From: an uncultured virus (IMG/VR IMGVR_UViG_3300030109_002585)
Taxonomy: Duplodnaviria; Heunggongvirae; Uroviricota; Caudoviricetes
DNA: 64,000 nucleotides
IMG/VR virus record: IMGVR_UViG_3300030109_002585
Reading direction: 5' to 3' (one strand)
The notes under the pieces are model-generated. The model saw only the letters and a program-made list of their open reading frames with translations. It was not told where the DNA came from and searched no databases. The position numbers and the translations under genes were made by a program. How positions within the stretch are numbered: position 1 is the stretch's first letter; every line of letters begins with the position of its first letter. Shown here one piece after another: positions 1 to 64,000 of this stretch.

Positions 1-23
1 TTTTTACTTGAATAGGTGATAGC

Positions 24-893
24 ATGACTTGGAATTGGTACGATATTAAAAAGCGAACAGAAATGGATAGAAACCTAAACAGGGTAAAATCAGAACAAGA
101 GATTCAAGCCGAAGCCGATGACAAAGCAAAAAGAATGAAAGATATTCAGGCCCGTTATAATGAAGCAAAAAGAATACAAGGACTTCCTAAATTACCTTCT
201 GATGAAGCAATAGGCCAAGCAAAAGACCCAAGGGATAAAAAAAAGGAAAGATTGGCTGAAGCCGGTAAGTCTTCACCAAGCATGTTTAATTTGGAGGCGG
301 AAGAAAGTAAGCGTATAGCAGAAAATCTGTTAGAAGAAACTAAACCTAAACCACCTGTTAAACCTAAACCACCTGCTCCCCCTAAACCTCCTAAATTACC
401 TACTAAGTTACAAATGGAAACAAGTCAAATAAACGAAATGCTAGACGAACCGGATAAGCCCGTATCTGAACCTGAAGAACCTGCTAAACCTGAAGAACCT
501 GCTAAACCTGCTAAACCTAAAGAATCCCTTTCATCAAGAGCAAAACGATTAGTGGACAAAGGGAAAAAAATGAGAGATAGAGTCGGACATAGGCTTATTA
601 GAAATCTCAAACCTTCAGGAAACCCTAAAAGAATTACAACAGGTGGTCGTAAACAACCTACAAGAATTACAATGGGTGGAAAACAACCTAGAAAAATTAC
701 AACGAAAAAACAACCTAAACCGGCTACTTCATCTAAACAAGAGGGTGGGTCAGAAAAGCCTAACCCATTACAAGGAAAAAAGTTTAGTGATATGAAAGCC
801 ACAAAACCTAAACCTAAACCTAAACCGCTTAGTGGTGATGTTAAAGGACAATTAAAAGACTTTAAGATAGATGATGTAATTACGAATGATTAA
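24..893 (+). CDS. Pro/Lys-rich low-complexity hypothetical protein with MxW-type N-terminus (possible virion protein)
   Basis: 289-aa ORF with PKPP/EEPAKP repeats; begins MTWNWYDIKK; GGTGA RBS just upstream. Confidence 0.6.
   Translation: MTWNWYDIKKRTEMDRNLNRVKSEQEIQAEADDKAKRMKDIQARYNEAKRIQGLPKLPSDEAIGQAKDPRDKKKERLAEAGKSSPSMFNLEAEESKRIAENLLEETKPKPPVKPKPPAPPKPPKLPTKLQMETSQINEMLDEPDKPVSEPEEPAKPEEPAKPAKPKESLSSRAKRLVDKGKKMRDRVGHRLIRNLKPSGNPKRITTGGRKQPTRITMGGKQPRKITTKKQPKPATSSKQEGGSEKPNPLQGKKFSDMKATKPKPKPKPLSGDVKGQLKDFKIDDVITND
468..518 (+). repeat. Short in-frame tandem repeat (gaacct/gctaaacct units) encoding EPEEPAKPEEPAKPAKP
   Basis: Visible directly in the sequence. Confidence 0.7.
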
Positions 894-1107
894 TATGTTC
901 GACAAAATACCAATCAGCGAATTTAAAAAATATTTAGAGATTCAAAAAGAAAGACAATTAGCCATGCAAGAATTATCAGAAGTATTAGGTATTGATGTTA
1001 GTTTTAGTAATGAAGAAGTATTAAAAAATGCAGAAGAAGCCTTTGTCAGAGCAGTAAATAAAAAAGTAAAAAAGGAGATTAATGAATGGATGAAGTCTCG
1101 CTTCTAA
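886..1107 (+). CDS. Hypothetical protein
   Basis: 73-aa ORF overlapping both neighbours in the structural operon. Confidence 0.55.
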   Translation: MINMFDKIPISEFKKYLEIQKERQLAMQELSEVLGIDVSFSNEEVLKNAEEAFVRAVNKKVKKEINEWMKSRF

Positions 1108-1595
1108 TTGATTTAGTAAGTAGTAAATGGGCTTCTTCCGCTACTACTTTACAAAGTGCTGGCACTATTTCAGCAGACCATGTAGGTACTCCTAACTTTG
1201 TTGATGTTAGAACATTAGCAAAGAATAAAGGGGTTAGATATGATTTAACCGCTAAAGATGTAATTATCTTTTTTGAAGATAGTCAAAATATAGAATACCC
1301 AACAGTCACCTTTGATATAAGAAGTGAAACTTATACATTTACTATGCACATACGCACGATTCACGATGAAAGAGCCGGAACGGATGCTGATTTCGGCAAA
1401 GATAGGCTAAGGGCTTTATACTTGATTGCTCGTCATGCACTTGAACGGGGTCGTACAGGCTACACTGCAAGTGACGGTTCTAACTTTAATCAAGTATTTG
1501 TTGGCTCAAGAACAGAAAGTAATGACCGTTCAAAAAGATTATTTGGATATAAATTAAACATTGAAACAAAAAGATTCGCATTAGCACTCCCTTAG
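1086..1595 (+). CDS. Putative tail terminator/neck protein
   Basis: 169 aa; directly upstream of the major tail protein; size and synteny typical. Confidence 0.45.
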   Translation: MDEVSLLIDLVSSKWASSATTLQSAGTISADHVGTPNFVDVRTLAKNKGVRYDLTAKDVIIFFEDSQNIEYPTVTFDIRSETYTFTMHIRTIHDERAGTDADFGKDRLRALYLIARHALERGRTGYTASDGSNFNQVFVGSRTESNDRSKRLFGYKLNIETKRFALALP

Positions 1596-1624
1596 TAAGT
1601 TTGTAAAGGAAAGGAGAGGATAAC

Positions 1625-3202
1625 ATGGCAGTTGAAAACAGTAGTATATTTTTAGGTAGCGGCGCAACAATGACAATGGTTCCAGAATTGGACTTTTTCT
1701 TTAAAGCGCAAACAACAAGCACGACAGCAATTCAGATTGAAACAACCAATGCGGTTCAATTTCAATTAGTTGATGATATGTATGTTGGCTGTACTCTTGA
1801 TTGGTATGATGCTGGGGTTTATGCTTCTTCTCATACAATTACTGCAAATGACCATGATACCTTTACAATTACACCTGCTACGAGTGCGGCGGTTGACGCT
1901 TCAGCAGATGAGTTTGTATTAAGAGCATATGGCGCACCTTGCCCTGCACCCGATTCAGATAATGACGGAACAGGTAAAACAAGACTTCATGCCGACAATT
2001 GGTTAGGATTAATCGAAACTGCTACATTTCCTAACATTGAAGTTGAAATGAAACAATTAAATCTTTCTCTCGGTGGTACAAGAAACTTTACTCATCAATA
2101 CAAAGGTATTGAAACCGCTTCTGGCGGCAACTTGGCTTTGATGTGTAATCATGTAACTTGGCTTTATTACGCATTGGGTCTATGTACTCAATTATCTGCC
2201 GCCAATGCTACTGTTGACCCGCCCTCTAATTATCATACCGGAACTGCGGCTGATAAATTGTATTTCCACAATAAAGATAGTAACACTTCACATGTTAATG
2301 AAGGACCATTTATTTATCGTGTTAATTCAGTAAGCGGGGCTGACCACATTGTTCCTCCTATTCTAAATACTGTTGAAGATACTGCGGCCGATTTAGATTC
2401 AATGGTATATCCTGTTACTGATTCATCATTAATTACATATAAGTTTGAAGAATCTAATACTGCCCACTTACCTTCTTTTGCTCTTGAATATTCATTAAGT
2501 AAATTGGCTACAAATCCTTATCAGTCTGATAATGATGCTGATGCTGAAGATTTAAACTTCGTTAGAGTAGCAAGAGGAAATAGAGTTAATACTCTTACAA
2601 TGACCGCTAATGAAAATGAAGAATTAAAGATGACATTAGACCTTAATACAAGGGCAGTTACAGAAATTCCACAGGCTATGGCAGTAGGAACAGGCTATGA
2701 ATCAAGGGGCGGTCAAGCAACCAATTCAAGTTTGTTTAACTTTACAACAGATGAAGGTCACTTGGAACCTTTCTTCTTTTCAGATGGTTCGATTAGTATA
2801 TACGGAAATACATTCCTAAAGATTACTAACTTTACACTAACTATTAACAATAACTTACAAGATAAGAGATTCGTTGGTGTTGGTAGTAAGTCTATTAAAG
2901 ACGGCATTCCAGCGCAAAGAACATATGAAATCGCTATCACTGCTTTAGTAACTGATGATACTTTATTCACAGAATTACTAAATCAAAATGAGAACAACGA
3001 TACTTCCCAATCTTTGACATTAACATTCAGTAAGGCGAATACTCCTTCCGAAACCTTTACTTTAGAGTTTGACGATTATTTCACTACTGCGAATACATGG
3101 ACTGTTCCTGACGATAAAGGACCGATTACTGTTGAAGCAACATTAATGCCTAGAACATTGACTAATTGTACTACTACAACCCATTGGGTTCTTCAAGGGT
3201 GA
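1625..3202 (+). CDS. Major tail tube protein
   Basis: 525 aa, Thr-rich; C-terminal half (ITNFTLTINNNL...RTYEIAIT) resembles tail tube proteins; precedes the chaperone pair and tape measure. Confidence 0.7.
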   Translation: MAVENSSIFLGSGATMTMVPELDFFFKAQTTSTTAIQIETTNAVQFQLVDDMYVGCTLDWYDAGVYASSHTITANDHDTFTITPATSAAVDASADEFVLRAYGAPCPAPDSDNDGTGKTRLHADNWLGLIETATFPNIEVEMKQLNLSLGGTRNFTHQYKGIETASGGNLALMCNHVTWLYYALGLCTQLSAANATVDPPSNYHTGTAADKLYFHNKDSNTSHVNEGPFIYRVNSVSGADHIVPPILNTVEDTAADLDSMVYPVTDSSLITYKFEESNTAHLPSFALEYSLSKLATNPYQSDNDADAEDLNFVRVARGNRVNTLTMTANENEELKMTLDLNTRAVTEIPQAMAVGTGYESRGGQATNSSLFNFTTDEGHLEPFFFSDGSISIYGNTFLKITNFTLTINNNLQDKRFVGVGSKSIKDGIPAQRTYEIAITALVTDDTLFTELLNQNENNDTSQSLTLTFSKANTPSETFTLEFDDYFTTANTWTVPDDKGPITVEATLMPRTLTNCTTTTHWVLQG

Positions 3203-3207
3203 TTAAC

Positions 3208-3330
3208 ATGGTTTCGTATAATGATAAATATAGGGCTAAATTAGAAAGACTGGCTTCTGAAAAGAAGAAGCCTAAAACAGTTAAGACTGAGGTAAAGAAA
3301 GAGGAACCTAAGAAGTCTAAACTAGAATAA
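3208..3330 (+). CDS. Small Lys-rich hypothetical protein (40 aa)
   Basis: Read manually as MVSYNDKYRAKLERLASEKKKPKTVK...; GGTGA RBS upstream; below the ORF-track cutoff. Confidence 0.5.
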   Translation: MVSYNDKYRAKLERLASEKKKPKTVKTEVKKEEPKKSKLE

Positions 3331-3380
3331 TATTCCACCAACACCGTTTGTTCGTTTGTTGGTTTTGTAGGTGGAAGAAT

Positions 3381-3746
3381 ATGTTAGATAAAAAAATTAT
3401 AACAGATAAGAATGTGCTTTTTGCACTGAGCGAATCGACACTACATCACATTAAAGTGTCACCCGAATTAGATGAATACCTAAAGGTATGGATTAAAGAA
3501 CCTACTTGGCTTGAAACCGAGAGGGCACTTAATTCCGTAATGAAAATTGATTCTCGTACTCAATCTTTTGACCTTGACCTAAACGCTATGTATAGGTATA
3601 TGGTTGAAAACTTTATAGAAAAGACTGAACCTTCACTAAGTACAGTGGATATGTTGCGTCTTAGCCCTTATGTGGGCAACCAATTAAAAGAAATACTCCC
3701 TAATCCTATGAATATGATGCAGGGGGATGAAGAAAAAAACGATTGA
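3381..3746 (+). CDS. Tail assembly chaperone (gpG-like)
   Basis: Lies between tail tube and tape measure; ends with slippery A AAA AAC; ATG at 3381 preferred over the TTG at 3348. Confidence 0.7.
   Translation: MLDKKIITDKNVLFALSESTLHHIKVSPELDEYLKVWIKEPTWLETERALNSVMKIDSRTQSFDLDLNAMYRYMVENFIEKTEPSLSTVDMLRLSPYVGNQLKEILPNPMNMMQGDEEKND
3734..3740 (+). other. Programmed -1 ribosomal frameshift site (A AAA AAC)
   Basis: X XXY YYZ heptamer in the correct frame; a -1 shift enters ORF 3743..3949. Confidence 0.75.
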
Positions 3747-3949
3747 TTAAAGATGTATTTAAGGGTAAAAAACACAGCCCTAAAATATCATCTTTAATCG
3801 TGGTTTACATGCTCGCTAAAGCATTAGCGATAAGCCCATTAGAAATATACAAAATGCCAACGCACTTAGTTTTAGATTTATTAGCGGTTCATGCAGTTTC
3901 AGAAGAATTTCAAGCAGAAGCATTAGAAAAGATGAAAAAACAAAAGTGA
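3743..3949 (+). CDS. Tail assembly chaperone frameshift extension (gpT-like)
   Basis: In the -1 frame relative to the upstream ORF; only a TTG start; directly before the tape measure. Confidence 0.7.
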   Translation: MIKDVFKGKKHSPKISSLIVVYMLAKALAISPLEIYKMPTHLVLDLLAVHAVSEEFQAEALEKMKKQK

Positions 3950-3958
3950 GTTGTTAAT

Positions 3959-6088
3959 ATGGCTGATGAGATTTCTGATGTAGTTAATGACCTAAATGCT
4001 TTGAATACTGCTACTCTTAGAAGTGCAGTGGAATTTTCAGGTTTTACTAAATCAATTACTCAAGCCGCCGCAGGTGCAGATGGCGCAAGTAAAGCATGGA
4101 CTACATTTAGTCGCTTAGTTTCAGGTAGTCCCATTTGGGCAGTACAGAATAAATTAAGAGCATATTTGTCTATTTTAGCGGCTTTTGAGAATACATCAAA
4201 GGCTAATGTAAAGGCTATGAAAGAAGAAGATAAAAAGTTTGTTCAGAAAATTCATAGCATGAAAAGAGTCAATAAACAGCATCAAGAAATGAATGAGTAT
4301 GTTAAAGAAAACATAAGATTTCAAGTTAAGCATAAAGTTAGTTTTGAAGAATCCTCTGATAGAATTAAAACTTACAGGAAAGACATTGAAAAATTAACAA
4401 AAACTTTGGAAAAGGAACAAGCGGCTGAAAGAAAGGCTATTCAACAGAAAAAAGAAATGGCGGATAAAATTGAGGCAGATATAAAATCAAGAAATATCGT
4501 TGACGATTTAGCAAAAAGGTCAATGAGACTTGCTATGAAACTCAATAAAGAAGTGGAAACCTACACTGAAAAATTAGACAATCAAATTGCGTTAAAAGTA
4601 AAGGAAGCCGAAAGTTTCAATGCAAGCAGAGAGTCAGCGCAACAATATACTGAACAAATAGAAGAAGCAGTTAAAAATACAAAAGAATATGCTTTGGCTA
4701 TTGCCGCAGGTGCTACTGAACAAATGGCTTTTGCTGAAGGAACCGTGCAATTAAATGCTAGATTTAAAGAATTACAAAAGGATGAAAAGAAACTAACTAG
4801 AGCCGCTAAAAGCGCATACGCTTTTGATACTAAAAGAGCATCAACAAGAAAAAAATTAGCAAGAGAAAAGGCTAAAACCGCAGGTAAGGGCAGATTAGGA
4901 CAAATGCTCGCTGGAAGAACAGGTGCAAGAAGAGAAAAGGCACAAATGGCTAAAGAGCAAAAAATAATAAAAAGCAAAGAGATTTCTGAAAATGCCCAAA
5001 TGCTACCTAGCATAAAAGACCTAGAGCCATTAATGAAGTTAGGCGCACCCCTATTTGCTATATTGAAGATAGCAGGGGATAGAAAGAAACTACAACTCAA
5101 AATGATTAAATTCACCAACAAACTAAAGGGTGGATTAGATATAGCGTTTAGATATTTCCTGTTTGGAGTATTAGCAATAATAGCATTTATGACTTTAATT
5201 CCTGTATTCTTTGCTATAAAGAATGCAATAAAACCATTTATGGGTGACATCAAACATTTCGGTGGGAGGCTGTTAGACTTCGGAAAAGATATATTTGATG
5301 TTATTAAAACCTTTATGGATGGAGATTTTGATAAAGCAATTAAGATGATAGGGCCGTTAGTTGATACAGGAATAGGTTTATTGATAGATTTTGGAATGGG
5401 TCTATTTACAATAGGTAAAGAAATACTCTTTGCATTAATTGATATGGGAATAGAGTTTGTTCATAAATTCTTTACTGACCCTGAATTTAGAGAACCTATT
5501 GTTAAAAGATTATTTCAAGTCGCAAAGATTATTTTAGCCGCATGGTTTGTTAAAACAATATTAGCAAATGCAATACAATTGGCGGGAATATACCTTATTC
5601 CCGCTATGATAGCAATTGTTATTGCGGCAGTAATATACAGGGCTTGGATGCTTTTGGTTGATGAATACGCAAGCCTAGTAACTCATTATGTTGAAGGTGT
5701 TTCTAATTATCTAGAGAGGATATGGGATTACATTCAAGAGGTATGGAAGGGGTCAAAAAAATTCATTAAGTTTGTAAAAGACGGAATTATGAATGTGTTA
5801 GATGCTTTAGATTGGGATTTACTGCACACAGGAGGGGTTGCTTCAGGAGGAACCACTATGGTAGGTGAAAGAGGGCCAGAATTAGTTCAATTACCTAAAG
5901 GTGCAAGAGTTTACAATAATCAACAAACTCCATCAATGTCTAAAGGCGGAGGCAATACTGTCAATAATTATATCACAATCAATGCAAAAGATACTTCGGA
6001 CCAAGAATTAAGAAGAATTGCGGATAAAATAGGTTCTATGGTAAATAATAAAATTAATAGGACTACTTCTTCTAGAACATTCGGGTGA
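3959..6088 (+). CDS. Tape measure protein
   Basis: 709 aa; coiled-coil with hydrophobic segments; C-terminal HTGG...VGERGPELV motif common in tape measures. Confidence 0.8.
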   Translation: MADEISDVVNDLNALNTATLRSAVEFSGFTKSITQAAAGADGASKAWTTFSRLVSGSPIWAVQNKLRAYLSILAAFENTSKANVKAMKEEDKKFVQKIHSMKRVNKQHQEMNEYVKENIRFQVKHKVSFEESSDRIKTYRKDIEKLTKTLEKEQAAERKAIQQKKEMADKIEADIKSRNIVDDLAKRSMRLAMKLNKEVETYTEKLDNQIALKVKEAESFNASRESAQQYTEQIEEAVKNTKEYALAIAAGATEQMAFAEGTVQLNARFKELQKDEKKLTRAAKSAYAFDTKRASTRKKLAREKAKTAGKGRLGQMLAGRTGARREKAQMAKEQKIIKSKEISENAQMLPSIKDLEPLMKLGAPLFAILKIAGDRKKLQLKMIKFTNKLKGGLDIAFRYFLFGVLAIIAFMTLIPVFFAIKNAIKPFMGDIKHFGGRLLDFGKDIFDVIKTFMDGDFDKAIKMIGPLVDTGIGLLIDFGMGLFTIGKEILFALIDMGIEFVHKFFTDPEFREPIVKRLFQVAKIILAAWFVKTILANAIQLAGIYLIPAMIAIVIAAVIYRAWMLLVDEYASLVTHYVEGVSNYLERIWDYIQEVWKGSKKFIKFVKDGIMNVLDALDWDLLHTGGVASGGTTMVGERGPELVQLPKGARVYNNQQTPSMSKGGGNTVNNYITINAKDTSDQELRRIADKIGSMVNNKINRTTSSRTFG

Positions 6089-6723
6089 TTAAGATGGCAT
6101 ATGTATATTTAAAGACAGGAAAATTTGATAAAGACTCTAATGATTTAACCATTGACACTATTCCATTGAATGTTACATCAGTAGGGGTTGCAGTAAGCAA
6201 AACTATTCCTTCTTTTCCTATTCCATTTTCAGGAGTAGTTACCGGAGAATCATTAACCGCCGCATTAGATTTAGGAATGTGTACCAAGACAATTGATTTG
6301 AGCGGATTTATTTCTGAAACTTCTATTAGAAAAACTAGAACCCCTGCTTCCGGTGGAACAGAAGTTAATACTGCTTTAACTTACACTGCTCACGAAATAG
6401 CACAAATGATAGCATCAGGTGTGGACTCAACCGGATTACAGGATAACCAATCTATGAATGAATTAGTTATTTTGATGCCTTCTAAAGTTAGTAATGCCTA
6501 TGCCGCTAGAACATCAACACTAGTACCATTTAATTTTGCATCTAGAGGTACTGCTGGTTTTGGTGACAATACAGGAGTAGCATTTAAAAAATCAACATTT
6601 CCTGATTCTCAAACTGATACCGGTATGTCAGGTTTTATTCGTAGTTTTTCTTTTAATATGGAATCAGAATCAATTGATTTAAGTTTTAGTATGCAGTTTG
6701 AAGTAGCAACAATAGGACCGTGA
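6085..6723 (+). CDS. Putative distal tail protein
   Basis: Synteny directly after the tape measure; beta-rich. Confidence 0.45.
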   Translation: MIKMAYVYLKTGKFDKDSNDLTIDTIPLNVTSVGVAVSKTIPSFPIPFSGVVTGESLTAALDLGMCTKTIDLSGFISETSIRKTRTPASGGTEVNTALTYTAHEIAQMIASGVDSTGLQDNQSMNELVILMPSKVSNAYAARTSTLVPFNFASRGTAGFGDNTGVAFKKSTFPDSQTDTGMSGFIRSFSFNMESESIDLSFSMQFEVATIGP

Positions 6724-6727
6724 TACG

Positions 6728-7984
6728 ATGTATGAAGTCTTAACCGGAAAACAACGCTCTTTGGTTTTTCCAATTATGTGTAATGCTTTCGTTAAGATGG
6801 ATTATTCGGATAATGTACCAAATACAGGAGATTCTGCAACCTACGATGATGTAGCCTACGGGCTTTGGGCGCATGAGGGTTCATTTTCCTTTGAAGCATT
6901 AATCACTCCGTATGAAATTAATGGTAATAGTACACATCAAATCACAATTGACCACGCCGCTACCGCATTAGGAGTAGGTCAAAGCAGAAACGATAGCAAG
7001 AAAATAATGGCAGGGCTATTACAAGATACTTATGCTTTAGGCGATAGCGATGCTAATGACGAATCTGAAATGCAGAATGAAAGATACTTAACTAGAGCAA
7101 ATAGAATAACTCATGAAATGATGATTTTTAATAATGATAATTTCACAATATCTTTGCTTAATGCTACTACTCACACTCAAAATAATCCAGCAGAATATAA
7201 AATAAAAGCCACAGTTAAGATAGGAAGTACCACTAAAACAGTCACTTCTGATATTGTAATTAAGCCAAGTCAAGGACATGGGTTTAGATTTAATGGTACT
7301 AATGGAGCCGCCCTATTTAGTGGCTTCGATGATAAAGGAAGAGTAATGTACGCTAAAGTGGCTGAAGTACATAGTGGAGGTTCTAATGACAATATAGACA
7401 TAATTGTGGCTTCCGCTACTAATCCCTTATTTGCAACCCAAGAATTATTTATTAGGGGCGATATTGCAAATGAACCTGCTTTTGATACTGGAACATCTTT
7501 TATCTCTCTTGGGACTATACATTCGGTTGCTGGTACTGACATAGAGATGACTAGTCCAACGCCACAGATGAATGGGGGTACTGACCTATATATCCCAACA
7601 TACAAACATGCGGCCTACATAGACCAAATGTTTCATGTAGGTTGTGTTTTTAATAATAGAACTAAACAAATATCTTTGTATCTTAATGGAATTTTGATTA
7701 AATCCGATACTCACGGAGAAACTTCTGATTTTGTATTCTCTAAAACAGACACATATATAGGTTCTAATGGATTAAATGATACTTCGATTTCAGGAATAGA
7801 AGATAAATTAGGCGGCGGCACGGCTTCAGGACAAGATGCGGCTACAACATGTAAGCAATTTATGGGTGAATTTCATGAATTAGCCATTACTGGAAATACT
7901 TCAGAATTTTCTATGATAGACAATCTTATGCCTAACTTTAACGATACTCTGCTTTATTTACGATTTGAAGAGGTGGATTTATGA
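6728..7984 (+). CDS. Tail protein with a LamG/concanavalin-like domain
   Basis: FSFEALITP...FHVGCVFN...LYLNG...YIGS...FMGEFHEL pattern. Confidence 0.65.
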   Translation: MYEVLTGKQRSLVFPIMCNAFVKMDYSDNVPNTGDSATYDDVAYGLWAHEGSFSFEALITPYEINGNSTHQITIDHAATALGVGQSRNDSKKIMAGLLQDTYALGDSDANDESEMQNERYLTRANRITHEMMIFNNDNFTISLLNATTHTQNNPAEYKIKATVKIGSTTKTVTSDIVIKPSQGHGFRFNGTNGAALFSGFDDKGRVMYAKVAEVHSGGSNDNIDIIVASATNPLFATQELFIRGDIANEPAFDTGTSFISLGTIHSVAGTDIEMTSPTPQMNGGTDLYIPTYKHAAYIDQMFHVGCVFNNRTKQISLYLNGILIKSDTHGETSDFVFSKTDTYIGSNGLNDTSISGIEDKLGGGTASGQDAATTCKQFMGEFHELAITGNTSEFSMIDNLMPNFNDTLLYLRFEEVDL

Positions 7985-10900
7985 GTCGTATTTTTGCAGA
8001 GGGTTCAGGGGCAGTTAGGAATGTTTCAGAAACACTTAACACTAATAGTAATACCACATTAACTAATGTTGGTGGAGTTTATTATATTGGTATGGGGGTA
8101 ACAGGCACAGGTATTCCTGATAATACATATGTTACTGCTACTTCATTGGGTTCGGATGAATTAACTATATCTCAAGCCGCTACTGCAACTGCCGAAATAT
8201 CCGCAACATTTAACAAAACTAATTATGATACTGCCACTAATCCTAGATTTAAAACATTTAATGCTTATTCAGGTAGTGAAAGGCTATACACAATAGTATA
8301 TGAACAAACTCCGTCAGGAAGTGCTGAAACTTTAGTACAACAACTAGCAGGTTCCGATAGTGCAGATACCGAGTATTCTAATTTAGAAACTACTGAAGGG
8401 TTTAAGATAATGGCTTATGACTTTAATACAGGTGTAGGGTTAGAATTATCTATGAATTTAACTAATGATAATTACTTTGTGTTGGTTCATTCCGACGATT
8501 ATACCCAACATCATTTCGCTAAAATAACTTCCACTATTACAGAAAATAATACTACTAATGGAGGAACAGTGGAAAATACTGTGGTTGGTTTTGAATTTGA
8601 ACCAAAATTAGGAACAGAGATAGAAAGAGATACTAAGTTTATGGTATTTAAGGGACCACCCGTTGCTGATACTGCAAGAGCATGTAAGTTATTAGCAGTA
8701 TCGGCAGGGATTAAAAAGGATTTACAAAATGACTTAGTATGTGCAAAGCCTTTATTTTATTTCTTTAATGATAACTTAGACAAAGATAATCAATTAGACC
8801 ACAATACTAAGTATTTTATGAAGTTCTTAGGAGCAAATGCTACCACTGTCACTCCTAGCGTAACGAATACATTTGTTACTGTAAGTGATAATAAAGCAGT
8901 AATAAAAGATTATAGTAAATATACTCACAATATAAAAATAGTTGACAATCTTAAAAATATGGATTATCCAGCCTACAAAGAAGGGGGAACTAATTTACCA
9001 TTAGCACTAGTTAATGAATGGAATGGAACCAATACTCACCCTACAACTGTTCCTTCAGTATTTACGGATTATAATGATTGTTTTCCTAATGCTAGAAGAG
9101 ATAGTGATTTAGATATTTCTTCCACTGCGGCATTAAGTGGTGCGGGTCAATCAGCACAAGTATTTACAGGACCAATTAGATATGTTCATTATGACTTTTC
9201 ACCTACAAGAGCAAATAAAGCATACAATGTATTCGATTTAAATGTATTAGATTCTTCGGAAAGCAGAGGTTCGTTTTTAGAATGTAAAATGGTGGATAAT
9301 AAAAGACTGTTAGATTCTAAATTAAAAAGATTAGATAAAATTAGAGTTAGGCATAGACTACATAAAGGAATCTTTAATGATTGGTTTGCATTAAAAGCAA
9401 CGATAAAATCTTCTTTAGGTTCTAATGAATATAGATTTACTACCGAATATGATTTAGATACCATGTTTAATGTAGGAGATGAAGTTAAAATAGGAACAGG
9501 TGCTAGTGCGCCAATTTTAATTATCGAAACAATAGACGCTATTAATAATTCAGGAACCACAGGAAAAGAACAAGATATTACCTTTAGAGCAGTAAGTCGA
9601 ATAGAAGGGACAGGGCTATTTGGTAGTAGTGGATATACTTTATCAGAAGGTGCTGTTATTTACAGAAGGGCTTGGAATAATACAGATAAAACCCTTTTAA
9701 CTACATTTGATATAATAGAAAATAGACACAATAATTTATATGTTAAATTAATATCCAGCGATTTTGGTTTCTTAGAAGCCAGTGTTACTAATTCAGATGC
9801 TAATAAACAACTATTAACTTTAAGTTTTGCAGGTACAAGTCATAGTGGTTCCGATACTGCGTTAGATTACATGGATGGCTCTTTTTACATAGAAGTGGAA
9901 AAGTTTTCGGGTGCTATTGAAAAAATACACAAGACAAAGAAAGACGGACAAACTATATTTACAATCGCAGGTAGGTCCGAAGTTAGAAAACTATTAGGCC
10001 CAATTGTAAATAAAAATACATTACATTCAGAAGACATTATTTATTCAACTAATAGTCCTTATGAAAGGTTATTTTATGCAGGTAGTGGTGTAGCGGCTAC
10101 TTGTTCGTTTAATAGTAAATTAGTAGTTTGTTCTGGAACACATAGTTTGGCGGAAGGTGATGATATTTACTTATTAGGCGGTGGAAATAGTGACACTGTT
10201 TCTTATATTGGAAGAGTTGATGTTTTGGGTGGCTTGGATGGAGATGGCGACCCCGATGGCAGTAATTCCACCACAAGAGTAGTTTTGGAAGAAAACTCTT
10301 TAGCAGAATCTAATGAGGGTACGGGCGCACATATTCTTTTGCGAAGTCATTCAAATTATTATGTTTTTAATAAAGCACTTTCTTCTAACAGAGCAGTGGA
10401 TTCTGTTTCCACTTTATCGGGAGCATCTTCTAAAGGACTATTTTTTACAGGAGGCACAAGTCAAAATTTAGGAGGAACGGAGACAGGTTCTTTAATAGGG
10501 ACTAGTTGTAGCACTAATCCAAAGGCTAAAGGATTTTATTTAAGCGATTGTTTATCTATTTTATCCGATGGTAAGTTTCAAGCCAGATTAGATGATAATG
10601 CCACAGGTACTACAACTGCCACAGATAAAACTTATCAAACATTTGATACGGTTAATACTTTATTAGATTTCACCGTATTATCTCAAACAAGAACGGATAA
10701 TAGAACAGTTGTGGAATTAGCCCCGTACATACCTTTAACTTTAGGAAGAGTTGATATTAATTATGCAAATGTTAAAGACACTACATTTAATGCTACTACT
10801 TTAGGAGTAGTCGGTGCAAGCACTATCGGTGATATGAGTTTTGTCACTACTGCCGCAAGTGCTAGTTATAATGCGTTATCCACTACGGCAAGTGCTAGAA

Positions 10901-13900
10901 AATACCACGGTGAACCATTATATGCCAATGGAGTATTTATAGGAAGAATGATAATGGCGAATCAAGTTATTGCTGATAGTACAGTAACCATTTACATAGA
11001 TACTCCACTCACTGCTGATATTGATGGACAAACTATTCAAACAATATCTGCAACAGGAAACTTTGGAGAAACTACTAAACTAACTCATGAATTAAATATG
11101 CTCAATGGTGGACATTTACATGGAGGTAAGTTTATTGGTTTATTAAATCCATATATTCGCTATGAAGGTGGTGTGGATTATAGACCTACATTAATGAATT
11201 ATCCTCTTTATTACAAAGACGCTAGTGGAAACATCACTAATTCAGCCGCCCAAAACAGTAATATGGAATGTAATACATATATACAGAAATATGGCGCACC
11301 AATATATAGGATTTATAATTTAGAAAAGGGTAATTATAACCGAGTAGGTAATTCTAACGGGGTTCAGTTTACAAACGATTATATCACAAGCAGGTACTAT
11401 ACAGAAATTCTTAGTAAAATTCCATATTATGCTTCGGCGTATAGGGTCAATTTCGGATATACTATAATAGGAAGTAGTGGCTATCTTAATAGAATAACAG
11501 GAGTAGGTAAAACCGATAGAACCGATTATGGTCATGGTCATATATTACCTGAATCAAGAGGCTTACTACCGGTTAATGGTTCAAGGTTTTTTGATACTAG
11601 TATTCATGAAAGCAATAGTGGGGCTGATGAAGTTGTATTTGGAACAACACCATTTACTCAAATCCCACCAAATCCTTTCTTATCAAAGGAAGTCCTTTAT
11701 CAAATAGACCCAAAGGTAGCAAGAATGTTTTTGTTTTCTAATTGCGATAAAGATGTCTATTCGTCAAAACGATATGATAGTTTAATGGCCGTTAGTGCTT
11801 CGTCACCTGTAATAAATAGAGACATCACGGATTATGCTTTCTTTGGTTTAGAAAAGCCATCACCCACTACCAATTCTGACCCTAAAGAATCTATGATGGG
11901 ATATACAAGTAGCGTTAATTTAACTGATGATAATTATGTTACTTCTAATATTGTATCTTCCAGCAAAACATTATCATCCCTGAAAAGATTTTCTCTTATG
12001 AGATTAACAGAAGTAGTGATTGATTGGTCCTTTAATCAAATAGACCCTGAAAACGCACCAAGCAAAGATAGGGTTCTGCCTATATTTACTTACAGTGGTT
12101 ATAATTGGACTTTAATAACAGGCGCTTCGGGCAAGTGGCAAAGCAGTACGAATGACAAGCCAGAAGTAGCCGATTATTCAGGTTCAACATTAACTGCTGA
12201 TGCTGATGTTAGTTCCGTATTATCAAACAATGATTTAGTAGTTGATGAAAATGGCAGATTGATAGGTCAAGTTGCAAGTGTTGGTGGAGCAGGTAATACG
12301 GTAATTACATTTAATGCGGCGGCTAATAAAACAAACGGTAATGCCTATTCGACGGGTCATTTGTATAAAGTAACTGCTTTAATTTCAGATAGTAATGAAG
12401 TAACTTCTTCGGGACAATCAGTTTATGGGCATGGAAAGGAAGATACATTTAATGAATGGCAACAACCTATACACATGTTAAAAAGTATTGTTACAAATGA
12501 AGCGGCAGAATATGGTAAAAATAATAGTGATTTTGATGATTTTTATGGCGTACATTTAGATGATAGCGTTCATAGTAGTAGGGCTTCTAATATCTTTTTA
12601 CCAATATCATTTGAATTAAATATGGCAAATGTTACTCAGGGCGGTGCTTCTCAAGAAAGCGACATGGGTAGCGGGACCAGCACTACGATGCAAAAGCATC
12701 CTTCTAAAATAATGAATGAATTAGACGGTATGAATACTTTTACTGATAGTAGTACGGTTGATGATAAAGACGCATTATACAATGGAATGTTACCATTGTT
12801 TTTAGATAGATTTAGCGTTGAGAATGGAAAATCAAGAGCAGATAAAGGAATGGTTGGTCAAGTAATAACAGCCGCAAGTGGTCAACAAATAGACGATACT
12901 CCAACAGATACTACCGATATGGGAATAATTGGGCTTAGAACATTTAGAGAATTTAATAGATTCGATAACTCCAAAGGAGATAGTAATGCAATAAGAACAT
13001 ATGACAAAGATACAGACGGTGTTATGTTAACATTTAAACCAAGATTATTTTTTGATGAAACAGGAGTTACCGATACATCAGCAGGGAATAGAAGTGTGTT
13101 TCATTACTTTATTGATATTGATGCAAATAAAACTGTTAATCATTACGATGATTCCGATGCCGATGATTTAGTTTCCTTTGTTTCAGACACTACTGCCGCA
13201 AGAATAAACAGGAGAAGCCTAAGATTGATGAATGATTTAACAGGTTGTTATTTAGTTTCTGAAGCAGGTAAATATCTAAATGAAAGTAATTCAGTCACAA
13301 CATATAGTCATAATGTAGTGACTCCTATATCTTTAGATGAAATGTCGCCTACTACAATTGCTTATGTATTATCTCACGAAATAGACACTACTAATACTAA
13401 TTTAAGACATATCATAACTACTGATAAGGCACTCCCTAATGGATTTTATAGAATTATGCAACCTAATCATGTCTGCATGTATAATTATTCTCCTAAAGAA
13501 ATATCATTGAATACTTTATCTTCTAAATACACTAAGATGTCAGGGGAAGATTCTTGTTATACATCTATCAATTCATATATAGTAGCAGATAAAAAATCAA
13601 AAAAACAAATTCAAAATGTATATAACACAGGAGATAATGAGGCGGCTTTATCTATGTATTTAGTTGCTGATTTAGATGTTCAGGGTTCTTCGGATTATGT
13701 AGTTTTAAGAGAAGGAAATAACTTTGAGAGTATATTAGATAGCGATATAGCATATAATGTGTGCGTTTCAGATGGAGAAAACCCATTCAAGGCTTCTTTG
13801 GAATATATTGATAGCGGCGTTGACATAGGACATGTTATTAAATTCTCAGATATGAAAGAACAATTAGGTATTGTTTCTGTTTCTGAAGTATTTAATTTAA

Positions 13901-14865
13901 CTTTATCAGAAGATATAGAGTTAGACATGGAAAGAGGTATGATAGGAAGTACCGTTACTATTTGTAATGAAGCGGAAGATTTAGTTAATGAATTGTTGGA
14001 AGAAGAAGGTATTGAGTTTGAAAATACTTCTCCCGAATACCCTTTATTTATAGCACCTAACTATCAGGGTATTGATTTATTTTCAGCAATAAACTTTTTA
14101 TTAAGCAAGAAAGAAAAAACTCTTTTCCATGATAATGACACTTTCCAAATAAAATCAAAGAGCGATGTTTTCTTCGATACGGGCGTGTTTATTAGTGATT
14201 CTTCTGATGTTGAATTATATAATTACGAAAGAGAAGAAGATTTATTCAATCTAAAAAATGAAATTGCAGTATATGGGTCAAGTCATAAAGCAGTTAGAAG
14301 TGATTTTACCAGCATAAAAGAAGATGGTAAGAAGACTTTAGAAGTGTATGATAATAAATTAACTACTCAGGAAGAAGTTAATGAAAGAGCCGAACAAGAA
14401 TTAGCACTACATACATCTTTAAATGAACGAATAGAAATAGAAGTAGGACACAAAAACTTATCCCAAGTAAAAGCAGGTGACATAGTGGAATTAGAAATAC
14501 CAAGAGAAAATGTCCGAAGAAATACATATAAGGTTTTACAGAATGAGCATTTATTAACAGGCAACATGAAACTACAATTAGGAAGATATAGTAAGGTTTT
14601 AGAAGATAGGTTCTCAGAATTGGCTATTGAGGCAAAAAATTTAAGAACAGCAATTAGAGATAAAAGATTTGACGAAAGTAAGGTAGGATATATTATGTCA
14701 GAAGACATAAAAATTAAACCTATTCGTTTTGTTATTAGAGAAAGGGGAAGTAGTGGTGGTGCGCCTTTAGGATTTGGGACACCCCTAAATACTAGCACTA
14801 GGCCATTAGGACATGAGGAAGGTAGTGGTGTTACTTACACTACATTATTGGAGGAAGAGTATTGA
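7981..14865 (+). CDS. Giant tail tip/baseplate-hub or host-recognition protein (2294 aa)
   Basis: Hub-like segments (FSGAIEKI..IAGRS; C-terminal AGDIVELEIP...YKVLQ) interrupted by large beta-rich insertions. Confidence 0.6.
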   Translation: MSRIFAEGSGAVRNVSETLNTNSNTTLTNVGGVYYIGMGVTGTGIPDNTYVTATSLGSDELTISQAATATAEISATFNKTNYDTATNPRFKTFNAYSGSERLYTIVYEQTPSGSAETLVQQLAGSDSADTEYSNLETTEGFKIMAYDFNTGVGLELSMNLTNDNYFVLVHSDDYTQHHFAKITSTITENNTTNGGTVENTVVGFEFEPKLGTEIERDTKFMVFKGPPVADTARACKLLAVSAGIKKDLQNDLVCAKPLFYFFNDNLDKDNQLDHNTKYFMKFLGANATTVTPSVTNTFVTVSDNKAVIKDYSKYTHNIKIVDNLKNMDYPAYKEGGTNLPLALVNEWNGTNTHPTTVPSVFTDYNDCFPNARRDSDLDISSTAALSGAGQSAQVFTGPIRYVHYDFSPTRANKAYNVFDLNVLDSSESRGSFLECKMVDNKRLLDSKLKRLDKIRVRHRLHKGIFNDWFALKATIKSSLGSNEYRFTTEYDLDTMFNVGDEVKIGTGASAPILIIETIDAINNSGTTGKEQDITFRAVSRIEGTGLFGSSGYTLSEGAVIYRRAWNNTDKTLLTTFDIIENRHNNLYVKLISSDFGFLEASVTNSDANKQLLTLSFAGTSHSGSDTALDYMDGSFYIEVEKFSGAIEKIHKTKKDGQTIFTIAGRSEVRKLLGPIVNKNTLHSEDIIYSTNSPYERLFYAGSGVAATCSFNSKLVVCSGTHSLAEGDDIYLLGGGNSDTVSYIGRVDVLGGLDGDGDPDGSNSTTRVVLEENSLAESNEGTGAHILLRSHSNYYVFNKALSSNRAVDSVSTLSGASSKGLFFTGGTSQNLGGTETGSLIGTSCSTNPKAKGFYLSDCLSILSDGKFQARLDDNATGTTTATDKTYQTFDTVNTLLDFTVLSQTRTDNRTVVELAPYIPLTLGRVDINYANVKDTTFNATTLGVVGASTIGDMSFVTTAASASYNALSTTASARKYHGEPLYANGVFIGRMIMANQVIADSTVTIYIDTPLTADIDGQTIQTISATGNFGETTKLTHELNMLNGGHLHGGKFIGLLNPYIRYEGGVDYRPTLMNYPLYYKDASGNITNSAAQNSNMECNTYIQKYGAPIYRIYNLEKGNYNRVGNSNGVQFTNDYITSRYYTEILSKIPYYASAYRVNFGYTIIGSSGYLNRITGVGKTDRTDYGHGHILPESRGLLPVNGSRFFDTSIHESNSGADEVVFGTTPFTQIPPNPFLSKEVLYQIDPKVARMFLFSNCDKDVYSSKRYDSLMAVSASSPVINRDITDYAFFGLEKPSPTTNSDPKESMMGYTSSVNLTDDNYVTSNIVSSSKTLSSLKRFSLMRLTEVVIDWSFNQIDPENAPSKDRVLPIFTYSGYNWTLITGASGKWQSSTNDKPEVADYSGSTLTADADVSSVLSNNDLVVDENGRLIGQVASVGGAGNTVITFNAAANKTNGNAYSTGHLYKVTALISDSNEVTSSGQSVYGHGKEDTFNEWQQPIHMLKSIVTNEAAEYGKNNSDFDDFYGVHLDDSVHSSRASNIFLPISFELNMANVTQGGASQESDMGSGTSTTMQKHPSKIMNELDGMNTFTDSSTVDDKDALYNGMLPLFLDRFSVENGKSRADKGMVGQVITAASGQQIDDTPTDTTDMGIIGLRTFREFNRFDNSKGDSNAIRTYDKDTDGVMLTFKPRLFFDETGVTDTSAGNRSVFHYFIDIDANKTVNHYDDSDADDLVSFVSDTTAARINRRSLRLMNDLTGCYLVSEAGKYLNESNSVTTYSHNVVTPISLDEMSPTTIAYVLSHEIDTTNTNLRHIITTDKALPNGFYRIMQPNHVCMYNYSPKEISLNTLSSKYTKMSGEDSCYTSINSYIVADKKSKKQIQNVYNTGDNEAALSMYLVADLDVQGSSDYVVLREGNNFESILDSDIAYNVCVSDGENPFKASLEYIDSGVDIGHVIKFSDMKEQLGIVSVSEVFNLTLSEDIELDMERGMIGSTVTICNEAEDLVNELLEEEGIEFENTSPEYPLFIAPNYQGIDLFSAINFLLSKKEKTLFHDNDTFQIKSKSDVFFDTGVFISDSSDVELYNYEREEDLFNLKNEIAVYGSSHKAVRSDFTSIKEDGKKTLEVYDNKLTTQEEVNERAEQELALHTSLNERIEIEVGHKNLSQVKAGDIVELEIPRENVRRNTYKVLQNEHLLTGNMKLQLGRYSKVLEDRFSELAIEAKNLRTAIRDKRFDESKVGYIMSEDIKIKPIRFVIRERGSSGGAPLGFGTPLNTSTRPLGHEEGSGVTYTTLLEEEY

Positions 14866-15215
14866 TAACAGACAAATTCAAATCGCTCATGGCAGACCAA
14901 TTAGTTACATTACTAACTAACGCAAGGGTCGGACAAGGTGGTAATTCAACTAGTCCCGCCGCAACAGATTTAGATGTCGATATTGGAGCGTCTGATTCAT
15001 CTTATACTAAATCAGCAATCAAGTCTGGTGAAAATACAGTGGAATACAGTCTAAGAATAGCAGGTTCTAATACTAATTTAACGGGCAAAAGTATTAGAGA
15101 AGCGGCATTTTTTGATTCAAACGGTAATATGTTAGCAAGATTAAATTTTGACGCAATAGGGCCAATAGCAAATACAAGTGATTTAGAAATATTTTTCTTA
15201 TTAGAGGTGGAATGA
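14862..15215 (+). CDS. Putative tail-collar/fibre attachment protein
   Basis: IREAAFFDSNGNMLAR resembles tail-collar fibre N-terminal domains. Confidence 0.55.
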   Translation: MITDKFKSLMADQLVTLLTNARVGQGGNSTSPAATDLDVDIGASDSSYTKSAIKSGENTVEYSLRIAGSNTNLTGKSIREAAFFDSNGNMLARLNFDAIGPIANTSDLEIFFLLEVE

Positions 15216-15216
15216 A

Positions 15217-17175
15217 ATGGTACAAATAGAAAACCCGCATTGGTATAGTACAACAACAGGCGCAACAACTACAACGCAAATAACTGACGATATTGATTAT
15301 CCGCATACAGGATTAATTAAATCATTAAGTCAAGGTATTAGAGGCAATTATGCTATTAAAAGTAGTGCTACTTGTTTTGATATTACATTTGCAGATGGAG
15401 GTTCATTAACTACTATTGCAGTATTAACAGGTAAAGTATTTAGAGATGGTAAATTAAAAACTGTTACTGCTCTAAGCGCAACGGACATGGCAACTAATTA
15501 TAACTCAGGAACAGGTGCAGTTGATATTACCCCTCATGCAACTGAAGATGTATATTTATTACTGGTAGCAAAAGATGGCGGAGGTTCTAATGATACAATG
15601 GTATTACGAGGAAGTAATGCTGTAACTAACAGGGTTCCTGACTTTGTTGAAGGAGATATACCTATTGCTGTTATTAAAATTACAGCAGGTTCAGCCGATG
15701 ATTCAGCCGCAACTTCTGATAGATTAGTGCAATTCTTAACTACAAGTAAAGTTAGTAATGATTTAAGCATTGGATATGATAGTTCGGGATATACTGAAAT
15801 GTCTAAAATAAGTGCCGCTTCTGGCGGAACAACTGTTGAAGTCGGTACTGCTGGTGGAGATTTTATTATTGATAATACAGACGCAGATAAAAAAATTGTA
15901 GCGAGATTAGGTAGCGATACTACCGCTACTGCTTTTGAAGTTAGAAATAATTCTGATGCGGCTAAGTTTGCAGTTGATGGTTCAGGAGTTACTGATATTA
16001 AATCGTTAAAAGTAGGTACTGCGGGTGAATTAACTATTACAGAATCTTCTGATGATATTTACATAACAAATACAGTTTCAAATAAAGATATTATTTTTAG
16101 AGTAAATGATGACGGTACTGCCGACCAACCGGTAATGACGATAAGTGGGTCTGCACAAAAAGTAAGAATTACTTCTCAAGTTACTGGTACAGGTAATGGG
16201 CCAAAGTTAGAATTATTGCGTGACCCTTCTGATAATGGTACTGCTGATGGTGATGATTTAGGATTAATTAGTTTCTTAGGTGCAGACCACAATAATACTG
16301 AACAGGAATATGTAAGAATAATGGCTGAAATAGTTGATGAAACCCATGCTTCGGAAGATTCTCAACTGTTTATTAGAACCATGAAAGGGGGTTCTTTAGT
16401 CTATAATCTAAAATTTACACCTACTCAAACTATGTTTAATGCGGATAATGAAGATATAGATGTAAGAATTGATGGTGCGGCAGACTATTTATTTTATGCT
16501 GACTCTTCTGCTGATGCAATAGGCATAGGGACAAATGCACCTGCTAATAGACTACAAGTTTCTCATACTGCGGCAGATGGTGATAATGGAATAATGATTG
16601 TTAGAGAAGATACTTCAACTGCTGATGGAGATTTATTAGGGGGTATTGGTTTTGATTCCACAGATGGAAATGTCCCTTCATCCGTTTTAGAATCTTCTGC
16701 TTTTATTGCTTCTCTTGCAACTGAAGACCACGGAACCGGAGATAAAGGAGGTAATCTTAAACTTGGAGTATCTTTAATAGATGAAAATGATGATGTTGTT
16801 TCCACTACTCTAGCAAGTATAGGGCCACCTGATACTACGGCTAATGCAACTTGTCATGCTGGATTTAATTCAAGAGCAACAACCGCTATTGTAGCGGCGG
16901 CTACTTATGCTCCTACTATCGGAGATTCAGGAACATTAGTTATATTTAAACACGCTAACTCTAATTTAACTTTACCTTCTGTTAATAATGACACAAGTGC
17001 AGGTGTTCAATTTACTGTATTTAATGAAACAGGTTCGGACATTAGCGCACAAATAGCCGTTTCTAATTCGGCTACGATTAATGGTGGTGCGGCTTCCGCT
17101 TTAGATGATATAGAATCCTATAAGGCGGCTACATTTGTTTGTAGCGGTAATAACACTTGGATAAGAATTGGGTGA
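15217..17175 (+). CDS. Tail fibre/receptor-binding protein
   Basis: 652 aa, G/T/D-rich; IGIGTNAP fibre repeat motif; C-terminal beta domain. Confidence 0.65.
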   Translation: MVQIENPHWYSTTTGATTTTQITDDIDYPHTGLIKSLSQGIRGNYAIKSSATCFDITFADGGSLTTIAVLTGKVFRDGKLKTVTALSATDMATNYNSGTGAVDITPHATEDVYLLLVAKDGGGSNDTMVLRGSNAVTNRVPDFVEGDIPIAVIKITAGSADDSAATSDRLVQFLTTSKVSNDLSIGYDSSGYTEMSKISAASGGTTVEVGTAGGDFIIDNTDADKKIVARLGSDTTATAFEVRNNSDAAKFAVDGSGVTDIKSLKVGTAGELTITESSDDIYITNTVSNKDIIFRVNDDGTADQPVMTISGSAQKVRITSQVTGTGNGPKLELLRDPSDNGTADGDDLGLISFLGADHNNTEQEYVRIMAEIVDETHASEDSQLFIRTMKGGSLVYNLKFTPTQTMFNADNEDIDVRIDGAADYLFYADSSADAIGIGTNAPANRLQVSHTAADGDNGIMIVREDTSTADGDLLGGIGFDSTDGNVPSSVLESSAFIASLATEDHGTGDKGGNLKLGVSLIDENDDVVSTTLASIGPPDTTANATCHAGFNSRATTAIVAAATYAPTIGDSGTLVIFKHANSNLTLPSVNNDTSAGVQFTVFNETGSDISAQIAVSNSATINGGAASALDDIESYKAATFVCSGNNTWIRIG

Positions 17176-17179
17176 TTAA

Positions 17180-17635
17180 ATGGGCTTACATTGGCAATAC
17201 GGCGTTGTTCAAAATGCTAGTGGTGCGTCCCTTGCAGTTTCATTTGTTACTGACGGTTCTGCGCCTTTAGATGAAAATATAAATTATGCTGTCGCCCAAA
17301 CAGGTTCAACAGTTGCTTTTATTTCGGGTACTGGCGGAGTCCCAATATGGGATTTATCAGTGGTGGCTACGGGCGGTAGTGGAAGTTATACTTATGCTTG
17401 GACTAATAGCGAAGTAGGGGGTTCAGATACATTTAATGTTTATAGTGTTAATTCGACTGGAACAACAAATGCCGCACGATACAATACATTGGCTATTAAC
17501 GGTACAATACCAGCAAATGCTTCTGACCCGCCTCATGATGTATCATACGAAATTAGTTGTAGGGTTCAAGACGGTGCAGGTGGAGATATTACAGTAACAA
17601 GAACCTGTGCGTTTATAGCAGTTGCAACACCGTGA
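17180..17635 (+). CDS. Ig-like virion accessory protein
   Basis: ATGGSGSYTYAW motif; last gene of the tail operon. Confidence 0.5.
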   Translation: MGLHWQYGVVQNASGASLAVSFVTDGSAPLDENINYAVAQTGSTVAFISGTGGVPIWDLSVVATGGSGSYTYAWTNSEVGGSDTFNVYSVNSTGTTNAARYNTLAINGTIPANASDPPHDVSYEISCRVQDGAGGDITVTRTCAFIAVATP

Positions 17636-17677
17636 ATAGTCCAATTTGCGTTCTTAAAAAGACCATTTGAAAAACCA

Positions 17678-17722
17678 AAAAAAAATGGGAGAAGTAGCCC
17701 GTAAAGACTACTTCCCCCTATT
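17678..17722. terminator. Terminator hairpin between the convergent structural and replication operons
   Basis: A-tract followed by the gaagtag...ctacttc stem-loop at the strand switch. Confidence 0.6.
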
Positions 17723-17861
17723 GTGTTTTATTAGACCAAATACCGCCGCATTCACGGCATTCCCATAACTTGAGTCTTTCATTGGAACCTACATAAAATC
17801 CCAATAAACGCTTCGCTAAAGTATCTTTATTACAATACTTGCAATTCTGTTTTAAACTCAT
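17718..17861 (-). CDS. Small Zn-ribbon protein (47 aa)
   Basis: Read manually: MSLKQNCKYC...WECRECGGIW. Confidence 0.6.
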   Translation of the reverse strand: MSLKQNCKYCNKDTLAKRLLGFYVGSNERLKLWECRECGGIWSNKTQ

Positions 17862-18013
17862 TGTTTCCCGTCACCTTCGGATTCTCCAATAAGCCTTCTC
17901 ATGTAATCTTCAACGCTTTGGTCGGTTATATTGTTACCACCAAAAGCCGCAAAGAATAACAGAGTTACTACTATTAGAAAAATCAAAAGACCGAACCATT
18001 CTGCTGTACTCAT
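17858..18013 (-). CDS. Small membrane protein (51 aa)
   Basis: Read manually: MSTAEWFGLLIFLIVVTLLFFAAFGG...; one transmembrane helix. Confidence 0.55.
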   Translation of the reverse strand: MSTAEWFGLLIFLIVVTLLFFAAFGGNNITDQSVEDYMRRLIGESEGDGKQ

Positions 18014-18615
18014 TACCATTCCACTCCTAATTCTATAAACTCTTCTTTGTCAATAGAGAACGCTTTAACAATACCTTTATCCTGTCCATACTTCCAAAGG
18101 TCATATACTAGTTGAGTATCTTTCATACAATATTCAACGACTTCATCGTATTGGCCCATTTTCCATAATTTAGGTGCATCTGCGCTTTCCATTAGTTTAG
18201 CATCATCTAAGGAACACTTTACTAGATTCTTTAGTTGAATCCTTTCACCGTGTTCCTTTAAAATATATTTACTTGTATCAATATATTTTTCATCTCCTAG
18301 ATATTTATGTATGCAATAAATATCCATAGAGTCTCTTAATATAGGTAAATCAAATGCGGCTATGTTATGTCCTAACAATACTCCGCCTTTTTGTAAATGA
18401 TTATCTAAATCATATTTTAGTTCACCTAATGATTTAACTACATGACCTGATTTAGCAAATGTATCTAAAGGTTCATCGACATAAACAGTACCATTATTAC
18501 CATCCCAAGTAGCAACGGTTGATACTTGAAACATGTGAGTATTACCGAAACCACCTATGTCATGAGACATATTCTTGGTTTCAATATCTAATGCCAAAAC
18601 CGACATTATAATCAC
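18013..18615 (-). CDS. DEDD/DnaQ-like 3'-5' exonuclease
   Basis: LDIET, GHNIAAFD and YCMKD ExoI-III motifs. Confidence 0.85.
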   Translation of the reverse strand: MIIMSVLALDIETKNMSHDIGGFGNTHMFQVSTVATWDGNNGTVYVDEPLDTFAKSGHVVKSLGELKYDLDNHLQKGGVLLGHNIAAFDLPILRDSMDIYCIHKYLGDEKYIDTSKYILKEHGERIQLKNLVKCSLDDAKLMESADAPKLWKMGQYDEVVEYCMKDTQLVYDLWKYGQDKGIVKAFSIDKEEFIELGVEW

Positions 18616-18839
18616 GCACTACCATTAGCCCAAAGTTTAGAGATTTTCTTAGCATCTTCGTCAACTTCTTCTTCATGGCCGCCAATCTTTCTTTTTAAGA
18701 AAGCAACGATGTTTGCACCTGCTATACTTAGCATAGAACAACATTCCCATCCTTCATCGCCATAAGTGTCTAAAGTCTCTATAATTACTTTTGGTCCTTT
18801 TGTTACATCAAAAACTACATATGTATTTTCCCATTTCAT
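18612..18839 (-). CDS. DUF4177-like small protein
   Basis: KWENTYV...LDTYGDEGWE pattern. Confidence 0.55.
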   Translation of the reverse strand: MKWENTYVVFDVTKGPKVIIETLDTYGDEGWECCSMLSIAGANIVAFLKRKIGGHEEEVDEDAKKISKLWANGSA

Positions 18840-20365
18840 TTCTTCTCACCTTTTAATCTAATGAATACTGACCTACCAACTTTATCTGTTTCAAAGTTAT
18901 GTTCATTGTTATTCCACAATTGATATATTCTGCTCTTTTTAAGACCGGTTTCTGATAGAAGAGTATCTAAAAATAATTTCTTACTAACATAGCCTTCTTC
19001 ATCTTTATCCATTTCTGTGAATATCTTAATAAAAGCAGGTTCTTGACTTTGTTCAGCCGTTGTCCTACGCCTTACTCTTAGGCTTCGCTCTAACCAGTCC
19101 ACCAATGTCATATAACACTGTCGCACGATAGAGGCCGCTTGCCTCACATTGTACCCCGTAACCAAGAAGCGGTCCTCTTCTTTGGTAATAGACCGACTTT
19201 GCGCCACACTGCATAGAACAGACATTTTAAACAGTATTTTAAGCAAACGGGTAGTAAAATTAGATGCTATCTTTCTAACTTCAGGAGAAGCCGACTGAAT
19301 GTATGCTTCCATACCTTCGTATTCAAACTCTAGAACAGCATTAAATTCGGGTGAAAACTTCATTACTTTTAATCCATCTTTACCGACTTCTTCCCATCTT
19401 TGCTTTACCATAGAATATATTTTAAATAAAGCATTTGCATGTTTATCAATTGGCATGTCTATATCAACGATTTTACCTGCATAAGATATTTGTTTTCTTC
19501 TCATTTTATCCTGAATAAAATGCGGAACATCCCAGATAAACAACAGCATTCTTTGAAGAACACCCTTTTCTGTCATTACTGATTCTAACTTGTGAGGTGG
19601 ATATGTCATAGCCAATACTGAACGCTCACAAAAACATTCCATTGTGTCGCCTTCTTTTAACTTTTTAGACACAACCCAATTTTCACCATGTAATGTATTC
19701 ATAAAAGTATTAAGCATAACAATAGCATCTTGTTTATGTTGACTTTCTTTAAATACCCCTGAGTATTCAAATTCGTCCCAATGTGCTAAACCACTATTTT
19801 CTAATTCACCTGCAACTCTTTTTTGTCTAAACTCGCCTTTAGTTTCACTATCTTCTCTTTTATCTAATTCTTCTTTATAGTGTCCTATAAGTGCCGCATC
19901 AGTGTATAGAGTAGTTGAAAACACATTAAAGTTTTTAGGTGCTTTAGTAACAAAATCTCCTTCATATTCAGGAGGAATCAATTCTGCTAGGGGATGACTA
20001 TTAGTATCATTAATTTTCTTAAATGTTTTTCTAGCCACCGGACCCACGAAATTATACAAAGTTGATTTTCCTGTACCCGAAGTTTGGATTTGACAAAAAT
20101 GTATTCTTGAATCTTCAATACTAAAACCATTTGGTATCTTAATATAGTCTTTACATATTTGACCTAATATAACAAAGAAAGATACTGCGGCAGGTATTTC
20201 ATTATAGTGCGCTACATTAGTAGCGTCTTTTTGAAACTCTTGAACAATTGCAGGTAATTGGCCTGTAAAAGCCTGAGTATTTTCTTCATATATCTCCATA
20301 TATTTTTCTTCATCTTCACCTTCATACATCAAGGCTGTTCTATTCTCTTCACTAACTTCATTCAT
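18836..20365 (-). CDS. AAA+ ATPase, putative MCM-like replicative helicase
   Basis: Walker A SGTGKST, Walker B HWDEFE, LQR arginine finger, C-terminal winged-helix-like region. Confidence 0.6.
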   Translation of the reverse strand: MNEVSEENRTALMYEGEDEEKYMEIYEENTQAFTGQLPAIVQEFQKDATNVAHYNEIPAAVSFFVILGQICKDYIKIPNGFSIEDSRIHFCQIQTSGTGKSTLYNFVGPVARKTFKKINDTNSHPLAELIPPEYEGDFVTKAPKNFNVFSTTLYTDAALIGHYKEELDKREDSETKGEFRQKRVAGELENSGLAHWDEFEYSGVFKESQHKQDAIVMLNTFMNTLHGENWVVSKKLKEGDTMECFCERSVLAMTYPPHKLESVMTEKGVLQRMLLFIWDVPHFIQDKMRRKQISYAGKIVDIDMPIDKHANALFKIYSMVKQRWEEVGKDGLKVMKFSPEFNAVLEFEYEGMEAYIQSASPEVRKIASNFTTRLLKILFKMSVLCSVAQSRSITKEEDRFLVTGYNVRQAASIVRQCYMTLVDWLERSLRVRRRTTAEQSQEPAFIKIFTEMDKDEEGYVSKKLFLDTLLSETGLKKSRIYQLWNNNEHNFETDKVGRSVFIRLKGEKK

Positions 20366-21066
20366 ATTTTCACCTTCTTTTCACTATTTAATGTGTCTAA
20401 TATTCTTTTTGCGGTTTTCTCACCGATACCATCCATGTAACACAATTCATGGACTGTTTGCTCTCCTATTTCCATAATGCTTCCATATTCTTTAATAAAG
20501 GCTTTAGCCTTCTTTAAGGAAACACCTTTGATGCTAGTTAATACATCTAATCTTAAATCATCCGTTGTTATTCTTTTGAATATCTCAGGTCTAATTACAT
20601 CTCTTTCAATAGGTTTCATTTTACAAATGGCACTTATAATTAGTGCCGCTTCTTCTTCTGTTGGAACCCAAAAAGCCTTTACATCAGTATCTAAAGTAAT
20701 TCTTCCGATACCACCTAGAAACTTATTATTTAACATTATACTTCTTGCAGGTTCTTGAATGTTGGATTTACCATGTCTTTTAACATTATAAATCGCTTCT
20801 TCTAGAGTACCATAGATGATTACTACATTGGTTTTGTAGTGTCTATCCATGTTATCTATTTGAGTCCATATTCTTTTACTCATAACTGAGCCTAAGAAAT
20901 CAGTTGTTGATTTTGCTTCAAAGCATACATCATCAAAAACATAGTCTCCAATCTCAAGCCATTTCTTTTCTGTTTTAATACCTAAAGTTTTACATTTAGA
21001 CTGTACTAATTTAACTAATCTAGAACCTTCTTTTTCTCTGCTATCTATTACTAACATATTACTCAC
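20362..21066 (-). CDS. ERCC4/XPF nuclease with HhH motifs
   Basis: IDSRE, GDY and EAKS..DF motifs; GIGEKTA HhH. Confidence 0.9.
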   Translation of the reverse strand: MSNMLVIDSREKEGSRLVKLVQSKCKTLGIKTEKKWLEIGDYVFDDVCFEAKSTTDFLGSVMSKRIWTQIDNMDRHYKTNVVIIYGTLEEAIYNVKRHGKSNIQEPARSIMLNNKFLGGIGRITLDTDVKAFWVPTEEEAALIISAICKMKPIERDVIRPEIFKRITTDDLRLDVLTSIKGVSLKKAKAFIKEYGSIMEIGEQTVHELCYMDGIGEKTAKRILDTLNSEKKVKI

Positions 21067-22114
21067 CTAAATAATCTGGATAACGCCAGCACTTACCAAC
21101 ACAGTAACCTTCACTAATTAACTTATTACAGAAAGGAGTTTTATAATTACCAAATACTGTAAACTTAGCATGTTTTCTAGTTGTGTGTTCATCCCAATCT
21201 AACCATACTTCATCGTTAGATTCAACCAATTGTTTTATTTCTTTTACAATTAAGTCTAATACTTCTTGTTTTTCTTTTAATGAATTTAAAGGTCGCCTTC
21301 CTGTTAACAAGTCTCTATACCAAGAAACTAAGTATGCTCTAGCAATATGTGAAGGATTCTCCGTCATGATAGCATTGTGTAAACAAGGTAATATTGGGAG
21401 TTTTCCTGTATATTTTGGGACAGAAATTTCACCTTCAACGGCTTCGATAGGGGGTACATCAGGAAAAGTTACCTCGATATTGCCACCCATTTCAAAGCGT
21501 AAATGCCTTGGTTTGGTTGCTAACTCTAGTATAGAATCTAAACTATGGCTAAGGTCTTCCTTCTGTAATGGGATGCAGTATAGTGGATTGCCATAATAAT
21601 TAGAGGACATATTCACGGTATTGGGTACTCTTCTCAATCTAGTGGTTTGACCTACTCTATCATCAAGCGTCATTTTACCAGCAACATTCGCTCTCATGTA
21701 TGCTTTAATATCTCTAAAGAAGGTTTGAATACTTCTGATACTTTCGGCAGGTTTACCGAATAAAAACAAATGGAATCCTCTTCCAGAAAAGAACATGGTG
21801 TATCTCCAATCTCTTTCTAAAACCCTTTGCATTACCATTTTTAAATCCCTCCATGCGTATTCTAAATCATTATCATGTCCGTCAAAATCTAAAAATATTC
21901 TATCTAGTATTACTGATGAATCTATTTTTGCTGTCTCTGAAAAATGTTCAAAGTCATACACCGTTGTATAAACATTTGTCCTATTATTTTGAGCGTTAAC
22001 AAACTTAGCATATTCATTCCTCGATGAGACTACTTTTCGTTTCATTTGTGGTGCGTTCTTTATGTGGCTCCCCGCCCATACTTCCCTCGGATATTTCATT
22101 TTTATTTCCTCCAA
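21059..22114 (-). CDS. Archaeo-eukaryotic primase with a fused C-terminal Cys-cluster (PriL-CTD-like) domain
   Basis: FLDFD, FSGRGFH and RLRRVPNT motifs; C-terminal LPC...FCNK...YCVGKC. Confidence 0.85.
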   Translation of the reverse strand: MEEIKMKYPREVWAGSHIKNAPQMKRKVVSSRNEYAKFVNAQNNRTNVYTTVYDFEHFSETAKIDSSVILDRIFLDFDGHDNDLEYAWRDLKMVMQRVLERDWRYTMFFSGRGFHLFLFGKPAESIRSIQTFFRDIKAYMRANVAGKMTLDDRVGQTTRLRRVPNTVNMSSNYYGNPLYCIPLQKEDLSHSLDSILELATKPRHLRFEMGGNIEVTFPDVPPIEAVEGEISVPKYTGKLPILPCLHNAIMTENPSHIARAYLVSWYRDLLTGRRPLNSLKEKQEVLDLIVKEIKQLVESNDEVWLDWDEHTTRKHAKFTVFGNYKTPFCNKLISEGYCVGKCWRYPDYLGE

Positions 22115-22388
22115 AATTTACTGTTGCTGAATCCAACATATTACTTATTACACCAGCAATTTCGCCAGATAGTTTTGTATTTATTGCTTTTCTCATTATA
22201 TCTTCAAAGGTATGTCCTACATAACTTTCATTAATCCTTACATCTCTAACTAAGGCAAATCTTTCACCTAGTTTAGATTCAGAATAAATCTCATTACAGA
22301 GTAAGTTAATAGTTTGTTTTAGATTAGATATTTCCGTAAAAGTCCAATCTCTAGCCAGTACCTTTTGTTTAATTATATCGTCATTCAT
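22014..22388 (-). CDS. Hypothetical protein
   Basis: ORF in the operon; likely start MNDDIIK. Confidence 0.5.
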   Translation of the reverse strand: MNDDIIKQKVLARDWTFTEISNLKQTINLLCNEIYSESKLGERFALVRDVRINESYVGHTFEDIMRKAINTKLSGEIAGVISNMLDSATVNFGGNKNEISEGSMGGEPHKERTTNETKSSLIEE

Positions 22389-22517
22389 AGATGATTCCCC
22401 CTCATTCTTTCCGGTATAACTTTTAACCAATTACAAGTATCACAAGCATATCCGCCTTGACTTAGATAATGACCGTAGCCTTCTATTTCTTCTTTACATA
22501 ATTTACATTTCATTTAA

Positions 22518-23423
22518 TCACACCCATGTATCTTCTTGTGCCGCATCGCATATTCCAAAGAAGGAACAGAATGAGCAAGTTTTGTAAAAGAATTTAGCAG
22601 GGAAATGACTATTCTCATAAGACCAAATTAAATGTGCTATATGATTCATTACAGAAGTCATTGTTCTCTTTGCAACTTTTTGCGAAAAGGCATAATTAGA
22701 AACAGGATAGTACCAACCCCAATGAGTTACCTCCTTTTCGGGGTCTAATCCGTTCTTAATCAATACTTCATCAGGAGAGTTTTCAATCAAAAGTTGATAA
22801 AACGCCATTTCTTTACGCATCATAGTTTTCTTGTAGTCTTTCCACGGCCCAGTTTTATATTCAAAAGGAAGATAACTACCATCCACTTCAAAGATACGGT
22901 CAATAATTCCTTGAATGTGTATTACATAATCTCTTCTTAGAGGATATTTAGGGTTAGTGTCTTTACTAATAGTTATATTAGCATCAAATTGTCCTTCATT
23001 ACAAACAGGCAAGTATTCATCTAACTTACCTTCTGCCCTTGCTTCAAGGAAACGCTCTGCCTCAAATGCCGATTGTGTGATTGATATGTCTAAGTAATCA
23101 TCAATAGGATGAAGGCTTTGACAGTATTCATGTACTTCTTCGGCATTCATTGATTCTGCTTTCTTGACATCAAAATCATTAAAAAAGTTCTCTCTTGATG
23201 TATGACAGATTGTTCCCTTCAACATAGCGTCTGTTTGGTCTTGAGGCAAACGCTGAATATAAGAAAAATCGTACTTTTTATTACACCATTGAAATGAACC
23301 CAACGAAGATTTCGTTATTTTTAGTATAGGTTTACTAGGGTCATCATAATTTTCGGGCTTCCAGTCATAAGTAAAATCTTGCATAGAAGAAATTACCGCA
23401 TTATATTTTTCATCGTTATTCAT
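22518..23423 (-). CDS. Cas4-like PD-(D/E)XK exonuclease
   Basis: GIIDRI...EYKTG; one N-terminal Cys plus C-terminal CSFCSFFGIC. Confidence 0.85.
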   Translation of the reverse strand: MNNDEKYNAVISSMQDFTYDWKPENYDDPSKPILKITKSSLGSFQWCNKKYDFSYIQRLPQDQTDAMLKGTICHTSRENFFNDFDVKKAESMNAEEVHEYCQSLHPIDDYLDISITQSAFEAERFLEARAEGKLDEYLPVCNEGQFDANITISKDTNPKYPLRRDYVIHIQGIIDRIFEVDGSYLPFEYKTGPWKDYKKTMMRKEMAFYQLLIENSPDEVLIKNGLDPEKEVTHWGWYYPVSNYAFSQKVAKRTMTSVMNHIAHLIWSYENSHFPAKFFYKTCSFCSFFGICDAAQEDTWV

Positions 23424-23424
23424 A

Positions 23425-24306
23425 TTACCACCAATCGTCTAATTTTTTCTGTATTTTACCGGTTCTTATGCTTGATATATCCCAATCCATAGCCTTGTAA
23501 ATAGGTTCTGCCTTTCTTACTACCTCTTGGGCGTAGTGGTCCCAATCAATTAGATAGCCGTCGAAGTCTGCATAGGTTGTTCCTGAAACATATTCGACTT
23601 GTTTCATTTCGTGTGTTAATGGATTTCTAAAAGAATCATTCACATGTTTTACTTTTACAAATAAGTAAGAGTCATCAAACTCCATATTCTTCTTTTGCCA
23701 TCCATATAAGATACCTGCAATACCTGAACCAAAGGTAGGTTTCTTACCTTCTAGAGTTGTAAAGTATTTACTATCTTTACCACATTTACCACACCATTTG
23801 AAGTTTTCTCTTATAGAGTATTTAGTCTTACATTCGGGACATTTTACAGTAAACCTGTTAGCCCTTAGTCTGCTTCTTTTAATGACTTCACTAGGTTCTA
23901 GTTTACCTTCTCTGACATTACAATAGATAGAATGCAGATATTTATTTATCTCATGAAGAGAACATTGATTCACCCACATAGTTAGCACTTCTGTTTGTAC
24001 TGATTTTGCAAGTTTAGTTTCGCTTACTCTTTTAGCAGTAAAGCCGGTCATAGTAAACTTAGGTTTATCTAACCATTCTCCATCCTCCCAAGATACTAAA
24101 CCAGCATTTCTATTCTTAGTGGTTCCAACACCCAATGCTGAAAAATACTTTTCAAACTCTAATTGAACGGGGTGTTCGTCTAACCCCATAACATTAGGAA
24201 AGTGTTCTCTGACAGATGCTTCTATTTCTTTAATAGCAATTTCAGCAGTTTCCACTGAATCTATTTGAACATAGATTGAATCTGTATGTCCGTAAACTAC
24301 TTTCAT
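23425..24306 (-). CDS. polB: DNA polymerase family B, C-terminal half (split gene)
   Basis: Starts MKVVYGHTDS (a YGDTDS variant); LEFEK, KNR and GF..KR motifs; inserted CPEC/CGKC Zn finger. Confidence 0.9.
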   Translation of the reverse strand: MKVVYGHTDSIYVQIDSVETAEIAIKEIEASVREHFPNVMGLDEHPVQLEFEKYFSALGVGTTKNRNAGLVSWEDGEWLDKPKFTMTGFTAKRVSETKLAKSVQTEVLTMWVNQCSLHEINKYLHSIYCNVREGKLEPSEVIKRSRLRANRFTVKCPECKTKYSIRENFKWCGKCGKDSKYFTTLEGKKPTFGSGIAGILYGWQKKNMEFDDSYLFVKVKHVNDSFRNPLTHEMKQVEYVSGTTYADFDGYLIDWDHYAQEVVRKAEPIYKAMDWDISSIRTGKIQKKLDDWW

Positions 24307-24311
24307 AAATA

Positions 24312-24527
24312 TCACTCCAATGGGTGTTCTATATTTTTATCTCCAAGAGTCCACTTTAAGGCTTTGATTACTCCTTCCAATGCCTTGTAGTTTCTCATGT
24401 GATATATGCGGTCTTTCTTATTAGGACTCTGCATTTTAGTATAGTGCATGTTTTGTTTTCTTTCTGCCTTTTCAAGCATAGCGTGTATATCAGCCCAAGA
24501 CCTATCATAAGTAAAGGGCATAATCAC
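24312..24527 (-). CDS. Hypothetical protein
   Basis: 71-aa ORF between the PolB halves. Confidence 0.55.
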   Translation of the reverse strand: MIMPFTYDRSWADIHAMLEKAERKQNMHYTKMQSPNKKDRIYHMRNYKALEGVIKALKWTLGDKNIEHPLE

Positions 24528-24805
24528 ACCTTCAATTTAGCAAGTATTCTTTCTTCTATCTTATCAGATATAGTCTGATGGTTAATAGTCCAAGCATCAA
24601 TCTCGTTGATTCTAAGAGTGTCTGTTATATCAGAAGATGCTCCCCGTTGTTCTTCTAGTTCAAATAACTTATTACTTAACTCTTCTATTTCATTTTCTAA
24701 AGAGGTAATAGTTTCCATTACAGATTCTAATTTCCCAATTAGACTGTTTGTTCTTTCTGATAAGGCTTCGTTTTCCATTGTTAATCTTTTTATTTCTTCA
24801 TTCAT
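24524..24805 (-). CDS. Coiled-coil hypothetical protein
   Basis: Heptad-rich 93-aa ORF. Confidence 0.55.
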   Translation of the reverse strand: MNEEIKRLTMENEALSERTNSLIGKLESVMETITSLENEIEELSNKLFELEEQRGASSDITDTLRINEIDAWTINHQTISDKIEERILAKLKV

Positions 24806-25073
24806 AATATCACCGTCACTATTGTTATAATGGTTGCTATGTTTACGATATTTACCATCATCAATATCTTGTTACTCTTTGCTATCATAGCCAGCAATTC
24901 TTCTAATAACTCATTCGTTTTGTCCATCATCATTGATATTCGCTCCTTGCTCTATATCTTGAATGATAGCATTACGCTTCAAGTTATTCATCATTTGAAA
25001 TAGTTCCTTTATTTCTTGTAAAGTAATATCCCAAGTCTCTTCTGTATCATACGATACTTTAACTGTTACATAT

Positions 25074-25292
25074 TTAGTTTTCATTCCTTTCCCTCTTTTT
25101 GTAAATGAACCTATCTTTTTTCTTTCCTATTACATCACAATGCCTTCGTAAAAATTGACCTATTGATGTCGAGGAAACTGTATATTTAGTTCCATGTTTT
25201 TCAATCAATTTTTCTCTAATTGTAAGTGCTGAAAAGGTACTATCCATTTCGTCTATTATTTTAAATGTCCATCTTTCACAATGCTTATTCAT
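25074..25292 (-). CDS. Small winged-helix-like protein
   Basis: Likely start MNKHCERW; FSALTIREKL...SIGQFLRR pattern. Confidence 0.45.
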   Translation of the reverse strand: MNKHCERWTFKIIDEMDSTFSALTIREKLIEKHGTKYTVSSTSIGQFLRRHCDVIGKKKDRFIYKKRERNEN

Positions 25293-25293
25293 T

Positions 25294-25431
25294 TTAAAAA
25301 CTCTCCTTATGATTACATTTATCACAAACCATTGTTGCCTTTGCTTTAGTAAAATAGAGGTTATGTTTCTTTTTGATTGGAACATATTCTGTTATTTTCA
25401 ATACTCCATCTTCACATACAGGACATTTCAT
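25294..25431 (-). CDS. Small Zn-ribbon protein (45 aa)
   Basis: Read manually: MKCPVCEDG...MVCDKCNHKESF; coupled to the HNH stop codon through an ATGA overlap. Confidence 0.6.
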   Translation of the reverse strand: MKCPVCEDGVLKITEYVPIKKKHNLYFTKAKATMVCDKCNHKESF

Positions 25432-26119
25432 ACTTCCATCTCCTTTGCTTTGTAAAAATAATGATTCTTTCTCATATTTTCTGTGTCTTTAAGTGGCTGT
25501 AAGTTTTCTAAGGCCCAACACTTCTTGAAATCTTCATCCTCCATAGATGTAAAATTAAAAGAGGCCACTGGCTTAATGTGGTCTATGTGCCAAAGGCCGT
25601 GATTATTCCAATTCATCCAATCATCAAATTGGTTTTCTAAATGGGTTCTTAATTCATCCATAGTAAAATCTAACCCATTAAGATACTTACTTTTGCGAAT
25701 ACGGATTTTAGGTTTTAGTCCTTTTCTTACTGCATCTTGCACTGCCATATTAAGTTTGTTTTTAGGTTGTTTGTGCCAATTACTAAATGAGCATTTTCTT
25801 GAACAGAAAGTGATGTGTTTAGCCCTTGTTGTTGGGGTGAAGTGTTCTTTACATTCCTTGCATTGAATATCTATCTTAGGTGGTCGCCTTGTTTCACGCC
25901 ATTTCTTTTTGCGTTCCGTAATATATTTCCTATGCTTCTTTTGATATTCAGATTTCTTTATAGCGAGAGCCTCTGCATTTTCCTTTCTCCATTGTTTAGA
26001 GTATTCTGCTCGCTTCGCTTTCCTACATTCTTCACTACAAGTAACATGACTAGAGCGATAGGCTTCAAACTCCTTATTACAAACCACGCATTCTTTCATA
26101 CTTCCATCTCCTTTGCTTT
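25426..26119 (-). mobile_element. HNH insertion bounded by a 26-bp direct repeat
   Basis: tttcatacttccatctcctttgcttt at 25426-25451 and 26094-26119. Confidence 0.7.
25428..26099 (-). CDS. HNH homing endonuclease-like protein with N-terminal Zn fingers
   Basis: WHIDHIKP...NLQPL...N HNH core; two CxxC/CSxxC fingers. Confidence 0.85.
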   Translation of the reverse strand: MKECVVCNKEFEAYRSSHVTCSEECRKAKRAEYSKQWRKENAEALAIKKSEYQKKHRKYITERKKKWRETRRPPKIDIQCKECKEHFTPTTRAKHITFCSRKCSFSNWHKQPKNKLNMAVQDAVRKGLKPKIRIRKSKYLNGLDFTMDELRTHLENQFDDWMNWNNHGLWHIDHIKPVASFNFTSMEDEDFKKCWALENLQPLKDTENMRKNHYFYKAKEMEV

Positions 26120-27757
26120 AAATGCCGCTAATCTAATTGCTTCTCTCGCACTTGCTGTTATACTTGCGGCTAAATCAACATCAGCCCAAGCAAAACCTGT
26201 ATATCCAATGATACCATAAAAGGAAGCCATTAATCTTTTGACAGCCATTTGATTGTTATACCACTTAACATATTCACTTTCATTGTTGGACTCTCTTGCT
26301 TCACGCATGAGCCGCTTATATTCGTTACGGAGTGCCTTTAACTCCAAGACTGATTTAGGCAATAAACCCAATTCATCCGTCTTATAATAAAGCATATCAA
26401 CTTCTGTGACTTCGCTGAAATCTCTAGGTGTTAGAATGTTAACTCCAAACTCCGTAGGTTCAGATGATTTAGTTTCAAATGAAATATTCCGTGCAATCAT
26501 CATAGCAGGGTACAAACCTGCATAATCAAATGCCGCTACATTGACATGCAATCCGTTAGTATTCTCACTCAATGGGTCATATATCATAGCCCCTTTGTAT
26601 GATTTCTTTTCTGCTTTCTTATTGCCTGTTGGTGCTTTCCACTTAGCATTACGCATAAAGTAAATAGAACCCATATGGCTTGCATAGAAACAAGCATCAA
26701 ATGGTGCTTTCAATAATCTTTGAAGTGAAAGTATTGCTTCACTACAATAATTAGTTTCATCTATTTCAACAATCAATTCAACATCTTTTAGAGCATACTG
26801 TAAATAAGTTTCAGTATCTTCTAGCCAAGCCCTACGGTAAAACTCGTTTGGGTCGGGAAACTTCTCTGAAACTAACTTCTTCTTGTTAAGTAAAGATTCA
26901 GATACATAGTCCAAAGATAGAGAAGGTAATGTACCTCTTTGTGAATCATTCCATTGTCTTTCAAAAGCAAGGTCTAATGAGAGGGTAATGCGGCCTCCTA
27001 TCGGCTGTTCTATCGGTGAGAACCCATTCTCACCTTTAGTAAACTTAAAGCCGTTCTTGGCCTTCTTTAGCCCATCCACTCGATTAATCGGTGACATTCT
27101 CTTAGGGTTAATTCCTAATTCACAACATCTTTCTAAGAGTTTAGGTATATCCGCAAAGTGACCAAACCATGCAATTAACATATCAGGGTCTTTGTCTATC
27201 ATAGTATTAATGAAGTGTTCAAGCATATCTCTTTCAGAATTAAAAGCATACATTTGTTTATATTGTAAAGTGGAGAATCCATTAGATTTTCCATTAGGAA
27301 ACCATACCCATTGGTAATATTCTTCGTCATAGTTATCATACATTACAATAGTAGTAATCATGTCGTGATATTCTCCACCTTGTTGCCATTCCATATCCCA
27401 ATACCATTTACGCATTTTGTATTCTGGCATTTCTGAAATAGTATCAACAGCGTATCTAAATGTATAAGGTACATCTGCTTCATATGTTTTCTTAAACTTC
27501 TTTCTAGAAGAGAATGTATCAAATGAGTTATCGACATATACTTTCTTTAGTTTCTCTCCGTCTAGGTTTGTCCATTCACCGTGTTCATATTCAAACTCTC
27601 TTTCTAGATACCTAGAAGGAGCATATGTACGATGTTCAGTTTCATTTTCATTAACGAAGAAATAAGGTTTGAATGCTTCTAATGCAAACTTCTTTTCACC
27701 ATTTTCTCTCCAAGATTTATACACATGCTTACCATCTGAACATCTGCTAATTATCAT
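26096..27757 (-). CDS. polB: DNA polymerase family B, N-terminal half (exonuclease and palm/fingers)
   Basis: WDME ExoI, YALKD ExoIII, FDYAGLYPAMM region II and KRLMASFYG region III. Confidence 0.92.
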   Translation of the reverse strand: MIISRCSDGKHVYKSWRENGEKKFALEAFKPYFFVNENETEHRTYAPSRYLEREFEYEHGEWTNLDGEKLKKVYVDNSFDTFSSRKKFKKTYEADVPYTFRYAVDTISEMPEYKMRKWYWDMEWQQGGEYHDMITTIVMYDNYDEEYYQWVWFPNGKSNGFSTLQYKQMYAFNSERDMLEHFINTMIDKDPDMLIAWFGHFADIPKLLERCCELGINPKRMSPINRVDGLKKAKNGFKFTKGENGFSPIEQPIGGRITLSLDLAFERQWNDSQRGTLPSLSLDYVSESLLNKKKLVSEKFPDPNEFYRRAWLEDTETYLQYALKDVELIVEIDETNYCSEAILSLQRLLKAPFDACFYASHMGSIYFMRNAKWKAPTGNKKAEKKSYKGAMIYDPLSENTNGLHVNVAAFDYAGLYPAMMIARNISFETKSSEPTEFGVNILTPRDFSEVTEVDMLYYKTDELGLLPKSVLELKALRNEYKRLMREARESNNESEYVKWYNNQMAVKRLMASFYGIIGYTGFAWADVDLAASITASAREAIRLAAFKAKEMEV

Positions 27758-28561
27758 TCAGTCTCCCCTCGTATAAGGTGCTTTAACTGCCATCTTAGAA
27801 TGTCCCACAATTAATAGTGGAAACTCATCTCTAACATAGAAATTAACTAAGGGTTGGTCTTTGAAAAACTTATGAAGTGGCCCACTATATTGTAATGTAG
27901 CAGGTTCTCCAATACTGTGTATAGGAGTTAGTGTTTCACAAAAGGCGTTAGCCGTTCCATTCTCACTACTAAAAGATACACTACCTTCTCCACTATTGAT
28001 AAGATATACTCCACTCTTAACTAATTCACAACCACTGATTGCATCATTGAAAGATTCAGAAGTTAGTTGTATTGCGCCTTCAAACTTCTTTGAACCAAAG
28101 TCGTATAATTTTTCAGGTACAGGGTCAAACGATATGTCACTAATCATCTGTCTGATTCTTGTAATTGCATCAAAGTTGGGATGCTGAATAGCCGCAGGTA
28201 TTGATGCAGTTTTAGTACCAGCACTAATAGCCAAAAAGTCATTATAAGATACTGTAATTTCTCCGTCAAACTTCTTCAGATAAGGCACTATTGTTTCTGC
28301 ACTGCCTGTAAAAGAACCATTAGTATTTCCTGTAACTTCAATAGTCAAAGTAATACCGCAGGTTGAATCACCATTCCACAGCCTCAATACATTCCCTTCT
28401 AATTCCATAAAGACATAAGGGCTTAGTTTAGAATTAGAAAACCCTTTGTCTCCTAAGTACATTCCTTTACCTTGTATATCTTCTAAAGCCTTTGTTAATA
28501 ATTTTGATTCCACATTAAATATCAAACTTTTCCCTCCCTTAATTCGGGAATACCATTCCAA
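27758..28561 (-). CDS. PCNA/sliding clamp-like protein
   Basis: About 250 aa, two-domain alpha/beta pattern ending FPLLI...KAP; next to PolB and RFC. Confidence 0.55.
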   Translation of the reverse strand: MEWYSRIKGGKSLIFNVESKLLTKALEDIQGKGMYLGDKGFSNSKLSPYVFMELEGNVLRLWNGDSTCGITLTIEVTGNTNGSFTGSAETIVPYLKKFDGEITVSYNDFLAISAGTKTASIPAAIQHPNFDAITRIRQMISDISFDPVPEKLYDFGSKKFEGAIQLTSESFNDAISGCELVKSGVYLINSGEGSVSFSSENGTANAFCETLTPIHSIGEPATLQYSGPLHKFFKDQPLVNFYVRDEFPLLIVGHSKMAVKAPYTRGD

Positions 28562-29337
28562 ACGATATTAGGGGGAGTACCTTGTCTAACAGTCCAAGTC
28601 TTACCGACTAAGTTACCATTAGTGCGACTACCGACTAATTCAGCCAAGTAGTGTATCTCTCCCTTAATCTTCTTTCTTGAACAATGAATCTCTTGTTCTA
28701 ACTTACCGCCCCAATCTTTCCAATTAGCAATCATACCAATTGGAGTACCGTCGTGGTACTTTTCGGTTTCATGAGTTATGTAAACTATGTCACAATCTAA
28801 GAGATAGATTGAATCCAATAAGTGATAGAAGGTCTTGTTTCTAGCACCATATTGAAATGGCATAACCTTTGTAACTAAAGTAGGGTTAGGGTTAATCTTC
28901 AAGATACAAGAATCGAGCCAAGTATCAACGCCGTCAAGAACGAATACTGGTCTTTCTCCTTCTTCAATCTTAGACCTGACATACTTGATAAACATGTGAG
29001 AGTTTTCTTCACTTGTTTGTATATCAATAATGTTATCCTTATTCATTTCAATAGGACAATATACCTGTATTCTTTCTGTTGAGTCATGATGCTCACGCCA
29101 TGTTGATTCAACCCCCTTATCCCAATCTAAAACATAAATTGGTCTATCGGGGAAATCCAAAGCGATTCCTGTCTTTCCTGTTTTGGGATGACCCCAAACA
29201 CCTAACACTAATCTAGAATTAACTTGCTTTCTTTTATTAGCCATTAATTCTTGAAACTTGTTGTTAAACTGTTCCTGTTTCTTTCCAAAATCCATACTTG
29301 CTGTTCCTTGTTTACTAGTCAAACTCATTATCTTCAC
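28522..29337 (-). CDS. RecA-fold/AAA_24 (Sak4-like) ATPase
   Basis: GHPKTGKT Walker A; LDWDKG, VLDG and ITHE motifs. Confidence 0.7.
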   Translation of the reverse strand: MKIMSLTSKQGTASMDFGKKQEQFNNKFQELMANKRKQVNSRLVLGVWGHPKTGKTGIALDFPDRPIYVLDWDKGVESTWREHHDSTERIQVYCPIEMNKDNIIDIQTSEENSHMFIKYVRSKIEEGERPVFVLDGVDTWLDSCILKINPNPTLVTKVMPFQYGARNKTFYHLLDSIYLLDCDIVYITHETEKYHDGTPIGMIANWKDWGGKLEQEIHCSRKKIKGEIHYLAELVGSRTNGNLVGKTWTVRQGTPPNIVWNGIPELREGKV

Positions 29338-29578
29338 CTAATTCTTCTATTTTTATTTCTATTTTATTTCCGTGAACCCTAGTCCACTCTTCTATTATCA
29401 TTTTTAATTCTTCAAGTGAACATACATACCTTGCTTCTTTAGAACCTATGTGCATCTTTAGCCAATAAGTTCCATATTCGGTTGAGTTCTCTTTCCAAGT
29501 TAAGAAGTCCACATTGATTAAATCAATAATGTAACTTCCTCCCTTTAGTAAAAATCTATTTTCTATAATTCCATTCAT
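29315..29578 (-). CDS. Hypothetical protein
   Basis: 87-aa ORF with upstream RBS. Confidence 0.55.
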   Translation of the reverse strand: MNGIIENRFLLKGGSYIIDLINVDFLTWKENSTEYGTYWLKMHIGSKEARYVCSLEELKMIIEEWTRVHGNKIEIKIEELGEDNEFD

Positions 29579-29763
29579 CTTTATTCCTCTTAAATCTAAT
29601 TAGGGCTTTGCACCCATTTGAATGTCAATCTCTCCACAAGTCACATTTACCTTGCCTATATCCTAATCTCAGCATGAAATCTGTAATGTCGCCAACACAT
29701 CATACCCCCACAGTCTAACCATCTTACGACAATTCTAGGGAGAGATTAGACAGGAGTTTCACT

Positions 29764-30981
29764 TCAAAACCAATCGAAGTCTTCTTCAATTGGCTGATTT
29801 ACTTCAACAGGTGAACCTCTCTTATCGGTTACATAAATACCTGATACATTGATAGTTACCGGTTCCGGTCCTTCATCAGTAATTCTTTGTGATGTCCTAC
29901 CAATCACAATTACAGAAGAACCAATACCAAAGTCTAGTTCTAGATTAGATGGAATCCAACATGTTGTCATGTTAGTATCATTATCATAATCAAACTCTGC
30001 ATTCAAATCAGTAATGTTCAAGATACGATTACCATTCTTAGTAGGCATCATATTCATATTACAAACTGTTCCGTCAGTAATAACGAATCTGTCTGATGTA
30101 GGTAAAGTCTGTCTCTGAATGTGCGCTCTATCAATTTCAACAAGAGGAACCAAATGGCTACTAAAGTTATTTGCTAGACACTCTTGGAAATCAAATGTTT
30201 CCATATTCCTGTAATCGGAATTATCAGGATTTAATTCTGCATTTCTAATTAGACTTGCTTTAGTTGATTCAGTCATACCATATATGTTATTACCATCTTC
30301 GCTTGGAATAGCCCTAAAGTGAACAAAGTCATAGGTATCAGGAGTAAAGTCAACTCCACCTTGATTCTTGTATGAGAAGTTATACTTCTTCATTTCTCCA
30401 CCTTCAACGCTACCAAAGAATACTCCACTGCGTCTGAATTGTTCAAGAGGAAGTGGTTTTCCAAAGTTACGGTTTTCGCCGCCATTTTGGTATCTTTCTG
30501 TACTATCCAAAGGAATAATCCAAACTCCGTCTTCCATTTCTTCGGCAGTAGCAGGTCTTTCATCAACTTCCTTTTGTTGTAAATCGCCCTTAAAGTAGCG
30601 GGTGATTTGCCATTTACCCATAGCCGTTTCTTCAGCATTAGCGATAATACCCTCTGTTAGAGCATTGTCAGCATCTCTGCGATATTCGTCTTTGGCCTTA
30701 TTTCTATTCCAACTCATCATATCTCTTGGTTCTTCTAAAGAGACAAAGAAACCGAATACTGCCTTTACAAGAGAATTGCTTCCGCTTGTAGCATTATTAC
30801 TTGGTTTGTTAGCCCTGCGACTTTGTGCTACATAATTGCGCCATAGTCCCTTTGCTAACGGGTCGTTTGTCTCTATTCCGTTTTCTGAACAAATATCATT
30901 AAACTTAGCAATCGCATCTTCGACGCTCATATTGATATATTGTGCAGATTTCTCTATTTCATTTTTCATTTCTTCGTTCAT
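29764..30981 (-). CDS. Putative RPA-like ssDNA-binding protein
   Basis: C-terminal OB-fold-like strands and an acidic/aromatic tail (EEDFDWF); next to the recombinase-like ATPase. Confidence 0.55.
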   Translation of the reverse strand: MNEEMKNEIEKSAQYINMSVEDAIAKFNDICSENGIETNDPLAKGLWRNYVAQSRRANKPSNNATSGSNSLVKAVFGFFVSLEEPRDMMSWNRNKAKDEYRRDADNALTEGIIANAEETAMGKWQITRYFKGDLQQKEVDERPATAEEMEDGVWIIPLDSTERYQNGGENRNFGKPLPLEQFRRSGVFFGSVEGGEMKKYNFSYKNQGGVDFTPDTYDFVHFRAIPSEDGNNIYGMTESTKASLIRNAELNPDNSDYRNMETFDFQECLANNFSSHLVPLVEIDRAHIQRQTLPTSDRFVITDGTVCNMNMMPTKNGNRILNITDLNAEFDYDNDTNMTTCWIPSNLELDFGIGSSVIVIGRTSQRITDEGPEPVTINVSGIYVTDKRGSPVEVNQPIEEDFDWF

Positions 30982-30999
30982 AATTTTCCCTCATTTTTT

Positions 31000-31914
31000 T
31001 TATATTAATTGTCCTACCATCCAAGATATTAGTACCTTTGGTGTCATGGTAGTGGAACGCCATTCGCTTTCTCCTATTGTTCTAAGCAGTTTAAACTTCA
31101 TCATGTTATCCAATCCTTCTGAATTTATTACTGCATTGTGAAGTCCTAAACAAATCTCCTTTACATTACGACCTTCATAAATTAAATTATGAAGTTGTTT
31201 TAAAGATTCATTTGGTTTTTTATCTAGTATTAGTATTAGTATTTTATTATATTCTTGTAGTGACGATTCTATTTGTTTAGTTAAAGAATAACCCGAAGAT
31301 TTAGCGGCTTGTATTTCCGTTATCGCCCTACGCATATCACCGTCCAAGGAATATATAAGCCGAGTCAAGTCTTCCTCACTGAAAACTTCGACCTTTTCAT
31401 TTTGGAGTATTTCTTTGATAACTTCAAAGACCACCTCATTAGCAAGAGGTTTGAAATGATAGTTAGCACACCTGCTTTGGAGCGGGTGAATAATCTTAGT
31501 CTTATCATTACAAGTGATAATAAATCGAATATTACTTGAATATCTTTCCATGATACGCTTTAGTGCATTCTGAGCATCAGTAGTCATACCATCCATTTCA
31601 TCCAATAAACAGATTCTAAATGGTACATCACCGATAGTGCCACTTTGAGCAACATTCTTGATTGTGGTTCTTACAACTTCAAGTCGTCTATCATCAGAAG
31701 CATTCACTTCAACAAAGTTATCCTTAGCACCTTCTCCAAGAATACTTCTTGCTAATGCTAAACCTGCACCTGTTTTACCTGTACCTGCATTACCGTAAAG
31801 CAATACATTAGGCATGTTTCTTTCTTCAACCCAAACCTCTGCATCTAATACAAAGTGTTCTTGTCCCTTAATATCTCTCAAAGTCTTTGGTCTATATTTT
31901 TCAGTCCATAGCAT
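31000..31914 (-). CDS. rfcS: Replication factor C small subunit (clamp loader)
   Basis: LWTEKYRP, GTGKT, EVNASD, LDEMD and LQSRC motifs. Confidence 0.95.
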   Translation of the reverse strand: MLWTEKYRPKTLRDIKGQEHFVLDAEVWVEERNMPNVLLYGNAGTGKTGAGLALARSILGEGAKDNFVEVNASDDRRLEVVRTTIKNVAQSGTIGDVPFRICLLDEMDGMTTDAQNALKRIMERYSSNIRFIITCNDKTKIIHPLQSRCANYHFKPLANEVVFEVIKEILQNEKVEVFSEEDLTRLIYSLDGDMRRAITEIQAAKSSGYSLTKQIESSLQEYNKILILILDKKPNESLKQLHNLIYEGRNVKEICLGLHNAVINSEGLDNMMKFKLLRTIGESEWRSTTMTPKVLISWMVGQLI

Positions 31915-32152
31915 TTTTATTCCTCCAAACTCTTAACTTCCTACCCCTCGGTAGTTTTCTTTCTGTAACCATAACAAACTTAGGATTACCTTGCAATAAA
32001 ACTACAACCTGTCGATAAGTAGGTACTAATCTTCTAGTCCTACCATTCACCTTTAGGTCAATTATTTTGTCATGTACTTCTCTGCTGGTTAATTCTTCTT
32101 CTCCTAATACTGTTATTATATTATTGATATATTTATCTGTTCTAGTTGCCAT
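31901..32152 (-). CDS. Small winged-helix-like protein
   Basis: LTSREVH...PTYRQV pattern. Confidence 0.45.
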   Translation of the reverse strand: MATRTDKYINNIITVLGEEELTSREVHDKIIDLKVNGRTRRLVPTYRQVVVLLQGNPKFVMVTERKLPRGRKLRVWRNKNAMD

Positions 32153-32999
32153 AGTATTCCTCCAATGTATTTATTTTTACCTTTACAGGTGAAGTTTTCT
32201 TTCTTCTTTTCTTCTCTCCCAATAAAAGAATCCTACAATCACCATTGTTGAATCTAGTCTTTGCATACCTAACAAAATCTTCGTCCTGTTTTAGTTGCAA
32301 AAATATTCTTTTATCTGCGTTTTTAATACCTATTCTTCTTAGAAGTTTAGGTATTTTTGAATATGTTCCTCTTTTCGGCATACTTACTCTTCCATGAATA
32401 TTACCGCTATGACAATACGAAAGCATTTCATAAAAGTAATTCTGAGGCCATCTTCTTTTGACTACCCCATCAATAAATAAAATCTTATTTGGGTGTATAT
32501 TTTCCACCAACCAAGATAATATTTGAGTGTCTGCTGGTTTGTTATGCTTCAATAAGTTTGAAACTAACTCTCTATCTGTTTCTTTTAGAAAGAAACTTAC
32601 TAAGGAAAAGGTATCTTTATCTAAGGAAAATGGTTCTTCGCTATGTGGTGCTAAGTCTTTAATAGACTCAAACAAATAGTTACTTGAACCTGCCCGTTTA
32701 ATTTGGCATTTACTTTTGATTTCTTTAGGCACATCTTTCTCATTTATAGATGTTAGCACTACTTCTCCCCTGTACCTTCTAATAACATTTAGAATAGAAT
32801 CCTTTATTGGTTTGTAATGAACTTCTTCGATAATGATTCCATCTTCTTTGGGATGAGAACCTAAATCCTGTATGTTCATTTCATTTGCATAAACAACTAA
32901 AGCGTTAGGAAGCATATTCCTAGCCTTTGTTGTTTTTCCTGTTCCTGTCTTTCCTGTTATTAGTATTGGTCTATTTTTATTTAAATTGGTCATACCCAT
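32142..32999 (-). CDS. AAA+ ATPase, divergent clamp-loader large-subunit-like
   Basis: GKTGTGKTT and IIEEVH; near rfcS. Confidence 0.55.
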   Translation of the reverse strand: MGMTNLNKNRPILITGKTGTGKTTKARNMLPNALVVYANEMNIQDLGSHPKEDGIIIEEVHYKPIKDSILNVIRRYRGEVVLTSINEKDVPKEIKSKCQIKRAGSSNYLFESIKDLAPHSEEPFSLDKDTFSLVSFFLKETDRELVSNLLKHNKPADTQILSWLVENIHPNKILFIDGVVKRRWPQNYFYEMLSYCHSGNIHGRVSMPKRGTYSKIPKLLRRIGIKNADKRIFLQLKQDEDFVRYAKTRFNNGDCRILLLGEKKRRKKTSPVKVKINTLEEYYGN

Positions 33000-33000
33000 T

Positions 33001-33405
33001 CTATATCAATCCCTTTAGATTAAAGAGACTATCTAATCCTTCAGTAGTTAGATGTTCTCCGTTTGAAACTATATTAACTGCCTCTCTAAATTGAGGCCAT
33101 GTATTTGTTCTATCAGCCAGCCCTAAATCAAGCATGTGGCTTAGTTTGTAAATGTTTTTTATGCCCCCTACTCTGAGTATTGGTTTAGGTCTTGCCTTTG
33201 ATTCTAATGTATGTAAAGAAGAATCTATTTCATGTTGATACAGACTTCTTCTTACATCTGATAAGAACCTATTTTCGCCTCTAAGATTTACTTTAAGTCT
33301 TACTCGATAACCTATACCTGCATTATCATCTCTGACAATTTGTATTTCAGGCTTGGCACTGCTTAACATTATACCTATTAATATGCCTTTACTATACATA
33401 TTCAT
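33001..33405 (-). CDS. LAGLIDADG-fold protein, probably catalytically degenerate
   Basis: GYRVRLKV strand and C-terminal GEHLTTEGL typical of single-motif LAGLIDADG proteins; the motif helix lacks the acidic residue. Confidence 0.55.
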   Translation of the reverse strand: MNMYSKGILIGIMLSSAKPEIQIVRDDNAGIGYRVRLKVNLRGENRFLSDVRRSLYQHEIDSSLHTLESKARPKPILRVGGIKNIYKLSHMLDLGLADRTNTWPQFREAVNIVSNGEHLTTEGLDSLFNLKGLI

Positions 33406-33748
33406 TCGCCTCCATTACTCCAATAAAGTCATTCTTCAGTCTAAGATAATCCAGACCTTCAGAGATAGTTGATACTATCAAGTCCTCTAAGTCTTTATTA
33501 TTACCACGGAACACTACATTTATTTGCGTTCCACGAAATTGATTTAGTGCATTCGCCAAGTCTTCGTCTATTATTTCTTCAATGAATAGCATTGTGCTAT
33601 TTTTAGATTTATGAATTAGTCTAATAGTTAGACCTTGTTGAATAAGAAATAAATCTCTTTCATCCACTGTTCCATAGACAATAAATGTATAAGAAGTTAC
33701 ACTACCGTAATCTCTTATCCATTCTTGAATATGACTGTCTTGAAGCAT
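33392..33748 (-). CDS. Hypothetical protein
   Basis: 118-aa ORF in the operon. Confidence 0.55.
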   Translation of the reverse strand: MLQDSHIQEWIRDYGSVTSYTFIVYGTVDERDLFLIQQGLTIRLIHKSKNSTMLFIEEIIDEDLANALNQFRGTQINVVFRGNNKDLEDLIVSTISEGLDYLRLKNDFIGVMEANEYV

Positions 33749-33752
33749 TTCA

Positions 33753-34199
33753 TCACTGTTTCCTTATGTATTCTTCCTGTGAAGGCCAATGCCCATTGGG
33801 TTCTTGGTTAGCACTCAATTCCCACCAATATATATGTTTAGCAGAAATGCGCTTATGATTTAATTCTTTAGCATTATTTTCTGCCCAACAAACCATATCG
33901 GTTACTGCTCCTTCTATCCACTCATGTAGTAAGGCACTAAAAGTTCTGCTAATCGGCATATCAGTAGCATTCCTAACTAACTGATTAACGCTTATCCTAG
34001 AATTATTTTTCTTTAGTACAGGCTTCTCCGGCACAATAAAAGTACCATCTTCAGCGAAGTAGGGTACTAACTCATGAGCCACTTTCTTATATCTGCCATT
34101 GTCATTAGTCACATCTTTCAGATAAGCATATCCATCTTCAATCTTCATACAATTATATGTATTAAAATCAATAACAGTTAGTTGCCCTTTCTCTATCAT
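33753..34199 (-). CDS. Protein with a C-terminal histone-fold-like domain
   Basis: ISVNQLVR...PISR...AENNAKELNHKRISAKHI. Confidence 0.5.
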   Translation of the reverse strand: MIEKGQLTVIDFNTYNCMKIEDGYAYLKDVTNDNGRYKKVAHELVPYFAEDGTFIVPEKPVLKKNNSRISVNQLVRNATDMPISRTFSALLHEWIEGAVTDMVCWAENNAKELNHKRISAKHIYWWELSANQEPNGHWPSQEEYIRKQ

Positions 34200-34633
34200 T
34201 CAGTCACTTCCTTTTGGCTTTGTCTCAAAATGTTCAGAATCAATTCGGGGTCGGCCCCGTTCTCTAGTTGCATAATGGTTAAATTAATAACTTGCTGTTG
34301 TCGAAGGGCAAAATCAAACTTTTTATTATACTCCTTCAATGCCTTGAACTGATTTATCATATTAGAATCCAACTTCACACCTGCTTCACTCATAATCTTC
34401 CTTTTAAGGTGCAGGGCAGTTGCTTCTTCATCTTTAGGAAACTGTTCATTATCAAAACTCCAAAGATGTCTCCATAATTTTTGTAAAGAAAACATGTGTT
34501 GTTTAAGTCGTGTCTTGTGATACTTAATCGTCTTTTCTGTTTTCCTTTTTCCCATGTCTTCAATCTTACAAATAAATCCCTTTTTATCCACTACATGTTC
34601 TTGCGAATGGTATGTATTATTAAACTCCCTCAT
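34196..34633 (-). CDS. Hypothetical protein
   Basis: 145-aa ORF. Confidence 0.5.
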   Translation of the reverse strand: MREFNNTYHSQEHVVDKKGFICKIEDMGKRKTEKTIKYHKTRLKQHMFSLQKLWRHLWSFDNEQFPKDEEATALHLKRKIMSEAGVKLDSNMINQFKALKEYNKKFDFALRQQQVINLTIMQLENGADPELILNILRQSQKEVTE

Positions 34634-36168
34634 ATTATCATCTCTATCATATCATCTAAAGTATTAATATCCGCAACAAACTTATCGTCACGAATACGGA
34701 CAAGTCTAGGAAATCTTAATCCATAGTTGCCCTCTGCATCTTGTGTAATTAAATCAGCAGTTACTTCTAAAACTACTCTTGGCAAGAAGTGATAGACCCC
34801 ATCACTGTGACTATCCACTTGTCTCCTTAAATCGTTAGTTAGTTTAACTAATTGACTATCAGTGAATCCACTACCAATGGAACCGATATTAACATAACCA
34901 TCACTTTCGGTTCTAATTCCCATTCCAAAAGTACCGAATACATTTGCTCTTTTACCTTCACCATACTTAGCAGTTAAAATAACTACATCTAAGTTAATGC
35001 GTGGAGGTTTGTATTTAGCCCAACCTACGCTTCTTTTACCTGCTTCATATGGCATAGAAGCATCCTTTACGATTATTCCTTCAAAACCGTCATTAATTGC
35101 TCGGCTGTAAAAGGCGAGAGCATCAACGCATTCATCCGGCATTCTATGTGCTTGATTAGGTAATCCTTTGAATTTGTCAAGTCTCTCTCTATAAGATAAT
35201 TCCATAATAGTCTCGCCATTAAACTTTAGACAATCAAAAATTACCCATTCAACAGGAACCTTTTCAATTGCTTCTGCATGGTTTTTAGAGTGAACCCTTG
35301 TACCCATCTTCTTGTGTTCTGCTGGCGTACCATCTTCATTAATAGGATATATTTCACCATCTAGTATAGCATTAGGTACATCATATTCTCTAACAATATC
35401 CGCTACATCAGAAAACTGTGGAGTAACTACATTACCCTTACGATTAAAGATAATTACATTGTCTCCATCTTTATGAATCTGATAACGATTACCGTCATAT
35501 TTGTAGTCCACTATTTTATCAAGAGGCCATTTATTCATAGGCTGGTCTTTTGCTAACATAGGTGCTACAAAAGAACCATGTTCAAGATTCATTGGTGGCT
35601 CTGTATTAGATTCATAATACCGTGCAACATTGGAAATAGAATTAAAGTTACAATGCCTTTTGACATCAGATAACTTCTTGCCATAATGTTTAGCAAGAAC
35701 CTTCTGAACCAAACGAGAACCGATACCATTTCTAGGAGTCCTTAACCAATATCTGATAAACCACTTACATTCTAAAGCAGACATATTAACAATAGCCTGT
35801 CTAATTGTAGGATATGAGTTACCGTCTATTGAACCACACTTCATAGAAAGAAGGTGTAAGACAATAGGTACGGGAGTTTCTTCTGCCGTTTCTGCTGATA
35901 TATCCAATTGATAAATAGCCTCTCCTAAATCATCATGTGCTTTGTATTCATCTTCTATTTCATCGTCATGGACATTATATATTTTAGCCATCCATTTCTT
36001 AGCCCTTGAAAGTCCTATATCATTACTAGGATATTCTTGTGCTAAGATAGAAAATAATGCTGGTTTATTGTGAAATCCCGCCACTGCCTGTGTAATCAAG
36101 GTCACTTGTTGTGTTGGGGCTTTTTGGTCTGTGCTTTCTAGAAGCCTCGCTAATCTGTTCATTGTCAT
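34630..36168 (-). CDS. lig: ATP-dependent DNA ligase
   Basis: KYDGNR, LDGE, EGIIVK and LRFPR motifs. Confidence 0.95.
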   Translation of the reverse strand: MTMNRLARLLESTDQKAPTQQVTLITQAVAGFHNKPALFSILAQEYPSNDIGLSRAKKWMAKIYNVHDDEIEDEYKAHDDLGEAIYQLDISAETAEETPVPIVLHLLSMKCGSIDGNSYPTIRQAIVNMSALECKWFIRYWLRTPRNGIGSRLVQKVLAKHYGKKLSDVKRHCNFNSISNVARYYESNTEPPMNLEHGSFVAPMLAKDQPMNKWPLDKIVDYKYDGNRYQIHKDGDNVIIFNRKGNVVTPQFSDVADIVREYDVPNAILDGEIYPINEDGTPAEHKKMGTRVHSKNHAEAIEKVPVEWVIFDCLKFNGETIMELSYRERLDKFKGLPNQAHRMPDECVDALAFYSRAINDGFEGIIVKDASMPYEAGKRSVGWAKYKPPRINLDVVILTAKYGEGKRANVFGTFGMGIRTESDGYVNIGSIGSGFTDSQLVKLTNDLRRQVDSHSDGVYHFLPRVVLEVTADLITQDAEGNYGLRFPRLVRIRDDKFVADINTLDDMIEMII

Positions 36169-36278
36169 TTATAATCATCTCTTTATTTATTTCTTTAATT
36201 AATTGTTTAAGAAGGTCACTAATTCGACCTTCGTGTTTTTCGGAATATTCCCACATGGCACTAGCCAAGTAAATCCAA

Positions 36279-36647
36279 TCATTCTTCTTCATCGGGAACA
36301 ACCCCTTGGTCTATACTATTCATTAACCTTACAAAGTTAATCATCATAGTTTGAACAAGTGCTGATTCTTCTTCTTTACCTTGTTCCATCAAACGATGTA
36401 GCATATGAATCATAGAGGCTTGTGATACAGCCGGAGCCAACCTTGCCAAATTATCAGAATGATACATTTCCCAATACATCATAAATGATGCTCTTGGTAA
36501 GAACATTCCATTTCTCACTACTGCATAATTGTCCTCAAAGTGAGCCAATGCCGCAGGGTTTTTCTTAATCTTCTTCTTTGTGGCTTTAGCCCAATCGACA
36601 AATCTTTTATCATTCGTTATATCTAAAAACATCTTATTCAAATTCAT
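36279..36647 (-). CDS. Hypothetical protein
   Basis: 122-aa ORF. Confidence 0.55.
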   Translation of the reverse strand: MNLNKMFLDITNDKRFVDWAKATKKKIKKNPAALAHFEDNYAVVRNGMFLPRASFMMYWEMYHSDNLARLAPAVSQASMIHMLHRLMEQGKEEESALVQTMMINFVRLMNSIDQGVVPDEEE

Positions 36648-36910
36648 TCTTCTTCACCTTCCTTAAATGCCATAGCCTTCAATAATGTTCCTTGAAATCT
36701 ATGCCAACACATATCAATATGTTTCTTTGTTACTCTTGCGCCTCTTCCGTGACCAGCAGGTACTTCCATATTCATATCAATAAATGCTGACCATAAATCA
36801 ATTAATTCTGAAGCGTATTTTCTATGTCTGCCTAATGCACCCATTTCAAATTGCCTGTATTTATTTGCTCTCCTAACGCTTGCCTTTGTTTGTACTTCAC
36901 TAATTCTCAT
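36644..36910 (-). CDS. Small basic protein, possible histone fold
   Basis: RISEVQTKASVR...GARVTKKHI. Confidence 0.4.
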   Translation of the reverse strand: MRISEVQTKASVRRANKYRQFEMGALGRHRKYASELIDLWSAFIDMNMEVPAGHGRGARVTKKHIDMCWHRFQGTLLKAMAFKEGEEE

Positions 36911-37101
36911 TCTAATTCTCTCCTTAATATACTTAACAATAATTTGGCTTCTTCTGTATTTAGACGAATGCCCTTTGTTGGCTTTCCATTCTTATGCCAA
37001 CGAATATCGACTACTTCAATATTCCAATAATTTCCACGCTTAACTAATACTTCATCATTAGCGTTTCGTACTATTCTTCCTTTAATTTCAAAATCACTCA
37101 C
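36907..37101 (-). CDS. PC4/p15-like ssDNA-binding protein
   Basis: VDIRWH..GKPTKGIRL motif. Confidence 0.75.
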   Translation of the reverse strand: MSDFEIKGRIVRNANDEVLVKRGNYWNIEVVDIRWHKNGKPTKGIRLNTEEAKLLLSILRRELE

Positions 37102-37498
37102 TGAACCACCCCTGTTTAAATTTGTCTAATTCCTTTCTTGAGGTAAAGTATCTTGGTGTATCTAATTCATCTAGACGATTAACTACCCAACATGCACCGC
37201 CTAGTGATGATACTTGCACTATTTCATATTGGCCTTTGTTAATTTCTATTACTTCAATAGTATTAACTTCAGGCACTAAACCATATGTCTTAGTAATCTC
37301 GTTAGCAACCTCATGTATATTTTCAACAACATACTTGATGATATGCGCTCTTTGAATAGGTATCTTGGGCGCAACTTGAATAGATAACTTACCTGTCATT
37401 TTACAGACAATACATTTGTTTCCTTCACATATGGGACACTTTACTTCTGCCGCATGTGGCGCAGGTAAAGTAACTGTTACTGCCCTTTTCTTAGACAT
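37094..37498 (-). CDS. Zn-finger-containing hypothetical protein
   Basis: CPICEGNKCIVCKMTG, a DnaJ-type CxxCxG pattern; next to groEL. Confidence 0.5.
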   Translation of the reverse strand: MSKKRAVTVTLPAPHAAEVKCPICEGNKCIVCKMTGKLSIQVAPKIPIQRAHIIKYVVENIHEVANEITKTYGLVPEVNTIEVIEINKGQYEIVQVSSLGGACWVVNRLDELDTPRYFTSRKELDKFKQGWFSE

Positions 37499-37499
37499 A

Positions 37500-39038
37500 T
37501 TATTCCTCCAACAATACTGCTACTTCAGTTGATAAGAATAGATTAGCAATAGACATAGCCGCAAGGAAACTATTCTTAGTTACCTTTACAGGGTCAATGA
37601 TTCCTGAATCATACATATTCTCAATTTTACCCGTTAAAGCATTTAGTGAATAATCTTTCCCTACTGTGTAGTTTACTTCTATATCATGAACATAGTCAGC
37701 ATACTTCAAGCCGCTATTATCAAATATACAGGATATTGGCGCACTTAGAGAATCATAAACTAGAGCATGACCTGTCATTGATATATCTAATTCCTGTCTA
37801 GCGATGATAAATGCTTTACCTCCACCAATAACAATACCTTCATCTAAAGCCGCTTTAGTTGCGTTTAACGCATCATCAAGTCTTTCTTTAGTTTCACGCA
37901 TTTCCATTTGTGAAGATGCCCCTATTTGTATAGTAGCAACACCACCGTTAAGTCTAGCAATTCTTCCCTTATATCTCATCTTGTCATATTTATCTTCAGC
38001 AGATTCATATAACTCTTTGAGGCTAAGTATCTTACTTTTCAAATTATCAGCATCTCCATCTCCACCTACAATGATAGTATTATCTTTACCAACCACTATT
38101 TTATCAGCAGTGCCTAATTCATCCATAGTCGCCATAGCAGGGTCGTCTTTACTTTCTTCGTTGAATAGTTTACCACCACAAATAGCAGTGATGTCACTTA
38201 ACTCATCTAATTGAGCATCACCAAAGTTAGGAGCCTTTACTACAACCACTTCAATAGTTTTCTGTAAGACATTCATGATTACATTACTTAGTGCAGTGCC
38301 TTCCATTCCCCTACAAATAATAACTAGAGGTCTTTTGTTTCTAGCGCACATTTCTAACAAAGGAAGTATGTCTTGGAAATGTCTTATAATAAGATTAGAA
38401 GTAAAGATTACAGGATTGTCAAAAGTAGTTTTACCATCTTCTCCGTTACTCATCATGTGACTCAAATAGCCTTCATCAAACTCTAGCCCATCTCTAACTA
38501 TCAGGTTAGTGTTGTGGGATTTAGATTCTTCAACAGTAATCACTCCATCTCTTCCAACCTTATTAATAGCCTCTTGAATTAGTAGCCCCAAGTTAGAATC
38601 ATTGTTAGCCGCAATTGTGGCTACATTTAGAATGTCATCGTCAAGAATAGGTTGAGCCTGTTCAACAAGAGAGGCTAGAATTATCTCTTCTGCTTCTTTG
38701 AACTCATTTTGCAAGTTACGCATATTGTAAAACTCTTGTTCCTTGATGCCTTTAACTAATGCTTGAGCAATAATACAAGCAGTAGTAGTACCATCACCTG
38801 AATTATCTTGTGCTTTACTTGCTAAGTTTTGAACCATCTGAACACCCATTTGAACATACGGGTCTTTACTTGAAATATACTTAGTAATGGTTACTCCGTC
38901 ATTAATCACAACAGGTGGATTGCCTTGCAAAATTACTGTTTTTGCTTGTGGTCCCAATGTTGGTTTTACGGTATTTGCTACCAAATCAACTCCTTCTTGT
39001 AATTTCTGTTTAACTTCTTTTCCATTAATTATCATCAT
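37500..39038 (-). CDS. groEL: Group I chaperonin GroEL
   Basis: TLGP, NDGVTI, GDGTTT, KAPNFGD and IIDPVKV motifs. Confidence 0.95.
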   Translation of the reverse strand: MMIINGKEVKQKLQEGVDLVANTVKPTLGPQAKTVILQGNPPVVINDGVTITKYISSKDPYVQMGVQMVQNLASKAQDNSGDGTTTACIIAQALVKGIKEQEFYNMRNLQNEFKEAEEIILASLVEQAQPILDDDILNVATIAANNDSNLGLLIQEAINKVGRDGVITVEESKSHNTNLIVRDGLEFDEGYLSHMMSNGEDGKTTFDNPVIFTSNLIIRHFQDILPLLEMCARNKRPLVIICRGMEGTALSNVIMNVLQKTIEVVVVKAPNFGDAQLDELSDITAICGGKLFNEESKDDPAMATMDELGTADKIVVGKDNTIIVGGDGDADNLKSKILSLKELYESAEDKYDKMRYKGRIARLNGGVATIQIGASSQMEMRETKERLDDALNATKAALDEGIVIGGGKAFIIARQELDISMTGHALVYDSLSAPISCIFDNSGLKYADYVHDIEVNYTVGKDYSLNALTGKIENMYDSGIIDPVKVTKNSFLAAMSIANLFLSTEVAVLLEE

Positions 39039-39250
39039 TCCACCGCCATTATCTGTTCATAAGGAATATACATTACATTGTTCTCTGTTGTATATTCTAG
39101 TTTATCATTGAAAACTACAATCTTATCTCTAAGCGTTGTGTCACATTGACAATCAAACACCCTTCCTCTGTTAGAGGCTTTTGTTAAGATACCGCTATCA
39201 GTTTTCTTTTCTTCTATTAATACTACAACCCAATTTCCTACTGCTTTCAT
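39035..39250 (-). CDS. groES: Co-chaperonin GroES
   Basis: KAVGNWVVV...KKTDSGIL...QIMAVE; adjacent to groEL. Confidence 0.8.
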   Translation of the reverse strand: MKAVGNWVVVLIEEKKTDSGILTKASNRGRVFDCQCDTTLRDKIVVFNDKLEYTTENNVMYIPYEQIMAVE

Positions 39251-39519
39251 TCTTCTTCACCTAAACTAAATTTATTCATTCTTGCTACTTGGCAACAAAG
39301 TCTAATCTTTTGAGTTGATTCTAAATTCCAAAACTCATCATCCTTCCAGCCAAGTTTAACTTCAATATACCTACATAATTCTCTTCTAGTCATATTCTGA
39401 AAATCATCATCAATAGGTACTCCTAGTATCTCTCTAGTATCGTGGGTTAGAAACTTATCTAAGAATACATACACTCTTCCCATTAAACCAATTAATCTTC
39501 TAACAGTCCATTGTATCAT
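39247..39519 (-). CDS. Hypothetical protein
   Basis: 90-aa ORF. Confidence 0.5.
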   Translation of the reverse strand: MIQWTVRRLIGLMGRVYVFLDKFLTHDTREILGVPIDDDFQNMTRRELCRYIEVKLGWKDDEFWNLESTQKIRLCCQVARMNKFSLGEEE

Positions 39520-39606
39520 TCTTCTTCGCCTCCATCAATTCTTGCCATGCTTTCGCTAATTCATTTTCAAGTCGCCAAATCTTCGCCCGTATTACTTCAA
39601 TGTCAG

Positions 39607-39891
39607 TCATTCTTCTTCACCGCCAATTTTAATCCATCCCATATTTAGGTCTGCATCAATAAAAGTATGAACATGAGTTTCATAAAACTCATCTAGAATA
39701 TCATCCTTATATCCTCTCTTTCCCCAATAAACACCTTTAGTTCTTTTTTGGTTGTTATCATTAGGATGCCTTCTCTTATGGTTAGCCTGTCTTTCTTTAA
39801 GAGTTATCTTGCCTTGAGGCGTTCTAACTTCAACGATAGAAACCTCTCCATATTTGTTTCTTACTTCTTTAAATGTAGTATTATATTTCAT
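39607..39891 (-). CDS. Hypothetical protein
   Basis: 94-aa ORF. Confidence 0.5.
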   Translation of the reverse strand: MKYNTTFKEVRNKYGEVSIVEVRTPQGKITLKERQANHKRRHPNDNNQKRTKGVYWGKRGYKDDILDEFYETHVHTFIDADLNMGWIKIGGEEE

Positions 39892-40421
39892 TCTTCTTCA
39901 CTCCAACCTTCACCGCATTTTTCATTTTCATCATATCCATAAGTGCCTTCTCCCCATCTTTGTACTCTTTCAAATCCATAATCACGGAAAATCATTAATT
40001 GTTTTGGCTTGGTATTTTCCCAAGAACCATAATGTCCTCTTCCGCCTAATACATAGGCAGTTTTCATAAGTGGTTCCCAAATAGATACTGTCCTAATATC
40101 AGTCCCACTGAAATAAGCAGAACCGAATGGATGCGTATGAATCCAACACTTAATCGGAAGTTTCATTCCAACAGGGTCAATCTTAAAATCAACATAGCCT
40201 GATGTTCCCGAAGAAACATGTAAGGCATCATTAGCATCAATTACTACTTGTACTTCTAATCCTTTAAGAATCTTAGTTGAAGCAAACCAAATAGCATCAT
40301 GAAAGTTTGTTGCTGATACATCACCATCATAGGATTCTTTAATAGTTTCCTCGACTAATGTGTTATTCCATTGTGTAATTTCTCCTACTGCCATATCCCA
40401 ATTAAATTCCATCTTCATCAC
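39888..40421 (-). CDS. JAB/MPN+ metalloprotease (deubiquitinase-like)
   Basis: WIHTHPFGSAYFSGTD matches HxH-x7-S-x2-D; upstream Glu in LEVQV. Confidence 0.85.
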   Translation of the reverse strand: MMKMEFNWDMAVGEITQWNNTLVEETIKESYDGDVSATNFHDAIWFASTKILKGLEVQVVIDANDALHVSSGTSGYVDFKIDPVGMKLPIKCWIHTHPFGSAYFSGTDIRTVSIWEPLMKTAYVLGGRGHYGSWENTKPKQLMIFRDYGFERVQRWGEGTYGYDENEKCGEGWSEEE

Positions 40422-41493
40422 CTTTTAGTTTATTTAGTTTCTTTTCGGCCTTAGCAATTTTCTTGTCAATCTTTGCTTGTTTCTTAGCCGCTTTTCGTGC
40501 CTTTCTTCGCTCTGAGCGAGAAGGTTTCTTTTCTCGTAGTGAATCGCTCACTTCATTCATTACAGAATTAGTTATTTCTGTCGCTCGCATAATCAAATCC
40601 TCGCTGTTAGAATATACGAAATCAAAGTGCTTTTCAACATGCTTTGCGATAACCCAATAAGGTCTTCCGTATCTTTCCCTTGCTTCATCAATATTCAGAT
40701 GATGGAAATAAACCAATACATCTAAAGATTCTTCTTCAGCCCACGGCTTTTGAGTATTAGGGTAACTAGATGTTCCAAAATTCAAAGTAATAGGTTTGTT
40801 TTGTTTCTTATGTTCATTTTCATAATGTTCCCTAGTACCTTGTAGTGGTTCGTCTGCCAATAGATGTTTTTCAACTTCTAACAAATGTCCCATATCATTA
40901 TTTGCAATATATTCCTGTGCTTGATTGTGTCTTAATACCCTATTCCATCTAGAAGTAACTGCCTTTTGTGTTCTATTTTCAATCATAGGCCAACCTTTTT
41001 TCTCCTTCTTCCATTCAATAAGAATAGCATCTTCTTCAGGAGTCCATCTAGACGATGTAGCAAAGTTATTCCCTCTTCTTCTATCTTCTTGTACCGCTTT
41101 CTTTGGCTTTTCTTTACTTAACATAGCAATCATGTCACCTGCAAGTTTCTTAGTAAACTGACCATTTCTTGCCGCAACCATTAATTCATCAAGAAGAGTT
41201 TCCCTTTCTTCTCTTGTACCTTCAGGTAAACTCAAACTAGCAACATACTTGCATTGTCGTCTAGTAGCAGGGTCTTCTGTCCAAACTACCTTTTTCTGTG
41301 GTTTAGGTGATGGTTCTGGCTTTTTAACCTTTAAATCGTATTTCTTTGATAGTCTAGCAATAGTCGATGAATAGTTAGATTCACTTCTTTTGGGATGGCC
41401 TTCAGCATACATTTCAAATGCTATTGTACCCCATGTTTTTCCTTCTTCTCTCTTCTTTATTGCTAATGCTATTTCTTCTGATTTCCATTTCAT
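40402..41493 (-). CDS. Multi-HTH/Myb(SANT)-like DNA-binding protein
   Basis: KWKSEE, RWTPEEDAIL...RTQKAVTSRW and PWAEEE repeats. Confidence 0.6.
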   Translation of the reverse strand: MKWKSEEIALAIKKREEGKTWGTIAFEMYAEGHPKRSESNYSSTIARLSKKYDLKVKKPEPSPKPQKKVVWTEDPATRRQCKYVASLSLPEGTREERETLLDELMVAARNGQFTKKLAGDMIAMLSKEKPKKAVQEDRRRGNNFATSSRWTPEEDAILIEWKKEKKGWPMIENRTQKAVTSRWNRVLRHNQAQEYIANNDMGHLLEVEKHLLADEPLQGTREHYENEHKKQNKPITLNFGTSSYPNTQKPWAEEESLDVLVYFHHLNIDEARERYGRPYWVIAKHVEKHFDFVYSNSEDLIMRATEITNSVMNEVSDSLREKKPSRSERRKARKAAKKQAKIDKKIAKAEKKLNKLKGDEDGI

Positions 41494-41495
41494 AT

Positions 41496-41708
41496 TTATG
41501 CCTCCAATTCTTCATTCATTTCTATTTTAAATTCCCATGTGTGGAATACTTCATGGCCTCCTAAAAAGCCACCTGCTTCTCTAATAGGGCCAATGTATCT
41601 TGACCCACAAACTTGACAGTAAACAAGAACAATTCTTTCTTCATAATAAGAACCTTTCTCGTCACTAAATTCGACTATATCTCCAATATTATCTTCGGTG
41701 TATTTCAT
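41496..41708 (-). CDS. Small Zn-finger protein
   Basis: CQVC...HEVFH. Confidence 0.5.
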   Translation of the reverse strand: MKYTEDNIGDIVEFSDEKGSYYEERIVLVYCQVCGSRYIGPIREAGGFLGGHEVFHTWEFKIEMNEELEA

Positions 41709-42265
41709 ACATTCACGACCATAAAGGATTTTACTTCTTCTTCATTAAACCAACGCTGAATCCATTGTGCGCCAATACCTGCAATTGCGGCTTGCATGAA
41801 ATGAACATTTTTATTAGTACCATCCCATGAATCACCCTGACAACTGAATGAGCCTTCCGGCCCTGCTAATAATGTATCGTACATTTTAGGGTCTGCCTGA
41901 TAAGAAATTAAAGCCGCATTACGACCTTGCGCTCTCAAATCTAACCACTTAATATCTGAATTATACATTGTTTTCCTAAGTCCTATATTATCAACACAAC
42001 TGATAACTAAATCAAAATTAGCCATTTGCTGTGCAGTTAGAATAGGAAACTTGGAACCTGTTAATACAGTCTTGTATCTATTAGCCATAGCCTGAACCTT
42101 AAATTCACCTACTTCCTCTTTTGTAAAGTTTTGATAGGTAATATTTTTTGTTTCAACCTTGTCAGGGTCGGCAATTGTAATTCTATACATATCGACTTTA
42201 TCTAATAAAGGTACTAGGAAACTCCCAATACCGCCTGTTCCAATAACTAATATTTTTCTTTTCAT
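41705..42265 (-). CDS. ThiF/E1-like ubiquitin-like activating enzyme
   Basis: GTGGIGS, DPDKVETKNITYQ, DLVISCVDN..R and WLDLR motifs; candidate catalytic Cys in FSCQ. Confidence 0.9.
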   Translation of the reverse strand: MKRKILVIGTGGIGSFLVPLLDKVDMYRITIADPDKVETKNITYQNFTKEEVGEFKVQAMANRYKTVLTGSKFPILTAQQMANFDLVISCVDNIGLRKTMYNSDIKWLDLRAQGRNAALISYQADPKMYDTLLAGPEGSFSCQGDSWDGTNKNVHFMQAAIAGIGAQWIQRWFNEEEVKSFMVVNV

Positions 42266-42266
42266 T

Positions 42267-42614
42267 CTAATCTCTCCATAATTCTATCATTTTGTTATAT
42301 TCTTCTTCACCTAAATGATTAAAAACATACGCCTCATTCTCTTTGTAGTTAAGGGGTAAGTTTTGATAATCAAGATGAGTTAATTTTCTCCCAATATTTT
42401 CTTCTATTTCTTTTTGAGTAGCAAGACGATGTAATGGCTTTTTACTCGCTTCTTCCCAGATACTATCCTTTACTACAAATAACTCAAACTTTCCATCATC
42501 CCATCTTTCTTGTCGTAATTTTTGCAATATTTTATCTTGCATATAACGACTAAGAGTTTCATTTTTAAACATTTCTTCATCTCTCATTCTAATTTCTCCA
42601 AATTTGCATTCCAT
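42267..42614 (-). CDS. Hypothetical protein
   Basis: ORF in the operon. Confidence 0.5.
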   Translation of the reverse strand: MECKFGEIRMRDEEMFKNETLSRYMQDKILQKLRQERWDDGKFELFVVKDSIWEEASKKPLHRLATQKEIEENIGRKLTHLDYQNLPLNYKENEAYVFNHLGEEEYNKMIELWRD

Positions 42615-43219
42615 CTTGTATTGTACGAATCTATTTCTTTGTTGTATTTTGTTTTGAAATGGTCTTTAGGCCACCATTCAGGCATTCTGTTTTGTCTCCA
42701 TTCAGCAAACTTCCATTTACCTTCAAGGTAATAATGTCTGTAAGACTTGATTACAAAGTCCCAATCGGGAATCCTGTTATCTTTAACTAATCTATACTTG
42801 TCATCCATAGCAATAGTTACAGGAGTAGCCCACCAAGGGTCAGCCTGAAAATCAATTGTATATGCTATATCTAGTATTCTAGATTGTGAGCCATGCTTCT
42901 TATTGTAACGATGAGTATATTCATCACAAAGAGCGCATCCGTGCGAGTATAACCATCGAGTATTGTTAGGGTTTTGTCTAGCCCATATTGTTGAAGGATG
43001 ATTTAACATAGCAGGTTTCATTAGGTTTGAACCAATATCTTTGTGAAACTCTTTTAATTGTGCAAGAGTAGGTTCTTCACCATAATGCTCAATATAGTCA
43101 AAATACAAAGCATTAGTATGTAACATCTGACAGGTTTCAGTTGGCATCTTAATTACATGCTTATCCAGCATTTGTTCTGCCGCTTCTTGTGGATTTCTTG
43201 ATAGTGCAAATATATTCAC
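42584..43219 (-). CDS. Pyrimidine-dimer DNA glycosylase-like protein
   Basis: MNIF...DKHVIKMPTETCQML...NHPSTIWAR...YRHYY. Confidence 0.7.
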   Translation of the reverse strand: MNIFALSRNPQEAAEQMLDKHVIKMPTETCQMLHTNALYFDYIEHYGEEPTLAQLKEFHKDIGSNLMKPAMLNHPSTIWARQNPNNTRWLYSHGCALCDEYTHRYNKKHGSQSRILDIAYTIDFQADPWWATPVTIAMDDKYRLVKDNRIPDWDFVIKSYRHYYLEGKWKFAEWRQNRMPEWWPKDHFKTKYNKEIDSYNTRWNANLEKLE

Positions 43220-43401
43220 AGTCTTAGCCTCCTGATTGAAGTTTCGTATGCTTTGGAAGCATACATGCCTTGAGATACTAATTGTTTGAATATCTCAATT
43301 CTCTTTTCTTCTCTTCTAACTAGCCTTTGTAAAAACTTTGGCTTGTAAAATCTATGCTCACTGGCTGGTATCTTGTCTTTCATTCTCATTTGTATCACCA
43401 T
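43216..43401 (-). CDS. Small basic hypothetical protein
   Basis: 61-aa ORF. Confidence 0.4.
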   Translation of the reverse strand: MVIQMRMKDKIPASEHRFYKPKFLQRLVRREEKRIEIFKQLVSQGMYASKAYETSIRRLRL

Positions 43402-44269
43402 ATATTATATTTCGGCCTCTTATATCGGCCATTTTGCTATATCCAAGCATTTGAATTATTTTCTTACTAGTCTTTCCTATTGCGGAAAGAGAAATGCCTG
43501 TCGATTCAGATATGTCGGATTTATTAATCCCTGAATATCTAAATATGTTTACTGCTAACCAACATACACTTGCGTAGTATGCTCTTGGTTTATTGTAACA
43601 ATGAGACTCTGTTATAGGGTCTAGTTTTGTTAATAAATCAGTAGCGTTTGAATAAAACATTACATCATCTGTAATCTTATTACATGTTTGTTTCATCATG
43701 TATGATGGGTCAGCCCCGTATAGTACATTTTTATTCATGAAGTGATTAATCATCTTCTGCACTAATCTATTTACTATTTTAATAGAACATGAGTATTCAG
43801 AACATAAATCCTTTAGAGGAAGAGGGGTTCTATTTTCCTTTAGAACATAGTACACAGTAGCAGTACACCTTGCTTCTAAGCGGATATTACCGAACAGCCC
43901 TTTTCTTTGAGCCTGTAAATAGCATTCTTCCACTCTATCCTTCAAAGGATGATTGACTTGTATAGAAGATAATATCATATTACAAGTCTGTATTCCAGCA
44001 ACAATATGTCTAGGAGTCAGAGAGTTATTGCCCCTCTTATTGAATTTGGAAGAACCTGCTCCTGTTATTACTGAACCCAATTTACCATTATCGGCTGAAT
44101 GAGTCACTTCTCCATTATTCACAAACCTAACAGTCTCTTCAAACAATTCAGTAACTACGACTAAGCCGCAATCACTACATTCTGTTTCTCCCATTCTTTC
44201 ATTGTAATTAAATACTAAACTTCCACATTCACTGCATTTCATCCATATCAACCCTATACTCATTTTCAT
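43358..44269 (-). CDS. tfb: Transcription initiation factor TFIIB/TFB homolog
   Basis: CSECGS...GETECSDCGLV Zn ribbon followed by two cyclin-like repeats. Confidence 0.85.
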   Translation of the reverse strand: MKMSIGLIWMKCSECGSLVFNYNERMGETECSDCGLVVVTELFEETVRFVNNGEVTHSADNGKLGSVITGAGSSKFNKRGNNSLTPRHIVAGIQTCNMILSSIQVNHPLKDRVEECYLQAQRKGLFGNIRLEARCTATVYYVLKENRTPLPLKDLCSEYSCSIKIVNRLVQKMINHFMNKNVLYGADPSYMMKQTCNKITDDVMFYSNATDLLTKLDPITESHCYNKPRAYYASVCWLAVNIFRYSGINKSDISESTGISLSAIGKTSKKIIQMLGYSKMADIRGRNIIYGDTNENERQDTSQ

Positions 44270-45506
44270 TACTATTTAAATATCTATTAATTGTATTGAC
44301 TCTTTTAACTGTAAGAACATCGTTTAATAACGCTAATGCTCTCGCTACGAATTGGTCGCCTACTGAAGAACCACCTGTCATATTATCAATACAAATTGGT
44401 CCTTTCCATTTAGGTTCTCTAACTGGTTTAGGAAGGCTTTCTTCAAGATTATCCATCAATTCCGTCGTTGGCATATCAGGGTTTTCTTTCACAAACAATT
44501 CATTTCTTTCTTTTATCATTGCTTCTGTTTCTGCCCAAGCATCTAACTGTTCTTTGTATGTTTCTTGTGTAACAGGAGTTGACCATACATAGGTGGAAAC
44601 CGCTTGAATGTCAGACTTGTATTGATTATCTGTTAACTTCCAATCCCAACCGGTTCCTCTAACTAACATAGTTTGAGGCTTTCCATCTTTAGAGAATGAA
44701 ACCCTAATTCTATCAGGGTATTTTGCGGCAATATCTTTAACTAAAGTTATAGCCCTTGCTTCAACAATGTTCTGTTGCCTGTTCTGCTTCAAAAACTCTT
44801 TCATGACTTTCATATCAGAAAGTTTTGGCTTCTCTTTCATCGTTCTTTCATACAACAATTCAGGAGAAACGAATGTCCACTTCTTGCTGTTTTTCTTACC
44901 ATTTAGATAAAAACCACAATAGGAATCTAATTCCCTGAATGTCATTGTTCCCCAAACGCCATCTGCTATCTCAATAGCAATTTCATTATCGGAAATCTGT
45001 TGACAATTTAATCTAACTTGTATTTTGGTAAAGTCGTCGAAGAAATGAAAGGGTATTCTATTTTCTATACAATATTTTACATTCTCAGGCATTGACAATG
45101 AAGAGTATAACGATTTCAATAATTTACCTGTATCTTTCTCAAATACAGACTTGAGTGTTAGACGGGCTAAAGCATTAGCCACTGTTGCAAGACTTTCTGT
45201 TGAACCATTAATGCTCAATCTATTCTTGGTTCTTCCAATCGCTACTAGGCATCCTCCAATACTAATTACTGAAGAAAAATCAGTGTGCGGAAGTGCGAAA
45301 TATCTGTATGTTCTTCTAGAGTTAGTTCTTCGCTTTAAGTTACTAGTCCAAAAAGCAACAAGACTCGCATGTATTGGGTCTTTCTCATTTCTTTCTCCGT
45401 AAAGAGAAACATTTTGTCTATAAGGAATCATATCTGAAGATATTTCAGTTGTCCATTCTGCTCCTGAATCATCAGGTTTTCTTATTCTTACTTGTAATTT
45501 ATTCAT
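44229..45506 (-). CDS. Hypothetical protein; C-terminal GPICID resembles the E2/UBC active-site region
   Basis: 425 aa; KGPICIDN compared with the E2 GxICLD consensus. Confidence 0.35.
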   Translation of the reverse strand: MNKLQVRIRKPDDSGAEWTTEISSDMIPYRQNVSLYGERNEKDPIHASLVAFWTSNLKRRTNSRRTYRYFALPHTDFSSVISIGGCLVAIGRTKNRLSINGSTESLATVANALARLTLKSVFEKDTGKLLKSLYSSLSMPENVKYCIENRIPFHFFDDFTKIQVRLNCQQISDNEIAIEIADGVWGTMTFRELDSYCGFYLNGKKNSKKWTFVSPELLYERTMKEKPKLSDMKVMKEFLKQNRQQNIVEARAITLVKDIAAKYPDRIRVSFSKDGKPQTMLVRGTGWDWKLTDNQYKSDIQAVSTYVWSTPVTQETYKEQLDAWAETEAMIKERNELFVKENPDMPTTELMDNLEESLPKPVREPKWKGPICIDNMTGGSSVGDQFVARALALLNDVLTVKRVNTINRYLNSNENEYRVDMDEMQ

Positions 45507-45631
45507 ATTATCACATCACATAACTATTATCTTCTATTTTATCCATGCACTCTTTGTGCATTTCTTTCTTCATATCTTCAGGGAGAAGTAATTGTCCTCC
45601 GCAAATCCTACATTTAGTAGCGACTCTTTTC

Positions 45632-46030
45632 TTATACGACCACGCACTCTCTGTATATTCGGGATTCTTTTCTTTCATTATTCCACCTATCCAATATTTC
45701 ACATACTTTACAATAACTATTACAATTTTTATTATGGTATTGTATTGCTTCTAATCTTTCATAGAAGTATTTCTTAGTATATGCTTTGAACCCCATATCC
45801 ACTGCTTCGTTGTTTTCCCACAACACTGCATAGATAGTTTGCCAAAACCTAAACCTTTTGTCTTTTTCAAGAACAATATTATCACATGCGTTGATTGCTA
45901 ATTTTATTTTTTTAATTGCTTGGTTAGACCAATCGAAGGTCTTAACAATTGACTTTAATTCGTCATATGTTAAGTTTCTGATTCGTCTATCCATGTTAAT
46001 CACCTTAGATTTCACATGCTCCGCCAGCAC
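45632..46030 (-). CDS. Hypothetical protein
   Basis: ORF; likely start MDRRIR. Confidence 0.45.
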   Translation of the reverse strand: MLAEHVKSKVINMDRRIRNLTYDELKSIVKTFDWSNQAIKKIKLAINACDNIVLEKDKRFRFWQTIYAVLWENNEAVDMGFKAYTKKYFYERLEAIQYHNKNCNSYCKVCEILDRWNNERKESRIYRECVVV

Positions 46031-47873
46031 AAGCCAATTCGCCTGTTAAGTTAGTATCATCCTGTTCTTCAATAACCTTAGTTAAGTCAATCTTCTTTAG
46101 ATTAACCATCATCTCATCGTAGGTCTTTTTATCAATTGTTTCAAATGGTGCTTGTTTGTAAGAACCACCATCATAAGGCAATACAGAAAGTCCATTGTAA
46201 TAATGTCTATTCATCCATAGCCATTCTCCCACATCATCCCATTCATCCTCCTTAACAGATAGAGTAGCGGAGACATTGTGAGTATTCAATCCATCAACAT
46301 GCCCTGTTCTAACCCATCTAATGCTGAAATTCTTGACCCTCTCCATCAAATCAAATACTGATTCATGCCGAGTTATCGAATCATCAGGTGATTTTTGAGG
46401 TATAGAAATAACAGCCTGTTCTTCAGGATTAAAGTATTCATCCTCAACTAATTCAGGATGATTATTTAATAGATAGGAATAAATTGCTTCGTTCTTACCT
46501 ACTCTAATTCTTCTAATGTAATAGTCATCATGCCATGCGTGAATACCACTACTTGTACCTAATACAAGAGAAGTAGTTCCGGCAGGTTTTACACAAGTAA
46601 TTCTTGCCGCAGGTTTTACACCAATAATCTTAGCAATTTTCTTATTCTCCTGTTTCGCCGCAAAGGAAGCCATTTCTAAATCTAGATGTTCGACTACATT
46701 TGAAGCAATACCTGTCATTGATACACCTAACAAAGAATCCTTTTCAGTATTCTTTCTCCATATCTCTCTTAGATAATGGAAATCAGTATATCCGGCTTGT
46801 AGTGTTCCTAAGAATGCCGCCGCCTTAACTCTTGATTCTAAATCTGCTTGGTCTTCAACATCAGAAGCATTGACTTCTGTTAAGTTACAGAATTGATATG
46901 GTCTTAGTGCTATTTCACAACAAGGATTAGTACCCCAATCTTTGTCATTACTGAAATAAACAGCAGGTTCACCACTGCCACTATGTTGTATTCTTTCCCA
47001 TAATCCCATAAAGAAATCTCTTGTTACTCTATGTCTAAGAATAACTGCTGAATTATTTGCTCTGCCTCTTTGTGGGTTATTCTCCCACCAAGTACCTGCT
47101 TTGCAACTAATCATCTTTGAATCGTCTGCGCTAAATAAACTAATCATAGCGGCTCTGCGAATACCTCCGGCTAATACTGCATCAGCCAAATAACACATAA
47201 TATCATGTGCTTCTATTGATTCTAATTTAGAGCCATTAGTTTTATTTTGAAGTATTCCTTCTATTTTAACTAAACATTCCCTTAATGGCTGAAAACCCGG
47301 TGCTTTTCCACCACTAGTCTTTAATAGACTTCCTTTAGGTCTAATATCAGAATAATCAAAAATAGGACTACTACTCCTAATACCGGTATAACATTCCAAA
47401 AGGATTCTAATTGAATCAGCCCATCCTTCGATAGAATCGCTAATAAGATACCTGCGTTTTCTTTCGGGATTAGGTTGAATGATTTCTGGTAATTGTTCAA
47501 TATGATGTCTTTGGACTGAATATCCAACCCCCGTTCCACCGAGAAGTAAGAACATAGCCTCGCTAAAAGATAAAAGGGAATCAATAGGCATATAAGCACA
47601 ATTATAGACCCTATTTGGACTAATTTCCACAGGCTTACCCCCAAACTGCATAGAACGCATAGAAGGGAGGACTTTCTTTGTTTTAACGAATTTTTCATAT
47701 AATTCACCTATTTCACTTGTTAATTCTGGATATTTTTTAATGTGCATGTTTCTATTTCTAGTAACTATTTCATTCCATGTTTCTCTTCTTTTCTTTTCAG
47801 GCAAATACCTTGCATATTTCATATGCACAGTAATGTCTGATAATGTCTCGATTGCTGTATTCATAGTTAACAC
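46005..47873 (-). CDS. nrdJ: Class II (B12-dependent) ribonucleotide reductase
   Basis: YNC, TNPCCEI, TCVKPAGTTS and C-terminal CAGGACEI. Confidence 0.93.
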   Translation of the reverse strand: MLTMNTAIETLSDITVHMKYARYLPEKKRRETWNEIVTRNRNMHIKKYPELTSEIGELYEKFVKTKKVLPSMRSMQFGGKPVEISPNRVYNCAYMPIDSLLSFSEAMFLLLGGTGVGYSVQRHHIEQLPEIIQPNPERKRRYLISDSIEGWADSIRILLECYTGIRSSSPIFDYSDIRPKGSLLKTSGGKAPGFQPLRECLVKIEGILQNKTNGSKLESIEAHDIMCYLADAVLAGGIRRAAMISLFSADDSKMISCKAGTWWENNPQRGRANNSAVILRHRVTRDFFMGLWERIQHSGSGEPAVYFSNDKDWGTNPCCEIALRPYQFCNLTEVNASDVEDQADLESRVKAAAFLGTLQAGYTDFHYLREIWRKNTEKDSLLGVSMTGIASNVVEHLDLEMASFAAKQENKKIAKIIGVKPAARITCVKPAGTTSLVLGTSSGIHAWHDDYYIRRIRVGKNEAIYSYLLNNHPELVEDEYFNPEEQAVISIPQKSPDDSITRHESVFDLMERVKNFSIRWVRTGHVDGLNTHNVSATLSVKEDEWDDVGEWLWMNRHYYNGLSVLPYDGGSYKQAPFETIDKKTYDEMMVNLKKIDLTKVIEEQDDTNLTGELACAGGACEI

Positions 47874-48286
47874 CTAAATTTACTGGCTTTTGGTAATTCA
47901 AATAGAGTTGAAAAGGATTCAAGCCATTCACCTTTTTTACTAATTACCCACTCTTTTTCTTCTAAGAATTGCCATTCATCGAATTGATGAAAAGCATTTG
48001 GATTATCTTCTAATAGATTACTAATAGAAGTATATCGTTTATTATTGAATATGATTATACTTTGTCCACAAGCATAGAAAAGACCATGCTTACCACGGCC
48101 TAATACATAGCCATGAGGATAAAAGTCTGGCTTGAAACAAGCCATATTTTCTTTAATTACGGGTTCAGTTAACTGCCACCCATTAATATCAAACATTATT
48201 TTAAGCGCATCGGGAGACATAAAATGCTTCAGATTCATGATTACCACACTGCAAAAAGGGGAGAATAGTTTAGGTATAAAAAGCAA
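47867..48286 (-). CDS. Hypothetical protein
   Basis: ORF; likely start MNLKHF. Confidence 0.5.
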   Translation of the reverse strand: MLFIPKLFSPFCSVVIMNLKHFMSPDALKIMFDINGWQLTEPVIKENMACFKPDFYPHGYVLGRGKHGLFYACGQSIIIFNNKRYTSISNLLEDNPNAFHQFDEWQFLEEKEWVISKKGEWLESFSTLFELPKASKFRC

Positions 48287-48336
48287 AAACCTAAACCATT
48301 CCCCCCAACAGGAGCCTAGTTAAAACTGTATTTAGT

Positions 48337-48540
48337 TTAACCGCCAACGATAGCAGGTGTCAAATCGACATCTGTAACATTAGACCAATCAATTTCAGAA
48401 ATTGATTCCCTTGCTACCATTTCCCCATTGATAAAAACCCAATGAGTCGGGTGCGTGTCTATCTGTTCAATGACTTCTTCAGAAGCCAACATCAATTCAG
48501 TGTGTCCTGTTTCGTTTAAAATTGTAATCTTAATCATCAT
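48337..48540 (-). CDS. Ubiquitin-like (ThiS/MoaD/SAMP-type beta-grasp) protein with C-terminal GG
   Basis: 67 aa; IKITIL...VFINGE...VDLTPAIVGG*. Confidence 0.8.
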   Translation of the reverse strand: MMIKITILNETGHTELMLASEEVIEQIDTHPTHWVFINGEMVARESISEIDWSNVTDVDLTPAIVGG

Positions 48541-48573
48541 ACCATCTCCGTTCTGTTCTCTCTATGTTCTCCG

Positions 48574-48584
48574 CATATATAAGG
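48574..48584 (-). promoter_or_regulatory. Archaeal TATA-like promoter (CCTTATATATG) upstream of the Ubl gene
   Basis: Identical 11-mer also at 55265-55275, upstream of gene 54733..55215. Confidence 0.55.
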
Positions 48585-48622
48585 CGAGCCGCCTATCTGT
48601 ATTTTTTCCATATTTTTCATTT

Positions 48623-49960
48623 CTATTCCTCCTTAATTCGTGTTATTTCTTTGCTTGCTTCTTTTCTAGTTAATCCTAATCTCCATTCAGGATTTTCAGG
48701 GCTATACCCCAAATCTTCTAAGTATTTAATTTGCTTAGATGTAGCCTTGGTTCTTAATATGTCTTTTAGACTATCAAGTTGATTTGCTGACAAACTATGT
48801 TTATCAGACATCTTCATTTGTATGTTTCTTAGGAAAGACATTTCCCAATCGGTCTTGCCTAGTTTACTATCAAAAGGCTCAACACCATAATATTGACACA
48901 TTTGAATAAAGTTTTCATTATCTGAATGATTGTCTAGATTACGAGTATTTTTTGCTAACCTTTCCGCCTTATCTCTAGCCATTCTTGCTTCTCTTTCTTC
49001 TCTTACAATTCTTCGCCTTTCTCTTTCTCTTTCCTGAGCAACTCTTCTTGCTTCGACATTTTCAGGAAGATTGTAAATCCGTTCTTCTTCCAACCTTTCT
49101 GCTTCTCTTCTTCTTTGGTCTTCAAGTGTACGCTGTCGCCTTGCTTCATCTCTAACCCTTCTTTCTTCTCTTCGGGCTAATTCTGCAACAGTTTTTTCTT
49201 GCTGTTGGGATAACATTACCTCATAGTTTGCTCTATGTGATATATTACACATAGCATCAAAGATAATCATATCTTGCCACAACTTATCTGTTGGATAACC
49301 TCTTGATTGAGATTGCGCCCTTGAATTATCAGGGTGTTCCCATCTCCAAACAATAGAAGCCATTTTGTAATATCTGTCAGTAGGGCTACCTTCTGATTTT
49401 TTCCTTAAAGACGATTTCCAAACATACTGTGGGTTTTCACTGTCATAGTTCCAAACTAAATTAGGATAGCCCTTTACATTAGTAAGAATATCAATTTCTT
49501 TAATCCTTTCATAGATTTCATCAAACATTTTACCATGCTGGTGCATCCATGCTTTAGCCATCATAGTCTTGGTTCTCTCTTGAATCCATTTATCAATATC
49601 TCCTTGAGTAATGTCATTAATATCCTTTCCTGTTCTTTGTGATATTTCTTTCATAATCAAGTAAGTATTAATGTGGTCTGAACCAACACATTCAACTATT
49701 CCGTTTTCTGTATTAACTATCTCAAAGTGATATACTACGCTATGACCACAAAGACATTTACCTCTTCCCATTTGTGAGTTTTCGACCCAATTAGGCATAT
49801 TGTCTTCTCCGCCCCACCAAACATTACCTGTGGCTATCCATTCTTCTTTAGCCTCTTCGTAATTATCTGCTACGGATAATTCAACCATCTTCTTCATTAA
49901 AGCCCTGTCCCATCGACCTGAACCTAATTGTCTTTTTGCTACAATAGTTTCAACCATCAT
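48623..49960 (-). CDS. Hypothetical protein with an N-terminal Zn-binding motif and a charged helix
   Basis: CLCGH...CVGSDH; E/R-rich helix; ATSKQIKYL tail. Confidence 0.6.
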   Translation of the reverse strand: MMVETIVAKRQLGSGRWDRALMKKMVELSVADNYEEAKEEWIATGNVWWGGEDNMPNWVENSQMGRGKCLCGHSVVYHFEIVNTENGIVECVGSDHINTYLIMKEISQRTGKDINDITQGDIDKWIQERTKTMMAKAWMHQHGKMFDEIYERIKEIDILTNVKGYPNLVWNYDSENPQYVWKSSLRKKSEGSPTDRYYKMASIVWRWEHPDNSRAQSQSRGYPTDKLWQDMIIFDAMCNISHRANYEVMLSQQQEKTVAELARREERRVRDEARRQRTLEDQRRREAERLEEERIYNLPENVEARRVAQERERERRRIVREEREARMARDKAERLAKNTRNLDNHSDNENFIQMCQYYGVEPFDSKLGKTDWEMSFLRNIQMKMSDKHSLSANQLDSLKDILRTKATSKQIKYLEDLGYSPENPEWRLGLTRKEASKEITRIKEE

Positions 49961-50198
49961 TCATCATCTCCAAATCTTCTTTCTCAAATTGCCTTTGTTC
50001 TTGCAAATAACCTGTTAATATCATATCTATCTTTTCAGGTAAATTACCCATAATACCTGCAATTAGTTTTCTATTCAGACTTAGCCATATTCTGTGGTGT
50101 GTATTCAATACTACTTTAGGCTCATCATCCTCATTCTGTGAAATTACAATCGGTGGTAATTCATCTGTATTTACTACTCTAAATTCAACATTTGTCAT
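49950..50198 (-). CDS. Hypothetical protein
   Basis: 82-aa ORF. Confidence 0.5.
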   Translation of the reverse strand: MTNVEFRVVNTDELPPIVISQNEDDEPKVVLNTHHRIWLSLNRKLIAGIMGNLPEKIDMILTGYLQEQRQFEKEDLEMMNDG

Positions 50199-50501
50199 TC
50201 ATATTCCCCCTGCTACCGTGAACAGTTGTGCTATATTTTTGTGGGCTATAAACCCTTCAATGGTACTCAGGTAATCTTGAGTATTATTGATGTACTTGCT
50301 GTGGTTGACCATGAGACTAGCCACTGTTTGTGCTAGTTTCTGATTACTCAAACCTGATAGTAATTTAGACAACTCAAATGCTAGATGTTCTCTATAATTA
50401 TCATCCATCATACATGAGATACATTCCTTCTTAATCATACAATCGTGTTGATGGTCAGGTTCAATTACATATCCTTTACCTTTACATTCTAGACATTCCA
50501 T
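50199..50501 (-). CDS. Zn-finger hypothetical protein
   Basis: CLECKGKG...CISC. Confidence 0.5.
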   Translation of the reverse strand: MECLECKGKGYVIEPDHQHDCMIKKECISCMMDDNYREHLAFELSKLLSGLSNQKLAQTVASLMVNHSKYINNTQDYLSTIEGFIAHKNIAQLFTVAGGI

Positions 50502-50752
50502 CAGAAATCCGCCTCCGTATTAAATCCATCAAAGATAGTCTTGTGAGTCCAATACTGATAGGCTAACATAGCATTTAGCATCATATTGTAATTGACTTGG
50601 CTAGGGTTATCCAAATAACTAGCATTGGCTTTACCTAATGCTCTAGTTGACGCTATTCTCTTTTCTCGCCTATACCATCCATTCACAGGTACATGTACTG
50701 TACCGTATTCTTGTTCTAACAAGTCCGTTATTGTTTGTTCTATATTATTCAT
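50501..50752 (-). CDS. Hypothetical protein
   Basis: 83-aa ORF. Confidence 0.5.
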   Translation of the reverse strand: MNNIEQTITDLLEQEYGTVHVPVNGWYRREKRIASTRALGKANASYLDNPSQVNYNMMLNAMLAYQYWTHKTIFDGFNTEADF

Positions 50753-50756
50753 ATTA

Positions 50757-51017
50757 TTATTCCTCCTTTTTTACTAGTGGTGGAATCCACCGTGAGTTGT
50801 AAAGAGCGTTATATTCCTCCAAACATGACCCACATAATCTAAACTCTATTACTTCTTCATTGAAGGTAGTAGTCATATCATATGTTGCTCTAAGGCCACA
50901 TCTTGTGCATTTTGGAACCGGAATAACCGGAACCCTTTTTATGTGTTTAAATTTATTTTTAATCCAATTAATCATATTTATCACCATAAAGTGCGGGAAA
51001 AAGGAAGGATTCAACAA
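50757..51017 (-). CDS. Small Zn-finger protein
   Basis: CTRC...LCGSC; likely start MINWIK. Confidence 0.45.
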   Translation of the reverse strand: MLNPSFFPHFMVINMINWIKNKFKHIKRVPVIPVPKCTRCGLRATYDMTTTFNEEVIEFRLCGSCLEEYNALYNSRWIPPLVKKEE

Positions 51018-51509
51018 AACCCCTGTTACAATTGTATCACCAACTTCTCCTTTTATTACTTCTCAAAACCCTAATTAGGCAAAAGACTTTTCTTTTTACA
51101 ACTGGACGCAGGGAAATTCTATAAACCCCGTATCATCGCTCAAAGACAGAGTATCGCTACAATAGTCTTTTTTACTTAGCAAACCTATGTCTCAGTTGCC
51201 CCTTCGCAACCTTGACTATAATTTCTGATAGGCAATAATACCTACCTTTTTATTATTTACTATTAAATACAGTATATCTCTTTCTTCGACTAACATAGTA
51301 ACATCATCAAGATATTTACTCGCCCATCTTTCAAGGTTAATTTTCTGAATTGCATTCATAGTATGTCATCTCTTGTATGTTTAATTATTCTAATCTTTTT
51401 AAGACCATCCAATATACTAAGGACGCATCCTGTGATTACGCTTCCTAAAAACATTCCTATTATTAATTCCATATAATTCATCTCAATCATCAATTCCATA
51501 TTATTCACC

Positions 51510-51854
51510 TTAAAACGATTTACCGTGCATAAATTCACGGCTTTCGTTGTATTCCATCTTAGCCAAGATAGCACCTGCAATATCCAAATGCTTACCAAAG
51601 CCGTAGTCCATTATACGGATTACTGCATCTGCCAATTCTTCTTCGACAGATGAGTATTCCATAATCTTATTAGAAGTAGGGTTGTTATCCCTCAACGCTT
51701 CTAATGCTTCACTTATTTCAGCATGGATTAAAGCCATGCGCTCACCATCGTTTACTTCGCCTTTCCAAAAGCCATGATTAACAGCGTTTGTAAAAATCTT
51801 TCTTGCTTTCTTATTCCATTCCGTTTCAAAACTCAAATTTTTCACCTCTTTCAA
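51510..51854 (-). CDS. MazG-like NTP pyrophosphohydrolase
   Basis: IHAEISEALEA...EEELADAVIRIMD...KMEYN. Confidence 0.85.
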   Translation of the reverse strand: MKEVKNLSFETEWNKKARKIFTNAVNHGFWKGEVNDGERMALIHAEISEALEALRDNNPTSNKIMEYSSVEEELADAVIRIMDYGFGKHLDIAGAILAKMEYNESREFMHGKSF

Positions 51855-52074
51855 TTGCCCTTTCTTGTAACTTTGCTATGTGCTTCTTTGGTGCATGTTG
51901 CTTCGCCATTACTTGTATTAATGATTCACTAACACTAGAATGCACCGGCACTACTGTTGCACATTTGCTACATAAAGGCTTATTCGTTTTATCACATATT
52001 GTTACCGATGTCTTACTACCTTTACAAAAGGCACAAGCCGGTTTATTGCTTCCCATATTTTTCAATCCTACCAT
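51826..52074 (-). CDS. Small Zn-finger protein
   Basis: CAFC...C...LCSKC. Confidence 0.45.
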   Translation of the reverse strand: MVGLKNMGSNKPACAFCKGSKTSVTICDKTNKPLCSKCATVVPVHSSVSESLIQVMAKQHAPKKHIAKLQERAIERGEKFEF

Positions 52075-52076
52075 AT

Positions 52077-52319
52077 TTATTCCTCCATATCATTTACCGG
52101 ACAATCAACATTTAATGTTTGATGGTCTAAGTTATTGCATTCGCAAATATCTTCAGGATTATCCCCATCGACCCATGTTCCTTTTACAAGATAATAACCA
52201 CAATCATTGAGTAAGTCGGAAGCATCTCTAAGTTTCCTTTCCAATCCCAAAACATAATCCACCAATTCTGTTGCTGGCATATCCATTAATTCTTCATATT
52301 TTTCATCTGACATATTCAT
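52077..52319 (-). CDS. Hypothetical protein
   Basis: 80-aa ORF. Confidence 0.45.
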   Translation of the reverse strand: MNMSDEKYEELMDMPATELVDYVLGLERKLRDASDLLNDCGYYLVKGTWVDGDNPEDICECNNLDHQTLNVDCPVNDMEE

Positions 52320-52453
52320 TCCTCACATACACATCTGTTTTGAAATGTTCTCCACGCATCAGTAAAAGATACATTATCAAGAGCGTTATATTTAGCCGTA
52401 GCATCGCAAGTCCAACAACTCATTGTTTCCATTTGTACTAATTTTCCATTCAT

Positions 52454-52654
52454 TCAAATACACCCCATAAACATTTTAGCCCATTCGCTAAACTTACTGT
52501 AATAAACCACATCATCTGCATTTACTTCAGACAAGTCGAAAGAAGCATCAGTTAAGAATACTACGCTTTTAGTACCTTTGTCCCATGCTACTTCTTTGGT
52601 TATCTCCCATTCATCTAGTGCTTTTATCATTATACTATATTTATTCATATTCAT
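52454..52654 (-). CDS. Hypothetical protein
   Basis: 66-aa ORF with RBS. Confidence 0.45.
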   Translation of the reverse strand: MNMNKYSIMIKALDEWEITKEVAWDKGTKSVVFLTDASFDLSEVNADDVVYYSKFSEWAKMFMGCI

Positions 52655-52950
52655 GCCTCCGTTAATTCTAATACTTCTTTAGCATACAAAGTAATTAACT
52701 TTAAATTATTAAGCCAACTTTCGGATAAAGTTTCTTCTGCTAAATGGTCTTTGCAGAATATAGATAATAGATTATTTGCTTTTTCAAATTTTTTGTTATT
52801 CATTCTTCTTCACCTACAAATGCCGCTAAAAACCCCGCACCAAATTGGTCTGCTATATTATCAAGCATAGTCAATTGTTCATCTAACAATACTGCTAATG
52901 TTTTCTTATCGTAGTCCTTCATCAATTGTTTTATTCTTTTATTCATATTT

Positions 52951-54384
52951 TCAACTCCTTGGTTTTGGTCCGCAATAGAATAGATTCTTCTTTGCTCTAG
53001 TAATTGCTACATAGCAAATGTTCCTCTCTTCTTTAGGATTGGTTGCTCTCGGATGAGGCATTCTTTCAGTAGCAAGGATATACACATTATCAGCCTCAAG
53101 ACCCTTAGCCTTGTGAACAGTTGATAGCATGATTTCACCCTTGTCATTGTTATCGAATACCCTCTTAATTTCATTGACTATTCCACCAACAGTGGTAGCC
53201 ATTGTTGCAAAAATCTTCAAACACTCAAACTTGTCTTCAAGGTTGTTTGCTTGATTAACCTTATCAGCCGCAATCAACTTATCATAAGTAAACTTGAAGT
53301 CCTGTGCTAGTAATTCTGAAAACTCTTCAGCACCCATACTATCATTCTTAGTAATCTTTCTAACACCATTGATTAGTCCTTTAGTCATATCTCGACCAAG
53401 AACATATGCTGACTTACCCTGAAGGATTAAGTCATAGAATGCTGAAACTAAAGGAGCATTATATCGACATAGAACCATGTCACCCTCTTGAGGATTAAAT
53501 GGTGCATTTTCGACAACTCTTCCGTCTTCAGCATCAGAACGGCAACTAAAGTTTGTTACATATCTATTTGCTTCAGAAACGACTGTTTTAGGACATCTAA
53601 ATGTTTGACTTAAAGTAAAACGCTTGATTTCTCTATCGCCACCATTAAGTCTTGCAACAAACATGTCCATTGAATTTGAATCTGCTCCACGGAATCCGTA
53701 AATTGCCTGATTAGGGTCGCCTACAATAATACACCTGCCGTTTACAACACATCTTTGAATCAACTCTCTTTGCATTTCATTGAAGTCTTGTGCTTCATCG
53801 ACAAAAAGAGTATCGAAGGTAGGTAATGGCATGTTTAGCATCAAAGGTAGCCAAATCATATCATCAAAATCAATCAAGTTAGTATTTTGCATACATTGAT
53901 TAAGAATAGCCGGAATAGCATCTAAAGCGATTACTTCTTCTCTATCCGAACTAAATTCAATTTGGTATTCATCAATCAATTGATTAATAGCCTTACTATC
54001 ATTCCAACCTGTCATTGAACCTTTAATTAGGCTAATTAATTTAACTAATGGCTGTGCGTAAAAGTCACGACCTAGAATATCATCAATAATATTCTTTACC
54101 TTGAAGTTATTTACTTTGGTTTTGATACCTGCGGCTCTTAATGCGGCAAATCCTAAAGCATGGAAAGTTTTTGCTTCAACATCATTAGGAAGTCTTTCTC
54201 CTAATTCAGTTGCTATTGACTTATTAAATGCCAAAAACGCTTTCTTGTTTCCACTATCTCTATTCGCTCCTTCAACAATAGTGAAAGTTTTACCAACACC
54301 GGCTCCCGCATCAACTATGATGTGTGAGTTACCGTATTCTATTTCTTCCCATATTGCCTTTTGTTCTATTGTTCCATTTATCAT
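52951..54384 (-). CDS. UvrD/Rep-family SF1 helicase
   Basis: AGAGVGKT, VDEAQD, GDPNQAIYGFRGA, TVHKAKGLE and YVAITRA motifs. Confidence 0.93.
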   Translation of the reverse strand: MINGTIEQKAIWEEIEYGNSHIIVDAGAGVGKTFTIVEGANRDSGNKKAFLAFNKSIATELGERLPNDVEAKTFHALGFAALRAAGIKTKVNNFKVKNIIDDILGRDFYAQPLVKLISLIKGSMTGWNDSKAINQLIDEYQIEFSSDREEVIALDAIPAILNQCMQNTNLIDFDDMIWLPLMLNMPLPTFDTLFVDEAQDFNEMQRELIQRCVVNGRCIIVGDPNQAIYGFRGADSNSMDMFVARLNGGDREIKRFTLSQTFRCPKTVVSEANRYVTNFSCRSDAEDGRVVENAPFNPQEGDMVLCRYNAPLVSAFYDLILQGKSAYVLGRDMTKGLINGVRKITKNDSMGAEEFSELLAQDFKFTYDKLIAADKVNQANNLEDKFECLKIFATMATTVGGIVNEIKRVFDNNDKGEIMLSTVHKAKGLEADNVYILATERMPHPRATNPKEERNICYVAITRAKKNLFYCGPKPRS

Positions 54385-54732
54385 TTATATTCCTCCATTT
54401 TAATTTGTGAGTAGGAGAGGGAAGGAGCAACGATACCAATAAAGACGGTATCAATACTTCTAATAGCCACTGTCGCTCAACTTCCCTCATTAATAACTAA
54501 TGCTTCATATTTAATCAATAATTACCCAATTATCGACATTACACCAATCATCAGTAGTAGGGGTCGCCGACCCTTTTATACCGCCGCCACTTCGGGCGAA
54601 GGTCGCATTTCAAGAAAACAATGTCCCACCAAAGGGCATTGTAAGAATAAAAAAGAGCCTCCACCACCGGCGAACCGATGATGAAGGCAAAAACCCGTTA
54701 GGGTGAAACTAATTACTTACTGAAAGGCTACT

Positions 54733-55215
54733 TCACTCTTCAGAAGAATCTTCACTAGACAATAGCGACTCAACGCTTCCATCCCATGTCTTTAGTTTAT
54801 ACATCTTAGAAAGACTGTTTCGTACTTTCTTAGATTGTGCTACTGCATAATGTTCAGCAGAGTCAAAGGTTCCGCCACCTGATTTAGCATGTTTTAGTGT
54901 TACTGCACTAATAATGCCATCGTGGTTATAGTACACTAAAGATGCTTCTTCAACAACACCGCAAATACGGTCAATTGCTACTCTTACACTTGCTGGTACT
55001 GCACTTCTTTGTCCTCTTCGACCCAAAGGTGAACCATCACGGCCCTTCAAAAGAGCCTTTAGCGCATTAGCCGCCGCTTCTCTTTCATTTGGGTTTTCTT
55101 GACCAACTTGAAGGTGCAACTCAACAACTTGCTTGAGTGCGCCATCTAGTGTTTGGTCTGCTTCTAGGTATTCATTAATCTCTATAACGAGACTGTCCCA
55201 TTTTACTTCATCCAT
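54733..55215 (-). CDS. Hypothetical protein, paralog family A
   Basis: Similar to 58946..59482 and 55981..56568 (G.R..VPA, HxKxGG, WDG). Confidence 0.65.
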   Translation of the reverse strand: MDEVKWDSLVIEINEYLEADQTLDGALKQVVELHLQVGQENPNEREAAANALKALLKGRDGSPLGRRGQRSAVPASVRVAIDRICGVVEEASLVYYNHDGIISAVTLKHAKSGGGTFDSAEHYAVAQSKKVRNSLSKMYKLKTWDGSVESLLSSEDSSEE

Positions 55216-55329
55216 ATTATCATATCTCTGCCCAGTTTGTCGGGCAAACTATCCATAGGTTAGCCATATATAAGGAGAGGGAAAGCAATTATTAGCCATT
55301 AAAATCCATTTTAAAATACGCTTAACTTT

Positions 55330-55700
55330 TTATTAACCGGATTATTTTCGGAGAAATGTTGATTATTTTCGGATTAAATATTATTCCACCGGAAAAAAGA
55401 GCGGAAAAATAATACATTGAGAAACTTCAGGGTAATGTTACACTACCCTTTAGTTTCTAATGGTCTAGACATTATTCCATTATTCCACTCCACAAAGGGG
55501 GGTCACTAACCAAGAGAGATAGATTAGCCCTTAGAAACTCAAGGGTAATGTAATACACTACCTAAGAGAAATGAGAGGGGGTGGTGAAGTAGTGTATGTA
55601 TGTAATGGAATAATGGAATAATGGAATGTAATTAATATCTTAGGGGTAGTGTTACACTACCCTCTAGTTTCTTCGATTCTTTTTCCAAACCACTGTGGAA
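55330..55700. repeat. Cluster of palindromes and iterated repeats (candidate origin, terminus or injection-stop signal)
   Basis: gggta(a/g)tgttacactaccc palindromes at about 55430 and 55644, an inverted copy at 55531-55553, and attattcc/ggaataat iterations. Confidence 0.65.
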
Positions 55701-55921
55701 ACTTCGGTGGAAACATCTTTTCCATTGTATATTATATTGTATATCATATTGATATTGAATACTATACCATAATTATACGGTCAATTGAAACACATAGTAA
55801 ATAATAGGGTATTAATATGGAGTGTATTTATTGATACCATTTAATCGCTCGATAACAGTATGTAGTTTGGTTGTAGTGGCTTTGATTAACGGAAACCCTA
55901 TCAAAAAAAAAAGGAAAAAAC

Positions 55922-55960
55922 CGATACTAGAGGACCAATGTAAGTCATCCTCTAGTATCG
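55922..55960. terminator. Hairpin with the conserved loop ccaatgtaagtca, copy 1
   Basis: 13-bp perfect stem flanked by A- and T-tracts. Confidence 0.7.
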
Positions 55961-55980
55961 AGTTTTTTTTCAGTAGTCAA

Positions 55981-56568
55981 TCAAGCCCTGTCATGTTCAT
56001 ACATGCCAATCATTCTAGGTGGTTGAATTGGGTGTCTGTCACCAATATATTTGATGCCCTCTTCTGTGCCATCCCAAATGCCTTCTCTAAGAGATGCAAT
56101 TAGCCTTCTCCTGAGTTTGGCGCAATGTCTGTCCAACCATCTATCAAAAAGAACAACTTCATGATTATCTTGGGTGTCAAAATCGTTCAATACTCGGCGA
56201 TTGACAATAAAAGGACAAAAGCCGACCAAAGGTAGCCATTGTCTCTCCCAATCTTCCATACTGAATCTAAACTGGTCAACTAATTTCTCAATGGTTGCTT
56301 CAATTTGGGCAGGGACAAGGTATCTCTGCCCGCCGGTCAAATACGCCGCTCCATTAATTCTAAGAATGTCCTTTAATGCGCTCCACTGTTTTTCAGCATG
56401 ATAGTCAATATAATTGTTAAAATCATCCTTTCTGTTTTGCAACCAATCAAACATAATACAAATTACTTGCATTACATCTTCTGGTACTTCAGGTTCTCTG
56501 CCCATCCATTCTCCTATTGCTTCTAATCTTCTTTCTAGGTTTTTTACCTTAACTCCGATACTATTCAC
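55981..56568 (-). CDS. Hypothetical protein, divergent paralog family A
   Basis: GTG start at 56568 preferred, downstream of the repeat/TATA; GGQRYLVPAQI...LREGIWDGT. Confidence 0.55.
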   Translation of the reverse strand: MNSIGVKVKNLERRLEAIGEWMGREPEVPEDVMQVICIMFDWLQNRKDDFNNYIDYHAEKQWSALKDILRINGAAYLTGGQRYLVPAQIEATIEKLVDQFRFSMEDWERQWLPLVGFCPFIVNRRVLNDFDTQDNHEVVLFDRWLDRHCAKLRRRLIASLREGIWDGTEEGIKYIGDRHPIQPPRMIGMYEHDRA

Positions 56569-56744
56569 CAATAATGACTTATTCCTTGGTTTATGTAGGG
56601 TACTCCAAAGTTCATACCATATGGTTGTAGTGTCCTTTGAATAACGGAATGCCCCATAAAAAAAGCGAGAAGCCGAAAATAGAAGGTAAAACAAAAAAAC
56701 CTTCTATTTTCGACCCCTCTAGAGGTGTTATGAGTATTTCCTCT

Positions 56745-57335
56745 TCAATAGTAGTGGGCTACCATATTGCGTAGGTTGAATGTCTTAATCATAATAGTTA
56801 AGACTTCCAGAGGGTCGAACCAATCTTCAACCTCTTTAACATCATTGTAGTTGTTACTGTATTGGTTGCAACCACATAATACCGTAATACTACCTACTTC
56901 ATCACCAAATTCATAGAATCTGATACTAAACATCATTTGGTCACCATTTCCAAGGCCATCCCACTCTCGTCTAGTGTGGTATGAAGTAATTGTTGCTTGA
57001 TATTGTTGAGATGTTGGTTTTCGTACTCCGTATTTAGTAACATAGCCATAAGAATCCCTTCTAATATCAACTAATAGGTGTGGGTGAATATAATCTAGCA
57101 AAGTGTGAATATCACTGCCAAAAGATGAATTCAAGTCCAACATACCTTCTCCTGTGTCGCATTCCCAGTCTTTACCATTGGAATCTTTAGTAAACTCATG
57201 TAGTCCAAATTCTGAACCTGTGGAGTATTCTTCCTGCAATTTTTCGATTTTATCTAGTAATTCTTGTTCTTGACCTCTAAAAACTGTTTTTACTTCTTTT
57301 AAGCCGTTTTTCTCTATTATTATTCCATTAACCAT
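56745..57335 (-). CDS. Hypothetical protein
   Basis: 196-aa ORF between repeat copies. Confidence 0.6.
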   Translation of the reverse strand: MVNGIIIEKNGLKEVKTVFRGQEQELLDKIEKLQEEYSTGSEFGLHEFTKDSNGKDWECDTGEGMLDLNSSFGSDIHTLLDYIHPHLLVDIRRDSYGYVTKYGVRKPTSQQYQATITSYHTRREWDGLGNGDQMMFSIRFYEFGDEVGSITVLCGCNQYSNNYNDVKEVEDWFDPLEVLTIMIKTFNLRNMVAHYY

Positions 57336-57510
57336 TGTTAATCCCTCTTATATTGTAAATTATAGGTGCTTTATCTAGGGTATGTCAAAGTAGCATACCA
57401 TATGGTTGCATCTTTGAATGTAACCCTAGTTTTTAAAAAAAAGAGAAAAATGCCGGTCTTTCCCGACTGTCACCTCTAGTCTAAGGGGCGAGGTTTACCC
57501 CATGTTTGCG

Positions 57511-57759
57511 TCATGATTCAGCAGTGTCCTGTTCTGCTGGGAGTGTTTCGTCTTCATCATCGCAAGCGTCTTTTAATTCTTTCCAATTGATGCAATTAAA
57601 ATCCATCATGTCAGTATAGAAACCAGTATAGCCAATGTCTTTAATTCCATGTAAAAAGACCGTTTCTATCGTTTCTTCGATATATTCAACATCGCTCACA
57701 GTTACGGGGTCAAACCAAAGGCTCACAAGCCAAGTTGCTCTATTTGTCCAGCCATTCAT
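57511..57759 (-). CDS. Hypothetical phage protein (NGWTNRATW type)
   Basis: 82-aa acidic ORF between repeat copies. Confidence 0.6.
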   Translation of the reverse strand: MNGWTNRATWLVSLWFDPVTVSDVEYIEETIETVFLHGIKDIGYTGFYTDMMDFNCINWKELKDACDDEDETLPAEQDTAES

Positions 57760-57874
57760 ATTATCACTTAATAATATTATAAAATTATGAATATATAGGG
57801 TACTCCAAAGAGCGTACCATATGGTAGTAGTCTTCTTTGTCTTTTGACTACTACCACATAAAAAAATAAAAAAA

Positions 57875-58335
57875 AGAGAAACGCCGCCTACTCCAACACT
57901 CGAATCACCGCTTCATCAGTTTCCCGCCAATTCGCCATGGCTCCTTGGACTCTGTTTACTTTTTGAAGACTTACAACGCATGTTTCGGCTTTGTCTCTCT
58001 ATGGTTTATTCCGGCTTACGCCATAGGAATGTAAAAGGTGTTGGACGGGCTATCTTTTGGATTCCCGCATTGTGAGTGGATTATCTTGTACCACTAAGTT
58101 TGAAAGTGCGCTATGGCATTTCATATATGAGGTCACAAACTACACAATCTATTCATTGACAGTCAATCAATGCCCTTTTGGGGAACATAGGTCAAGAGCC
58201 ACTATTCTAACTCATTTGAGCATCGAATAATGGTTAAACTCGCCACCACAGCGATTAGTGTATGCCTTACTCCCTTCCAAGAGCATTCGGCCACCAACTT
58301 ATCCCAAGAACCCGCTAAAGTCGCTTGAGACAATA
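57875..58335 (-). ncRNA. Candidate structured non-coding RNA (about 460 nt)
   Basis: No ORF of 60 aa or more; higher GC; several hairpins; TATA upstream and T-tract downstream on the minus strand. Confidence 0.45.
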
Positions 58336-58440
58336 ATAAGCACATAATACCCCTATATAGGGTCTTTCAAAGTTAATACCATATGGTTTGGTAGGTCACT
58401 TTGATGATGACCGGTACGAACCATAAAAAAAAAGAAAATA

Positions 58441-58477
58441 AATGATGCAGGGCCAATGTAAGTCACCCTGCATCATT
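58441..58477. terminator. Hairpin with the conserved loop ccaatgtaagtca, copy 2
   Basis: 12-bp perfect stem with a different sequence from copy 1. Confidence 0.7.
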
Positions 58478-58497
58478 TTTATGCCTAAATCTGAGAA

Positions 58498-58821
58498 TCA
58501 CTCAGAAACATGAATTGATTCAATAGTCAATCCGTGTTCTTTGACTTCATCTCTAAGCATGTGTACTGTTGCAACACCATTACCACGGATAGCACCTTTC
58601 ACAGTGGTCGCCGTTGTGATGTTTTGACAAGCAATCTCGATTATCTTATCTAACATGCGTTGCTGTGCTTTTTTCAGAGAAGTATATACTCCAATCTGCC
58701 TTGTCTGTTCCTTTCCTCTCCTATCAGTAAAGTTTCTGATTAGTCTGAAAACTCGGTTATTCTCTATCCTCACTTTTTCACCTATTAATGTGAATAATAC
58801 AGTATTAAATAGGGTACTCAA
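58498..58821 (-). CDS. Hypothetical protein (true start probably near 58780)
   Basis: ORF between repeat copies. Confidence 0.5.
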   Translation of the reverse strand: MSTLFNTVLFTLIGEKVRIENNRVFRLIRNFTDRRGKEQTRQIGVYTSLKKAQQRMLDKIIEIACQNITTATTVKGAIRGNGVATVHMLRDEVKEHGLTIESIHVSE

Positions 58822-58945
58822 AGTTCATACCATATGGTTGTAACTTTGTGCATTACGAAGTAACTTGACCCTATATAGGGGTATGTACCCCTAATAATTG
58901 CTTCAAAGGGATTGAAGTGGTATTAGGGGTTACTTAATACAGGAG

Positions 58946-59482
58946 ATGAAAAAAATGGACATGGAAAAATGGACTCAACGAAGCACAGATATTAGAGAAT
59001 GGCTCAAGCACAATGATGCTGGGGCTATGGCTACACTAATCGAACAAACCCTAGATGCGGGCGACAATTCTGACAACATGGAAGAATTAGACCGTTTTTG
59101 GGAGGCAGTAAGAGCAATATGCAAAACCTTACCAAACACACCTATCAAGCAGGGCCGTGGCTCAACACTAGCACCGGCAATTCAGGCGTGTGTGGATGGT
59201 GTAGTGAATCGCATACAAACTGCCTTTGCAGTAATTGGTGACTCTGACCTAATTTTGGAAGTTATGCTTCCACACGGAAAGACAGGCGGCGCATATGCCG
59301 ATATTGACGCTTTTGCAAACGATATGGCTACAAAAGCACAAAGGGTACTAAAGGCGGCATTGAAAGATGGCCGTTGGAATGGTACAATGACTGAAGATGG
59401 ACTAACCGGACTTACCCCGCCGGTCAAGCAAACTTCAGACAATGAAGAAAGTGACGAGGACTCAACGGAGGAATCGCACTGA
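58946..59482 (+). CDS. Hypothetical protein, paralog family A (opposite orientation)
   Basis: GGAG RBS; clear similarity to 54733..55215. Confidence 0.7.
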   Translation: MKKMDMEKWTQRSTDIREWLKHNDAGAMATLIEQTLDAGDNSDNMEELDRFWEAVRAICKTLPNTPIKQGRGSTLAPAIQACVDGVVNRIQTAFAVIGDSDLILEVMLPHGKTGGAYADIDAFANDMATKAQRVLKAALKDGRWNGTMTEDGLTGLTPPVKQTSDNEESDEDSTEESH

Positions 59483-59741
59483 TACTCACTTCAATCCCTT
59501 TGTAGCCACAATCAAACTCCAACGGCGATTTGCACGGATTGAAAAGTCAAGACAGTCGGACCGGCTCACTTGCGTGAAATGCAAATTAGGAGCAGGGTGG
59601 ATTGATGGAAAATACCTAACGGACCCATCAATCCACCTTGTAGCCACTTTTTTTATGAGGTTGTGTTCCCGATGGTGTTTCAAAGTACACACACAACCAT
59701 ATGGTATTGATTGCTTTGTGTCAATACCCCGTCAATAAAAA

Positions 59742-59782
59742 AAAATAATAGAGAGCCGATGTAAGTCACTCTCTATTATTTT
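59742..59782. terminator. Hairpin with the conserved loop ccgatgtaagtca, copy 3
   Basis: 14-bp perfect stem with a third distinct sequence. Confidence 0.7.
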
Positions 59783-59939
59783 CTTTATTTTGGACACCCA
59801 CTATGGCACTTTAGACGACCATGTTTCATCAGTTATCTTCAATACTATCTTCATGGAGATAACCTGATGAGTATTCGTTTCCCCGTCATTTTTCTGTACC
59901 AAACTATTCGGTCAGATTGTGCCACAGTGAGTGTGGAAT

Positions 59940-60155
59940 CTATTCATCCCATAAAGCGGCCCTGAAATGTTTTTCGCTGAATGTGTGGCTATCTTCCTTT
60001 AGCATAACGCACATCTCATCAATTAAGTCTTCATGGCGGATTAGGCCATCAGACATAGTAACATGATTGATTACTTTCACTAATGCGAGATAATGTCTTT
60101 TCTGAAACTTGCTCATTCTTCTTCCTCTCCTGATAGGTCCAAGTCCCGAATACAC
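59940..60155 (-). CDS. Hypothetical protein (likely start MSKFQK)
   Basis: Coupled to the upstream ORF. Confidence 0.5.
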   Translation of the reverse strand: MYSGLGPIRRGRRMSKFQKRHYLALVKVINHVTMSDGLIRHEDLIDEMCVMLKEDSHTFSEKHFRAALWDE

Positions 60156-60589
60156 AATACAGCCGCATGGCGGTATTTATCGAATGCGTCGTCATTATCG
60201 AATAGCGTTTCAGCCATTTTATCCAATGAAACTGATACTATCGGTTTTATGTCGTCATCCTTAACCTTAATCAAGTGAAGTTGTTTCTGTAACTTCAACA
60301 ATTTATTGACTCTGCCTCTAATCCATGCACGGTCAATCATTTTGTTTCCTGTGATACTAACTTCATCTATTTGGACGATTCCGACATCTTTTCCAAAATC
60401 AACATAATCAACGCATGTAATTGTTAATTTGTCAAGGCTCATAGTCCATTCAATATCAGTGCTTGTATCTCTTTCATTCCACATGCTAACCATTGTGTTA
60501 GTATCTGTGAATTGATATACCATTTGTTTCTTGATAGTGCCGTCATTATACACCGTATCTCCGTAGGTCGTTGTTATATCCATATTCAT
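60113..60589 (-). CDS. Hypothetical protein
   Basis: 158 aa; GGAG RBS; downstream of repeat copy 7. Confidence 0.6.
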   Translation of the reverse strand: MNMDITTTYGDTVYNDGTIKKQMVYQFTDTNTMVSMWNERDTSTDIEWTMSLDKLTITCVDYVDFGKDVGIVQIDEVSITGNKMIDRAWIRGRVNKLLKLQKQLHLIKVKDDDIKPIVSVSLDKMAETLFDNDDAFDKYRHAAVLCIRDLDLSGEEEE

Positions 60590-61384
60590 TAACTCCTTTG
60601 AATAATAGCAATATTACTCTCTTTATAGGGTTGCACAAAGTAGCAACCATATGGTACTATTATGAGATATTGTTGTCTATATAGATGGGGTATATGAGCA
60701 TTGTTTTCTTTTAGAATGAAATGTTTCTATAATAAAACATAACACTTTAATTGAGTTGAAGGGATTATTTAGGTGATTTTCGCTTAAACTAAAACTCACC
60801 TATATATTTACAAATTTATCTATATAGTACCACATAGCATTATACAACCATATGGCTTTGTCCAAATTTTTAATATTGCTATATCAGTCTTATAATGCCA
60901 ACATTACATCATTAATTCATTAATATGAGCATTTGAAGGTTAATTATCTCGCCATTATACCGGCATACTTATACCATAAACAGGACTCGCTTAATACGGG
61001 ATTGATTGTGACTGATGCGGATGATGTATCTAAACTATTAAAAGACATAGTTGATGCTATTACACCAATACTTTCGGATATTAAATCTAATACTAAATCA
61101 GCATTGAATATACAAGTAAGTCAGGCAAATAAGGTTAAATTAAAAGAAATAGCAAAGAAACTTGAATCATTAAAGAGCAAGATTATACCATTATATCATT
61201 TAGATTATAAATCAGGTTCAACTACACAAACTTCATTAAATATAAAATAACATTAAATCATTAAGATTTTATTCTGGGAATACATAAGTTAATTAAAAAA
61301 GGCTGACGCTAGTGCCAAAAAAATTCCGCCACAATTTTTCAAAAACAAATTCTATTTTAAGCAATTAACAGGAAAAGGGTTATT

Positions 61385-61654
61385 ATGACATGGAAAGATG
61401 AGATTAGAAAAGACGATGAAGAAGATAGAAAGTATAAGATAATTGCACCTCTATTAGAAAAGTTAGAACAATATATAGAAGATAATAACTTAGACCAAGT
61501 ATCGTCTATTAAGAAAGCCTTTGACGAGTTAGAATTTGAATTAATGTCTGATATTGGATATACCGGCAAATATGAAAATGAAGGCGATACTCCTATGGAA
61601 GACGCTATGTATCGTGAAAGAGAAGCACAAGGCGATAGATATTCAATGATGTGA
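61385..61654 (+). CDS. MxW-motif hypothetical protein
   Basis: Starts MTWKDEIRK. Confidence 0.6.
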   Translation: MTWKDEIRKDDEEDRKYKIIAPLLEKLEQYIEDNNLDQVSSIKKAFDELEFELMSDIGYTGKYENEGDTPMEDAMYREREAQGDRYSMM

Positions 61655-61659
61655 TTGAT

Positions 61660-61917
61660 ATGACATGGAAAGATAAAATACAGAAAAAAATGCCTAAAGG
61701 AGAATTATTGGGCGGTATGGGTATGAGAATTACTGTTGATTCTCTTACCGCAAAAGAACGACTTTACAAAAGAATAAAAAGTGACGAAGCACAAACTTTG
61801 GCTGATTTTTTACAAGAGGCTAGAATTACCGCATTAGAACTAATGAGTAAAATTAATGATGCAAATAAATATTATGAAGAAAATAAAGATGCGCTTGATA
61901 GAAAAAAAGGCGATTGA
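61660..61917 (+). CDS. MxW-motif hypothetical protein
   Basis: Starts MTWKDKIQK. Confidence 0.6.
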   Translation: MTWKDKIQKKMPKGELLGGMGMRITVDSLTAKERLYKRIKSDEAQTLADFLQEARITALELMSKINDANKYYEENKDALDRKKGD

Positions 61918-61918
61918 T

Positions 61919-62086
61919 ATGACACGCTGTAATTACTTAGAAGACTGGTTCGATAATGAATCTGCTAAATTGGACAAAGTTGAAAATGACTATGGTAAGT
62001 GTTTAGTTACAGGTCAAAAGAAAAAGGCTACTACTTTAACTAAGGCTCAAGCATGGGCTAAAGTGTTTAGGAGGAATAAAGAATGA
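61919..62086 (+). CDS. Small hypothetical protein
   Basis: Likely start MTRCNYLEDW. Confidence 0.45.
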   Translation: MTRCNYLEDWFDNESAKLDKVENDYGKCLVTGQKKKATTLTKAQAWAKVFRRNKE

Positions 62087-62364
62087 GTTGGGAAGATATA
62101 GTGAAAGTATCAATTACAGAGGGTCTATTCAATCAGACAAAAGAAAAGATGAAAGACATAAAAGCAAAGTTAAGTAGTTTAGAGAAGAATAGTTATACGA
62201 AAACATCTTTAGAAAATATAGTTGATATTTATGAACAAGCAAAGAAGGCTCATAGGGAAAATAATAAAAAACTACTTGGATTTCATCTTAGAACAATGAC
62301 AATAATAGGAAAAGAAATATCAGACTACTTTGATGCACAGGATATAGGAGTTGTCAAGGAATGA
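62083..62364 (+). CDS. MxW-motif hypothetical protein
   Basis: Starts MSWEDIVK. Confidence 0.6.
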   Translation: MSWEDIVKVSITEGLFNQTKEKMKDIKAKLSSLEKNSYTKTSLENIVDIYEQAKKAHRENNKKLLGFHLRTMTIIGKEISDYFDAQDIGVVKE

Positions 62365-63074
62365 ATTGGAAAAATATACTAAAGAGAGAGAAACCACCCC
62401 TTGTCCCTGATGAAGCGAGGTTTAATATTCCTACTGGAAATTTAAATAATCCTCCTGAAAGCAGGTATTTTGAAAATGCACAGGTGCATTGGATGGAATC
62501 TGTTAAATTTGTAGGAGAAGAGTTAGAAAAGCGATATATACCTACTAAACAACACTTAGAAGCCATAAAAAAACCTTATAGGATAAAGTATAACGAAAGA
62601 TTGCGTAGTAGCCAACCTGAAAATTTGTTTGACTTCCATGCGACACTTTCAGATGAACAAGTGGAAAGCAGAAGGAAAGCGGCAACTGCGGCTTATAGAG
62701 TGGCCGAAGAAGCAATCAGAAAGGTTATTGACCCTTACATGGAGTTTTTGGGAAGTTGGGATAAAAAGAAAAACTTACAAGAAGCGAATAAAGAATGGGA
62801 ATATCTAACCCATAGAGTTATGCTCACTGTTCACACCGCATTAAACAATTTATTCCCAACAGTGGAAGACGCATACAGGTCTAGAAAGTTAAATGGTTTC
62901 TTGCATTGGAAAGGTGAATACTATCAGAATCTAATGAATAAGAAACTACCTGATACTATGGAACAAATTAAACCAGCGAAGAAACAACCATCGAAGAAAG
63001 AGCCTCCAAAGAAAAGAGACTATATGGCTGAAAGAAAGGAAAGAATAGAGCGTCTTAGGAGGGATAGGAAATGA
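62361..63074 (+). CDS. MxW-motif hypothetical protein
   Basis: Starts MNWKNILK. Confidence 0.6.
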   Translation: MNWKNILKREKPPLVPDEARFNIPTGNLNNPPESRYFENAQVHWMESVKFVGEELEKRYIPTKQHLEAIKKPYRIKYNERLRSSQPENLFDFHATLSDEQVESRRKAATAAYRVAEEAIRKVIDPYMEFLGSWDKKKNLQEANKEWEYLTHRVMLTVHTALNNLFPTVEDAYRSRKLNGFLHWKGEYYQNLMNKKLPDTMEQIKPAKKQPSKKEPPKKRDYMAERKERIERLRRDRK

Positions 63075-63454
63075 GTTGGGAAGATATAATGAAAAAGAAT
63101 CCTATGCGCTCAAGGTCGAATGCTGAAAAGAAAAAGAGGCGGGAAAACAAAAAGACTCTTGAAAGATTAAAAGGGGATTTAAGTTTTGATAAGGAATTGC
63201 TTCAGCAGTTGATAAGAAGAAGAGATGAACCTAATCGCAGAAAATCACAATATGGTGTAAAGTCAACTCATCGGTATTTAGATTCTGACGGAAGAGAGAA
63301 AGAGAGGTCTAAAACAGAAGCAGAAATGAAGAAAGAAAGGGCTGATAATATAAAAGAATACCAAGCCTTTTTAGATAAAATGAATAGTAAAATTAGACCT
63401 CTTGAAAAAGAGATTAAAGAAACCGAATCCCAAATCAAAGAATTAGAGGGATAG
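63071..63454 (+). CDS. MxW-motif basic coiled-coil protein
   Basis: Starts MSWEDIMKK. Confidence 0.6.
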   Translation: MSWEDIMKKNPMRSRSNAEKKKRRENKKTLERLKGDLSFDKELLQQLIRRRDEPNRRKSQYGVKSTHRYLDSDGREKERSKTEAEMKKERADNIKEYQAFLDKMNSKIRPLEKEIKETESQIKELEG

Positions 63455-63457
63455 GAT

Positions 63458-63754
63458 ATGAGTTGGAAGGATTCACTAAAGAAGTATCGAACCAATGTAA
63501 GTGGTTCCGGTGCGGTCCCTTTACAAGATGTTCAGAAAGACCATAAAGAATTAAGTCTGAAACTTAGAGGAATTATGGGTGCAGTTGGTAGTCTTAGAAA
63601 TAATATGCCACGAAGCGTTAGTAAAGTAATGGCTAAGTTAGATGAAATCAAAGAAGAAATATATAAAACAGAACAATTACTTGATTCTATGACTGAAGAA
63701 TATGACAGTATAGATAGAGATAATTGGGACAAGACAATGGAGGATTTACAATGA
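63458..63754 (+). CDS. MxW-motif coiled-coil protein
   Basis: Starts MSWKDSLKK. Confidence 0.6.
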   Translation: MSWKDSLKKYRTNVSGSGAVPLQDVQKDHKELSLKLRGIMGAVGSLRNNMPRSVSKVMAKLDEIKEEIYKTEQLLDSMTEEYDSIDRDNWDKTMEDLQ

Positions 63755-64000
63755 ATTGGTTTGATGTAATCAAGATGTTAACTCCTAGAGAGTTTCTAGA
63801 AAAATTAAACTTGGATGGTGACATCAAAGGCACTACCGGTAAGAAAGGCACTAACATGTCGCTTCAGCACGATGCTGGTTTTGTTAAAGTCAATCAATCT
63901 AAAACAGGACCATACATAGTAAATGTTGATGGTGAGAGATTTACTGATTATAGTTTAAGTAAGTTATTAACAGAAGTAATGGGCGCAGTTAAAAAGTCCC
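63751..64000 (+). CDS. MxW-motif hypothetical protein (runs off the window end)
   Basis: Read manually: MNWFDVIKMLTPREFLEK...; open to position 64000. Confidence 0.6.
   Translation, partial: MNWFDVIKMLTPREFLEKLNLDGDIKGTTGKKGTNMSLQHDAGFVKVNQSKTGPYIVNVDGERFTDYSLSKLLTEVMGAVKKS

Follow-up and report, generated by a model that had tools for sequence, protein, structure and literature searches.

The best-described systems resembling the gene set reported here are archaeal protein modification by SAMP, UbaA and HvJAMM1 (Haloferax volcanii) and the Urm1/Uba4 pathway, and by analogy it is these that it most probably works like. Both combine a ThiS/MoaD-type β-grasp modifier with a GG end and a single non-canonical E1, operate without a UBC E2, and rely on a JAMM peptidase to mature and remove the modifier, a role predicted here as well. 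The sulfur-carrier systems CysO/Mec+/MoeZ and QbsE/QbsD/QbsC likewise consist of a JAB peptidase, a tailed ubiquitin-like protein (Ubl) and an E1. Bacterial ThiS/MoaD-JAB-E1 sulfur-carrier operons were catalogued by Iyer, Burroughs and Aravind (2006, PMC1779556); according to the available part of that paper, they contain the same three protein types, their JAB trims the residues following the carrier GG, and they lie beside sulfate assimilation, cysteine or siderophore genes, whereas no sulfur enzyme was found in the virus. Tandem and E1-fused Ubls, in contrast, are prominent in the present family. Bacterial antiphage systems (CBASS Cap2/Cap3, Bil, 6A-MBL/Bub-type) share the E1 domain and the JAB/DUB, with a Ubl in Bil and Bub, but use an E2 that is often fused to the E1, whereas no E2 was detected with the present module, which is moreover virus-encoded and not only cellular.

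Single components have been described in viruses. A ThiF/E1-like gene was reported in the Asgard 'Nidhogg' virus (bioRxiv 10.1101/2021.07.29.454249), and in this virus and in crAss-like phages the E1-like adenylating domain lies within replication gene clusters, as it does here; the available part of the source reports no GG-ending Ubl alongside, and we found none. In a small local search, the crAss-like 'thiamine biosynthesis protein / E1 enzyme family protein' matched our compact-E1 profile (E 5.6e-17 and 4.3e-16; 26–33% identity to the E1 studied here), no match to the Ubl profiles was obtained at two crAss-like loci, and only a weak one to the JAB profile, in the upstream gene (E 5.7e-4, search of 16 proteins). 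In Lambda/T1 tail assembly, protein I is a Ubl with a C-terminal Gly and protein K a JAB-NlpC/P60 peptidase (Iyer et al. 2006, PMC1779556); as far as the available text goes, this phage-encoded pair belongs to the tail module and has no E1, whereas the viral module has one and sits among replication and transcription genes. We found no description of such a virus-encoded Ubl/E1/JAB module in the published literature.

The window, by which we mean the whole 64,000-nucleotide stretch analysed from the uncultured virus record IMGVR_UViG_3300030109_002585, contains all three ORFs exactly where the original prediction had placed them, on one strand within 9 kb (Table 1). They are scattered across this distance and do not form one operon, and their neighbours are genes of nucleotide and DNA metabolism (RNR, ligase, polymerase, DenV). 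For the three proteins, the folds and motifs, the way the precursors are built and the linkage of the genes are directly established, and together the three very probably constitute one system of Ubl activation and processing.

Table 1. Positions of the module and adjoining features in the window
Feature	Position	Strand	Basis
Ubl, 67 aa, C-terminus PAIVGG	48337..48540	-	ORF; β-grasp model; homologue family
Possible Ubl promoter and ribosome-binding region	48546..48582	-	read from sequence
ORF139, conserved neighbour just downstream of Ubl	47867..48286	-	locus comparison, model, fold search
Protein X, 425 aa, fourth co-travelling protein	44229..45506	-	conserved locus position, hhalign, C-terminal motif
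Compact zinc-less E1-like adenylating enzyme, 186 aa, lone invariant Cys142 in S-C-Q	41705..42265	-	Pfam ThiF, invariant residues, hhalign to MoeB
JAB/JAMM (MPN+) metallopeptidase, 177 aa, predicted to cut after Ubl GG	39888..40421	-	invariant motif, profile matches

The AlphaFold2 model of the Ubl (mean pLDDT 91.9, 38-row alignment) has the anticipated β-grasp fold, with the order strand-strand-helix-strand-strand-(helix)-strand. The protein matched nothing in Pfam or NCBIfam and, unlike SAMP, has no detectable sequence similarity to the ThiS, MoaD or SAMP families. Almost all of the best 50 PDB rows from Foldseek were ubiquitin, NEDD8, ISG15, SUMO or MoaD chains, with E values of 5e-3 to 2.4e-2 and none ≤1e-3. 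VIA-align placed a MoaD first (3rpf_C, Z 6.3, rmsd 3.2, 64 residues aligned), followed by Fubi, SUMO1, bacterial Ubl (8tyx and 8tyz, Z 5.2–5.4), ubiquitin and TtuB at Z 5.0–5.4, all of these Z values being only middling. By eye, a putative promoter motif, the TTATATAT box, lies at 48582-48575, ~38 nt 5' of the Ubl ATG, and a putative ribosome-binding GGAG at 48549-48546, 6–9 nt 5' of it.

In the window, the Ubl is encoded in its already mature form, with no tail after GG. Its family comprises 321 clusters at E ≤ 1e-3, and among the 120 of these that were listed, 41 end at GG and 79 carry extra residues after VGG. In related loci, six of 16 Ubls end at GG, nine have two further residues and one has eight. 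Because VGG is constant in the relatives and the tail (1–8 residues) is variable, the Ubl appears to be of the precursor type, and such tails would require a GG-specific peptidase. The mean column identity in magroviruses is 65%, and the alignment contains no conserved lysine, which makes Ubl chains unlikely. The window-type family aligns with the phage-type Ubl family discussed below (hhalign prob 97.3, E 1.8e-11).

The fold matches also bear on a possible but rather unlikely alternative, in which no protein is tagged: JAB would expose the GG end, E1 would adenylate it, and a host persulfide donor would convert it to a thiocarboxylate feeding a thio-modified nucleoside, nucleobase or cofactor during infection. 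MoaD structures are indeed the best matches to the model (Z 6.3, 5.8 and 5.7), and TtuB is among them (Z 5.0), but the lead of MoaD over ubiquitin and SUMO amounts to only about 1 Z.

The E1 matched Pfam ThiF well above the cut-off (E 9.1e-15; 54.9 versus 28.1 bits), and its description as a compact enzyme without CxxC pairs and with a lone 'SC' cysteine was borne out, with Cys142 invariant in 13 magrovirus members and 30 members of the wider family. Across the 30 diverse members, the invariant residues are G9, G11, G12, G14, D33, D35, Y44, K56, D92, N93, R97, D109, R111, C142 and Q143; the nucleotide-binding and Mg/ATP residues are retained throughout. Alignment to E. coli MoeB (hhalign prob 98.2, E 3e-13) placed Cys142 onto MoeB Cys187, a position that we take to be the reactive cysteine of ThiF, UbaA and Uba4, and revealed no counterpart of MoeB Cys172, 175, 244 and 247. 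Unlike typical ThiF/MoeB proteins, the viral enzyme is ~80 residues shorter and lacks these four zinc cysteines, and it is not an orthologue of UbaA (NF047750, 27.1 bits versus a cut-off of 450). The PADLOC E1-E2 models cover just its first ~70 residues (best E 5.6e-11), and no PADLOC model matched the viral JAB or Ubl. ThiF forms an acyl-disulfide at the cysteine corresponding to MoeB Cys187, so that the position of Cys142 would suit sulfur transfer as well; against this stand the missing rhodanese domain and zinc site.

A predicted E1:Ubl complex scored 0.34 versus 0.00 for the best control, graded by the tool as weak support; the mark applied was passed by 116 of 157 solved complexes and 2 of 215 mismatched pairs, and at scores ≤0.60 by only 18 of the 157 together with both passing mismatches. 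At least 95% of the contacts were shared between runs, and the partner pLDDT was at least 83. Since E1-Ubl complexes have already been solved, this pass may only mirror likeness to them.

The JAB of the window falls below the Pfam cut-off (Prok-JAB, 21.3 bits versus 25, E 2.6e-4), and its family profile matches the JAMM deubiquitinases AMSH-LP, STAMBP, Sst2 and Rpn11-like proteins (best E 9.2e-4). The catalytic motif is intact as predicted, Glu56 and H95-x-H97-x7-S105-x2-D108 being invariant in 13/13 relatives.

The pathway reading of the original prediction stood as to one system, on the strength of precursor tails after GG, Ubl-E1 and E1-JAB fusions, a Ubl-JAB-E1 operon in unrelated phages and conservation in magroviruses, but its 'possible E2', given without coordinates, found no support: no UBC-like protein was recognised in the window, and UBC and Prok-E2 families were not detected there or in a complete related genome. 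The sole candidate for a conjugating (E2) or adaptor factor is protein X, which probably belongs to the system as well and for which SAMP/UbaA has no equivalent. It lies between Ubl and E1 in 18/18 magrovirus loci and accompanies the module not only in viruses and phages but also at host loci. Protein X matched neither Pfam nor PDB sequences; it aligns with the 700–790 aa product of the gene immediately preceding the phage Ubl gene (hhalign prob 94.2, E 1.2e-7, 269 columns), and its C-terminal domain carries an invariant Cys-Ile ... Asp ... Asn-Asp ... Thr motif that also adjoins Ubl-E1(-JAB) in loci L156 and L158.

ORF139 adjoins Ubl in 16/16 loci, with another gene in its place in the divergent locus L021. 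Considered as an E2, it was rejected: its model (pLDDT 93.7) is not UBC-like by fold (best Foldseek E 0.87; best VIA Z 4.0 against 48,161 chains), and it is outside the module. The conserved C-terminal Arg-Cys of ORF139 overlaps the start codon of the RNR gene.

The predicted co-occurrence in magroviruses was found, with JAB present in all 18 E1-bearing loci and Ubl in 16, the other two loci ending <2 kb upstream of E1. Strict local profiles applied to another set of 80 loci recovered the full triad in 51, and the remaining magrovirus-type loci end near E1. Magroviruses are syntenic throughout, and shared descent inflates these counts. Since all genes of the block, among them RNR, TFB-like and chaperonin genes, are found together in the 18 related loci, co-occurrence within magroviruses alone proves little, and the three genes might be unrelated passengers held together merely by synteny. 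This is highly improbable, being contradicted by the precursor tails, by fusions, by a phage operon and by E1-JAB operons and a matching phyletic pattern in the hosts. A profile search of 1.84 billion representatives recovered metagenomic proteins in which Ubl is fused to E1 (P0185 and P0218), two Ubls to E1 (P0263), and E1 to JAB (P0261). In phage-type viral contigs from uncultured large marine phages, Ubl, JAB and compact E1 follow in that order in 15/15 cases (11 distinct); in several they make up a tight operon, and in others a single further ORF separates Ubl from JAB. These contigs encode in addition a class II RNR, sigma-70 and a PolA-like polymerase (the last read from sequence), and their operons provide evidence of linkage independent of magrovirus gene order.

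We also assessed 121 genomes from the order of a Candidatus Poseidoniales metagenome-assembled genome (MAG), the presumed hosts. The compact E1 subfamily occurs in 67 and Ubl in 57, and comparison of the two tables showed that all 57 Ubl-positive genomes are also E1-positive, the genes usually lying far apart; this pattern may follow one clade. Host Ubls resemble polyubiquitin, with 2–3 tandem repeats that all close with GG (in one genome AG), are joined by short linkers and are followed by C-terminal caps. JAB directly follows E1 in 4/4 chromosomal loci inspected. Magrovirus profiles matched these host JABs at E 3e-18 to 5e-23 and host Ubls at E down to 3e-16.

That about half of the host genomes contain a homologous system, matched this strongly by the viral profiles, raises the idea that the viral proteins form no conjugates of their own and that Ubl, E1 or JAB instead taps, drains or reverses the host system, for instance by removing Ubl from host targets or by charging the host's own Ubl. 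The spread of the viral genes over 9 kb fits such interference, but we consider it improbable: all three viral parts are strongly conserved (E1 at 80% mean column identity in magroviruses, alongside the value given for Ubl), as self-sufficiency would demand; the E1s of magroviruses, hosts and phages fall into separate groups, with no deep branch order recovered; and no such system was found in 54 of the 121 genomes searched, incomplete MAGs though they are.

The hosts bear on sulfur transfer too. The poly-Ubl gene directly follows a PF04463 (2-thiouracil desulfurase family) gene in two of three host loci (G007 and G010), a possible link to thionucleobases, but this neighbour is absent at the third (L153), and no sulfur enzyme lies beside the host E1-JAB operon. 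Unlike in SAMP/UbaA, a canonical UbaA/MoeB-like E1 exists separately in the host lineage, in 121/121 genomes (E ≤ 1e-40), so the compact system is accessory and need not fill a housekeeping role, a point against sulfur transfer. The placement of ThiS/MoaD-like triads near sulfur-assimilation genes (Iyer et al. 2006, PMC1779556, as far as available) and of the viral module among nucleotide-metabolism genes would suit a carrier. Against it, tandem poly-Ubl precursors, like Ubl-Ubl-E1 fusions, typically belong to modifiers that are conjugated, and, as the original prediction had noted for the window, thiamine, Moco and tRNA-thiolation enzymes are absent from its 82 ORFs and from the 122 ORFs of a complete related genome. 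Pfam searches of both likewise found no ThiG, MoaE, PP-loop, PAPS reductase, rhodanese or cysteine desulfurase, and PF01507 and PF01171 occurred in 0/5 related records.

That the module is of viral origin and forms one ubiquitin-like system is supported by these data. From the gene anatomy we infer adenylation, thioester formation, conjugation and the existence of targets. The Ubl would be made as the mature GG form in IMGVR_UViG_3300030109_002585 and, in relatives and hosts, as a precursor with a short tail, as a tandem repeat or as an E1 fusion, which JAB would cut after Gly-Gly to expose the carboxylate. E1 would then bind ATP and adenylate this carboxylate, after which the acyl group could move to the loop Cys142. 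The most likely next step would dispense with a classical UBC E2 and attach the Ubl to lysines on proteins of the virus or host, as in SAMP/UbaA and Urm1/Uba4 and possibly aided by protein X, with JAB also removing the tag. The chances that this whole chain, protein conjugation included, operates are about even. Any role in diverting host proteolysis or in counteracting Ubl-based immunity is speculative; phage versions of the module reside in bacteria, most of which have no proteasomes.

Overall, the analysis adds two points to the original prediction: the presumed host lineage has a poly-Ubl/E1-JAB system homologous to the viral one, and the module is accompanied by a fourth conserved protein. 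The gene set is common to an archaeal virus, its likely host archaea and large ocean phages, and it would seem to be a system for tagging proteins (or carrying sulfur) that has not been described before.

The gene content of the window, read by Pfam over its 82 ORFs, is that of a magrovirus-type tailed archaeal virus, and one homologue of its ubiquitin-like protein bears the name "Poseidoniales virus YSH_150918 gp024" in its source. The three ORFs of the original prediction, a Gly-Gly-ending ubiquitin-like protein (Ubl), a compact ThiF-type E1 and a JAB (JAMM) peptidase, were all recovered in the window ORF list, on the minus strand and at the predicted positions. The family-B DNA polymerase is encoded in two parts with other ORFs between them; a complete relative (G003) shows the same split, its two parts flanking an HNH endonuclease gene.

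Features of the window and of related loci referred to in the text
Feature	Location	Strand	Description
Split family-B DNA polymerase	23425-24315 and 26096-27757		Replication gene (Pfam); other ORFs between the parts
RFC-like clamp loader			Replication gene (Pfam)
ATP-dependent ligase			Replication gene (Pfam)
Class II ribonucleotide reductase (RNR)			Pfam
TFIIB-like protein			Pfam
GroEL-type chaperonin			Pfam
Tail tube protein			Pfam
71-aa ORF	39035-39250		Upstream of the chaperonin
Ends of JAB, ORF94, ORF90 and chaperonin	39888-39900; ends of ORFs at 39607, 39247, 37500		Glu-Glu-Glu in JAB, ORF94 and ORF90; Leu-Glu-Glu in the chaperonin
JAB	39888-40421	-	177 aa
ORF70	41496-41708		70 aa; overlaps the E1 stop
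E1	41705-42265	-	186 aa
ORF115	42267-42614
Protein X	44229-45506	-	425 aa; between Ubl and E1; conserved in 18/18 related loci
ORF139	47867-48286	-	Neighbour downstream of Ubl
Ubl	48337-48540	-	67 aa; C-terminus PAIVGG
100-aa ORF	50199-50501		Upstream of Ubl in most related loci
Gene block shared with phages	43358-47873		Counterpart at L080 2090-11125
Host poly-Ubl, G007	L135 2065-3024		Between PF04463 + DUF1722 gene and RFC small-subunit gene, same strand
Host poly-Ubl, G010	L152 6498-7619		Between PF04463 + DUF1722 gene and RFC small-subunit gene, same strand
E1-like gene, crAss-like Bacteroides phage DAC15	L108 2554-4663		284-336 aa protein in this and the next locus
E1-like gene, bajarodcaudo virus 1	L109 2601-4657

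Neither Pfam nor NCBIfam places Ubl in a family (0 families at E ≤ 0.1), which leaves it outside ThiS and MoaD by sequence; its profile returned chance-level rows only from PDB sequences. Searching 5.8 billion clustered proteins recovered 321 homologous clusters at E ≤ 1e-3, and the 120 homologues listed share 70-100% identity. An AlphaFold2 model from a 38-row alignment (mean pLDDT 91.9, pTM 0.77) has the strand order of a beta-grasp, so the predicted fold agrees with the one first proposed. The best 50 Foldseek rows against the PDB were almost all ubiquitin, NEDD8, ISG15, SUMO and MoaD (E 5e-3 to 2.4e-2, probability 0.84-1.00), with no match at E ≤ 1e-3. VIA-align ranked three MoaD chains first (Z 6.3, 5.8 and 5.7; ~64 residues at 3.1-3.2 Å), followed by Fubi, SUMO1, the bacterial Ubl 8tyx, ubiquitin and TtuB at Z 5.0-5.4; for this predicted model such values are middling and do not tell a protein of ThiS/MoaD type from one of ubiquitin type. 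The precedence of MoaD counts towards sulfur transfer by the module, the main rival of protein conjugation, as does the absence of a conserved lysine from the Ubl alignment.

The C-terminus is the most informative part of Ubl. Among the homologues listed, Gly-Gly is the exact end in 41 of the 120, and variable residues follow (I/V)VGG in 79, one of which has VRG in place of VGG. Among the 16 Ubl genes in related loci, six stop at Gly-Gly, nine add two residues and one adds eight. A constant Gly-Gly with unconstrained residues after it has the look of ubiquitin-like precursors, and to judge from the alignments the Gly-Gly would be exposed either directly or after processing. Some representative metagenomic proteins join the components: P0185 and P0218 are Ubl-E1 fusions, P0263 is Ubl-Ubl-E1 and P0261 is E1-JAB, and the motifs of the viral Ubl recur in the fused Ubl domains. 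When the fusion proteins served as single-protein queries against viral contigs, nothing was retrieved.

The E1 belongs to the ThiF superfamily (PF00899; 54.9 bits, gathering cut-off 28.1, E 9.1e-15). It scores far below the cut-offs of the NCBIfam equivalogs ThiF, MoeB, UbaA (NF047750, 27.1 bits versus 450), PRTRC-system ThiF (TIGR03736, 43.6 bits versus 144.75) and cap2_3, which match its N-terminal 60-100 residues only. A 13-member magrovirus E1 profile found 8951 proteins at E ≤ 1e-3 among 1.84 billion representatives, of which 394 reach E ≤ 1e-10 and 12 reach E ≤ 1e-30; since many of the best 150 matches have 180-205 residues and align over their full length, the compact E1 is a family of its own, not a truncated protein. 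Thirty diverse members, 27-58% identical to the window protein, share as invariant residues the GxGGxG glycines G9, G11, G12 and G14, then D33, D35, Y44, K56, D92, N93, R97, D109, R111 and the pair C142-Q143. The residues of an adenylation site (a Mg-binding Asp in the xDN motif, Arg/Lys for the ATP phosphates) are present, in a region that lines up with E. coli MoeB along its whole length, their catalytic roles being putative assignments from the alignment. The nearest record (G001), a 25.6 kb fragment only, lacks an E1.

Aligned by hhalign with the E1 profile, E. coli MoeB (K-12 record; probability 98.2, E 3e-13, 175 columns) pairs its Cys187 with Cys142 and its Cys128 with Cys90, in an alignment that was forced global and is least certain in the loop holding Cys142. 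MoeB Cys172, Cys175, Cys244 and Cys247, its zinc ligands, have no cysteine counterpart in the viral E1, which ends before the second CxxC pair (Cys244/247). With these positions unmatched, and Cys142 (invariant in 30/30) lying on MoeB Cys187, the earlier description of an E1 without zinc-binding CxxC pairs and with a lone "SC" as candidate catalytic cysteine is upheld on both counts. The same alignment rules out Cys142 as a remnant of the first CxxC. The module also differs from CBASS Cap2/Cap3: the PADLOC models match E1 residues 2-68 only (best E 5.6e-11) and neither JAB nor Ubl, and the E1 is not an E1-E2 fusion.

The window JAB, at 21.3 bits, lies below the gathering cut-off of Pfam Prok-JAB (PF14464, 25 bits), and phage-type JABs of the same module lie above it at 51.1 and 40.1 bits. 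Its JAMM motif, E56 with H95-x-H97-x7-S105-x2-D108, is invariant in 13/13 relatives, and among solved structures the family profile matched only JAMM deubiquitinases (AMSH-LP at 9.2e-4, then STAMBP, Sst2, archaeal Rpn11-like and Rpn11), through the motif region alone; a JAB/MPN+ protease with an intact motif, as first read, is what these comparisons return. A Glu-Glu-Glu end is nearly universal among the relatives' JABs. The window gene closes with GAA GAA GAA TGA, the stop overlapped by the ATG of the next ORF, and a purine-rich run ahead of a coupled start codon may explain such ends. The 71-aa ORF upstream of the chaperonin was considered as a GroES/co-chaperonin and rejected, having no Pfam match and no PDB GroES match.

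Co-occurrence across magrovirus genomes, suggested earlier as a check, was assessed in 18 E1-bearing viral contigs (E1 identity 58-76%): JAB is present in 18/18 and Ubl in 16/18, the two contigs without Ubl being cut less than 2 kb upstream of E1. The RNR, the TFIIB-like gene and the chaperonin accompany E1 just as faithfully in these contigs, and because the whole block is syntenic throughout, magrovirus co-occurrence is weak evidence on its own. Three divergent magrovirus-like contigs, binned into bacterial MAGs, all encode E1 and JAB, with Ubl in the sole contig long enough to show it. Magrovirus-type RNR, protein X, E1, JAB and chaperonin genes mark L019 and L020 (MAG titled Maricaulis sp.) and L021 (MAG titled Altibacter sp.), and the presence of such contigs in bacterial MAGs of the species-representative collection is most likely mis-binning.

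Linkage extends beyond the magroviruses, and the fusion proteins, the phage loci and the host genomes are evidence independent of magrovirus synteny. A second scan of viral contigs with strict local profiles gave 80 loci, 51 with Ubl, E1 and JAB, 14 with Ubl and E1, 13 with E1 and JAB, and 2 with E1 only; in all 13 E1-JAB loci the sequence starts less than 4.8 kb before E1, and the contig therefore probably falls short of the Ubl site. Fifteen of the 80 (11 distinct) belong to phage-type viruses, on contigs of up to 210 kb encoding sigma-70, a class II RNR and, as we read the sequence, a PolA-like polymerase. Here the order on one strand is Ubl (74-88 aa), JAB (141-169 aa) and compact E1 (195-204 aa), with genes overlapping or abutting in several loci and one ORF inserted between Ubl and JAB in others. 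Ten of the 11 distinct phage Ubls end at Gly-Gly and one at GG-Cys. By hhalign the phage and magrovirus Ubl families are clearly related (probability 97.3, E 1.8e-11); the JAB families have the motif region alone in common (probability 31). The phage-type E1 has no close relative in 50,697 GenBank phage records, and a megablast of the region against GenBank phages gave no match. In viruses the module always stands beside the virus's own class II RNR, near a TFIIB-like gene in archaeal viruses or sigma-70 in phages.

Archaeal magroviruses and a group of uncultured large phages have a similar block around the module, made up of a class II RNR, an ORF of ~120-150 aa, protein X, Ubl, JAB, E1 and then a basal transcription factor, which is TFIIB-like in the archaeal virus and sigma-70 (then the PolA-like polymerase) in phages. 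Besides the window and L080, it occurs in L036, L064, L074, L083, L087, L088, L096 and L102, and its distribution suggests exchange across the bacterial/archaeal virus divide. In two crAss-like loci, a small local search with the compact-E1 profile matched the C-terminal part of a larger protein (E 5.6e-17 and 4.3e-16), which keeps a Cys in the corresponding region. The gene just upstream is the best, weak, match of the magrovirus JAB profile, and no Ubl was detected in either locus. In crAss-like phage records, a protein with weak similarity goes under the name "thiamine biosynthesis protein" or "E1 enzyme family protein".

The presumed hosts encode a counterpart. A MAG titled "uncultured Candidatus Poseidoniales archaeon" has a 3.5 kb contig on which a compact E1 (222 aa) and a JAB overlapping it (183 aa) come after GDP-mannose dehydratase and glycosyltransferase genes, and elsewhere in that MAG a 150-aa protein consists of two Ubl repeats. 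Across 121 genomes of the order, the E1 subfamily is present in 67 (E ≤ 1e-25; listed best E 1.5e-53 to 1e-113) and Ubl in 57 (E ≤ 1e-5), counts taken from incomplete MAGs in which presence or absence may reflect a single clade and mis-binned viruses may be among the short contigs. Comparison of the two tables showed that 57/57 Ubl-positive genomes are also E1-positive, 10 have E1 only and 54 have neither, and in many genomes the two genes lie on separate contigs or hundreds of kilobases apart. Host Ubl genes comprise 2-3 tandem repeats, each ending (V/I)GG (AG in one genome), with linkers of 3-8 residues and a short C-terminal extension as a cap; one host genome has a Ubl-Ubl-E1 protein. JAB directly follows E1 in 4/4 chromosomal loci inspected; the neighbourhood is conserved and has no sulfur genes. 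A canonical UbaA/MoeB-like E1, one per genome, was also found in 121/121 (E ≤ 1e-40, ~140-325 bits), which makes the compact system an extra and not the housekeeping enzyme.

Gene neighbours of the host poly-Ubl bear on the sulfur-transfer reading. PF04463 is the 2-thiouracil desulfurase family, and the position of poly-Ubl after a PF04463 gene and before an RFC subunit gene in two of three host loci speaks for that reading; the neighbour is missing in the third (L153). On the other side, tandem poly-Ubl and Ubl-E1 proteins are polyubiquitin-like precursors. The host counterpart also raises the reading that the viral module interferes with the host's homologous system, which we consider improbable.

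The magrovirus JAB and Ubl profiles match host proteins much more strongly than phage ones. In a maximum-likelihood tree of 38 E1 domains with MoeB as outlier, the magrovirus, host and phage groups each fall on one side of a branch (support 52/99, 80/94 and 99/90, respectively). The forks between the groups are unresolved, and no donor among virus, host and phage can therefore be named.

The fourth conserved gene encodes protein X, which has no Pfam family. Phage-type loci have a protein of 684-792 aa directly upstream of Ubl; pairwise BLAST of X with the phage proteins was not significant (E 0.14 and 0.24), and only the family profiles matched, aligned by hhalign over 269 columns with the C-terminal part of the phage protein (probability 94.2, E 1.2e-7). 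The viral X profile also weakly matched the same C-terminal stretch in 8/121 host-order genomes, with two matches adjoining the module. A 2.8 kb contig (L156) holds X (430 aa), Ubl with an eight-residue tail, E1 and JAB consecutively, and may be viral because the ESM Atlas cluster of its protein, with very few records, is mostly viral. On a 451 kb contig (L158), Ubl, an E1-JAB fusion and two X paralogues lie within 6 kb. A 376-aa ORF beside this host-type module was considered as a TFB and gave no Pfam match.

An E2 had been proposed as a possible fourth component. No UQ_con or Prok-E2 protein was found among the 82 window ORFs or the 122 ORFs of the complete relative, so what survives of the proposal is protein X, the only candidate found, on the basis of sequence. 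Fourteen sequences of its shared domain, from all contexts, keep an invariant Cys-Ile pair, an Asp, an Asn-Asp pair and a Thr, and the stretch around the Cys at first sight suggested a UBC active site. Kinship of X with UBC proteins found no support: two Pfam scans at E ≤ 10, covering 12 and 10 members, list no UBC or Prok-E2, three profile searches of PDB sequences gave nothing relevant, and the ESM Atlas offered no support. ORF139 was rejected as an E2, its confident model (pLDDT 93.7) having no UBC match (best Foldseek E 0.87; best VIA-align Z 4.0, to Rv3902c, among 48,161 chains) and its family no conserved internal Cys; it is also not linked to Ubl in the divergent contig L021. As partners, ORF115 (0/18 related loci) and ORF70 (2/18, and 2/3 divergent loci) were set aside. 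ORF70 is 78-80% identical in its two related loci and has a CxxC ... HxxxH pattern that may mark a mobile small zinc-binding gene. The 100-aa ORF upstream of Ubl has an N-terminal Cys-x-x-Cys-x-Gly-x-Gly resembling a DnaJ-type zinc finger.

Whether the module conjugates proteins or transfers sulfur is best judged from what accompanies it. Known sulfur pathways are built of these three protein types, as part of Iyer et al. 2006 sets out, and the lack of a recognised E2 fits them. Against sulfur transfer, ThiG, MoaE, PP-loop ATPase, PAPS reductase, rhodanese and cysteine desulfurase families were found by Pfam neither among the 82 window ORFs nor among the 122 of the complete, terminally repeated relative (90,867 bp), in keeping with the original observation that no thiamine, Moco or tRNA-thiolation enzymes were recognised in the window. 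PF01507 and PF01171 were detected in 0/5 related records versus 14/14 control genomes, and the E1 is without a rhodanese domain. In a pathway of the ThiS-ThiF-ThiG, MoaD-MoeB-MoaE, TtuB-TtuC-TtuA or CysO-MoeZ-CysM kind, a sulfur acceptor or a rhodanese/desulfurase donor would be expected with the carrier; neither was found in the window, in the complete relative or beside the host E1-JAB operon, though the host could supply such partners. Altogether we regard sulfur transfer as a serious but unlikely explanation.

The predicted E1:Ubl complex, a further check proposed at the outset, scored 0.34 against a best control of 0.00, weak support that likeness to solved E1-Ubl complexes may explain. 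The original interpretation is thus supported in part: the genes very probably form one Ubl activation and processing system, and the prospects of protein conjugation as its output are about even. The module would work most like the E2-less SAMP and Urm1 systems, yet it is a member of none of the named families tested. A fuller proposal, which we hold tentatively and think somewhat less likely still than sulfur transfer, is a four-part conjugation system not described before, in which a "GH"-motif Ubl whose precursor is tailed, tandem or fused to E1, a minimal single-Cys E1 without zinc, a JAB maturase/deconjugase and a Cys-bearing X replacing a UBC-type E2/E3 would be common to Poseidoniales, magroviruses and large marine phages. 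The viruses would employ this system in takeover, tagging replication or transcription proteins of the host or of their own.

Literature searches found no paper linking magroviruses with ubiquitin, and nothing relevant on Poseidoniales and ubiquitin-like proteins beyond one unrelated preprint. The words "ubiquitin", "ThiF" and "JAB" are absent from the main texts of the magrovirus papers PMC5434244, PMC10160649 and PMC11706807 and from two PMC5434244 supplements. Bacterial Ubl/JAB/E1/E2 operons and a phage tail Ubl-JAB pair are described in sections of Iyer et al. 2006, and a passage of a preprint on an Asgard virus reports three ThiF/E1-like genes, claimed as the first ubiquitin-system genes in archaeal viruses. 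Magroviruses themselves are described, in part of PMC5434244, as among the most abundant surface-ocean viruses. In a search that most subscription journals lay outside, we found no published description of a virus-encoded Ubl-E1-JAB set, of a compact zinc-less E1 family or of Poseidoniales poly-Ubl.

Prokaryotic ubiquitin-like tagging is known from archaeal SAMPs and, lately, from bacterial antiphage systems; here tagging-type machinery is carried by viruses themselves, with very abundant ocean viruses as the test case. The interest rests on these carriers, on a host counterpart with polyubiquitin-like precursors and on an uncharacterised fourth protein. An E1 of about 186-205 residues without a zinc site marks a lower limit of what an E1 needs and is tractable for structure and enzymology, and tandem poly-Ubl in a euryarchaeal order outside Asgard and Caldiarchaeum bears on the origin of polyubiquitin-style precursors. 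If the output were sulfur transfer, it would suggest that marine viruses make a thio-modification not yet known. As one module common to archaeal viruses, their hosts and bacterial phages, it makes a clear case for cross-domain gene flow.

Follow-up and report, generated by a model that had tools for sequence, protein, structure and literature searches.

A promoter-linked palindromic dyad at the cassette junctions of a hyperplastic region in a magrovirus-like archaeal tailed virus

The promoter-early stem-loops (PeSLs) of T4-type phages (Arbiol et al. 2010, PMC2839356; Comeau et al. 2014, PMC4122927) are, according to the available text of these papers, small composites of a terminator and a promoter that flank single accessory genes without assigned function in a hyperplastic region. 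Junctions of insertions, deletions and replacements between close relatives lie inside the elements, and no dedicated recombinase is known for them. In the haloarchaeal myovirus HGTV-1 (PMC3950731; original paper Sencilo et al. 2013), an arm of the genome consists of small ORFs, each preceded by a conserved intergenic motif with TATA-like boxes and an inverted repeat, for which a role in transcription and shuffling is suggested in the available text of PMC3950731. We found 21 copies of this 68-nt element at 128-144 kb of the HGTV-1 genome (NC_021328). Repeated symmetric sites, at which cassettes are exchanged, also separate the single-gene cassettes of integron attC arrays, and short symmetric sites bound the segments found in both orientations in DNA-inversion systems (shufflons, Hin/Cin and the phiCh1 tail-fibre inversion, the last mentioned in the available text of PMC3950731).

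The array described here lies in a 64-kb stretch of viral DNA, analysed as a whole and referred to as the window, and is regarded as the archaeal-virus counterpart of the PeSLs and the HGTV-1 motif, both of which it resembles in the features listed above. It differs from the PeSLs in its archaeal host, in promoters of the TATA type instead of sigma-70, and in a core that is a 10-bp perfect palindrome with split arms, where a PeSL combines an AT-rich promoter with a GC stem-loop. Also, cassettes are inverted here, while the word 'inversion' does not occur in the available text of PMC2839356; mini-circles have been shown for the PeSLs, whereas exchange is known here by comparison of contigs. The HGTV-1 element is unrelated in sequence and consists of two TATA-like boxes with a contiguous GC-rich hairpin between them; the present dyad, by contrast, is a split palindrome with unpaired spacers; shuffling in HGTV-1 was, as far as the available text goes, proposed by analogy, whereas core-precise junctions and inversions could be observed here among many relatives. 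An attC-like nature, one of two alternatives offered in an earlier note on this DNA, found no support: the sites are not folded single-strand hairpins, every cassette has its own promoter and terminator, cassettes occur in both orientations, and searches of the window and of five near-complete relatives gave neither IntI nor another tyrosine recombinase. The DNA-inversion systems differ in that whole transcription units flip here instead of the ends of coding sequences, that both orientations are known here from comparison between relatives, and that no invertase was found in the five relatives. The array is best read as a hyperplastic accessory-gene region of autonomous transcription units; it is not an integron.

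The window belongs to a marine, magrovirus-like archaeal tailed virus with replication genes of the archaeal type. It encodes tail genes, a split PolB closest to those of haloarchaeal tailed viruses, an RFC-like protein, an ATP-dependent ligase, an XPF/ERCC4 nuclease, a chaperonin, RNR and a TFIIB-like Zn ribbon, and a gene set of the same kind is reported in the available text on published magroviruses (PMC5434244). The archaeal host is uncultured.

Eight copies of the dyad, as the earlier note had described, could be located between 56616 and 60856 (Table 1), seven with the exact core ACCATATGGT and one, at 60847, with a single mismatch. The exact core was absent from the rest of the 64 kb. 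Allowing up to one mismatch, 10 matches were obtained against 2.27 expected, a number reached in 0 of 100 shuffles; two of the 10 (20126 and 63247) lie outside the array. Similarly, eight of the nine occurrences of CCATATGG in the window fall within the array. Most copies carry arms and have the form CAAAG-N5-ACCATATGGT-N5-CTTTG, with CAAAG 5-10 nt left of the core in copies 1-7 and CTTTG 5-11 nt right of it in copies 1-6; the right arm is absent from copy 7. The short spacers between arms and core show no complementarity, which makes the element a split palindrome instead of a hairpin, and a search for a stem of a general kind at the dyads found none. The half copy noted before near 55868 proved to be a decayed dyad that keeps its distal half and resembles the right half of dyad 1. 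Copy 8 is kept in four genomes at the right edge of the array, right before the plus-strand gene block.

Table 1. Positions of the dyads, cassettes and related features in the window
Feature	Position	Strand	Details
Divergent TFB/TFIIB-like protein	43358..44269	-	outside array
F1 paralog, 160 aa	54733..55215	-	flanks array on helicase side
Decayed dyad, array left edge	55860..55905		core degenerate; CTTTG, ACCCTA and A-run of distal half kept
Cassette 1 terminator hairpin, 3' end	55922..55960	-	conserved 13-nt loop CCAATGTAAGTCA (read on + strand)
Cassette 1 ORF, ~196 aa	55981..56571	-	from first start codon past TATA box
Dyad 1	56594..56664		TATA-like 56594-56601 (-), CAAAG 56606-10, core 56616-25, CTTTG 56635-39
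Dyad 1 A-run	56658-64		T-run on - strand
Cassette 2 ORF, 196 aa	56745..57335	-	
Dyad 2	57374..57442		TATA-like 57374, CAAAG 57386-90, core 57397-406, CTTTG 57412-16, ACCCTA 57423, A-run 57435-42
Cassette 3 ORF, 82 aa	57511..57759	-	
Dyad 3	57794..57875		TATA-like 57794, CAAAG 57806-10, core 57816-25, CTTTG 57835-39, A-runs 57860-75
Cassette 4, structured non-coding RNA gene	58020..58335	-	conserved part ~310 nt
Dyad 4	58356..58433		TATA-like 58356-63 (-), CAAAG 58368-72, core 58378-87, CTTTG 58399-403, A-run 58425-33
Cassette 5 terminator hairpin, 3' end	58440..58478	-	same conserved loop as cassette 1 hairpin
Cassette 5 ORF, ~95-107 aa	58498..58780	-	
Dyad 5, double promoter	58810..58877		TATA-like 58810 (-), CAAAG 58819-23, core 58829-38, CTTTG 58844-48
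Dyad 5 second TATA box, ACCCTATA	about 58868-58877	+	between divergent genes
Cassette 6, F1a protein, 178 aa	58946..59482	+	orphan paralog family F1
Dyad 6, double terminator	59648..59745		T-run 59648-54 (+), CAAAG 59681-85, core 59696-705, CTTTG 59714-18, A-run 59737-45
Cassette 7 terminator hairpin, 3' end	59744..59780	-	loop CCGATGTAAGTCA
Cassette 7, two overlapping ORFs	59940..60589	-	59940-60155 (71 aa), 60113-60589 (158 aa)
Dyad 7	60624..60655		TATA-like 60624-31 (-), CAAAG 60636-40, core 60646-55
Terminal copy 8	60844..60871		ACCATATGGC fused to TTTG: core directly into CTTTG

Read along the transcribed strand, a unit consists of a gene, a T-run, the dyad, a TATA box of the ACCCTATA type and the next gene. 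Each unit holds one gene or one non-coding RNA, and its oligo-T terminator is often preceded by a hairpin; the ORFs of cassettes 1 and 2 belong to no known family. The TATA-like ACCCTA reported beside most copies was recovered 15 nt left of copies 1-5 and 7 (TAGGGT on the plus strand, ACCCTA on the minus strand), while copies 6 and 8, like many 'other' half-sites, are without a nearby TATA box. The two exceptional copies were likewise as the earlier note had them: copy 5 has TATA boxes on both sides, between divergent genes, and copy 6 lacks one and lies between a T-run and an A-run. The distance from core to ORF start is 44-61 nt. The TTG start listed for cassette 5 (58821) falls in the TATA region, so that the true start is probably lower. 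The spacing between dyad and TATA box is not constant: most window copies have N4, the F1a promoter has N19, and values of 4-11 nt or more occur across the family. This variation argues against rigid contact with basal transcription factors. The array element ACCCTAYA was seen in no intergenic region of the window outside the array, so that the promoters of the array would form a separate class; the F1 paralog at the left flank is preceded by a TATA box of its own (about 55266-55273) and by no dyad.

RNA contigs, which came from two runs of one study and might include DNA, could be placed inside cassette 3 (57565-57731, run X13) and cassette 7 (60124-60308 and 60219-60380). In X11 and X13, contigs start at 58900, which is about 25 nt downstream of the plus-strand TATA box of dyad 5, and one contig has its end at 55245, about 24 nt downstream of the box of the F1 paralog, although contig ends cannot prove transcription starts. 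In run X3, one contig has its end at 55858. The promoter/operator role suggested in the earlier note is supported at the level of anatomy: the dyad lies just upstream of a TATA-like box, and RNA contigs fall inside the predicted units.

Our preferred explanation, to which we give slightly better than even credence, is that the dyad is a promoter-linked palindromic, putatively protein-binding site that doubles as the crossover point of the hyperplastic region. It would be bound by a dimeric, sequence-specific protein acting on promoters from roughly -45 to -70, the usual position of archaeal activators. Such a protein may be viral or derived from the host. The divergent TFB-like protein, a candidate virus-specific promoter factor, is one possibility: it matches the Pfam TFIIB Zn ribbon (E 5e-5), TFIIB in PDB (E 0.0074) and an NCBIfam TFIIB model (E 5e-7, far below the NCBIfam cut-off), and is present in 5/5 relatives, weakly in G006. 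The Myb-like protein is a weak candidate, since it was found in only three of five dyad-bearing relatives.

Five relatives of 84-96 kb contain 5-9 exact cores each, all in a single stretch of 2.6-4.8 kb and none outside it. The core was also found in arrays of dozens of other viral contigs, giving 149 distinct array copies; of 298 half-sites, 200 have CTTTG no more than 9 nt from the core, and in 91 of these 200 CCYTA follows 4-11 nt past CTTTG. Relatives differ in the content, order and orientation of their cassettes, with breakpoints at the dyad, in line with the shuffling that the earlier note had considered. Close relatives differ by whole cassettes with junctions at the core, as in L196 and L202, which are one 430-nt cassette apart with the dyad as junction. 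Dyad 5572 of G002 is a composite, its left half corresponding to that of window dyad 4 and its right half to that of window dyad 6; the halves of window dyad 4 lie at two different dyads in G002, those of dyad 7 lie 1.6 kb apart there, and homology between window and G002 breaks at dyad 6. In the pair L193/L194 (95-97% identity), L193 dyad 5726 combines the left flank of L194 dyad 5725 with the right flank of L194 dyad 6475, and because the adjoining flanks of these two L194 dyads are unrelated the crossover must lie within the 10 bp. Cassette 1 is found to the right of F1a in L194, L195, L203 and L204. The arrangements are not an assembly artefact, as each recurs in independent contigs and run X3 gave contigs that span cores 4-7 in window order.

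Linkage was broken across cores in 21/333 cases and across cassettes in 0/250 (genome pairs are not independent), the breaks across cores representing at least six distinct events. Ends of HSPs of at least 90% identity lay within 60 nt of a core in 43/75 cases against 22% under a uniform null, many of them 30-60 nt away from the core and not inside it. If the dyad were only an operator or upstream activating site of one promoter class, illegitimate recombination could occur anywhere and selection would keep recombinants with whole promoter-gene-terminator units. Such a pure regulon would agree with the fixed position of the dyad upstream of TATA boxes, its limitation to one region and the RNA contigs. 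However, random breaks followed by selection should leave duplicated, truncated or missing dyads, whereas recombinant dyads were rebuilt in register with exactly one core, even between unrelated flanks, and linkage broke across the 10-bp core but never between cassette ends; we consider this explanation quite unlikely.

Orientation was compared separately. Flank HSPs had the same orientation in 77 cases and the opposite in 0, whereas array HSPs were collinear in 22 cases and inverted in 13 (pairs are not independent, and some inverted ones may be cross-matches of F1 paralogs). In G002 and G003, the two closest relatives of the window, the F1a cassette has the opposite orientation to that in the window, and half 7342L of G002 matches window half 58829R. 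The double promoter of copy 5 and the double terminator of copy 6 would be the expected outcome of an inversion between these two cores, which would explain a dyad without promoter at copy 6, the enclosed cassette being the inverted one. The ORF family of cassette 5 (ORF107) likewise occurs in both orientations among relatives when flanks are normalised. By comparison of related viruses, the dyad was thus shown to be a site of cassette exchange, insertion, deletion and inversion. The core being its own reverse complement, two copies can pair in either sense, so that recombination gives deletion (or a circle) or inversion.

The promoter half moves together with its cassette. Under the preferred reading of a binding site doubling as crossover point, the enzyme is taken to be the general recombination/repair machinery of the virus, acting on 10-21 bp of identity as proposed for PeSLs. 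Ten bp is very short for ordinary homologous recombination, which leaves room for a dedicated enzyme: a recombinase or nuclease of the virus or its host that escaped recognition might excise, insert and flip cassettes at the palindrome, making this an integron- or shufflon-like system of archaeal viruses with a secondary promoter association. The L193 crossover between otherwise unrelated flanks, the invariance of the core across viruses whose flanks no longer align and the orphan F1 family, found within or next to 18/22 arrays, would fit such a system. Single cassettes also seem to have changed orientation between G002 and G003 without leaving their place in the order, but they are only ~55% identical, so that replacement by distant alleles is as likely. 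On the other hand, many breakpoints lie away from the core as described, F1 is acidic and helical with no nuclease or recombinase match in a fold comparison, and no conserved gene adjoining the array was found in all groups. The earlier note had recognised no integrase or recombinase in the window, and the Pfam scan agreed; its suggestion to look beyond the window yielded no tyrosine recombinase, serine recombinase or Y1 transposase in the five near-complete relatives. Dedicated site-specific recombination is therefore regarded as rather unlikely, and the interpretation of the earlier note as a whole was partly supported.

Cumulative GC skew is lowest at the array, where the genes diverge in orientation, and the array is adjoined by ~640 nt (55216-55860) that are AT-rich and ORF-poor. 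Together with a repeated palindrome confined to one region, this might suggest replication-origin or partition sites (ORB-like or parS-like) at a strand-switch point. The skew minimum, however, follows from gene orientation, expressed genes lie between the copies at intervals of 0.2-0.95 kb, each copy is tied to a TATA box and terminator, copy number and order vary freely among relatives, and no Orc1/Cdc6 or ParA/ParB exceeded Pfam cut-offs in the window. Such a function appears highly improbable.

The product of cassette 4 matched no Rfam family. Its 63 pairs were 99.2% paired, against 31-41% in slid controls, and both sides had changed in 24 pairs against 0-4 in controls. The transcript probably extends from about 58333 to about 57880, and an RNA contig at 57952-58306 reached a depth of 359.

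The array lay at the meeting point of a minus-strand gene block (18-60.6 kb) and a plus-strand gene block (from about 60.9 kb). It was built of self-contained units of promoter, gene or non-coding RNA and terminator, separated by a dyad that was confined to the array and conserved among related viruses, and cassettes had been exchanged, inserted or deleted, and inverted with their junctions at the dyad core. The 10-bp core ACCATATGGT occurred seven times as an exact match in the 64-kb window, every time between positions 56616 and 60655, and an eighth copy with one mismatch was found at 60847. A CAAAG arm was present 5-10 nt to the left of copies 1-7 and a CTTTG arm 5-11 nt to the right of copies 1-6, while a decayed dyad near 55868 had kept its distal half alone. 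The dyad array and the half copy described in an earlier note on this DNA were thereby confirmed. When one mismatch in the core was allowed, the scan of the window yielded 10 matches versus 2.27 expected, a number reached in none of 100 shuffles, and the pattern core-N5-CTTTG-N4-ACCCTA was matched by four minus-strand copies versus zero by chance. The short spacers between arms and core were not complementary, indicating that the element is a split palindrome, as for a protein-binding site, and not a hairpin. A hairpin or cruciform had been considered, since in several copies of the window there appeared to be pairing between the core's right half and a sequence just before the A-run. Over 298 half-sites, ATGGT was paired in 2-14%, with a mean z of about -1.0 to -1.3, and this reading was rejected.

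A scan of viral contigs for the core retrieved at least 167 loci, many of them in contigs of 84-96 kb with clustered copies. Five of these relatives, with an estimated completeness of 91-100%, carried 6, 5, 8, 9 and 6 exact cores, in each genome confined to one stretch of 2.6-4.8 kb with none elsewhere. Among the matches listed, at least 259 distinct core copies could be counted, at least 149 of which were in arrays; likewise among the matches listed, 200 of the 298 array half-sites had CTTTG no more than 9 nt from the core, and 91 of these 200 showed a CCYTA box 4-11 nt further on. A terminal copy with TTTG fused to its core was conserved in four genomes, where it marks the right-hand edge of the array. 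The core was invariant even though the cassettes and flanks of its viruses could no longer be aligned with the window, which implies selection for sequence-specific recognition. The nearest viral record, G001, lacked the core; this record is a fragment of 25.6 kb. The phages collection gave no DNA match to the window. A screen for the complete dyad in prokaryotic genomes (596 billion bases) yielded 15 loci scattered over unrelated bacterial MAGs, which is about chance level by a rough estimate, and none of the 15 carried a label of the Poseidoniales, the presumed host order. Two full dyads, 462 nt apart, were observed at 1501-1528 and 1963-1990 of L183, a 14.8-kb contig binned as a flavobacterial MAG that may be a mis-binned magrovirus fragment. 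A core variant, CCCATATGGT, was found with normal arms at position 4882 of contig L194. Since this one-mismatch core also bounds a cassette, exact-match counts underestimate the array copies.

Comparison with PHROGs and Pfam identified a tailed virus with tail tube and tape-measure proteins and an archaeal-type replication set, comprising a split family-B polymerase, an RFC-like clamp loader and an ATP-dependent ligase with its N-terminal domain. An XPF/ERCC4-HhH nuclease, a Cpn60-family chaperonin, a class II RNR, JAB and ThiF-like proteins, PD-(D/E)XK nucleases and an RNase H-fold protein were also encoded. The nearest matches of the polymerase were those of haloarchaeal tailed viruses, at 25% identity. 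The same kind of gene set is described, in excerpts of the source, for the published magroviruses, abundant viruses of uncultured Marine Group II archaea (PMC5434244). The polymerase was encoded by two ORFs, 23425-24315 (-) and 26096-27757 (-), about 1.8 kb apart and with other ORFs between them. A JAB-domain protein (a weak match) was located near a ThiF/E1-like protein (39888-40421 (-) and 41705-42265 (-)), which hints at a virus-encoded ubiquitin-like modification module. A 2,294-aa ORF of the tail module, 7981-14865 (+), had no Pfam match.

On the minus strand, the units followed the order gene end, T-run, dyad, ACCCTAYA box and start codon, with the box 15 nt and the start codon 44-61 nt from the core. 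The conserved box of the array units was ACCCTATA. The succession of T-run (often after a hairpin), dyad, TATA and gene was found at copies 1-5 and 7. Of the 11 matches to ACCCTAYA in the window, five belonged to the array, and a box of this type was absent from the other intergenic regions of the window. Copy 5, between divergent genes, had a box on both sides, and copy 6, between two convergent terminators, had none; both had been claimed in the earlier note. The terminator hairpins at 55922-55960, 58440-58478 and 59744-59780 differed in their stems and had a 13-nt loop, CCRATGTAAGTCA (+ strand), in common. This loop was also present in the relative G002 and in contigs L193 and L194, and in the comparison of L193 with L194 a replaced cassette had one of its ends at the hairpin carrying it.

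Given the archaeal-type gene set, promoters should be of the TATA type. A bacterial reading had also been considered, in which CTTTG is part of a TTGnnn -35 box followed 16-18 nt on by a -10 box. Copies 2, 5 and 7 alone fitted this pattern, and only loosely; it would place the conserved ACCCTA within the spacer, and it was dropped in view of the archaeal gene set and the ends of RNA contigs. Sequencing runs with window DNA were represented by contigs only. Ten RNA contigs from two metatranscriptome runs of one study (X11 and X13) all lay inside predicted units and none extended across a core. In both runs the contigs over F1a, a member of the orphan paralog family F1 in cassette 6 (58946-59482 (+)), started at 58900, about 25 nt past the box at 58870-58877, and the contig over the second F1 member, which flanks the array at 54733-55215 (-), ended at 55245, about 24 nt past a TTATATAT box at about 55266-55273. 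Such ends agree with a TATA box at about -26, although contigs cannot prove a start. They are a weak hint compatible with the TATA reading, DNA carry-over being possible.

The dyad is probably bound by a dimeric protein, as its layout suggests: with the spacing CAAAG, ACCAT / ATGGT, CTTTG, arm and half-core lie one helical turn apart on each side. Such a protein, sitting at about -45 to -70, could influence the neighbouring promoter. In archaea, positions of this kind are typical of activators, such as regulators of the Ptr2 and TrmBL1 types. The distance between dyad and TATA varied, which argues against a rigid promoter role; of the promoter/operator function proposed earlier, the association with promoters holds. 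A TFIIB-like protein with a zinc ribbon was indicated at 43358-44269 by three weak matches (Pfam, E 5e-5; NCBIfam, E 5e-7; PDB TFIIB, E 0.0074) that occurred in the same order along the protein, and each of the five relatives examined had it too, one of them weakly. A Myb-like protein was present in three of the five and a 73-aa ArsR-like, winged-helix-like protein (886-1107 in the window) in four; both are candidate dyad binders, neither of them conclusive.

The flanks of the array were collinear with those of the closest array-bearing relatives, at identities to the window of 73-92% in G002 and 71-81% in G003, and the array itself was rearranged. At a single dyad of G002, the stretch to the left of window core 4 directly met the stretch to the right of window core 6. 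Window dyad 7 was split in G002, with its halves 1.6 kb apart, and the promoter half right of window core 5 lay left of a core in G002. The F1a cassette (58829-59696) could be aligned with the closest relatives at 72% in reverse orientation only. When a head-to-tail array undergoes inversion between two of its cores, one dyad should be left as promoter-core-promoter and the other as terminator-core-terminator. Copies 5 and 6 correspond exactly to this predicted outcome, and it is the cassette enclosed by them whose orientation is reversed compared with G002 and G003. F1a preceded ORF158 in the window and followed it in G002, a difference that needs an extra reversal or transposition, again with its ends at cores.

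A search of metagenomes with F1a revealed 22 more loci. The arrangement of the window was found again in L191 (100% identity), which is possibly the same virus, and in L192 (93%), that of G002 was found again in eight contigs, and a third arrangement was found in L193-L195. After normalisation of the flanks, the ORF107 family and the F1a family were observed in both orientations, and the first cassette of the window was located right of F1a in L194, L195, L203 and L204. Contigs L193 and L194, 95-97% identical, differed by one 750-nt cassette. Their two HSPs overlapped solely at 5722-5735, i.e. the core plus or minus 4 nt, and the L193 dyad combined the left flank of one L194 dyad with the right flank of another. 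As the sequences beside the two L194 cores are unrelated, the crossover had occurred inside 10 bp. In a second pair, L196 and L202 (94-97% identical), the difference was one 430-nt cassette with its junction within 21 shared nt that include the core.

Over all ordered pairs of 25 sequences, which are not independent, the two sides of a core corresponded to separate dyads of the partner 21 times out of 333, while the two ends of a cassette were separated in none of 250. The 21 broken linkages represent nine dyads and at least six events. This alignment to relatives, with cassettes exchanged and inverted at the core, upholds the recombination role suggested in the earlier note. Among the endpoints of HSPs with at least 90% identity, 43 of 75 were no more than 60 nt from a core, where a uniform null predicts 22%, and for a distance of 15 nt the figure was 12 of 75 (null 6.8%), indicating that breakpoints are concentrated in the dyad element and are not all in the core itself. 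In an initial comparison of 22 arrays, where the strong divergence of most pairs causes noise, 31 of 168 HSP ends were within 15 nt of a core versus a null of 5.4%. In 20 genome pairs, flank HSPs were in the same orientation in 77 cases and in the opposite orientation in none, and array HSPs were collinear in 22 cases and inverted in 13, some of which may be cross-matches between paralogs.

An origin of the rearrangements in misassembly is unlikely, since by our own reasoning the shared identity of 10-21 nt is below the usual word sizes of assemblers, and since each arrangement recurred in independent contigs and contigs of a separate run bridged cores 4-7 in the order of the window. No strand-changing joint was listed among the contigs of sequencing runs X1 and X3. 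One joint in X1, between 58849 and 60844, leaves out 1,994 nt at a depth of 74, with only 25 nt on its shorter side, and connected the right side of core 5 with the left side of core 8. It possibly originated from a more abundant relative and was not counted as evidence.

Neither a tyrosine recombinase, a serine recombinase nor a Y1 transposase was found in five near-complete relatives. PF00589 was detected in none of these five versus all 14 control genomes, and it had no match among the 95 ORFs of the window, in line with the earlier observation that no recombinase is recognisable there. Recombination at short identity by general machinery is the favoured mechanism and would account for the exchanges. 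As the crossover is confined to 10 bp, a dedicated enzyme may still be involved, and the enzyme that acts on so little identity during infection by archaeal viruses is of interest. That magroviruses possess a dedicated shuffling system of a new kind, in which a candidate viral or host enzyme cuts or exchanges the perfect 10-bp palindrome, seems rather unlikely to us. If it were true, whole units of promoter, gene and terminator, a structured RNA gene among them, would frequently be excised, captured and flipped, and archaeal viruses would have their own analogue of integrons and shufflons, with orientation-free sites and no known recombinase family.

The array fails the defining tests of an integron, and the attC-like analogy drawn in the earlier note was abandoned. 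The integron recombinase IntI, a tyrosine recombinase, was absent from the array-bearing viruses (five relatives and the window). In contrast to attC sites, which are single-strand hairpins, the dyad has unpaired spacers and half-site folds with a mean z of about -1.0 to -1.3. Integron cassettes are promoterless and in one orientation, whereas each cassette here had its own TATA box and terminator and both strands were used. The array also differed from site-specific invertase systems, as no gene for a serine or tyrosine invertase was present in the five relatives.

A closer likeness was seen to the PeSLs of T4-type phages, which are described, in excerpts of the sources, as promoter-terminator cassettes whose recombination gives indels and replacements, with mini-circles demonstrated and no dedicated recombinase known (PMC2839356, PMC4122927). 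As far as these excerpts go, the array resembles PeSLs in having a composite terminator and promoter between accessory ORFs of a hyperplastic region, with the indel and replacement junctions of close relatives within the elements, and differs in having TATA-type promoters instead of a strong sigma-70-like early promoter. A repeated TATA and inverted-repeat motif of the haloarchaeal virus HGTV-1 was suggested by analogy, according to excerpts of its description, to serve transcription and shuffling (PMC3950731). In this genome (NC_021328, 128-144 kb; L214:33900-49856) we observed a 68-nt intergenic element 21 times, with two TATA-like boxes around a GC-rich hairpin, ahead of small minus-strand ORFs. 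Both viruses have a repeated intergenic TATA-like box with an inverted repeat before most ORFs of one genome arm; the HGTV-1 repeat, a contiguous GC-rich hairpin, has no core in common with the dyad. The array differs from PeSLs and HGTV-1 in four respects: TATA-type promoters, crossover at a split perfect palindrome, inversions besides indels, and proof by comparison at base resolution.

The terms 'promoter', 'palindrom' and 'TATA' were absent from the main text of the magrovirus papers searched. To our knowledge, nothing is known of transcription control or accessory-gene acquisition in magroviruses. The array provides a promoter class that is open to testing, its candidate operator being a conserved sequence of 30 bp. 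By direct comparison it also gives evidence for the shuffling of self-contained regulatory cassettes in archaeal tailed viruses at one short, defined site, inversions included; previously this had been proposed for a single haloarchaeal virus, and by analogy alone. The array also contains an abundant structured viral RNA.

This non-coding RNA occupied an ORF-poor unit, and its locations are summarised in the table. In a comparison of the window, G002, G003 and L189, which fall into two lineages and thus represent one deep comparison, 63 base pairs in 12 helices were supported, 99.2% of cells were paired versus 31-41% with slid partners, and 24 pairs had changed on both sides versus 0-4 in slid controls; on four of five measures the observed values were reached by none of 500 shuffles. 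An RNA contig at 57952-58306 from a marine metatranscriptome had a depth of 359 versus 3-30 for the other four RNA contigs of its run, contig depth being a poor measure of expression. The cassette had no match in Rfam, the best being manA RNA (17.3 bits versus a gathering score of 55.2; E 0.55), and, apart from the window, just three viral contigs were found to carry the RNA in a motif scan. In G003 the RNA cassette was inverted. Beside the array, an ORF-poor region of about 640 nt (55216-55860) with AT-rich tracts and short tandem GGAATAAT repeats showed 71-73% conservation in G002 and G003 and may represent an origin or a further RNA.

Locations of the structured non-coding RNA in the window and in three viral contigs
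Feature	Sequence	Coordinates	Strand	Remarks
Structured non-coding RNA	Window	58020-58335	-	about 310 nt; between cores 3 and 4
RNA homologue	L168	5215-5530	-	
RNA homologue	L169	6674-6995	+	
RNA homologue	L189	640-962	-	

The ORFs of the cassettes matched no Pfam, PHROG or NCBIfam family; as fast-turnover genes they are natural candidates for host-takeover or anti-defence functions. Family F1 comprised helical proteins of 150-250 aa with an acidic C-terminal tail and conserved HGK(T/S)GG and RW-DG motifs (alignment A1). For 26 members there was no Pfam match below E 0.03, and a profile search of PDB gave nothing below E 0.14. The AlphaFold model (pLDDT 83) yielded no Foldseek match at E <= 0.001, with weak rows at E 1-3 that included Cas1, and VIA-align retrieved generic three-helix bundles alone (Z <= 8.4). 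Language-model leads from the Atlas at 0.91-0.92, to a Rep_trans-bearing cluster and T4 gp59, were within the stated noise range. A search of 5.8 billion proteins gave 31 homologues, all of them unnamed proteins from marine metagenomes. F1 was found in or beside 18 of the 22 arrays, often in two or three copies and in either orientation. In the subgroup of the window, one F1 copy always adjoined a UvrD-like helicase and further copies were cassettes of the array.

Follow-up and report, generated by a model that had tools for sequence, protein, structure and literature searches.

Why would a virus place one and the same 13-nt loop on stems of differing sequence, at the ends of genes that are themselves unrelated, and is this loop read by a dedicated factor? 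The question is raised by a 64 kb stretch of viral DNA (hereafter the window, meaning the whole stretch that was analysed), in which sequence inspection and an inverted-repeat scan place the loop CCRATGTAAGTCA (UGACUUACAUYGG on the minus strand) on three perfect minus-strand hairpins. The original prediction had described perfect stems of 12-14 bp with a common 13-nt loop, and the stems indeed measure 13, 13 and 14 bp. Hairpin 1 (55922-55960) is built from arms 55922-55934 and 55948-55960 (CGATACTAGAGGA, 13 bp), and its loop (55935-55947) reads CCAATGTAAGTCA as written and UGACUUACAUUGG on the minus strand. Hairpin 2 (58440-58478; arms 58440-58452 and 58466-58478, AAATGATGCAGGG, 13 bp) exposes the same letters at 58453-58465. 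Hairpin 3 (59742-59782; arms 59742-59755 and 59769-59782, AAAATAATAGAGAG, 14 bp) carries the variant CCGATGTAAGTCA as written, or UGACUUACAUCGG on the minus strand, at 59756-59768. With up to one mismatch allowed, the loop pattern matches three times in the 64 kb, each match being one of these loops; shuffled windows contain 0.19 matches on average, and three were reached in 1 of 100 shuffles. When both strands of the hairpins are folded as RNA, z-scores range from -4.9 to -7.4 (-7.4, -4.9 and -6.1 for hairpins 1, 2 and 3, respectively) at fold energies of -22.7 to -27.8 kcal/mol, with 0/200 shuffles as good. Directly to the left of each hairpin the plus strand has a run of 9-10 A, which the minus strand reads as T: T6 CC T10 after hairpin 1 (55903-55920), ATTTTC T9 after hairpin 2 (58425-58439), and T9 after hairpin 3 (59737-59745), the first four letters of which belong to the stem.

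Does the loop owe its constancy to a constant hairpin? Together with two IMG/VR contigs and ten metagenome contigs, the window yields 15 instances of the element, comprising 11 distinct sequences and 8 distinct stems. Watson-Crick pairing is found in 132/132 stem cells, with no G-U pair, and every one of the 12 stem pairs has undergone compensatory change on both sides; 0/500 shuffles reach the observed values, and when the partner is slid by 1-3 columns as a control, only 34-58% of cells are paired. Such changes are also seen between orthologous copies, from AATAGAGAG in the window to AATAGAAAG in locus L237, from ATGATGCAGGG to ATGGTGCAGGG in L318 and from TGATGCAGGG to TGATGGAGGG in L233. 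Across the 11 distinct sequences, 11 of the 13 loop positions are invariant, and in an unbiased screen of about 1.5 Mb of related loci, this 13-mer was the sole loop of more than 6 nt to occur on at least four distinct stems. Because pairing is maintained while the stem letters vary freely and the loop letters do not, we regard the hairpin as a structure-plus-sequence element; the core of the original prediction thus holds, with relatives presenting the same loop on still other stems. Its description of stems that differ completely needs to be tempered: they vary otherwise, but all copies carry a purine on the 5' side of the four pairs nearest the loop, and 9 of 13 stem letters are common to hairpins 2 and 3.

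The element is also polar. In 15/15 instances, 6-10 consecutive T are found no further than about 20 nt past the hairpin on the strand reading UGACUUACAUYGG, in several copies after a spacer of 3-6 nt. Eight of the 11 distinct sequences also have a 5'-side A run, a T run for the opposite strand, and three are without a matching run there. The hairpin starts 12-21 nt past a stop codon in 12/15 instances and 159-163 nt past it in two (one is not judgeable), and the proteins encoded upstream fall into seven unrelated groups. In the window, hairpin 1 follows a minus-strand gene at 55981-56574 (197 aa, no Pfam or PHROG match) whose stop lies 21 nt ahead of it. Hairpin 2 follows the minus-strand gene of a small protein (58498-58821; stop 20 nt ahead), homologues of which (91-102 aa) precede the same hairpin in L314, L317, L318 and L321. 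Upstream of hairpin 3 is a minus-strand unit at 59940-60589 (ORFs 60113-60589 and 59940-60116), which is 87% identical in DNA to its counterpart in L237, where the arrangement is the same. Each hairpin had been predicted to lie at the 3' end of a minus-strand unit, next to a T tract and a dyad copy. The placement at 3' ends beside these features stands, except that hairpin 3 is located 159 nt past the nearest minus-strand stop codon and that hairpin 1 has only a decayed dyad relic near 55862-55890. A full dyad, CAAAG-N-ACCATATGGT-N-CTTTG, lies downstream of hairpin 2 (58368-58403) and is followed by the TATA-like CCCTATATAGGG (58343-58356); another full copy lies downstream of hairpin 3 (59681-59718). 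Family-wide, the CCATATGG promoter dyad is found 30-53 nt downstream in 12/15 hairpins, and all 13 half-site matches to the dyad pattern in the window fall inside 56606-60654. RNA contigs from two runs begin at 58900, about 27 nt past the TATA-like CTATATAG, and the TATA-like CCCTATATAGGG likewise precedes RNA contig starts by about 27 nt, indicating archaeal promoter use nearby; sigma-70-like sites are not enriched (53 observed, 54.9 expected). Contigs assembled from four marine metatranscriptome runs of two studies include none over any hairpin and are silent either way on its transcription. At 57952-58322 lies an abundant RNA, about 300-370 nt long, that is structured and lacks a reading frame.

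How widespread is the element? Its gene content identifies the window as a tailed virus of archaea resembling the magroviruses: it encodes a thermosome-type chaperonin, a family B DNA polymerase, an ATP-dependent ligase, RFC, XPF/ERCC4, a tail tube protein and, by a weak match, a TFIIB zinc ribbon. Magroviruses are abundant tailed viruses assigned to uncultured marine Poseidoniales archaea, and the magrovirus papers that were searched for terms on promoters, terminators or hairpins contained none of them. The 79 related loci reside mostly on contigs of about 90-96 kb; about 30 kb of the virus genome lies beyond the window. The original prediction had staked itself on conservation of the loop in related viruses, and this is borne out in part: of the four closest relatives with sequence for this region, L278 and L237 retain the loop, and L235 and L236 lack it, as do all more distant magroviruses searched. 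Synteny with these four relatives breaks up over about 55.9-60.6 kb, where blocks are reordered and inverted. Nor do the hairpins fall into a known RNA family, Rfam giving no match at gathering thresholds over the whole window and, over 55800-59900 at an E-value limit of 10, only rows far under the gathering score (FinP, 23.1 against 45). A covariance model built from the 11 sequences recovered no further, more diverged member in 1.5 Mb; its next hits (30 bits or less) are G-rich stems of ordinary terminators. Restricted to the element's commonest closing pair and loop, a scan of 185,579 species (one genome each) gave 8 matches, all in bacteria and none forming a hairpin. Two 14-mer scans of viral contigs hit at least 226 loci, with two hairpins among the matches listed. 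The nearest virus record searched (G001, 25.6 kb) is without a copy, and BLASTN of 54500-62000 against GenBank phages gave no match. The family is thus narrow and belongs to one magrovirus subclade.

Might the hairpins simply be terminators? As a reference, we collected 106 ordinary hairpin-plus-T-run elements from related viruses. These have mostly 4-nt loops, in line with the original argument that a plain terminator would not need a conserved loop; 12.4% of their pairs are G-U (188/1517), and 6/106 have perfect stems. Other magroviruses have elements of G-rich stem, tetraloop and T run at comparable places. By placement, the invariant-loop hairpins belong to the same class as ordinary terminators, yet they differ in loop and pairing. 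With bacterial intrinsic (Rho-independent) terminators they have in common a stable hairpin followed by a U tract at the unit end (a T run in 15/15, a stop codon close by in 12/15), as well as a G-rich 5' arm and a C-rich 3' arm beside the loop. They depart from such terminators in the size of the loop (13 nt versus about 4 nt) and its conservation, in the lack of G-U pairs and in the frequent 3-6 nt spacer between stem and T run. A complete lack of G-U over 132 cells is expected of a DNA palindrome or of an element acting on two strands, and is unusual for an RNA made from one strand. The inferred archaeal host sets them apart further: in studied archaea, according to PMC8716108, U tracts act as terminators and a hairpin is not required, so that termination as such may not involve the hairpin.

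The arrangement of the locus recalls the promoter-early stem-loop (PeSL) cassettes of T4-type phages, in which orphan genes are flanked by joints of stem-loop terminator and promoter (Arbiol et al., 2010, PMC2839356). In both cases small orphan genes populate a hyperplastic region, units at the joints have been gained, lost or reordered between relatives, and stems are G-rich on one arm and C-rich on the other; the window and its relatives likewise show a repeated composite of stem-loop and promoter with gain, loss and shuffling of units. Unlike the PeSL cassettes, which have sigma-70 promoters and a bacterial host, the window combines TATA-like boxes and the CCATATGG dyad with the gene content of an archaeal virus. 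No invariant long loop on variable stems is reported for PeSL stem-loops, whereas here a perfect palindrome holds a fixed 13-mer.

We favour, at roughly even confidence, a reading in which these are 3'-end or terminator hairpins of promoter-gene-terminator cassettes and in which the loop is the putative recognition site of a trans-acting factor. A freely changing stem and a fixed 13-nt loop behind seven unrelated genes point to a sequence-specific reader, and the loop is probably read by something. Proteins bind the iron-responsive element, lambda boxB and the MS2 operator, hairpins whose loop is fixed and whose stem sequence is free. They follow the same logic of an invariant loop on a stem that is kept as structure, a pattern typical of a loop read by a protein, but their loops measure 4-7 nt, and there is no likeness in sequence or structure. 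We envision that the hypervariable block at about 55.9-60.7 kb consists of single-gene promoter-gene-terminator cassettes, and that a minus-strand transcript would end in the long perfect hairpin followed by 6-10 U, the U run serving as the archaeal termination signal. The hairpin would then be retained at the RNA 3' end, where it may block read-through and 3'-to-5' decay. Most copies are perfect palindromes flanked by an A run at their other end, and the hairpins would therefore also stop antisense transcripts arising from the neighbouring palindromic promoter. The loop UGACUUACAUYGG and the four adjoining purine/pyrimidine pairs might together be where a single trans-acting factor docks by sequence; this factor, for which a virus-encoded RNA-binding protein is the likeliest candidate, would handle unrelated transcripts as one group. 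No specific candidate for such a binding protein was found, and the cassette proteins are without a Pfam or PHROG function.

Alternatively, replication or transcription might allow the palindrome to extrude as a cruciform or a hairpin of single-stranded DNA, with a viral replication or recombination protein reading the loop. On this view, which we consider unlikely, the loop would be a site of priming, nicking or cassette exchange akin to single-strand origins, HUH Rep origins or integron attC. A DNA element would explain why all 132 stem cells are Watson-Crick paired when ordinary terminators contain G-U pairs and are seldom perfect. It would also suit the position of the hairpins at joints of cassettes that are reordered, replaced or flipped among relatives: homology with L278 and L237 ends at 55918 and 55915, just before hairpin 1, and the same downstream flank is joined in the window and in L322 to different genes and different stems with the same loop. 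The region further sits at the cumulative GC-skew minimum and at a switch in gene orientation, but because these two coincide, the skew is not independent evidence for an origin. Like attC, the hairpin marks cassette ends, and like HUH Rep origins it sets an invariant loop on variable stems, both systems being read as single-stranded DNA. However, attC is defined by conserved stem-base boxes and extrahelical bases rather than by a conserved loop, whereas here the stems are perfect and the stem base is free to vary; the loop has no evident Rep nonanucleotide. A scan of 84 ORFs in the window, which covers the genome except for about 30 kb, revealed no integrase, HUH/Rep nuclease or transposase. 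An in-loop crossover between different stems would leave mismatched arms, and mismatches occur in 0/11 distinct copies. The long loop of 13 nt disfavours cruciform extrusion, and the T run on one strand (15/15) together with the link to stop codons is what an element of the transcript would show.

The missing G-U pairs would equally be a requirement if both strands were transcribed and folded, such that the complementary 13-nt loops of sense and antisense copies kiss in trans and couple the cassette mRNAs, much as loop-loop antisense pairs control plasmids (CopA/CopT, FinP/traJ). Both strands do fold (z -5.0 to -7.4), 8/11 distinct copies offer a 5'-side A run that is a T run for the opposite strand, the promoter's TATA-like CCCTATATAGGG is itself palindromic, and FinP is the best of the weak Rfam rows over hairpin 2, although its 23 bits fall well short of the gathering score (45) and are not significant. 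Against such coupling, which we judge improbable, there is no sign of plus-strand transcripts through any hairpin, none of the hairpins being covered by RNA contigs; a T run is lacking on the other strand in 3/11 distinct copies; and the sole trans partner examined, UGUAAGUC (57966-57973) in the neighbouring abundant RNA, which complements eight loop letters, was rejected: it falls in a stretch of the RNA that is not conserved, and the homologues in L237, L314, L317 and L321 do not have the motif. Finally, there may be no reader at all: the hairpins might be ordinary terminators, their common loop a patch of homology left by recent duplication and recombination at cassette joints, as in PeSL, with the stems re-perfected by quasi-palindrome template switching. 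The family is young and narrow, the cassette architecture and shuffling fit the PeSL picture, and PMC2839356 places one crossover in phage RB49 within the loop of a stem-loop. We nevertheless find this explanation rather doubtful, as 11/13 loop letters are invariant over 11 sequences while the stems have diverged at all 12 positions, and this invariance spans viruses with no more than about 83-85% DNA identity between their helicase genes. Drift able to replace the stems should have altered the loop too, and template switching mends stems and gives loops no protection.

On our preferred reading of a 3'-end hairpin with a recognised loop, the 13-nt sequence is a short, concrete bait for finding its reader. 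Hairpins followed by T runs are also common in viruses whose presumed hosts would need no more than a U tract to terminate, a finding that bears on how archaeal viruses end and protect their transcripts. With a narrow family and an uncultured host, we regard their importance as moderate rather than broad. It is conceivable, albeit quite speculative, that magrovirus cassette arrays use clade-specific loops as address tags (in the window, the 13-mer on its perfect palindromes), which a dedicated viral protein would read on single-stranded nucleic acid to co-regulate or mobilise cassettes. This would amount to an integron-like or regulon-like system in archaeal viruses that operates with no known recombinase or binding protein. 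Readings of the hairpin as a K-loop (L7Ae-type) or C/D box element were rejected by eye against the consensus motifs, and mimicry of an anticodon arm is not supported, the closing A-U pair being lost where loop position 11 is C, with a G-G mismatch beneath. The minus-strand loop can nonetheless close to a 7-nt loop, CUUACAU, and the same 7-nt loop occurs on a 6-bp hairpin at 63489-63507.

The window carries three perfect hairpins with a common loop, as originally noted and as borne out by the sequence of 55800-59900 and an inverted-repeat scan. In hairpin 1, a 13-bp stem (CGATACTAGAGGA; 5' arm 55922-55934, 3' arm 55948-55960) encloses the loop CCAATGTAAGTCA (55935-55947, plus strand); hairpin 2 presents the same plus-strand loop at 58453-58465 on a different 13-bp stem (AAATGATGCAGGG; arms 58440-58452 and 58466-58478), and hairpin 3 combines a 14-bp stem (AAAATAATAGAGAG; arms 59742-59755 and 59769-59782) with the loop CCGATGTAAGTCA (59756-59768, plus strand). 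With up to one mismatch allowed, the loop pattern, UGACUUACAUYGG on the minus strand, matches the window three times, each time in one of these loops; shuffled windows held 0.19 matches on average, and three were reached in one of 100. Folding of the hairpins on both strands gave z-scores of -4.9 to -7.4, with none of 200 shuffles folding as well. The stems, described as unrelated, are not wholly so: in each copy the four loop-proximal pairs place their purine in the 5' arm, and 9 of 13 stem letters are common to hairpins 2 and 3. A further minus-strand hairpin at 63489-63507, of 6 bp (GAACCA-CUUACAU-UGGUUC), shares 11 letters (ACTTACATTGG) with the loop and sits within a plus-strand ORF; this likeness may be due to chance.

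The same loop recurs in relatives. A helicase search yielded 79 related loci, most on contigs of about 90-96 kb, and screening them with up to three loop substitutions and at least 7 pairs, G-T pairs and one mismatch being permitted, placed loop hairpins in a 93.8 kb contig (L278, L232, L233) and in L237; an additional L238 row, with 8 pairs and three loop changes, is probably a chance match. Conservation among relatives is partial: of the four closest that cover the region (helicase identity 84-87%), L278 and L237 keep the loop but L235 and L236 do not. Two 14-mer scans of viral contigs matched at least 226 loci; among the matches listed, two had the loop between inverted repeats, both on that 93.8 kb contig. 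Among 15 metagenome matches to the commonest form, 11 were hairpins of 12-20 perfect pairs, and no hairpin was among the 8 matches in a set of one genome for every one of 185,579 species; these collection scans were run with a fixed closing pair and loop variant, and rarer forms may be missed. The 15 instances of the family comprise 11 distinct sequences, with 8 distinct stems among them.

Its members were selected by loop, without a filter for perfect stems, and a search tolerant of G-T pairs and a mismatch returned the identical set. All 132 cells of the 12-pair helix are paired across the 11 distinct sequences, and pairing falls to 34-58% when the 3' partner is slid by 1-3 columns. Changes on both sides occur in 12 of 12 pairs, with pairing and covariation values reached by none of 500 shuffles, and orthologous hairpins differ by single compensatory swaps. 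Within the loop, 11 of 13 positions are invariant, the variable two being those in UGACUUA(C/A)AU(U/C)GG. In an unbiased screen of about 1.5 Mb of related loci, which took in every perfect hairpin of at least 7 pairs, this was the sole loop longer than 6 nt found on four or more distinct stems.

The window (G+C about 35%, no tRNA genes found) encodes a thermosome-type chaperonin, a split family B DNA polymerase, an ATP-dependent DNA ligase, an RFC-like clamp loader, an XPF/ERCC4 nuclease, a class II ribonucleotide reductase, ThiF and JAB domains, a UvrD helicase and a phage tail tube protein. Because this predicted gene set is that of the magroviruses, tailed viruses assigned to marine group II (Poseidoniales) archaea (PMC5434244), we place the virus among them and infer its host from gene content. 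A 303-aa protein (43358-44269, minus strand) matches the TFIIB zinc ribbon weakly (23 bits against a cut-off of 29) and may represent a TFB-like transcription factor of the virus. A word search of the magrovirus papers PMC5434244, PMC11706807 and PMC10160649 turned up none of the terms sought for promoters, terminators, hairpins or palindromes.

Could the hairpins be ordinary terminators? The window and 56 related loci (L234-L289) hold 106 distinct elements in which a G-rich hairpin, mostly with a tetraloop such as TTCG, precedes a T run. This architecture is bacteria-like, although the hosts assigned are archaea; terminators of studied archaea are described, in excerpts of PMC8716108, as U tracts for which a hairpin is not required. 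The commonest loop length is 4 nt in the ordinary elements (51/106) and 13 nt in the family; loops above 12 nt occur in 2 of the 106 and perfect stems in 6, against all family members for both, and G-U pairs make up 188 of 1517 (12.4%) against 0 of 132 cells. Rfam returned no match for the family at gathering thresholds, with chance-level rows only at an E-value limit of 10. Members scored 65-77 bits under a covariance model built from the 11 distinct sequences, and the next match, at 30 bits, was an ordinary terminator of another magrovirus. In two more long terminator-like hairpins of the window, the minus-strand loop is U-rich and 11-13 nt long (UUUUUUGUUUU and UUUUGCUUUUUAU): that at 56674-56712 is a perfect 14-bp palindrome, and that at 48258-48306 contains G-U pairs.

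The region of about 55.9-60.7 kb is a series of small units of one gene each, separated by a dyad, CAAAG-N-ACCATATGGT-N-CTTTG, whose half-sites match 13 times where 0.02 would be expected, in each case inside 56606-60654. This layout resembles that of the PeSL cassettes of T4-type phages (PMC2839356). Beside each dyad, which lies about 36-39 nt upstream, is a TATA-like CCCTATATAGGG; some 27 nt past one such element, at 58900, is the start of RNA contigs from two runs, a spacing that fits an archaeal promoter. Units between dyads are reordered, replaced and inverted in close relatives, and homology to L278 and L237 ends at 55918 and 55915, immediately before hairpin 1. The noted 3'-end placement near a T-tract and dyad was confirmed: a run of 6-10 T follows within about 20 nt on the UGACUUACAUYGG strand in 15 of 15 instances, and CCATATGG lies 30-53 nt downstream in 12, the other three having a decayed relic. 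The opposite strand lacks such a T run in 3 of 11 distinct sequences. Hairpins start 12-21 nt past a stop codon in 12 of 15 instances and 159-163 nt past one in the two hairpin-3 orthologues, the remaining instance being on a truncated contig. The upstream proteins form seven groups without mutual BLASTP similarity, and no Pfam or PHROG function was found for them. The hairpin can move with its upstream gene, as in the window, L314, L317, L318 and L321, or with the downstream promoter, as in L237, whose hairpin 2 has the stem and downstream dyad region of window hairpin 2 behind another gene. A second hairpin type, also with a 13-nt loop, occurs at 57822-57856 and at 12961, 14367 and 15622 of reverse-complemented L278; its covarying 9-11-bp stem starts in the right half of CCATATGG, the dyad's CTTTG lies within the loop, and an A run follows on the plus strand.

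How might these hairpins act? The most economical reading is that they are 3'-end hairpins of cassette transcripts. From T-run polarity and the link to stop codons, we infer that they would act at the RNA level; the RNA data are assembled contigs, none of which covers hairpins 1-3. We envision that the T tract would end transcription of the cassette, that the hairpin would shield the transcript and insulate the unit, conceivably in both directions because the adjoining promoter is palindromic, and that one reader factor would recognise the invariant loop together with the purine-rich proximal stem. What a one-strand RNA model chiefly leaves unexplained is the perfect two-strand symmetry. A role at the DNA level and kissing between sense and antisense loops both remain as rivals. 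So does a recombination patch without a reader; crossovers within the loop that join copies whose stems differ are expected to leave mismatched arms, and are disfavoured because the 11 distinct sequences have none.

Besides these hairpins, the block contains a segment without a reading frame (about 57952-58322, minus strand). RNA contigs from three runs in two studies reach depths of 359, 138 and 110 there, compared with 2-14 over adjacent genes. Conservation of the segment is 86-89% in L237 (7030-7355), L314 (1610-1940), L317 (1085-1410) and L321 (5-330) and about 70% in L235 and L236 (both near 7020-7390). Their alignment has compensatory changes in 28 of 73 predicted pairs of the consensus fold, and no Rfam family matches. 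The segment is probably transcribed, from the dyad/TATA promoter at 58343-58403, as a structured and abundant viral non-coding RNA of about 300-370 nt. In the window, L237, L314, L317 and L321, this promoter has a loop hairpin immediately upstream.
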